From: Flectonema sp. DT1601
Lineage: Eukaryota
Reading direction: 5' to 3'
Assembly: GCA_964019425.1 (NCBI GenBank)
Contig: OZ025783.1
Coordinates: 1,736,001 to 1,760,736, forward strand
DNA: 24,736 bases
Position numbers and translations under genes: made by a program. Below the pieces are notes generated by a model. It searched no databases and was not told where the DNA came from. It saw only the letters and a program-made list of their open reading frames with translations. Positions within the stretch are counted from its first letter, which is position 1; each line of letters opens with the position of its first letter. Below are positions 1 through 24,736 of this stretch, piece after piece.

Positions 1-631
1 CCATGTGGTTTTAAGGGGCAATGGAATACTTAAGATGAAGTGGTATCATTAATCATCAAAGACCGGCTTGATGCCATCGCGGAGTGCCTAGTATGGCTGT
101 CAGTGCGTTTGTATTGTTGTTCCGCATTCAGCGAAATAAATAGTCTTTGTTACAGGAAAAACAAACATAGCAGTGAGCGAGGCGGTTTTAATTGGTTGTC
201 TGAACAATTCTGTGTATTGTGTCAAGGTAATTAGAATATTTTATTATTTACAGGTTACCCCTAGAGACAGAATAACCCGACTTTTGTAAGCACGAGGTTT
301 CTTCGCATTTACCTCTGAACTCTTTTATAACCCTATTTCTAGTTTAGGAAGTAACACACGTAGAGAATAATAAAATCAACTTCCTTTCATCTACTCCCAC
401 AGTAGCCATACTTATGATGATAGAATAGAGTTAAAGAGGTAACCTAAGTTCACTTTAAAAAGCTGCAGTACAATTAATTCTATAAACCCCTCCACAGAGT
501 AGATTCAGTACGACGTCTCGAGACGGTTAGCCTTGGCGAGCTCTAGTTAACGTTTCCACTTTTTGCTACAGTTTCAACACTAGCCGTGTCAACATCCCGT
601 CTTGTTTTACAGGAAATTACTTAAAACAACA

Positions 632-1117
632 ATGCAGGTTTCTGTGACATGTCCGGATTTGGGATTCGCTGCAGTGTCAGTCACGGTTAGTGTTGATTCC
701 CTTGTGAGCGAAGTCTTGACATCGGCGGCTGGGGAGTGGGATGTCGATACGGAGGAAGTTGAACTGTCGTTCGCTGGTGACACCCTTTGCGAAGGTGAGC
801 GACTAGCAGATCGTGGAGTGGGTGGAGACAGCGAGTTGGAGATGTGGAAGAAGCGGTTTCGTATATTCAGTAAATGCTGGTTTGTTAATGATTCAAAACG
901 GGAGAAGCTGCTTCGTTGGATAAGAGAACACAATGAGGAATACTTATACCTTGACACCACAACATTCACAGAGGATGGTTGCCTCGATATTGAGGATGAT
1001 TTGCTTCCTTCTGATGCCGAACGGGTTTCTTTCCGCAATTCAAATTCCGTCGCCTCAGCCATCTCACAAGTTGTCACTATTGGAGAATATTTCTTGTCTT
1101 CCTGTTCACAAATCACT
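632..1117 (+). pseudogene. Truncated host gene: N-terminal ubiquitin-like domain followed by the start of a BspA-type leucine-rich repeat
   Basis: ATG at 632 follows a pyrimidine tract + AG (TTGTTTTACAG, 602-612). MQVSVTCP...ELSFAGDTLCEGERLADRGVGGDSELEM resembles a UBL fold. VVTIGEYFLSSCSQIT resembles the first BspA-like LRR. Composition then changes abruptly at ~1118. Domain calls are by eye. Confidence 0.6.
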
Positions 1118-3395
1118 TGGGATCACGACACCTGCCTCCTCGCGGCGGTCCCGGACGACTTCGATAGGGGTCGACAAGACGGTGTCAAACGCAAGGGATG
1201 CGAACAACATCAACACCAACCACCACATCAAGAGCATCCGAACACTGGATGTTTCTTATCCAACAAAGAAAGAAACAGGCTGGCCCATGCCTTGAATGGC
1301 AATGGTGGAACAAGGAAGGACAGCAGAGACCGACGCCCGCGGGACGACACTCGCGACAGGGACGAGGACCGCACGGACAAGGAAGAACGCCGGCTGGCGA
1401 AACTCGAGAAGGAAAAACTCGAGTCGCTAGACGAAATCGAGGAAGAGAAGCAGCGGCTGGGGCAACAGAGAATGGCCATGGAGCAGCACCACCACCAGAA
1501 GGAAACCAACCTTCAAGGACAAGAAAAACAGTTGGAACAGCAACGCCAACACCAACAACAAGAACTGCAAAGTCAGTACCACCAACAACAGCAGCAACTG
1601 CAAAGCCACCATCAGCTGAAGGAAACGGAAAGTCTCCAGAAGGAGCAAAACCTACAGGCTCAACTCAAAGAGCAACATCAGCACCAACAGAAGGATTTGG
1701 AGAAGCAATACCGCCAACGACAACAGCAACTGGAAAGCCAGCAGCAGAAGAAGGACGCCGAGTCCGAACAGCAAGCACATTTGACTCGGTCACAACTACA
1801 GAAGGAAAAGGAATCCTTCCAGACGGAGAAGGAACGGCTCCACCTCCAGCTGGATCAGCAGCTAAGGAATGAGAAGGACCACCTCCACCGAAAGCTCAAG
1901 GAGCAGATTGGACAAGAAAAAGTCCAACAACAACAAAAGCTCCAACAGAAGGAAGACGAGATCCAACGGCGTGAGGAAGAGGTGAACCGAGGACAGCAGC
2001 AACTACACCAACAGCAGCAACAACTAGAGCAACAGCAACAGCAATCGCAACATCAGCAACTGGAACTACAACAGCAACGGCAACAACAACAACAACAGCA
2101 TCAACAACTGGAACTGGAACAACAACAACTACAACAGCAAACCCGCAAAGTTTGCGGGTTTGCAACTGCAACAACATCGACAACCGCAACAACCGCAACA
2201 GCAACCCGTACACTACATGCAACATCAACCGTATGCAACGTACGGCACCTACGCCCAGCAGCAGCAGTCTTCCCACTACGAAGGACTACAACAGGAACTG
2301 AAGCGCGAGAGAGAGGAGAAAAGCGAACTACGCGAGATGCTCCGAACTCTCCACAACAACTGGGCGGATTGAGAGAAGAAGGCCCAACATGCTGAGGCGA
2401 AGAGGCAGCAGGAAACGGCAGGACGGGAAGCGAGAGAGATGCAAGAACGTTTCTTGCTAGAACTCGAAGCGGAACGGGTCCAGATCAGAGGACTCAACTC
2501 GCTGAGAGAAGAGGAAGAGGAACATCAGATGGACACCACCCCTGATCAGGAAGCAAACACGGAAGTGAAGCAAACGCCACCGGTGAAGCTGCCCCAAGAC
2601 GGTATGAGGGAGCTAGACGCCTCACGCAAGAAGCTGATGAAGGAAATCAATGAAGGGCAGGTAGCCGGACGATCGGCCATCCAAGAGCAGATGGTCCGAG
2701 AGGCCGGGAGAGACTGGCGCAGACTCAGAAGAGCTGGGAGAACGCAGCACGCAAGGAGCGATTCAGGGTGGATAACCTCTCGCTGGCACCAGAATACTGG
2801 CCAGAGGGAATGGCGATCACGAAGGAGCAGTACGACGCCGGTGCAAAGGGAGTACACCTCACCACCAGAGAGGAGGCAAGGAAGAGGATGTCGGGAACAC
2901 CTCCGGGAGCCTGGGAAACGTTATCCCTAGTAACCCTGGAACCACCATCAGACACGGCGCAGAAAGTACAGGTAGTACTTAAGGAGACGACGAGCGACGG
3001 CAAGTCGTCTCCTTAAGCAACTCTGGATGACAACACTGGGAAGAGTGGTTGTACCATCCGGAACAGACGTCGTGCGGACGGAAAGCACGAGGGAGATGGT
3101 TGTCCGAGTGGACAAAAAATGGTCCGGAGAGAAGAGATGGTCGGAAGTGAAGCGCTCCCCGATCAGGGCAACGGAAGAGTTGAGGAAGATGCCGGCAACC
3201 CGCGGATCGGAGACCAGAGCGTCACGGTGATGCTCAGGGCGAAGGTAGCCGAAGTGAAGAACTTCCTCCGAGAATCGGGGAAGGACGGCGTCTTCACCAA
3301 GGAAAAGGATCCGAGAGAAGAACGAGCAGTGAAGGCGGCGGTCATTTGGCTACCGAAGGACGAGACACTCGGAATCGCTCGGGACAAGGCTGTAG
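1118..3395 (+). pseudogene. Disrupted Q-rich coiled-coil / ORF1-like region of the non-LTR remnant
   Basis: The Q-rich frame of ORF 602 continues in the frame of ORFs 2160 and 2439 once a 25-bp insertion at 2141-2165 is removed. Further pieces lie at 2768-3016, 3027-3230 and 3119-3395 (..RESGKDGVFTK..VIWLPK..). Confidence 0.5.
2137..2163. repeat. Perfect palindrome built from the octamer: GCAAACCCGCAAA-G-TTTGCGGGTTTGC
   Basis: Read directly: 13-bp arms, 1-nt centre, GCAA on both sides of the 25-bp insert. Confidence 0.95.
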
Positions 3396-4350
3396 AAGTC
3401 GATAATCAATGTCACCACACTAGAAGGAAAAATAGATGCCATCACAGATCTGAACCTAGATCTGATAGCTCTACAGGAAACTTCTCTGACGGGCCCACAG
3501 CAACGCCAGATGAAAAAACAGCTCGGTGAGAGAGGATGGGAAGCGACGTTCAGGTTAGAGTGCAAATTACTAACCGATGGGCAAAAGACGTGGACGGCGG
3601 CTGGAGGCGTGGCCATCTTGACGCGCACTGGTACACCGGTGAGAAGGATAAAACACGATCGGCTCGACAACACAGGACGATTCGTACACGCGGGAGTGTC
3701 GTACGGAAATGGCAAGGTACTGCACGTTTTCTCGTTCTACGGAGACGTACGTTCGGCGGTCTACACGGAAGAGTTGATTGCGGGGATGCTCGTGGAAGCA
3801 GCAGCTCTGGGTGATGTTCCCGTATTTATAGCGGGGGACTTCAACGTCGAAACAACGGAATCGCCGGCGCTTCTGTCGGCTTTCGCACACGGACTCTGGA
3901 TAGATGCCGCCGTCTCGATGGGAAACATGACACCGACAAGCGAAGCGGGAAAAGGACTTCGTAGAATCGATGCTATTCTGATGAACCGCGGGGCGGCGAC
4001 AGCAATCTCGAATGACACAACGATTCATGTGCATAAGAGTGAGCTGATCCCGACACACAAGCCGGTCATCATTAGAAAGCTCAACATCCCACGCTACAAC
4101 GAGAAGGCTCCTAGGCTGATAGTACCGAAACAGTTGGATACCTCCGAGACAACGGACCCGAGTGAGGGGAAGGCCGAAAGGCAACTCCACTGGACGCGAG
4201 CTGTAGCGACGGAAGATCCTGACAAGATGCTGGAGGCGCTTGGAGAGATCATCGAAAGATACCTTCTGACGGGAAAGCTGGAGATAAGTAACCCAGCCAA
4301 GTACAAGGGATGCGGGAAGAAGCGTGAGCCTGTGATGTGGACGAACGCGC
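3396..4350 (+). pseudogene. Apurinic/apyrimidinic-like (EEP) endonuclease domain of the non-LTR element, truncated
   Basis: Open frame from 3396 (same frame as ORF 3510) shows NVTTL, DLIALQET, GGVAIL, AGDFN, TPT, RRIDAIL and PTHKPV, the ordered motifs of LINE APE endonucleases. The frame then runs into the array. Confidence 0.85.
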
Positions 4351-5111
4351 AAACCCGCAAACCCGCAAACCCGCAAACCCGCAAACCCGCAAACCCGCAA
4401 ACCCGCAAACCCGCAAACCCGCAAACCCGCAAACCCGCAAACCCGCAAACCCGCAAACCCGCAAACCCGCAAACCCGCAAACCCGCAAACCCGCAAACCC
4501 GCAAACCCGCAAACCCGCAAACCCGCAAACCCGCAAACCCGCAAACCCGCAAACCCGCAAACCCGCAAACCCGCAAACCCGCAAACCCGCAAACCCGCAA
4601 ACCCGCAAAACCCGCAAACCCGCAAACCCGCAAACCCGCAAACCCGCAAACCCGCAAACCCGCAAACCCGCAAACCCGCAAACCCGCAAACCCGCAAACC
4701 CGCAAACCCGCAAACCCGCAAACCCGCAAACCCCGCAAACCCCGCAAACCCCGCAAACCCGCAAACCCGCAAACCCGCAAACCCGCAAACCCGCAAACCC
4801 GCAAACCCGCAAACCCGCAAACCCGCAAACCCGCAAACCCGCAAACCCGCAAACCCGCAAACCCGCAAACCCGCAAACCCGCAAACCCGCAAACCCGCAA
4901 ACCCGCAAACCCGCAAACCCGCAAACCCGCAAACCCGCAAACCCGCAAACCCGCAAACCCGCAAACCCGCAAACCCGCAAACCCGCAAACCCGCAAACCC
5001 GCAAACCCGCAAACCCGCAAACCCGCAAACCCGCAAACCCGCAAACCCGCAAACCCGCAAACCCGCAAACCCGCAAACCCGCAAACCCGCAAACCCGCAA
5101 ACCCGCAAACC
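4348..5111 (+). repeat. (AAACCCGC)n tandem array 1, about 95 units
   Basis: Direct reading; one AAAA variant near 4607-4610 and three consecutive AAACCCCGC 9-mers near 4728-4754. Confidence 0.98.
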
Positions 5112-5298
5112 TAACTACAGCGGGGAACCGGAACTTCGAAGTACAGCCGTCAGCATCATTTTCTCGCCATCGTTTGGCGCATCGATACATCCTATCAGAA
5201 TATATTTCATTTTATTTAGAGCTGTTTAACTCATGTTTAACTTTCCTTTTCTTTCAGCCGACGGGTTCGACCTATTAAACACTTAAACAAAAAGAAAA
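5112..5298 (+). repeat. Split direct repeat A1 of element 1
   Basis: Matches 9498-9684; ends immediately before the ATG at 5299. Confidence 0.95.
5241..5257 (+). promoter_or_regulatory. Putative (trans-)splice acceptor upstream of gag in element 1
   Basis: CTTTCCTTTTCTTTCAG ends 41 nt before the ATG. Element 2 has an equivalent tract ending in AG at 14830-14831, 43 nt before its ATG. Confidence 0.5.
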
Positions 5299-6531
5299 AT
5301 GGGTGATACTTATGACTTCGAATTTCCTAACTCATTAGTTACGCTATGGGGAAATACCGGTGAGGAACTGCTACCGAGAAGACACATAAATATGCCAGAT
5401 GTATTGGGTCGGATCCCATGGGCTGATTGGACAAGTGAAGCAGGCAAAATGATGATGATAATGGTGCTTGCAAGGTGCCTTGGGTGTGATAGAGAAGTAA
5501 TTCAAGGTATTTCACCGAGAAAGATTGCAATATTAATTGACGCGCTGCGAGGTCGGAATAATTTAATTGTTGATAGCATCGCCGAAGCTGTACAGAACGG
5601 GACACTAGCAAGCCTTTCTGGGATGCCTCAAGATCCGTTTAGAAAAGTTGAAGCGATTGTAACGACAGTTGCAAATAGACAAAGCCAGCAAGACGAGAAT
5701 CTCACAGGACTGTATCGTAGTACCGCTCAAGAATTTGCGAAGCATGAAGGAGCGATCCGTGCAGTAAGTAGCGAAGCAGCAAATGCCACGGCCGCCGCGA
5801 CAACAGCTGTTAAAAGTACCAATGATAGACAAGATTCGCTCGAGTCACGAACGGATGCTTTCGCAACAGATGTACTGAATAGGCTGAACAGGCAGTCAAA
5901 GCTTATTGAGGAGCAGCAGGAAATGATCTCTAAGCAAGATAAACAAATTGCAAACTTGATGCGGGCGTCGTACAGATACGTCCACCCAATGAGCGCGCAA
6001 CCGGCGCCTCGCACGACTGCACCTGAACAGCCGGAGCCAAGGGCTCGGTATGAAGAACCGACTTCCGCTGAAGAAACAAGAATTCACAATCCAGTCTCGC
6101 ATACTGTCCGTTCCGTTGCGGAAGACCCTGATAGGTGGATGGAGTACGCAGATGCCAGTAACTTCCAACTGACGGAATTAATTCGAGAGTTGCGAACATG
6201 GGTTCCTAGCAAGAAAGGGGATCTGCAAGATGGGATGGAGGCGGTGATCGGTGCGATCGAAGTCATCTTGCATCCGGAACGGGACGCTGAAGACGCTGTG
6301 CTTGCCCTTGCCGACAGCTTGCAGGTATTAAGGTGTAAGGCAAGGGATGGATGGAAGGCGGCTGAAGCTTTTAAAGGTGAACTCTGGAGGGAACAGAATG
6401 TTGCCCCACGTTATGCGAAAGCATGGCGGGCGTCTAGCACAGCTAAGGTGAAGTCAAACTACGCTGCGCGGAAAGAAGTCTCTAGAGGTTCAAAAAACGA
6501 AGCTTCAAAGGGCGGCAGGTCCCATCAATGA
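5299..6531 (+). CDS. Gag-like ORF1 of YR element 1 (410 aa)
   Basis: First ORF after A1, with a central coiled-coil-like stretch and basic C-terminus. N-terminal FEFPNSLVTLW resembles FHFPEQLMGVW of element 2. The gag call is positional; no CCHC knuckle seen. Confidence 0.75.
   Translation: MGDTYDFEFPNSLVTLWGNTGEELLPRRHINMPDVLGRIPWADWTSEAGKMMMIMVLARCLGCDREVIQGISPRKIAILIDALRGRNNLIVDSIAEAVQNGTLASLSGMPQDPFRKVEAIVTTVANRQSQQDENLTGLYRSTAQEFAKHEGAIRAVSSEAANATAAATTAVKSTNDRQDSLESRTDAFATDVLNRLNRQSKLIEEQQEMISKQDKQIANLMRASYRYVHPMSAQPAPRTTAPEQPEPRARYEEPTSAEETRIHNPVSHTVRSVAEDPDRWMEYADASNFQLTELIRELRTWVPSKKGDLQDGMEAVIGAIEVILHPERDAEDAVLALADSLQVLRCKARDGWKAAEAFKGELWREQNVAPRYAKAWRASSTAKVKSNYAARKEVSRGSKNEASKGGRSHQ
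6492..6498 (+). promoter_or_regulatory. Putative -1 ribosomal frameshift heptamer A_AAA_AAC
   Basis: X_XXY_YYZ in gag phase (TCA AAA AAC). The -1 frame is closed by TAG at 6483 and then open through to 9236. Confidence 0.7.
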
Positions 6532-9236
6532 AAAGAACGCAAGTGGTTGGGGACGGGCGCACCAGCCACGCGAAAGTTAAAATGGCGCCGAAATTACCAG
6601 AAAAGTCCATTGTCCGGGTTGCAACCGACTTTTCCTACTACCCAAGAGACCCAACCGGAGCTGCCTATTCTGACGAGGGAAATTTTAAACCATCTTGGGA
6701 AGAAAGACCGAACTCGCTCTGCACATACAGAGGACGGCGTCAGCGCGGAAGACGCTTCGAAGAAGCTGGCCGACGTGGTCGGGAAGATGTGGGCAGCGAG
6801 TACATCGGCGAAGGGACGAAACCTCTGGGCAAGACTCTTATCGTGGGCGGAAGTGAACAGCTTGCCAGTAAACGCGGAAACCGCTGTCTTATTCGTCCTT
6901 GCCACGAGGGTGAAACCACAAGGGCTACTTCAGTATGCAAAGTCCCTATCAGCAATCATGAAGTGTCTGGGAATGGACAATCGACAGCTACTAACTCTTG
7001 CCACCGCGCTACGAGCAGACGGCGCAGCTATTCCGACAAAGCAAGCACGGCCAATTACAAGGGAGGCTCTCATGGCCTGGGCGGAGTCATCATCGGACGA
7101 ACTATGGCTGGCAACAATGATCTGCTGGAAGACAGCCTCAAGATGGGGCGAGGTTCAGGCACTCACGTCGGAGCAATTCATTCGAGTGGAGAGGGAGGAA
7201 GTGATCATCGACTGGCTCAGCACGCCGAAGCTTCGATCAGCAAATCCATTCGTCCCGTCACGTTGGACTGTGATACGGGGGAGCATGACGGGAGAGATCT
7301 GGTTGCTTTTAAAGGACAAGATTCCATTCGGGGCACTCACAAACAGAACAACAGAAATGTTGGATCGGATGTGGGGAAGGGATCCGAACATGAAGGGATT
7401 TACAGCACACTCGATAAAGCGCGGCGCAGCAACAGTACTTTACGAAAACCTTGCAAAGGGAGCGGACTTACCGGAGCACATTATCTCTCGGACCCTGAAG
7501 CATGCGGAGAAGGAGACAGGGATATCATCAACATCGCTGAGGTACGGGGGTGCGCCAGCCGACATGGCAGTTGCTCTACAGACTTGGAAAGCCACCCAGC
7601 TCTTGTAAAACATGCACCGCATAGCATCTCGAGAAGGGGCCAGCGGACGAGGCTACCTGTCACAGCGGAAGAGAAGGCATCACCGCTTCATGTTTCTTCT
7701 ATAAAACTAATGAATGTTGACGGGCTTCGAGGGAGGCTGAACGACTCGGCAAGGGTGCGGTTTGATAGTGTCTGGGATATGGTATTCCCAAGGCAAACAC
7801 CACCTTCGCGAAGCAGCACACACTCGAAACACTCAACTCTCCAGCCTAGCCATGCTGACGAACTGGTTAGTCGTTCTATCGCACGCCATGCTGAAGCAGG
7901 GGGGGTAATGCAAAATGTGCCGTTCACTGTTGTTGAGGAGAAGGCTGAGGGCTTACGCCAGCGATTCATACTCTGGACAAAGGGACTGAACGACTGGGGC
8001 GAGGGTACTGGGTACCAAGCCGCCGTTCCACTGAAGCACATCTCAGCTTATCTTGGTGCTGTCAAGCAGGAGTGCGCCACAACTCGTGACTTCAGAACAG
8101 GATTCTTTGCGATTGAAATTCCAACATATGCAAGACATCTCTTCAGGTTCCAAGATAGCTCTGGAAGATGGTTCGAGATGCAACGACTACCGATGGGACA
8201 TATTGGCGCCCCGGAACTAATGCACACGCTCGCCGCATCCGCTGCAGGACATCCCGACTACGTTAGAAGTGACATTGCCGTGCACTCCGTTGGTATTGAC
8301 ATCTTTATTGACAATATAAGGTACACAGGGGAGCGGAAGCATATTCTCGATGCGACGACAGTGCTTGATGAGACTGCTTCGGGTATGTCTATTACATGGA
8401 AGGCTTCCGACTCACATACTGCTGCGACAACCTACACGTTCCTCGGGGCGGACTTTAATCATGAGCTTCGTACGGTAAGGGCTTCTGAGAAAATTCGACG
8501 CAAGATAAGTGGTGTGAATCTTTCCAACTGCACAGCTTCACAGCTCGAGTCACTCGGAGGAAGACTTGTTCACGCAAGCGCAATTGCAGGCGTTCCGATG
8601 GGTCAGTTCTGGTATGCAGTGAAGTTCCTTCGAAGGCTTGTCAACGGTCTCAATAGGGGGACCCGCCGTCCAGAAGCGAATGTTAACATCCCGCCGTCAG
8701 TTACCGCACAACTCTCTGCATGGTGCACTGCGGCTCTCAAGCAACAGACGATCTTCCAGCATGATAGCAGAAATTCAGTTACAACGTTCATCGACGCTTC
8801 TATGACGGGATGGGGCGGCGTTATTATTGATGACTCAACAGCTGAAATTATTATCCTCGGCGGCTCCTGGACGCCATCAGAAGCACGCCTCCACATCAAC
8901 GTTCTCGAATCTCTTGCATTATCTAAGACGCTTTCTCAGCTTCCCGTAAGATATAAGGGTGGCACCCTATCACTCTGGATCGATAACACTTCTGTTGTTG
9001 GTGCACTTCGAAAGAAACTCTGTGCTAGGTCAGCAGACTTAAACAAGAATGTCGTTCTTTCTTCTATAATATTCAAGAACCTCCAGCTCGATGTTAACAT
9101 CGGATGGGTCGCGTCAGCTAACAATCCAGCTGACATCCCATCACGCCTCCCAGAACACAAAATCTCATCGGCATCAACACTGCATACTGTCGAACTTGCG
9201 CTGCGGAGGTTTATTACAAGCGACGGGGTGGAGTGA
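6528..9236 (+). CDS. Reverse transcriptase-RNase H of element 1, with N-terminal extension overlapping the entire YR ORF
   Basis: RT motifs RQRFI, RDFRTGFF, RLPMG, FIDN, FLG. DIRS-type RNase H motifs FIDAS..GWG, HINVLE, IDNT, NPADIPSR. Confidence 0.92.
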   Translation: MKRTQVVGDGRTSHAKVKMAPKLPEKSIVRVATDFSYYPRDPTGAAYSDEGNFKPSWEERPNSLCTYRGRRQRGRRFEEAGRRGREDVGSEYIGEGTKPLGKTLIVGGSEQLASKRGNRCLIRPCHEGETTRATSVCKVPISNHEVSGNGQSTATNSCHRATSRRRSYSDKASTANYKGGSHGLGGVIIGRTMAGNNDLLEDSLKMGRGSGTHVGAIHSSGEGGSDHRLAQHAEASISKSIRPVTLDCDTGEHDGRDLVAFKGQDSIRGTHKQNNRNVGSDVGKGSEHEGIYSTLDKARRSNSTLRKPCKGSGLTGAHYLSDPEACGEGDRDIINIAEVRGCASRHGSCSTDLESHPALVKHAPHSISRRGQRTRLPVTAEEKASPLHVSSIKLMNVDGLRGRLNDSARVRFDSVWDMVFPRQTPPSRSSTHSKHSTLQPSHADELVSRSIARHAEAGGVMQNVPFTVVEEKAEGLRQRFILWTKGLNDWGEGTGYQAAVPLKHISAYLGAVKQECATTRDFRTGFFAIEIPTYARHLFRFQDSSGRWFEMQRLPMGHIGAPELMHTLAASAAGHPDYVRSDIAVHSVGIDIFIDNIRYTGERKHILDATTVLDETASGMSITWKASDSHTAATTYTFLGADFNHELRTVRASEKIRRKISGVNLSNCTASQLESLGGRLVHASAIAGVPMGQFWYAVKFLRRLVNGLNRGTRRPEANVNIPPSVTAQLSAWCTAALKQQTIFQHDSRNSVTTFIDASMTGWGGVIIDDSTAEIIILGGSWTPSEARLHINVLESLALSKTLSQLPVRYKGGTLSLWIDNTSVVGALRKKLCARSADLNKNVVLSSIIFKNLQLDVNIGWVASANNPADIPSRLPEHKISSASTLHTVELALRRFITSDGVE
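6547..7608 (+). CDS. Tyrosine recombinase of element 1 (start uncertain)
   Basis: Catalytic-type motifs in order: WKTASRWGEV (R), TPK (K), HSIKRGA, LKH, LRYG (Y). Same frame as gag after TGA 6529-6531. First in-frame ATG is at 6787 (MWA, shared with element 2). Confidence 0.9.
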   Translation: MGTGAPATRKLKWRRNYQKSPLSGLQPTFPTTQETQPELPILTREILNHLGKKDRTRSAHTEDGVSAEDASKKLADVVGKMWAASTSAKGRNLWARLLSWAEVNSLPVNAETAVLFVLATRVKPQGLLQYAKSLSAIMKCLGMDNRQLLTLATALRADGAAIPTKQARPITREALMAWAESSSDELWLATMICWKTASRWGEVQALTSEQFIRVEREEVIIDWLSTPKLRSANPFVPSRWTVIRGSMTGEIWLLLKDKIPFGALTNRTTEMLDRMWGRDPNMKGFTAHSIKRGAATVLYENLAKGADLPEHIISRTLKHAEKETGISSTSLRYGGAPADMAVALQTWKATQLL

Positions 9237-9497
9237 GGCAGGCCAACCGGTGCCGCTACTCGGACTGCTCACTCACATGGCTTTCTGCCACGCTCAGCCG
9301 ATAGCGACCACCACCTGCGGTCTACTTACCTCACTTCGTGAAAAGAATTTGTGAACTCTTATAGTTTAATTTCTCTATCCTTCCTAGTGATAGACGAACT
9401 ACTTAGTTTTATCCATAGTTTCATGTTTTACTATTACATTTCTTCTACTCTTATCTTTCCTTCCTTTCTTTCAGGCTGTACAGGAGTTATGGTTCCC
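9237..9497 (+). repeat. Split direct repeat B1 of element 1
   Basis: Starts directly after the RT stop; matches 9704-9964. Confidence 0.95.
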
Positions 9498-9534
9498 TAA
9501 CTACAGCGGGGAACCGGAACTTCGAAGTACAGCC
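9474..9534. other. B1/A2 junction hairpin, putative recombination site of element 1
   Basis: Nested inverted pairs GGCTGTAC/GTACAGCC, GGAGTT/AACTTC, GGTTCCC/GGGAACC around an 11-nt loop. The element ends map to the CCC. Confidence 0.75.
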
Positions 9535-9684
9535 GTCAGCATCATTTTCTCGCCATCGTTTGGCGCATCGATACATCCTATCAGAATATATTTCATTTTA
9601 TTTAGAGCTGTTTAACTCATGTTTAACTTTCCTTTTCTTTCAGCCGACGGGTTCGACCTATTAAACACTTAAACAAAAAGAAAA
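9498..9684 (+). repeat. Split direct repeat A2 of element 1
   Basis: Copy of 5112-5298. Confidence 0.95.
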
Positions 9685-9703
9685 CCCACCCACCGACCCC
9701 CTC

Positions 9704-9964
9704 GGCAGGCCAACCGGTGCCGCTACTCGGACTGCTCACTCACATGGCTTTCTGCCACGCTCAGCCGATAGCGACCACCACCTGCGGTCTACTTACCTCA
9801 CTTCGTGAAAAGAATTTGTGAACTCTTATAGTTTAATTTCTCTATCCTTCCTAGTGATAGACGAACTACTTAGTTTTATCCATAGTTTCATGTTTTACTA
9901 TTACATTTCTTCTACTCTTATCTTTCCTTCCTTTCTTTCAGGCTGTACAGGAGTTATGGTTCCC
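9704..9964 (+). repeat. Split direct repeat B2 of element 1
   Basis: Copy of 9237-9497, preceded by a 19-bp spacer CCCACCCACCGACCCCCTC. Confidence 0.95.
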
Positions 9965-9992
9965 CGCAAACCCGCAAACCCGCAAACCCGCA
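9963..9992 (+). repeat. (AAACCCGC)n tract 2, 3-4 units
   Basis: Direct reading. Confidence 0.95.
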
Positions 9993-10116
9993 CTAGAGAT
10001 ACCCCTTCCAGGCTCGCGTTGCTCGCACACAACTTTTTTTTTTTAAGCTTTCTGAACAAACATTATTTTTACAACCAAGTCACGTCTGTTTTTATTCCCT
10101 GGCTAGGTACCCGTCC

Positions 10117-10176
10117 AGGGTACAAATTTGAACTTAACTTTACGCTCGCGTTAAGTTAAGTCCAATTTTGTACCCT
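10117..10176. repeat. 60-bp imperfect palindrome
   Basis: AGGGTACAAATTTGAACTTAACTTTACGC-TC-GCGTTAAGTTAAGTCCAATTTTGTACCCT, 26 of 29 positions complementary. Confidence 0.9.
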
Positions 10177-11964
10177 TTCCCTTGCTACTTTCTTCTTACT
10201 AATTCTTCTGGTTGAAAAACACAAAAAATGTGCCTGGGAATTAAACCCTTACCACGGCTACCAAAGAGATTTAAGGTATCCACTCGGCTGTGCAGCCCTC
10301 GGATTTTCTTTTTTTTTTTTATTTATTTATTTGTGTGTTCTTAGCCTCTTTATGGAAATCCTTCCATTTTCCCTTCCCTCCAGTCTTAACGTAGGAGAGT
10401 CTACCAGGTGCCTACCCTGGACGCCCTTCGGGCGTGGGATTTGAACTAATTGCGTGTACGGGCGCGATGGGTTACTGCAGTGGCAGGGGGTCGAACCAGC
10501 GATCACCCAGCCCCAGGGCGAGGGTTATACTACTACCCCTGGGATATCGCAACTTTTTATTATTATTACTTTTCTGCAATTTTTATTTATAAATAAGTTT
10601 TCGAAAAGGTGGGAAGTAACGGGCTGGGAGCTTTTGGCTCCTGCCCCTATTCCTCCCGATGTAAACTTTCTTTTTTTTTTTTTTTTTTTTTTTTTTAACA
10701 GGCCCAAAGGGCGACAATGAAAGATGCTGACCAAGGAATAATATTCAAATGAATTTTCGTTTCAAAGAAACGAACAGGATTAAGGGAGAGGCAGAAAAAA
10801 AAAAAAGAAATAATATGAAGAGGAAATAATCAAACATGAAAAAAAAAAATAAAATAAAAATAAACAAACGTTATATATAAGCAATTTCTTTCGCATTTTT
10901 TCTTTCGCAATTTTCTATTTATTTATTACTTTTCTGTCCCAACGGGACGACAAATGAAAAATGTCCTCCCTTAGCTGAAAATGCACACTGCACCCTGTTT
11001 TATCAAGTCCTTTGTTTTTGTTTTTCTGAAAGATATCTGTAGTTGTTGTTATATTAATATGCTAGCACGAAAACGACGGCTAGGTTTATGATGATTGGAT
11101 ATGTGGCTTAGGATATCTGTTTGTTACATTTGGAAGTATTTTACAACAGGTTTATCGAACCTGTATCTGCAATGTGTGCGACCCTGGGATGGGAATATAG
11201 GAATTTAGTTATATTAATAAGGTTATCGTTCATTATTTCCAATGAAATAGAAATGTGGGAAGAACTATGGGATGGCGGAACGCAGCCCCCCCCCCAACCC
11301 CCCCCAAGGGGGGGGAGCCACTAATAAAGGCCAACCTCCTGAAAAAGAATCAAGAAAAAACAAAAATGCCCTCACCCAAGGTCGAACTGGACGGTTTACA
11401 GCCATTTTGGGTTTTGTAAAGAATGTGTTTATTTGTGTAGGAAAGACCCTTTACCCAAAAAGAAATGAAATCAAAGATTGCTTTTTCACAGCTTGGCACC
11501 TAAAACCCAAAACTCATTAAGAAGGAAAAAATTATTTCAAAAAGAAAATTTTTGCTAACTAAATTGGCAGCCATACACCTAAATTTCAAAACCATACCAC
11601 TTACTAACAAAATTTCTTTCTCATCACTTTTTATATTTTAAGAAAATGGTTAACAGGAATTTATGAAGACTTTTAGATAGATCAACTATGTGTTCCCATC
11701 TTTTCTAGGAGATCTGTAGAAAAAAATAAATCTTTCAGAAAATATTATAAAGGAAAGATTTTTTCTGAAGAATTTTTTTTAACTACCTACTAAATTGGCA
11801 ACCATACACTTAAATTTCAAAACGATACTAAAAAAGAATTTTCATCACATTTTATACTTTAAGAAAATGGTTACCCATCTTTTTTAGACCTGCTCGGGCA
11901 CAAAAATCCAGCATTTTTCCTTAGGCAAAAATAAATCTTACTTACTTCCTACTGAAGAAAATTG

Positions 11965-12364
11965 GCAGCTTAAATTTGTTTGCAGGAAAAAAGTAAGCAG
12001 CTAAAATTTGCTTGCGGGAAGAAAATAAGCAGCCAAAATTTGCTTGCGGGAAGAAATAAGCAGCTAAAGTTTGCCTGCAAGAAAAAAATAAGCAGCTAAA
12101 ATTTGCTTGCGGGAAGAAAATAAGCAGCTAAAATTTGCTTGCGGGAAGAAAATTAGCAGCTAAGAATTTGCTTGCGGGAAGAGAATCAGCAGCTAAAATT
12201 TGCTTGCGGGAAGAAAATTAGCAGCTAAGATTTGCTTGCGGGAAGAGAATCAGCAGCTAAAATCTGCCTGCAAGAAAGAAATAAGCAGCTAAAACTTGCT
12301 TGCGGGAAGAGAATCAGCAGCTAAAATTTGCTTGCAAGAAGAAAATTAGCAGCCAAAATTTGCT
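11965..12364 (+). repeat. 32-bp minisatellite (GCAGCTAAAATTTGCTTGCGGGAAGAAAATAA), about 12-13 units
   Basis: Direct reading, with variant units. Confidence 0.93.
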
Positions 12365-12506
12365 CAGGGGTGCTACATAAGCATTGATTGCAGAAAGGTG
12401 GCAAAAATGAAAGGAATTATTTATTAAAACCCAAATTGTCTAAACCATAACAAAAAGGCAGCTTGGCACCAAAACTCTAAAACCTATTCTCCTCAGCCTT
12501 TTCAAG

Positions 12507-13180
12507 ATCGATAGGCCAAGGGATAACCATAAAAAAGGTGTAACCATGATTTCTTGGGGGTGAGTGGCACAAAAAGCAGTAAAAAAAAAAAAAAAAAAAT
12601 CCCGTGACAAAGGCAAATAACTGCAAAAGCAGCAATTCTCTTTCCGCAAACGCCCCCCTGTGGGTCATCAGGTCATTTGGTAGTGCCAACCTGCAACAGG
12701 TTAACATGCAACACTCTACCTTTCTTCCCGTAATGCGTGACACCATTCAACACTTACGTAGCACTTAGCACCAGGCCTGCTAGCAGGAAGAAACAGAAGC
12801 CTCATTCCCAGTACGGAAGTAGCTAGGCCTGGCCAGCTTACAGTGCTGCGTAAGTTTTGACTGGCAAACAACTGCAAAACTTTTTTCTCCACACAGAAAT
12901 TTGTGAAGACTTTTCAGGGTCGATAGATCGAGAGATAACCATAAAAAAAGATTTACTCATGTTTTTCTGGAGGTGAGTGGCGCAAAAAGTGGTAAAAAAA
13001 AAAAAAAAATTCCGTGACAAAGGCAAATTTCTTTCTGCAAACGCCCGCCGTGGATCACATTTGGTAGCGCCGACTTGCCACAGGTCAATATGCAACGCTA
13101 CTTTTCTTTCCGTAATGCGTGGCACCAGTCAACACTTATGTTGCACTTAGAACCAGACCTTCTTGCGGGAATGCAAAGAA
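12507..13180 (+). repeat. Diverged internal direct duplication (~12507-12800 versus ~12919-13180)
   Basis: Shared blocks GATAACCATAAAAAA, GTGAGTGGC, polyA-CCGTGACAAAGGCAAA, CCGTAATGCGTG, TCAACACTTA. Confidence 0.75.
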
Positions 13181-13286
13181 GAATTAGTGTGTAATTAGGT
13201 GAGGCCTGGCCTGGGTACCTGGCCCAGGACTTGGTGGATTTCCTCAGAACCCAAAATATCCCCAATGCTGACAATTATATAGGAGA

Positions 13287-14555
13287 AACCCGCAAACCCG
13301 CAAACCCGCAAACCCGCAAACCCGCAAACCCGCAAACCCGCAAACCCGCAAACCCGCAAACCCGCAAACCCGCAAACCCGCAAACCCGCAAACCCGCAAA
13401 CCCGCAAACCCGCAAACCCGCAAACCCGCAAACCCGCAAACCCGCAAACCCGCAAACCCGCAAACCCGCAAACCCGCAAACCCGCAAACCCGCAAACCCG
13501 CAAACCCGCAAACCCGCAAACCCGCAAACCCGCAAACCCGCAAACCCGCAAACCCGCAAACCCGCAAACCCGCAAACCCGCAAACCCGCAAACCCGCAAA
13601 CCCGCAAACCCGCAAACCCGCAAACCCGCAAACCCGCAAACCCGCAAACCCGCAAACCCGCAAACCCGCAAACCCGCAAACCCGCAAACCCGCAAACCCG
13701 CAAACCCGCAAACCCGCAAACCCGCAAACCCGCAAACCCGCAAACCCGCAAACCCGCAAACCCGCAAACCCGCAAACCCGCAAACCCGCAAACCCGCAAA
13801 CCCGCAAACCCGCAAACCCGCAAACCCGCAAACCCGCAAACCCGCAAACCCGCAAACCCGCAAACCCGCAAACCCGCAAACCCGCAAACCCGCAAACCCG
13901 CAAACCCGCAAACCCGCAAACCCGCAAACCCGCAAACCCGCAAACCCGCAAACCCGCAAACCCGCAAACCCGCAAACCCGCAAACCCGCAAACCCGCAAA
14001 CCCGCAAACCCGCAAACCCGCAAACCCGCAAACCCGCAAACCCGCAAACCCGCAAACCCGCAAACCCGCAAACCCGCAAACCCGCAAACCCGCAAACCCG
14101 CAAACCCGCAAACCCGCAAACCCGCAAACCCGCAAACCCGCAAACCCGCAAACCCGCAAACCCGCAAACCCGCAAACCCGCAAACCCGCAAACCCGCAAA
14201 CCCGCAAACCCGCAAACCCGCAAACCCGCAAACCCGCAAACCCGCAAACCCGCAAACCCGCAAACCCGCAAACCCGCAAACCCGCAAACCCGCAAACCCG
14301 CAAACCCGCAAACCCGCAAACCCGCAAACCCGCAAACCCGCAAACCCGCAAACCCGCAAACCCGCAAACCCGCAAACCCGCAAACCCGCAAACCCGCAAA
14401 CCCGCAAACCCGCAAACCCGCAAACCCGCAAACCCGCAAACCCGCAAACCCGCAAACCCGCAAACCCGCAAACCCGCAAACCCGCAAACCCGCAAACCCG
14501 CAAACCCGCAAACCCGCAAACCCGCAAACCCGCAAACCCGCAAACCCGCAAACCC
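13287..14555 (+). repeat. (AAACCCGC)n tandem array 3, about 158 units
   Basis: Direct reading; appears homogeneous. Confidence 0.98.
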
Positions 14556-14556
14556 C

Positions 14557-14874
14557 GTTACGTGGGAATCAACCATCCGTCGGCCATGTCTACCTCTCAT
14601 CGTTTATAAATACATTACCGTTTATCCAAAAGAAAGCATAAACAACTCGTACGCAATATAAAATAAAGAATAAGAAAACATCTAGAAAAACAGCACATTT
14701 TGTTTCAGACATAAGACGCAACACGTTCGAGAAAGGAGCATCAGCGATACTTACGATCGTTAATAAACATTCGATACTTACGTTTCGCTACATTTAAAGT
14801 ATCCGCGTTTCATCTTTCATTACTTCTATAGGCTCTCTTTCTCCTTTTCGTACTCCCTTAATAAATAAAGTAAT
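14557..14874 (+). repeat. Split direct repeat A1 of element 2 (318 bp)
   Basis: Matches 19005-19322 with one difference noticed (GGCTCTC versus GGCTTTC); ends immediately before ATG 14875. Confidence 0.95.
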
Positions 14875-16164
14875 ATGAGTTCAGGACAAACACCGATGGA
14901 TATAGATACTACGACGGCTGATAATAAGTTTAATTTCCACTTTCCGGAGCAACTAATGGGAGTATGGCAAGCAGAAACTTCAGAAGGGCCGATGAAAAGA
15001 GGCGTTTACAACATGTCAGATGTACGAAGAAACCTAGGCGAATGGAGTGTTCATGCTGATTCAGGTTTAGTGGATCGGGTTTTAGCAACAGCATTAAAAA
15101 GACCAGTTGAATTGCTGCCGCATGTGCAAAATATTCCGATTCAAAGAAAGCAAGTGGTTCTAGCACATCTTAATAATAAAGATCGCGACTTATTCAGAAG
15201 ACTTCTACAAGAATGCGGCGTAACGCAAGGGCTCCCAGTCACAAGGGAAGAATTTTCGACAGTTTTAAGTGAAGCCTCAATTGCACTTGGGACGACAAAT
15301 CAGAGACAAGGACAACTAGCCTCAGGTCAAGCGGTGCTCGGGCAACAGCAAGCAGTACTGAACGCGAACCAACAGCATCAAGCGCAAGCAACCGCAGCGA
15401 TTGGCAAACAAAGCGCTGAAGCTCACCAAGGGGTGAGCACATTAGCAAATGCAACAGACCAGGCGCTAAGAACGCATGGGGGAAAGCTAGATATGATAAT
15501 AGAGAGTATTAAGGCTACTAATGCCGAACAGAATCATAGAATGAATAGCCAAGATGGAAGGATCGAGCACCTTTTCAACCTTTTGGAGAATCACATGGTT
15601 CAAAGCCAACCGGTACAGCCTATTCAAGACGACGTGCAAGCTTTTAGGCAAGAGCAAGTGGAAGCTACACCTGATCCTGTCATTGCAAAGGAGAAATCTG
15701 CTGGGATATTCATGACTAAAAATATTGTAAATTCAGGTGATGTGTCCTCGTGGGTAGAAATAATTGCAGAAGGGGAGGCAACAAATCTTATCCGTGATCT
15801 CCAGCAGAGATACATGAACGGTATCGGAAGGGTAAAACCAGGTGACAAGATTCTCCATCACTATTTCGAACAGTTGTGCGACTGGATCCGTGTGGCGGAA
15901 CGGGTTACTCTATGGCAAGAAATGGATGAGATGGTGAGCCTTGGGAATCGTATCTTGACGACATTGCGTATGCAGACCGGTTGGATCGACAGAGGCCTTA
16001 AAATGGCCGATATCATTACAGAGCTGGAAGTGGATGACAACGATAGGCTCTCGAAGGCAATGCTTAATGTTGAGAAGAAGAAAAGACCGTTTACATGGAA
16101 GAAGCCGTCAAGACCGCTCTCGGGAAACGGACGTGGGGCTCAAACCCCCAGGAAGCAAAACTGA
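14875..16164 (+). CDS. Gag-like ORF1 of YR element 2 (429 aa)
   Basis: Same position, size and layout as ORF 5299-6531, with Q/A-rich helical centre and basic tail; positional call. Confidence 0.75.
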   Translation: MSSGQTPMDIDTTTADNKFNFHFPEQLMGVWQAETSEGPMKRGVYNMSDVRRNLGEWSVHADSGLVDRVLATALKRPVELLPHVQNIPIQRKQVVLAHLNNKDRDLFRRLLQECGVTQGLPVTREEFSTVLSEASIALGTTNQRQGQLASGQAVLGQQQAVLNANQQHQAQATAAIGKQSAEAHQGVSTLANATDQALRTHGGKLDMIIESIKATNAEQNHRMNSQDGRIEHLFNLLENHMVQSQPVQPIQDDVQAFRQEQVEATPDPVIAKEKSAGIFMTKNIVNSGDVSSWVEIIAEGEATNLIRDLQQRYMNGIGRVKPGDKILHHYFEQLCDWIRVAERVTLWQEMDEMVSLGNRILTTLRMQTGWIDRGLKMADIITELEVDDNDRLSKAMLNVEKKKRPFTWKKPSRPLSGNGRGAQTPRKQN

Positions 16165-18902
16165 ATGCCAACAGCAGGTGGGGGCGCCTGGGCCCAGCCA
16201 GGCGTTACCCCGTACAACAAACTGGGAAAACAAATTGGAGCAACGCATCACGGAGACTTAATAACAAGAAATGGTGTGATGGCGGAATCAGTTCTAAGAA
16301 TCTTGAAGAGGCAGCCCACAAAGGTAACACATCCAGAAGATCCGGTCTCAGTCAACAGGGCACTAGGAAAGCTGGACAACGTAGTGAAAGGGATGTGGGC
16401 ACCGTCAACGCTAGAACAGAGAAAACGATTATGGTCGCGGTTCATGAAATGGGCGATCGAGCGGAACCTGACGAACAATGCGGACACAGCGGTTCTGTTT
16501 ACAGTTGCAACAGGGGCAAAGCCTCAGGGCCTTCTGAATTATGCGAAGGGTCTCTCGGCAATAATGAAAAAGATAGGAAGGGACAATCAGCCTCTCAGAA
16601 GCCTAGCAGCAGCTCTAAGGGCGGATGGTGCAGCGATTCCGGAGAGCCAAGCAACACCTATCAAAAAGGAAGTACTGATGCAGTGGGCGCTGGAACAAAA
16701 GCCCGACCTCAAAGCGACAGCGATCATAGCATGGAAGACAATGTCCCGATGGGGGGAAGTGGCAAAGTTATCGTCAGTGCAATTCATAAACCTAGATCCA
16801 CTGCAAGTTATAATAGATTGGGGGCAAACACCAAAGGGAAAGAAGAGAAACCCTTACACAACGTCAAGATTCGTTGTGATCAGTGGCGACCAAGTCCAAG
16901 AAATCAACAGACTTATAAGGAAGCTCTCGCCGTTCGAAACCCTTTGCAGCACCGACACGGCGAGGGTCGGGGTCTTGTGGAAGCGGGACCCAGCTATGAA
17001 GGGCTACAGCGGCCACAGTGTGAAGAGAGGTGCGATCCAACACATATTCAATTTCAACGCGGAGAACCCGAGGAGGGCCATCCCAACGTATCTCATCAGC
17101 AGACTGGCGAAGCACGAGACGTCAAACGAACAAGTCTCAGAAACAACGCTGAGGTACGCAGGGTCCGACAAGAGCATCGCGGTATCTCTACAAACCCAGC
17201 GGGTAACAAATCACCTATGAGTGCAACGATGGTTAGGCGGGTGATGCAAAACTTCACACGAAAGTCGAAGATCACTAGAATACCGACGACGGAGGAGGAG
17301 CGATCGAGTCCACTTCACGTTCACCCTGTTAAGCCGCTGGAGATTCAGAAGGTGGAGAAGATGATGACAAAAGAAACCCTCAAAAGATTTAAAGAAGTCT
17401 GCAACTTAACATTTAACCCAAGGAAAGGCAAGATTAGCTACAGAAAGGGAAACAAGAGGTCAGAATTACAGACTGAGCATGCGAACAAACTTGTAGAGGC
17501 AGGTATCGCTACCCAGGCAGGCGGCCCTGGAGAACTCGAATCGATCCCATTTACTGTATTAGAAGAGCGGCAAGGAGCAAACAGGCAAAGGTTTATATTA
17601 TGGACGAGGGAGGCAAACCAACAGGCTAGGAGCTTAGGCTATGATCCGAAAGTTCCACTTGGGCACATTTCATGTTATCTTGATCGGACGGAGAAGGAGG
17701 TCGCATCCCAATGGGACTTAAGAACAGGCTTTTACCAAGTACCGATCCCTCAGGCATCGAGAAGATTCTTCAGGTTTCAAGATAGTGCACATAATTGGTT
17801 TGAACTAACGAGGCTGCCAATGGGACACGTAGCAGCCCCTGAGATCATGCACACTTTGACTGCTACAGTGGCAGGCGATCCAACATATGCTAAGCCTGAG
17901 TTTACTTACAAAGGTGTCGTAACTGACATATGGATAGATAATATTAGAATATCTGGTGATCTTGATAAGGTCGAGGCAGCTACTGATGGTGTTAACAAAA
18001 TAGCAGCTGACTGTAATGTGACATGGAAAGCAGCTGAAACTATCCGGGCTGCTACAGACTATGACTTTTTGGGTGTTCATTTTAATCATCTTGACCATAC
18101 GGTATCGGTAGCGAAGAAGCTACGCAACAAGATCCAGGACTCAGATCTTACTAATCCTACAGCAGGGGGTGTTGAAAGCTTAGCAGGGAGGCTTCTGCAT
18201 GCTTCTGCAATTACGAGGGTTCACCCAGGTAACTTCTGGTATGCGTTAAAGTTCTTTCGAAGAATAACAAATTCACTCAATCGGGGAGTTTGCGACGTTA
18301 ACGATTACATTAGCATTCCGATCTCGGTCAGGAAACAGATAGAGCAGTGGGTAGGTGAGGTATCACAAATTCGAGAGATCAAGTCCTTCTCTGATGACGG
18401 CTCTATTATGATGTTTGTTGACGCTTCCAACACCGGATGGGGTGCAGTTATTATTTCTAAACAAGCGGAGATGAAGATTCTGGGGCAACGCTGGACTACG
18501 ATAGAGGGCGAGAAGCACATTAATATTCTTGAGGCTAAGGCGCTGCATCTCTCGCTGCGGACAGTTGAAGAAGCATCTCACATCGATATCTACGCTGATA
18601 ATACTACAGTTGCCTTCTCAACCAAAAAGGGGATGTCCTCACGCTCTTACGATCTAAACAGGGAGGTGATAGGATCTCTCAATCACTTACAAAGGATAGG
18701 TTGCGCATACACAATCTCATGGGTGTCAACAAAATGCAATCCTGCAGACTATCCTTCACGGAGCACTCCAACTAATCTTAACCAGCCAAAGCTACTTGCT
18801 GATGCAAAACTTGCGCTGGGGCGATTCTTCAACTTGCGCGGTGGTGGTGGTAGCCGGGTCGTGGCCAAGCGCCATTACTCAGTAACCACCCCTACGCATT
18901 AG
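16095..18902 (+). CDS. Reverse transcriptase-RNase H of element 2, overlapping the entire YR ORF
   Basis: RQRFILW, WDLRTGFYQ, RLPMGH, WIDN, FLG; RNase H FVDASNTGWG, HINILE, ADNT, NPADYPSR. Confidence 0.92.
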   Translation: MEEAVKTALGKRTWGSNPQEAKLNANSRWGRLGPARRYPVQQTGKTNWSNASRRLNNKKWCDGGISSKNLEEAAHKGNTSRRSGLSQQGTRKAGQRSERDVGTVNARTEKTIMVAVHEMGDRAEPDEQCGHSGSVYSCNRGKASGPSELCEGSLGNNEKDRKGQSASQKPSSSSKGGWCSDSGEPSNTYQKGSTDAVGAGTKARPQSDSDHSMEDNVPMGGSGKVIVSAIHKPRSTASYNRLGANTKGKEEKPLHNVKIRCDQWRPSPRNQQTYKEALAVRNPLQHRHGEGRGLVEAGPSYEGLQRPQCEERCDPTHIQFQRGEPEEGHPNVSHQQTGEARDVKRTSLRNNAEVRRVRQEHRGISTNPAGNKSPMSATMVRRVMQNFTRKSKITRIPTTEEERSSPLHVHPVKPLEIQKVEKMMTKETLKRFKEVCNLTFNPRKGKISYRKGNKRSELQTEHANKLVEAGIATQAGGPGELESIPFTVLEERQGANRQRFILWTREANQQARSLGYDPKVPLGHISCYLDRTEKEVASQWDLRTGFYQVPIPQASRRFFRFQDSAHNWFELTRLPMGHVAAPEIMHTLTATVAGDPTYAKPEFTYKGVVTDIWIDNIRISGDLDKVEAATDGVNKIAADCNVTWKAAETIRAATDYDFLGVHFNHLDHTVSVAKKLRNKIQDSDLTNPTAGGVESLAGRLLHASAITRVHPGNFWYALKFFRRITNSLNRGVCDVNDYISIPISVRKQIEQWVGEVSQIREIKSFSDDGSIMMFVDASNTGWGAVIISKQAEMKILGQRWTTIEGEKHINILEAKALHLSLRTVEEASHIDIYADNTTVAFSTKKGMSSRSYDLNREVIGSLNHLQRIGCAYTISWVSTKCNPADYPSRSTPTNLNQPKLLADAKLALGRFFNLRGGGGSRVVAKRHYSVTTPTH
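16122..16128 (+). promoter_or_regulatory. Putative -1 ribosomal frameshift heptamer G_GGA_AAC
   Basis: X_XXY_YYZ in gag phase (TCG GGA AAC), inside the open RT frame, followed 6 nt later by GGGG-CTCAAA-CCCC. Confidence 0.72.
16165..17220 (+). CDS. Tyrosine recombinase of element 2
   Basis: WKTMSRWGEV, TPK, HSVKRGA, AKH, LRYA. Collinear with the element 1 YR (KPQGLL.YAK.LSAIMK, ALRADGAAIP). Confidence 0.92.
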   Translation: MPTAGGGAWAQPGVTPYNKLGKQIGATHHGDLITRNGVMAESVLRILKRQPTKVTHPEDPVSVNRALGKLDNVVKGMWAPSTLEQRKRLWSRFMKWAIERNLTNNADTAVLFTVATGAKPQGLLNYAKGLSAIMKKIGRDNQPLRSLAAALRADGAAIPESQATPIKKEVLMQWALEQKPDLKATAIIAWKTMSRWGEVAKLSSVQFINLDPLQVIIDWGQTPKGKKRNPYTTSRFVVISGDQVQEINRLIRKLSPFETLCSTDTARVGVLWKRDPAMKGYSGHSVKRGAIQHIFNFNAENPRRAIPTYLISRLAKHETSNEQVSETTLRYAGSDKSIAVSLQTQRVTNHL

Positions 18903-18974
18903 CATATCGTGTAATTATCTTTACATTAGTTCATTCATACAAATTACAATACCTTGTTCTATAGTTTCAAATAA

Positions 18975-19037
18975 ATATGGCAGACTGATAAGGGTGATTC
19001 CCCCGTTACGTGGGAATCAACCATCCGTCGGCCATGT
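18975..19037. other. B1/A2 junction hairpin, putative recombination site of element 2
   Basis: ATATGGC/GCCATGT, GAC/GTC, GAT/ATC, GG/CC, TGATTCCC/GGGAATCA around a 9-nt loop. Confidence 0.75.
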
Positions 19038-19322
19038 CTACCTCTCATCGTTTATAAATACATTACCGTTTATCCAAAAGAAAGCATAAACAACTCGTAC
19101 GCAATATAAAATAAAGAATAAGAAAACATCTAGAAAAACAGCACATTTTGTTTCAGACATAAGACGCAACACGTTCGAGAAAGGAGCATCAGCGATACTT
19201 ACGATCGTTAATAAACATTCGATACTTACGTTTCGCTACATTTAAAGTATCCGCGTTTCATCTTTCATTACTTCTATAGGCTTTCTTTCTCCTTTTCGTA
19301 CTCCCTTAATAAATAAAGTAAT
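19005..19322 (+). repeat. Split direct repeat A2 of element 2
   Basis: Copy of 14557-14874. Confidence 0.95.
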
Positions 19323-19342
19323 CCCACCCACCCTTCCCACCA

Positions 19343-19465
19343 GCAAACCCGCAAACCCGCAAACCCGCAAACCCGCAAACCCGCAAACCCGCAAACCCGC
19401 AAACCCGCAAACCCGCAAACCCGCAAACCCGCAAACCCGCAAACCCGCAAACCCGCAAACCCGCA
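19343..19465 (+). repeat. (AAACCCGC)n tract 4, about 15 units
   Basis: Direct reading. Confidence 0.97.
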
Positions 19466-19668
19466 CTAGAGATACCCCTTCCAGGCTCGCGTTGCTCGCA
19501 CACAACTTTTTTTTTTTAAGCTTTCTGAACAAACATTATTTTTACAACCAAGTCACGTCTGTTTTTATTCCCTGGCTAATCGCTCGCGTTAAGTTAAGTC
19601 CAATTTTGTACCCTTTTCCTTGCTACTTTCTTCTTACTAATTTTTCTGGTTGAAAAACACAAAAAATG

Positions 19669-19737
19669 TGCCTGGGAATTGAACCCTTGCCATGGCTACC
19701 GAAGAGATTTAAGGTATCCACTCGGCTGTGCAGCCCT
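19669..19737 (-). other. Degenerate tRNA-like / Pol III promoter relic (homologue at ~10231-10299)
   Basis: Minus strand CAGCCGAGTGG (A-box-like), GGGTTCAATTCCC (B-box-like), then a T6 run; no complete cloverleaf. Confidence 0.35.
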
Positions 19738-21366
19738 GGGATTTTCTTTTTTTTTTTTATTTATTTATTTGTGTGTTCTTAGCCTCTTTATGGAAATCCT
19801 TCCATTTTCCCTTCCCCCCAGTCTTAACGTAGGAGAGTCTACCAGGTGCTTACCCTTCGGGCGCGGGATTTGAACTAATTGCGTGTACGGGCGCGATGGG
19901 TTATTGCAGTGGCAGGGGGTCGAACCAGCGATCACCCAGCCCCAGGGCGAAGGTTATACCACTACCCCTGGGATATCGCAACTTTTTATTATTATTACTT
20001 TTCTGCAATTTTTATTTATAAATAAGTTTTCGAAAAGGTGGGAAGTAACGGACTGGGAGCTTTTGGCTCCTGCCCTATTCCCGATGTAAACTTTCTTTTT
20101 TTTTTTTTTTTTTTTTTTTAACAGGCCCAAAGGGCGACAATGAAAGATGCTGACCAAGGAATAATATTCAAATGAATTTTCGTTTCAAAGAAACGAACAG
20201 GATTAAGAGAGAGGTAGAGAAAAAAAAAAAAATAATATGAAGAGGAAATAATCAAACATGAAAAAAAAAAATGAAAAAAAAATAAATAAACGTTATATAT
20301 AAGCAATTTCTTTTTTTTTTCGCAATTTTTTATTTATTTATTACTTTTCTGTCCCAACGGGACGACAAATGAAAAATGTCCTCCCTTAGCTGAAAATGCA
20401 CACTGCACCCTGTTTTATCATGTCCTTTGTTTTTGTTTTTCTGAAAGATATCTGTAGTTGTTGTTATATTAATATGCTAGCACGAAAACGGCGGCTAGGT
20501 TTATGATGATTGGATATGTGGCTTAGGTTATCTGTTTGTTACATTTGGAAGTATTTTACAACAGGTTTATCGAACCTGTATCTGCAATGTGTGCGACCCT
20601 GGGATGGGAATATAGGAATTTAGTTATATTAATAAGGTTATTGTTCATTATTTCCAATAAAATAGAAATGTGGGAAGAACTATGGGATGGCGGAACGCAG
20701 CCCCCCCCCCCAACCCCCCCCAAGGGGGGGGAGCCACTAATAAAGGCCAACCTCCTGAAAAAGAATCAAGAAAAAACAAAAATGCCCTCGCCCAGGGTCG
20801 AACTGGACGGTTTACAGCCATTTTGGGTTTTGTAAAGAATGGTTAGTTCTGAAACTATTTGTGTAGGAAAGACCCTTTACCCAAAAAGAAATGAAATCAA
20901 AGATTGCTTTTTCACAGCTTGGCACCTAAAATCCAAAACTCATTAAGAAGGAAAAAATTATTTCAAAAAGAAAATTTTTGCTAACTAAATTGGCAGCCAT
21001 ACACCAAATTTCAAAACCACTTACTAACAGAATTTCTTTCTCATCACTTTTTATATTTTAAGAAAATGGTTAACAGGAATTTATGAAGACTTTTGGATAG
21101 ATCAACTATGTGTTCCCATCTTTTTTAGGAGATCTGTAGAAAAAAATAAATCTTTCAGAAAATATTATAAAGGAAAGATTTTTTCTGAAGAATTCTTTTT
21201 TAACTACCTACTAAATTGGCAACCATACACTTAAATTTCAAAACCATCACATTTTATACTTTAAGAAAATGGTTACCCATCTTTTTTAGACCTGCTCAGG
21301 CACAAAAATCCAGCATTTTTCCTTAGGCAAAAATAAGTCTTACTTACTTCCTACTGAAGGAAATTG

Positions 21367-21778
21367 GCAGCTTAAATTTGTTTGCAGGAAAAAAGTAAGC
21401 AGCTAAAATTTGCTTGCGGGAAGAAAATAAGCAGCTGAGATTTGCTTGCGGGAAGAGAATCAGCAGCTAAAATTTGCTTGCGGGAAGAAAATAAGCAGCT
21501 AAAATTTGCTTGCGGGAAGAAAATAAGCAGCTAAAATTTGCTTGCGGGAAGAAAATAAGCAGCTGAGATTTGCTTGCGGGAAGAAAATAAGCAGCCAAAA
21601 TTTGCTTGCGGGAAGAAAATAAGCAGCTAAAATTTGCTTGCGGGAAGAAAATAAGCAGCTAAAATTTGCTTGCGGGAAGAAAATAAGCAGCTGAGATTTG
21701 CTTGCGGGAAGAAAATTAGCAGCTAAAATTTGCTTGCGGGAAGAAAATTAGCAGCTAAAATTTGCTTGCGGGAAGAAA
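21367..21778 (+). repeat. 32-bp minisatellite in Helitron-like copy 2, about 13 units
   Basis: Same unit as 11965-12364, more homogeneous. Confidence 0.93.
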
Positions 21779-22414
21779 CAGAAGCCTCATTCTCAGTACG
21801 GAAGTAGCTAGGCCAGGCCTTACATAGCACTTCTGAGCAACCTAATATTATTCCTGTAATCCGTGACACTATTACGTAGCACTTAGCACCAGGCTTGCTA
21901 GCAGGAAGAAACAGAAGCCCCATTCCCAGTACCGAAGTAGCTAGGCCTGACCAGCTTACAGTGCTGCGTAAGTTTTGACTGGCAAACAACTGCAAAACTT
22001 TTTTCTCCACCCAGAGATTTGTGAAGACTTTTCGGGGCCGATAGATCGAGAGATAACCATAAAAAAAAGATGTACTCATGTTTTTTTGGAGGTGAGTGGC
22101 GCAAAAAGTGGTAAAAAAAAAAAAAAAAATTCCGTGACAAAGGCAAATAACAGCAATTTTCTTTCTGCAAACGCCCGCCGGATCATCAGACTGTCATTTG
22201 GTAGCGCCGACTTGCCACAGGTCAATATGCAACGCTACTTTTCTTTCCGTAATGCGTGGCACCAGTCAACACTTATGTTGCCAGACCTTCTTGCGGGAAT
22301 GCAAAGAAGAATTAGTGTGTAATTAGGTGAGGCCTGGCCTGGGTACCTGGCCCAGGACTTGGTGGATTTCCTCAGAACCCAAAATATCCCCAATGCTGAC
22401 AATTATATAGGAGA

Positions 22415-24736
22415 AACCCGCAAACCCGCAAACCCGCAAACCCGCAAACCCGCAAACCCGCAAACCCGCAAACCCGCAAACCCGCAAACCCGCAAACCCG
22501 CAAACCCGCAAACCCGCAAACCCGCAAACCCGCAAACCCGCAAACCCGCAAACCCGCAAACCCGCAAACCCGCAAACCCGCAAACCCGCAAACCCGCAAA
22601 CCCGCAAACCCGCAAACCCGCAAACCCGCAAACCCGCAAACCCGCAAACCCGCAAACCCGCAAACCCGCAAACCCGCAAACCCGCAAACCCGCAAACCCG
22701 CAAACCCGCAAACCCGCAAACCCGCAAACCCGCAAACCCGCAAACCCGCAAACCCGCAAACCCGCAAACCCGCAAACCCGCAAACCCGCAAACCCGCAAA
22801 CCCGCAAACCCGCAAACCCGCAAACCCGCAAACCCGCAAACCCGCAAACCCGCAAACCCGCAAACCCGCAAACCCGCAAACCCGCAAACCCGCAAACCCG
22901 CAAACCCGCAAACCCGCAAACCCGCAAACCCGCAAACCCGCAAACCCGCAAACCCGCAAACCCGCAAACCCGCAAACCCGCAAACCCGCAAACCCGCAAA
23001 CCCGCAAACCCGCAAACCCGCAAACCCGCAAACCCGCAAACCCGCAAACCCGCAAACCCGCAAACCCGCAAACCCGCAAACCCGCAAACCCGCAAACCCG
23101 CAAACCCGCAAACCCGCAAACCCGCAAACCCGCAAACCCGCAAACCCGCAAACCCGCAAACCCGCAAACCCGCAAACCCGCAAACCCGCAAACCCGCAAA
23201 CCCGCAAACCCGCAAACCCGCAAACCCGCAAACCCGCAAACCCGCAAACCCGCAAACCCGCAAACCCGCAAACCCGCAAACCCGCAAACCCGCAAACCCG
23301 CAAACCCGCAAACCCGCAAACCCGCAAACCCGCAAACCCGCAAACCCGCAAACCCGCAAACCCGCAAACCCGCAAACCCGCAAACCCGCAAACCCGCAAA
23401 CCCGCAAACCCGCAAACCCGCAAACCCGCAAACCCGCAAACCCGCAAACCCGCAAACCCGCAAACCCGCAAACCCGCAAACCCGCAAACCCGCAAACCCG
23501 CAAACCCGCAAACCCGCAAACCCGCAAACCCGCAAACCCGCAAACCCGCAAACCCGCAAACCCGCAAACCCGCAAACCCGCAAACCCGCAAACCCGCAAA
23601 CCCGCAAACCCGCAAACCCGCAAACCCGCAAACCCGCAAACCCGCAAACCCGCAAACCCGCAAACCCGCAAACCCGCAAACCCGCAAACCCGCAAACCCG
23701 CAAACCCGCAAACCCGCAAACCCGCAAACCCGCAAACCCGCAAACCCGCAAACCCGCAAACCCGCAAACCCGCAAACCCGCAAACCCGCAAACCCGCAAA
23801 CCCGCAAACCCGCAAACCCGCAAACCCGCAAACCCGCAAACCCGCAAACCCGCAAACCCGCAAACCCGCAAACCCGCAAACCCGCAAACCCGCAAACCCG
23901 CAAACCCGCAAACCCGCAAACCCGCAAACCCGCAAACCCGCAAACCCGCAAACCCGCAAACCCGCAAACCCGCAAACCCGCAAACCCGCAAACCCGCAAA
24001 CCCGCAAACCCGCAAACCCGCAAACCCGCAAACCCGCAAACCCGCAAACCCGCAAACCCGCAAACCCGCAAACCCGCAAACCCGCAAACCCGCAAACCCG
24101 CAAACCCGCAAACCCGCAAACCCGCAAACCCGCAAACCCGCAAACCCGCAAACCCGCAAACCCGCAAACCCGCAAACCCGCAAACCCGCAAACCCGCAAA
24201 CCCGCAAACCCGCAAACCCGCAAACCCGCAAACCCGCAAACCCGCAAACCCGCAAACCCGCAAACCCGCAAACCCGCAAACCCGCAAACCCGCAAACCCG
24301 CAAACCCGCAAACCCGCAAACCCGCAAACCCGCAAACCCGCAAACCCGCAAACCCGCAAACCCGCAAACCCGCAAACCCGCAAACCCGCAAACCCGCAAA
24401 CCCGCAAACCCGCAAACCCGCAAACCCGCAAACCCGCAAACCCGCAAACCCGCAAACCCGCAAACCCGCAAACCCGCAAACCCGCAAACCCGCAAACCCG
24501 CAAACCCGCAAACCCGCAAACCCGCAAACCCGCAAACCCGCAAACCCGCAAACCCGCAAACCCGCAAACCCGCAAACCCGCAAACCCGCAAACCCGCAAA
24601 CCCGCAAACCCGCAAACCCGCAAACCCGCAAACCCGCAAACCCGCAAACCCGCAAACCCGCAAACCCGCAAACCCGCAAACCCGCAAACCCGCAAACCCG
24701 CAAACCCGCAAACCCGCAAACCCGCAAACCCGCAAA
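22415..24736 (+). repeat. (AAACCCGC)n tandem array 5, about 290 units, running off the window end
   Basis: Direct reading. Confidence 0.98.

Follow-up and report, generated by a model that had tools for sequence, protein, structure and literature searches.

The canonical site of a tyrosine recombinase (YR) consists of two inverted arms around a spacer of 6–8 bp (PMC4792948). Integron attC and CTX phage sites undergo recombination in the form of folded single-stranded DNA, and attC also does so from cruciforms (PMC4792948, PMC5027507, PMC3458562); in integrons the insertion is finished by host replication or repair (PMC3458562). As of 2016, IntI and XerCD were described as the sole known YRs acting on single-stranded DNA (PMC5027507). 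Among retrotransposons that encode a YR, DIRS-1 has single-stranded cDNA intermediates of antisense polarity; its authors propose a double-stranded circle as the substrate and stated in 2020 that the specificity of DIRS YRs was uninvestigated (PMC7192593). The closest described elements to those reported below are the VIPERs, which belong to the DIRS order and reside in kinetoplastids (PMC6681497).

The window, the whole 24,736-nt stretch of DNA analyzed, contains two diverged VIPER-like YR retrotransposons, E1 (5110–9964) and E2 (14553 to ~19343), whose features are collected in Table 1. As in VIPER, each element carries a gag-like ORF, a YR and an RT/RNase H ORF overlapping the YR, together with split direct repeats in the order A1...B1-A2-B2 (the full set in E1; E2 is without B2) and no target duplication (PMC6681497). 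The resemblance extends to a YR of ~340–360 aa with W.TASRW and HS.K.G motifs (a likeness judged by eye), a C-rich spacer after A2 and a TTC at the B/A junction. In layout, ORF sizes and motifs, E1 and E2 fit a VIPER-like assignment, made here on sequence grounds. They are 46.5% identical over 312 aligned YR residues and 42% in the RT core, and comparing their repeats by blastn gives no match between the two elements. The gag-like ORF of E1 has no family match. The named homologues of the proteins encoded by E1 and E2 are hypothetical proteins of Diplonema papillatum, 37–52% identical, and we therefore infer a diplonemid-like host; no named VIPER proteins occur among the homologue matches looked up (10 of the 150 in one list). 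This host, and the placement of both copies at one register of an octamer satellite, set E1 and E2 apart from VIPER. The elements themselves are thus of an already known kind, and the part that we did not find in print is the fold at their B/A junction. The accessible portion of PMC6681497 does not mention such a fold for VIPER, and none was found in those of PMC12278014, PMC3266345, PMC8547959, PMC5814959, PMC9210276, PMC4157794 and PMC10161547. The literature searched likewise held no junction hairpin or single-stranded integration for VIPER, TATE, Ngaro or PAT; older work may bear on novelty (Goodwin and Poulter 2004; Poulter and Goodwin 2005; Lorenzi 2006; Poulter and Butler 2015).

Table 1 Features of E1, E2 and their target arrays in the window.
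Feature	Positions	Strand	Remarks
Target array (CCCGCAAA)n left of E1	4354..5109	+	resumes at 9963–9991
E1 repeat A1	5110..5298	+	189 nt, identical to A2; ends at gag ATG
E1 gag-like ORF	5299..6531	+	410 aa; named by position only
E1 RT/RNase H ORF	6486..9236	+	916 aa stop to stop; overlaps YR
E1 YR ORF	6532..7608	+	358 aa stop to stop
E1 repeat B1	9237..9497	+	261 nt, identical to B2; begins past the RT/RNase H stop
E1 junction hairpin	9474..9534	+	5' arm is the final 24 nt of B1; loop 9498–9508; 3' arm is A2 nt 14–39
E1 crossover interval	9496..9497	+	CC common to B end, A start and target; directly past TTC 9493–9495
E1 repeat A2	9496..9684	+	
E1 C-rich spacer, A2 to B2	9685..9703	+	starts CCCACCCACC
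E1 repeat B2	9704..9964	+	right end of E1
Target array (CCCGCAAA)n left of E2	13289..14552	+	resumes at 19348–19464
E2 repeat A1	14553..14874	+	322 nt, 1 mismatch to A2; ends at gag ATG
E2 gag-like ORF	14875..16164	+	429 aa; gag name taken from position
E2 RT/RNase H ORF	16074..18902	+	942 aa stop to stop
E2 YR ORF	16165..17220	+	351 aa
E2 B1	18903..19003	+	assigned by analogy with E1; second copy absent from the window
E2 junction hairpin	18975..19037	+	loop 19003–19011
E2 crossover interval	19001..19003	+	CCC common with target; directly past TTC 18998–19000; E2 right end missing
E2 repeat A2	19001..19322	+	
E2 C-rich spacer	19323..19343	+	starts CCCACCCACC; followed by the octamer array, without B2

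Several details of the coding and processing layout recur in both elements. Slippery heptamers lie near the end of gag (AAAAAAC at 6492–6498, GGGAAAC at 16122–16128), at which point the RT/RNase H ORF has already opened in frame −1, and a −1 frameshift making gag-pol is likely; similar A-run and G-run sites were seen by eye at the matching place in the VIPERs of T. cruzi and Crithidia. Directly past the gag TGA, and in frame with gag, comes the YR ORF (6529–6534 and 16162–16167). This boundary reads TGA-ATG in E2; in the E1 YR the first Met comes only at about residue 87, suggestive of read-through or reinitiation. C-rich tracts resembling the CCCACCCACC spacer are present in the T. cruzi VIPER, the Crithidia VIPER and the L. 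braziliensis TATE, and a G-rich tract at the RT end offers the spacer a pairing partner (−24.4 and −22.7 kcal/mol, as uncontrolled raw energies); the spacer is a candidate priming or strand-transfer signal. Pyrimidine tracts followed by AG, resembling trans-splice acceptors, occur in both kinds of repeat in E1 and in the A repeats of E2 (5256, 9473, 9642, 9940, 14830 and 19278). Splicing at such acceptors would trim the RNA ends, which would then be restored from the internal B1/A2 copy.

Between the octamer arrays lies a 3-kb unit in two copies of ~94% identity (9992–13287 and 19465–22415) with no notable long ORF. It contains a 32-nt tandem repeat and a palindrome with 29-bp arms (10117–10176), partly missing in the second copy. 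Its minus strand starts with TC and ends with CTAG, resembling a non-autonomous Helitron. The first octamer array interrupts an endonuclease/exonuclease/phosphatase ORF at 3396–4353 (PF03372, E 2.2e-7) that is probably the start of a LINE ORF2. The octamer motif was not found in seven supplement files of PMC10161547. We considered the array as a telomere and rejected this, as its C-rich strand runs toward the right end of the window, which is not the usual telomere orientation. The E1 junction itself matches the common telomere repeat over 7 nt (CCCTAAC, 9495–9501). The match may be chance; elements of the E1 type might also insert in (CCCTAA)n.

Each element was inserted at one and the same register of the octamer satellite. 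In E1 the C runs measure three at the junction, three in the target, two at the left end and four at the right end. Because their sum is conserved (2 + 4 = 3 + 3), the exchange was conservative and fell in a 2-bp CC match, aligning TTC|CC of the element with AAA|CC of the target; with the C count preserved across the crossover, target-site duplication is absent. The left end of E2 retains four of five C, giving the same register with a 3-bp match. Because E2 lacks B2, its B1 and right crossover are deduced rather than read directly, and the known insertions in the window number two, of which E2 is truncated. The crossover register TTC^CC is thus common to both elements with 2–3 bp of target identity, and it falls, as the preliminary description had proposed with ~2 bp of identity, at the loop-proximal end of the left arm of a hairpin. 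Both junctions and the target also share CC-N5-AC. The octamer array has no inverted arms and does not fold.

The B/A junctions of E1 and E2 fold into bulged hairpins of ~60 nt. As DNA, the E1 hairpin reaches −15.8 kcal/mol (z −5.6) and the E2 hairpin −17.4 kcal/mol (z −4.9); as RNA, the corresponding values are −33.2 (z −6.9) and −28.4 kcal/mol (z −4.1). No shuffled sequence (0/200) attains the junction fold energies, and in each element the junction is, on both strands, the top-ranked fold among all overlapping 62-nt windows (1/2397 in E1 and 1/2365 in E2). Placed in 815-nt and 566-nt contexts, the inner and outer helices keep pair probabilities of 0.87–1.0. By way of background, the window has 305 other TTC sites, of which 11 form a stem of at least 6 bp closing on GAA, none of them below −11.5 kcal/mol. 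Rfam returns six weak matches in the window, all below the gathering score and none at either junction. Among the contigs of two sequencing runs, none bridges the E1 junction and none lies on E2. A second, weaker hairpin forms at the RT stop and B1 start of each element (9230–9290, −13.9 kcal/mol; 18837–18900, −11.4 kcal/mol).

The stem of E1 is, exactly as previously described, built of three segments; these measure 8, 6 and 8 bp around an 11-nt loop. The three-segment description applies only loosely to E2, with helices of 7/3/3/2/8 bp and a 9-nt loop. Closure on TTCCC/GGGAA with a loop of 9–11 nt also stands for the loops, and understates the shared inner stem, which comprises 8 bp (TGRTTCCC paired with GGGAAYCR). 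Within it, E1 and E2 differ by one two-sided change (G-C versus A-T) and one one-sided change (T.G versus T-A), and a purine-purine mismatch adjoins the inner 8 bp in both. The outer arms have no sequence in common, in agreement with the earlier claim. On the plus strand the two stems contain three G.T and no A.C wobble pairs; the E2 junction reaches the same energy on either DNA strand (−17.4 and −17.4 kcal/mol). Because B supplies the 5' arm and A the 3' arm, the hairpin is split by integration, and the fold is lost at the ends of the inserted elements (−6.4, −1.3 and −3.7 kcal/mol). The predicted hairpin at both junctions (z of −4 to −7, rank 1 per element) and its loss on integration confirm the preliminary description.

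Complete VIPER copies in supplement MOESM10 of PMC6681497 and TATE copies in MOESM11 were compared by eye rather than folded with a tool. Five VIPER families are given, of which four are assessable, B. saltans having been left out for an N gap before A2. In all four, TTC directly precedes the start of A and is followed by TA or TG, and the end of B pairs with an arm of A that starts with GAA, with stems of at least 7 bp in three of the four (PMC6681497, by eye). The T. cruzi hairpin has 7+4+8 bp, purine-only internal loops and one T.G, with 16 nt from TTC to GAA. It is identical in the six of six copies shown, and the first copy differs at ~16/330 flanking versus 0/~62 hairpin positions (p about 0.05; by eye). 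In Crithidia, copy 1 pairs over 7 bp and then 8+9 bp beyond a ~64-nt side arm on the 3' side (TTC to GAA, 16 nt), copy 3 over 8+8 bp with a 16-nt bulge (27 nt), and copy 2 weakly over 5 bp (25 nt), all by eye. T.G wobbles appear by eye in three of the four VIPERs. Of four TATE copies, those of L. braziliensis, C. mellificae and T. theileri were compared: in L. braziliensis TATE, TTC falls at the overlap of A and B, with 5+4 bp and a spacing of 32 nt, and by eye no TTC/GAA motif is seen at the apparent A start of the C. mellificae and T. theileri copies, in which B is undefined.

Taken by eye for the relatives, the TTC-to-GAA distance is 15 and 13 nt at the window junctions, 16–27 nt in VIPERs and 32 nt in TATE. 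In E1, E2 and every relative with a stem, the 5' arm reaches the crossover, while the position of the 3' arm is free to shift, with bulges that measure up to ~64 nt. This layout recurs in trypanosomatid VIPER sequence that cannot be aligned with E1 or E2, again as judged by eye. Scans for related loci yielded one metagenome locus (L001) and one genome locus (L002), with none in three viral scans and none by tblastn against phage and plasmid; genome G001 holds four element fragments. None of L001, L002 and the G001 fragments carries both A copies, so no junction is definable in them. The 389-nt tail of L001 has a TTC/GAA stem of only 4 bp, which for that reason is uninformative. G001 is filed as bacterial, and its eukaryote-type YR retrotransposon fragments (L002–L006) are probably contamination.

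Conserved residues of the YR in a 22-sequence alignment are R204, K233, H293, R297, H324 and Y338 (E1 numbering), and the family comprises 1231 cluster representatives at E up to 0.001. A PDB search by sequence gave weak integrase matches only. In a predicted structure of mean pLDDT 80.3, Cre is the best match (Foldseek E 8.5e-7; Z 14.7, rmsd 3.9, 269 aligned), and IntI aligns with Z 12.1, rmsd 3.8 and 240 aligned residues. The spacing from R to H is 84–97 residues in most family members, which would leave little room for the I2 insert of integron integrases. From H to Y it is mostly 13–14 residues. This exceeds the spacing in Cre or XerD and resembles Flp, which cleaves in trans; such a spacing would suit a reaction at a half-site. 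The T. cruzi-type YR motif was found in none of the 225 proteins searched.

Each YR monomer sits on duplex lying 5' of the phosphate that it cuts, and exchange involves the strand 3' of that cut. Only the plus-strand fold places a duplex 5' of the crossover, and the plus (RNA-sense) strand would therefore be the substrate; the G.T wobbles lie on this same strand. The published description of attC agrees with binding of the duplex 5' of the cut (PMC5027507). A plus-strand substrate would in turn have to be second-strand DNA or a cruciform arm and not antisense cDNA. We considered the minus strand (first-strand cDNA) and rejected it on YR polarity, as its cut would fall at the other edge of the loop. 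Since the cut is followed only by a loop, with no second box, a half-site reaction has to be assumed. We give about even chances to the reading that the B/A hairpin is the attachment site of the element, recognized by the YR as a folded plus-strand DNA half-site. More tentatively, and rather short of even in our judgment, YR retrotransposons (VIPER, perhaps all) may integrate via folded single-stranded DNA through a single exchange at a one-armed hairpin half-site, on the plus strand in elements with split repeats; this would be a eukaryotic ssDNA-to-dsDNA pathway whose donor site differs from attC and CTX attP.

Under the half-site reading, the YR would recognize the folded plus strand, either as a free single strand or as one arm of a cruciform, bind the stem as a single arm and cut within TTC^C^C^. 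The freed 5' end, leading into the flexible loop, would pair through CC with double-stranded target cut at AAA^CC. A single strand exchange would then link A to the target on the left and B to the target on the right, leaving replication or repair by the host to complete the insertion. As the stem would supply the binding duplex by its shape and TTC/GAA, the outer arms and the loop length would be free to vary.

Measured against this scheme, the earlier idea that a folded single-stranded cDNA integrates survives in part. Its core gains from a fold that is tied to the crossover and kept in unrelated VIPER sequence (by eye), and from a variable spacing that disfavors a double-stranded core. Its choice of strand fails, as YR polarity points to the plus strand and the single-stranded cDNA of DIRS-1 is antisense. 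The junction is also not a site of the attC or CTX type, for it has one duplex arm and only a loop beyond the cut. The argument that low homology is a sign of single-stranded DNA falls as well: IntDOT, the integrase of CTnDOT, requires just 2 bp of homology beside the first cut, as here, but acts on double-stranded sites, makes a homology-independent second exchange and needs no fold (PMC2034462).

That same precedent favors an alternative that we consider quite possible, if on balance doubtful, in which the hairpin is a plus-strand replication signal, in RNA or nascent DNA, and the YR acts, through 2 bp of homology, on a double-stranded junction. By pairing with A, the end of B could prime or redirect reverse transcription, tether the ends for circle closure, or mask internal trans-splicing or polyadenylation signals. 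It is the RNA strand that carries the fold, which is strong when computed as RNA. DIRS-1 has no known primer, and a 3' hairpin primer has been suggested for it (PMC7192593). The best pyrimidine-tract AGs of E1 are at 9473 and 9940 in B and at 5256 and 9642 in A, and 9473 adjoins the stem only in the B1/A2 context; by eye, the pyrimidine-tract AG of A lies inside the outer stem of Crithidia copy 1 (PMC6681497). The E2 hairpin, however, has no strong acceptor beneath it, and masking of signals leaves unexplained why the 5' arm always ends 0–2 bp past the crossover and why TTC is paired to GAA. The CC-N5-AC shared by the junctions and the target could mark the edges of an 8–9 bp overlap, a weak lead because E1 and E2 are related. 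A heteroduplex from two exchanges predicts crossovers at either edge, whereas all three junctions here are at the left edge of the loop, a weak count from two insertions. As the plus strand is also the RNA strand, strand bias cannot separate a DNA from an RNA function. The two roles, DNA half-site and RNA or replication signal, are not exclusive and may be possible together.

It is improbable, in our view, that the inverted repeats serve as the paired binding arms of a usual YR core site in double-stranded DNA, with the hairpin a by-product of the palindrome. YR sites normally do have inverted arms around a spacer (PMC4792948), the left arm has the crossover at its inner edge, and the predicted YR structure is Cre-like. 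A common cut register would nonetheless impose overlaps of 11–15 bp in E1 and 9–13 bp in E2 (9–15 bp for the two) and 16–27 nt in the trypanosomatid VIPERs, versus the fixed 6–8 bp of canonical sites. The outer segments are moreover offset by bulges, and the target has no such arms; its array does not fold. That the hairpin is there by chance is unlikely, and chance or a neutral relic of an old inverted duplication is altogether hard to credit, for although hairpins near −16 kcal/mol also occur at 15391 (in E2) and 10111 (in the spacer unit), the fold ranks first at both junctions, keeps a common register and recurs in unalignable trypanosomatid families. What remains after these exclusions is that the folded strand has a function.

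The half-site reading could also explain why just one of the two identical B/A junctions of a circle is used. The site offers a 60-nt substrate, an 8-nt target and a predicted strand and cut, making the question testable with a single protein and oligonucleotides. For genome engineering, an integrase that targets a satellite and uses a donor defined by shape is of possible interest.

Compared with known systems, the TATE elements of Leishmania share the repeat layout and the use of a single register in a simple repeat, GGG^TTA (= TAA^CCC) as against AAA^CCC here. They insert in telomeric hexamers rather than in an octamer array, and their YRs are longer, with alignments of 468–982 aa (982 in L. 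braziliensis) against 351–358 aa in E1 and E2. DIRS1-like elements carry inverted terminal repeats and an ICR in place of split direct repeats, and have a similarly short homology, 3 bp at the circle junction. Their partly complementary ends adjoin an unpaired extension of 9–75 nt, which would give a stem and then a loop at the crossover, and by the polarity argument their folded strand would be the minus strand. CTX phage uses the host XerC/D, two binding arms and a dif target, whereas E1 and E2 encode their own recombinase and present one arm. Like the proposed site, attP(+) of CTX integrates as folded plus-strand single-stranded DNA (PMC3458562). With attC and IntI, the junction hairpin shares an imperfect stem recognized by shape, a conserved crossover triplet, a cut in the 5' arm and a strand preference (PMC4792948, PMC5027507), although the triplet is AAC in attC and TTC here. 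In attC the cut falls where the basal R box has its inner edge, beyond which lie an unpaired spacer, the L box and extrahelical bases (PMC5027507); the E1 and E2 hairpins would be cut at the loop end, followed by at most 2 bp and a loop of 9–11 nt with no second box, and the short R-to-H spacing of their YR gives no sign of the I2 insert of IntI. If the half-site reading is true, recombination of single-stranded DNA by tyrosine recombinases reaches eukaryotes, beyond IntI and XerCD.
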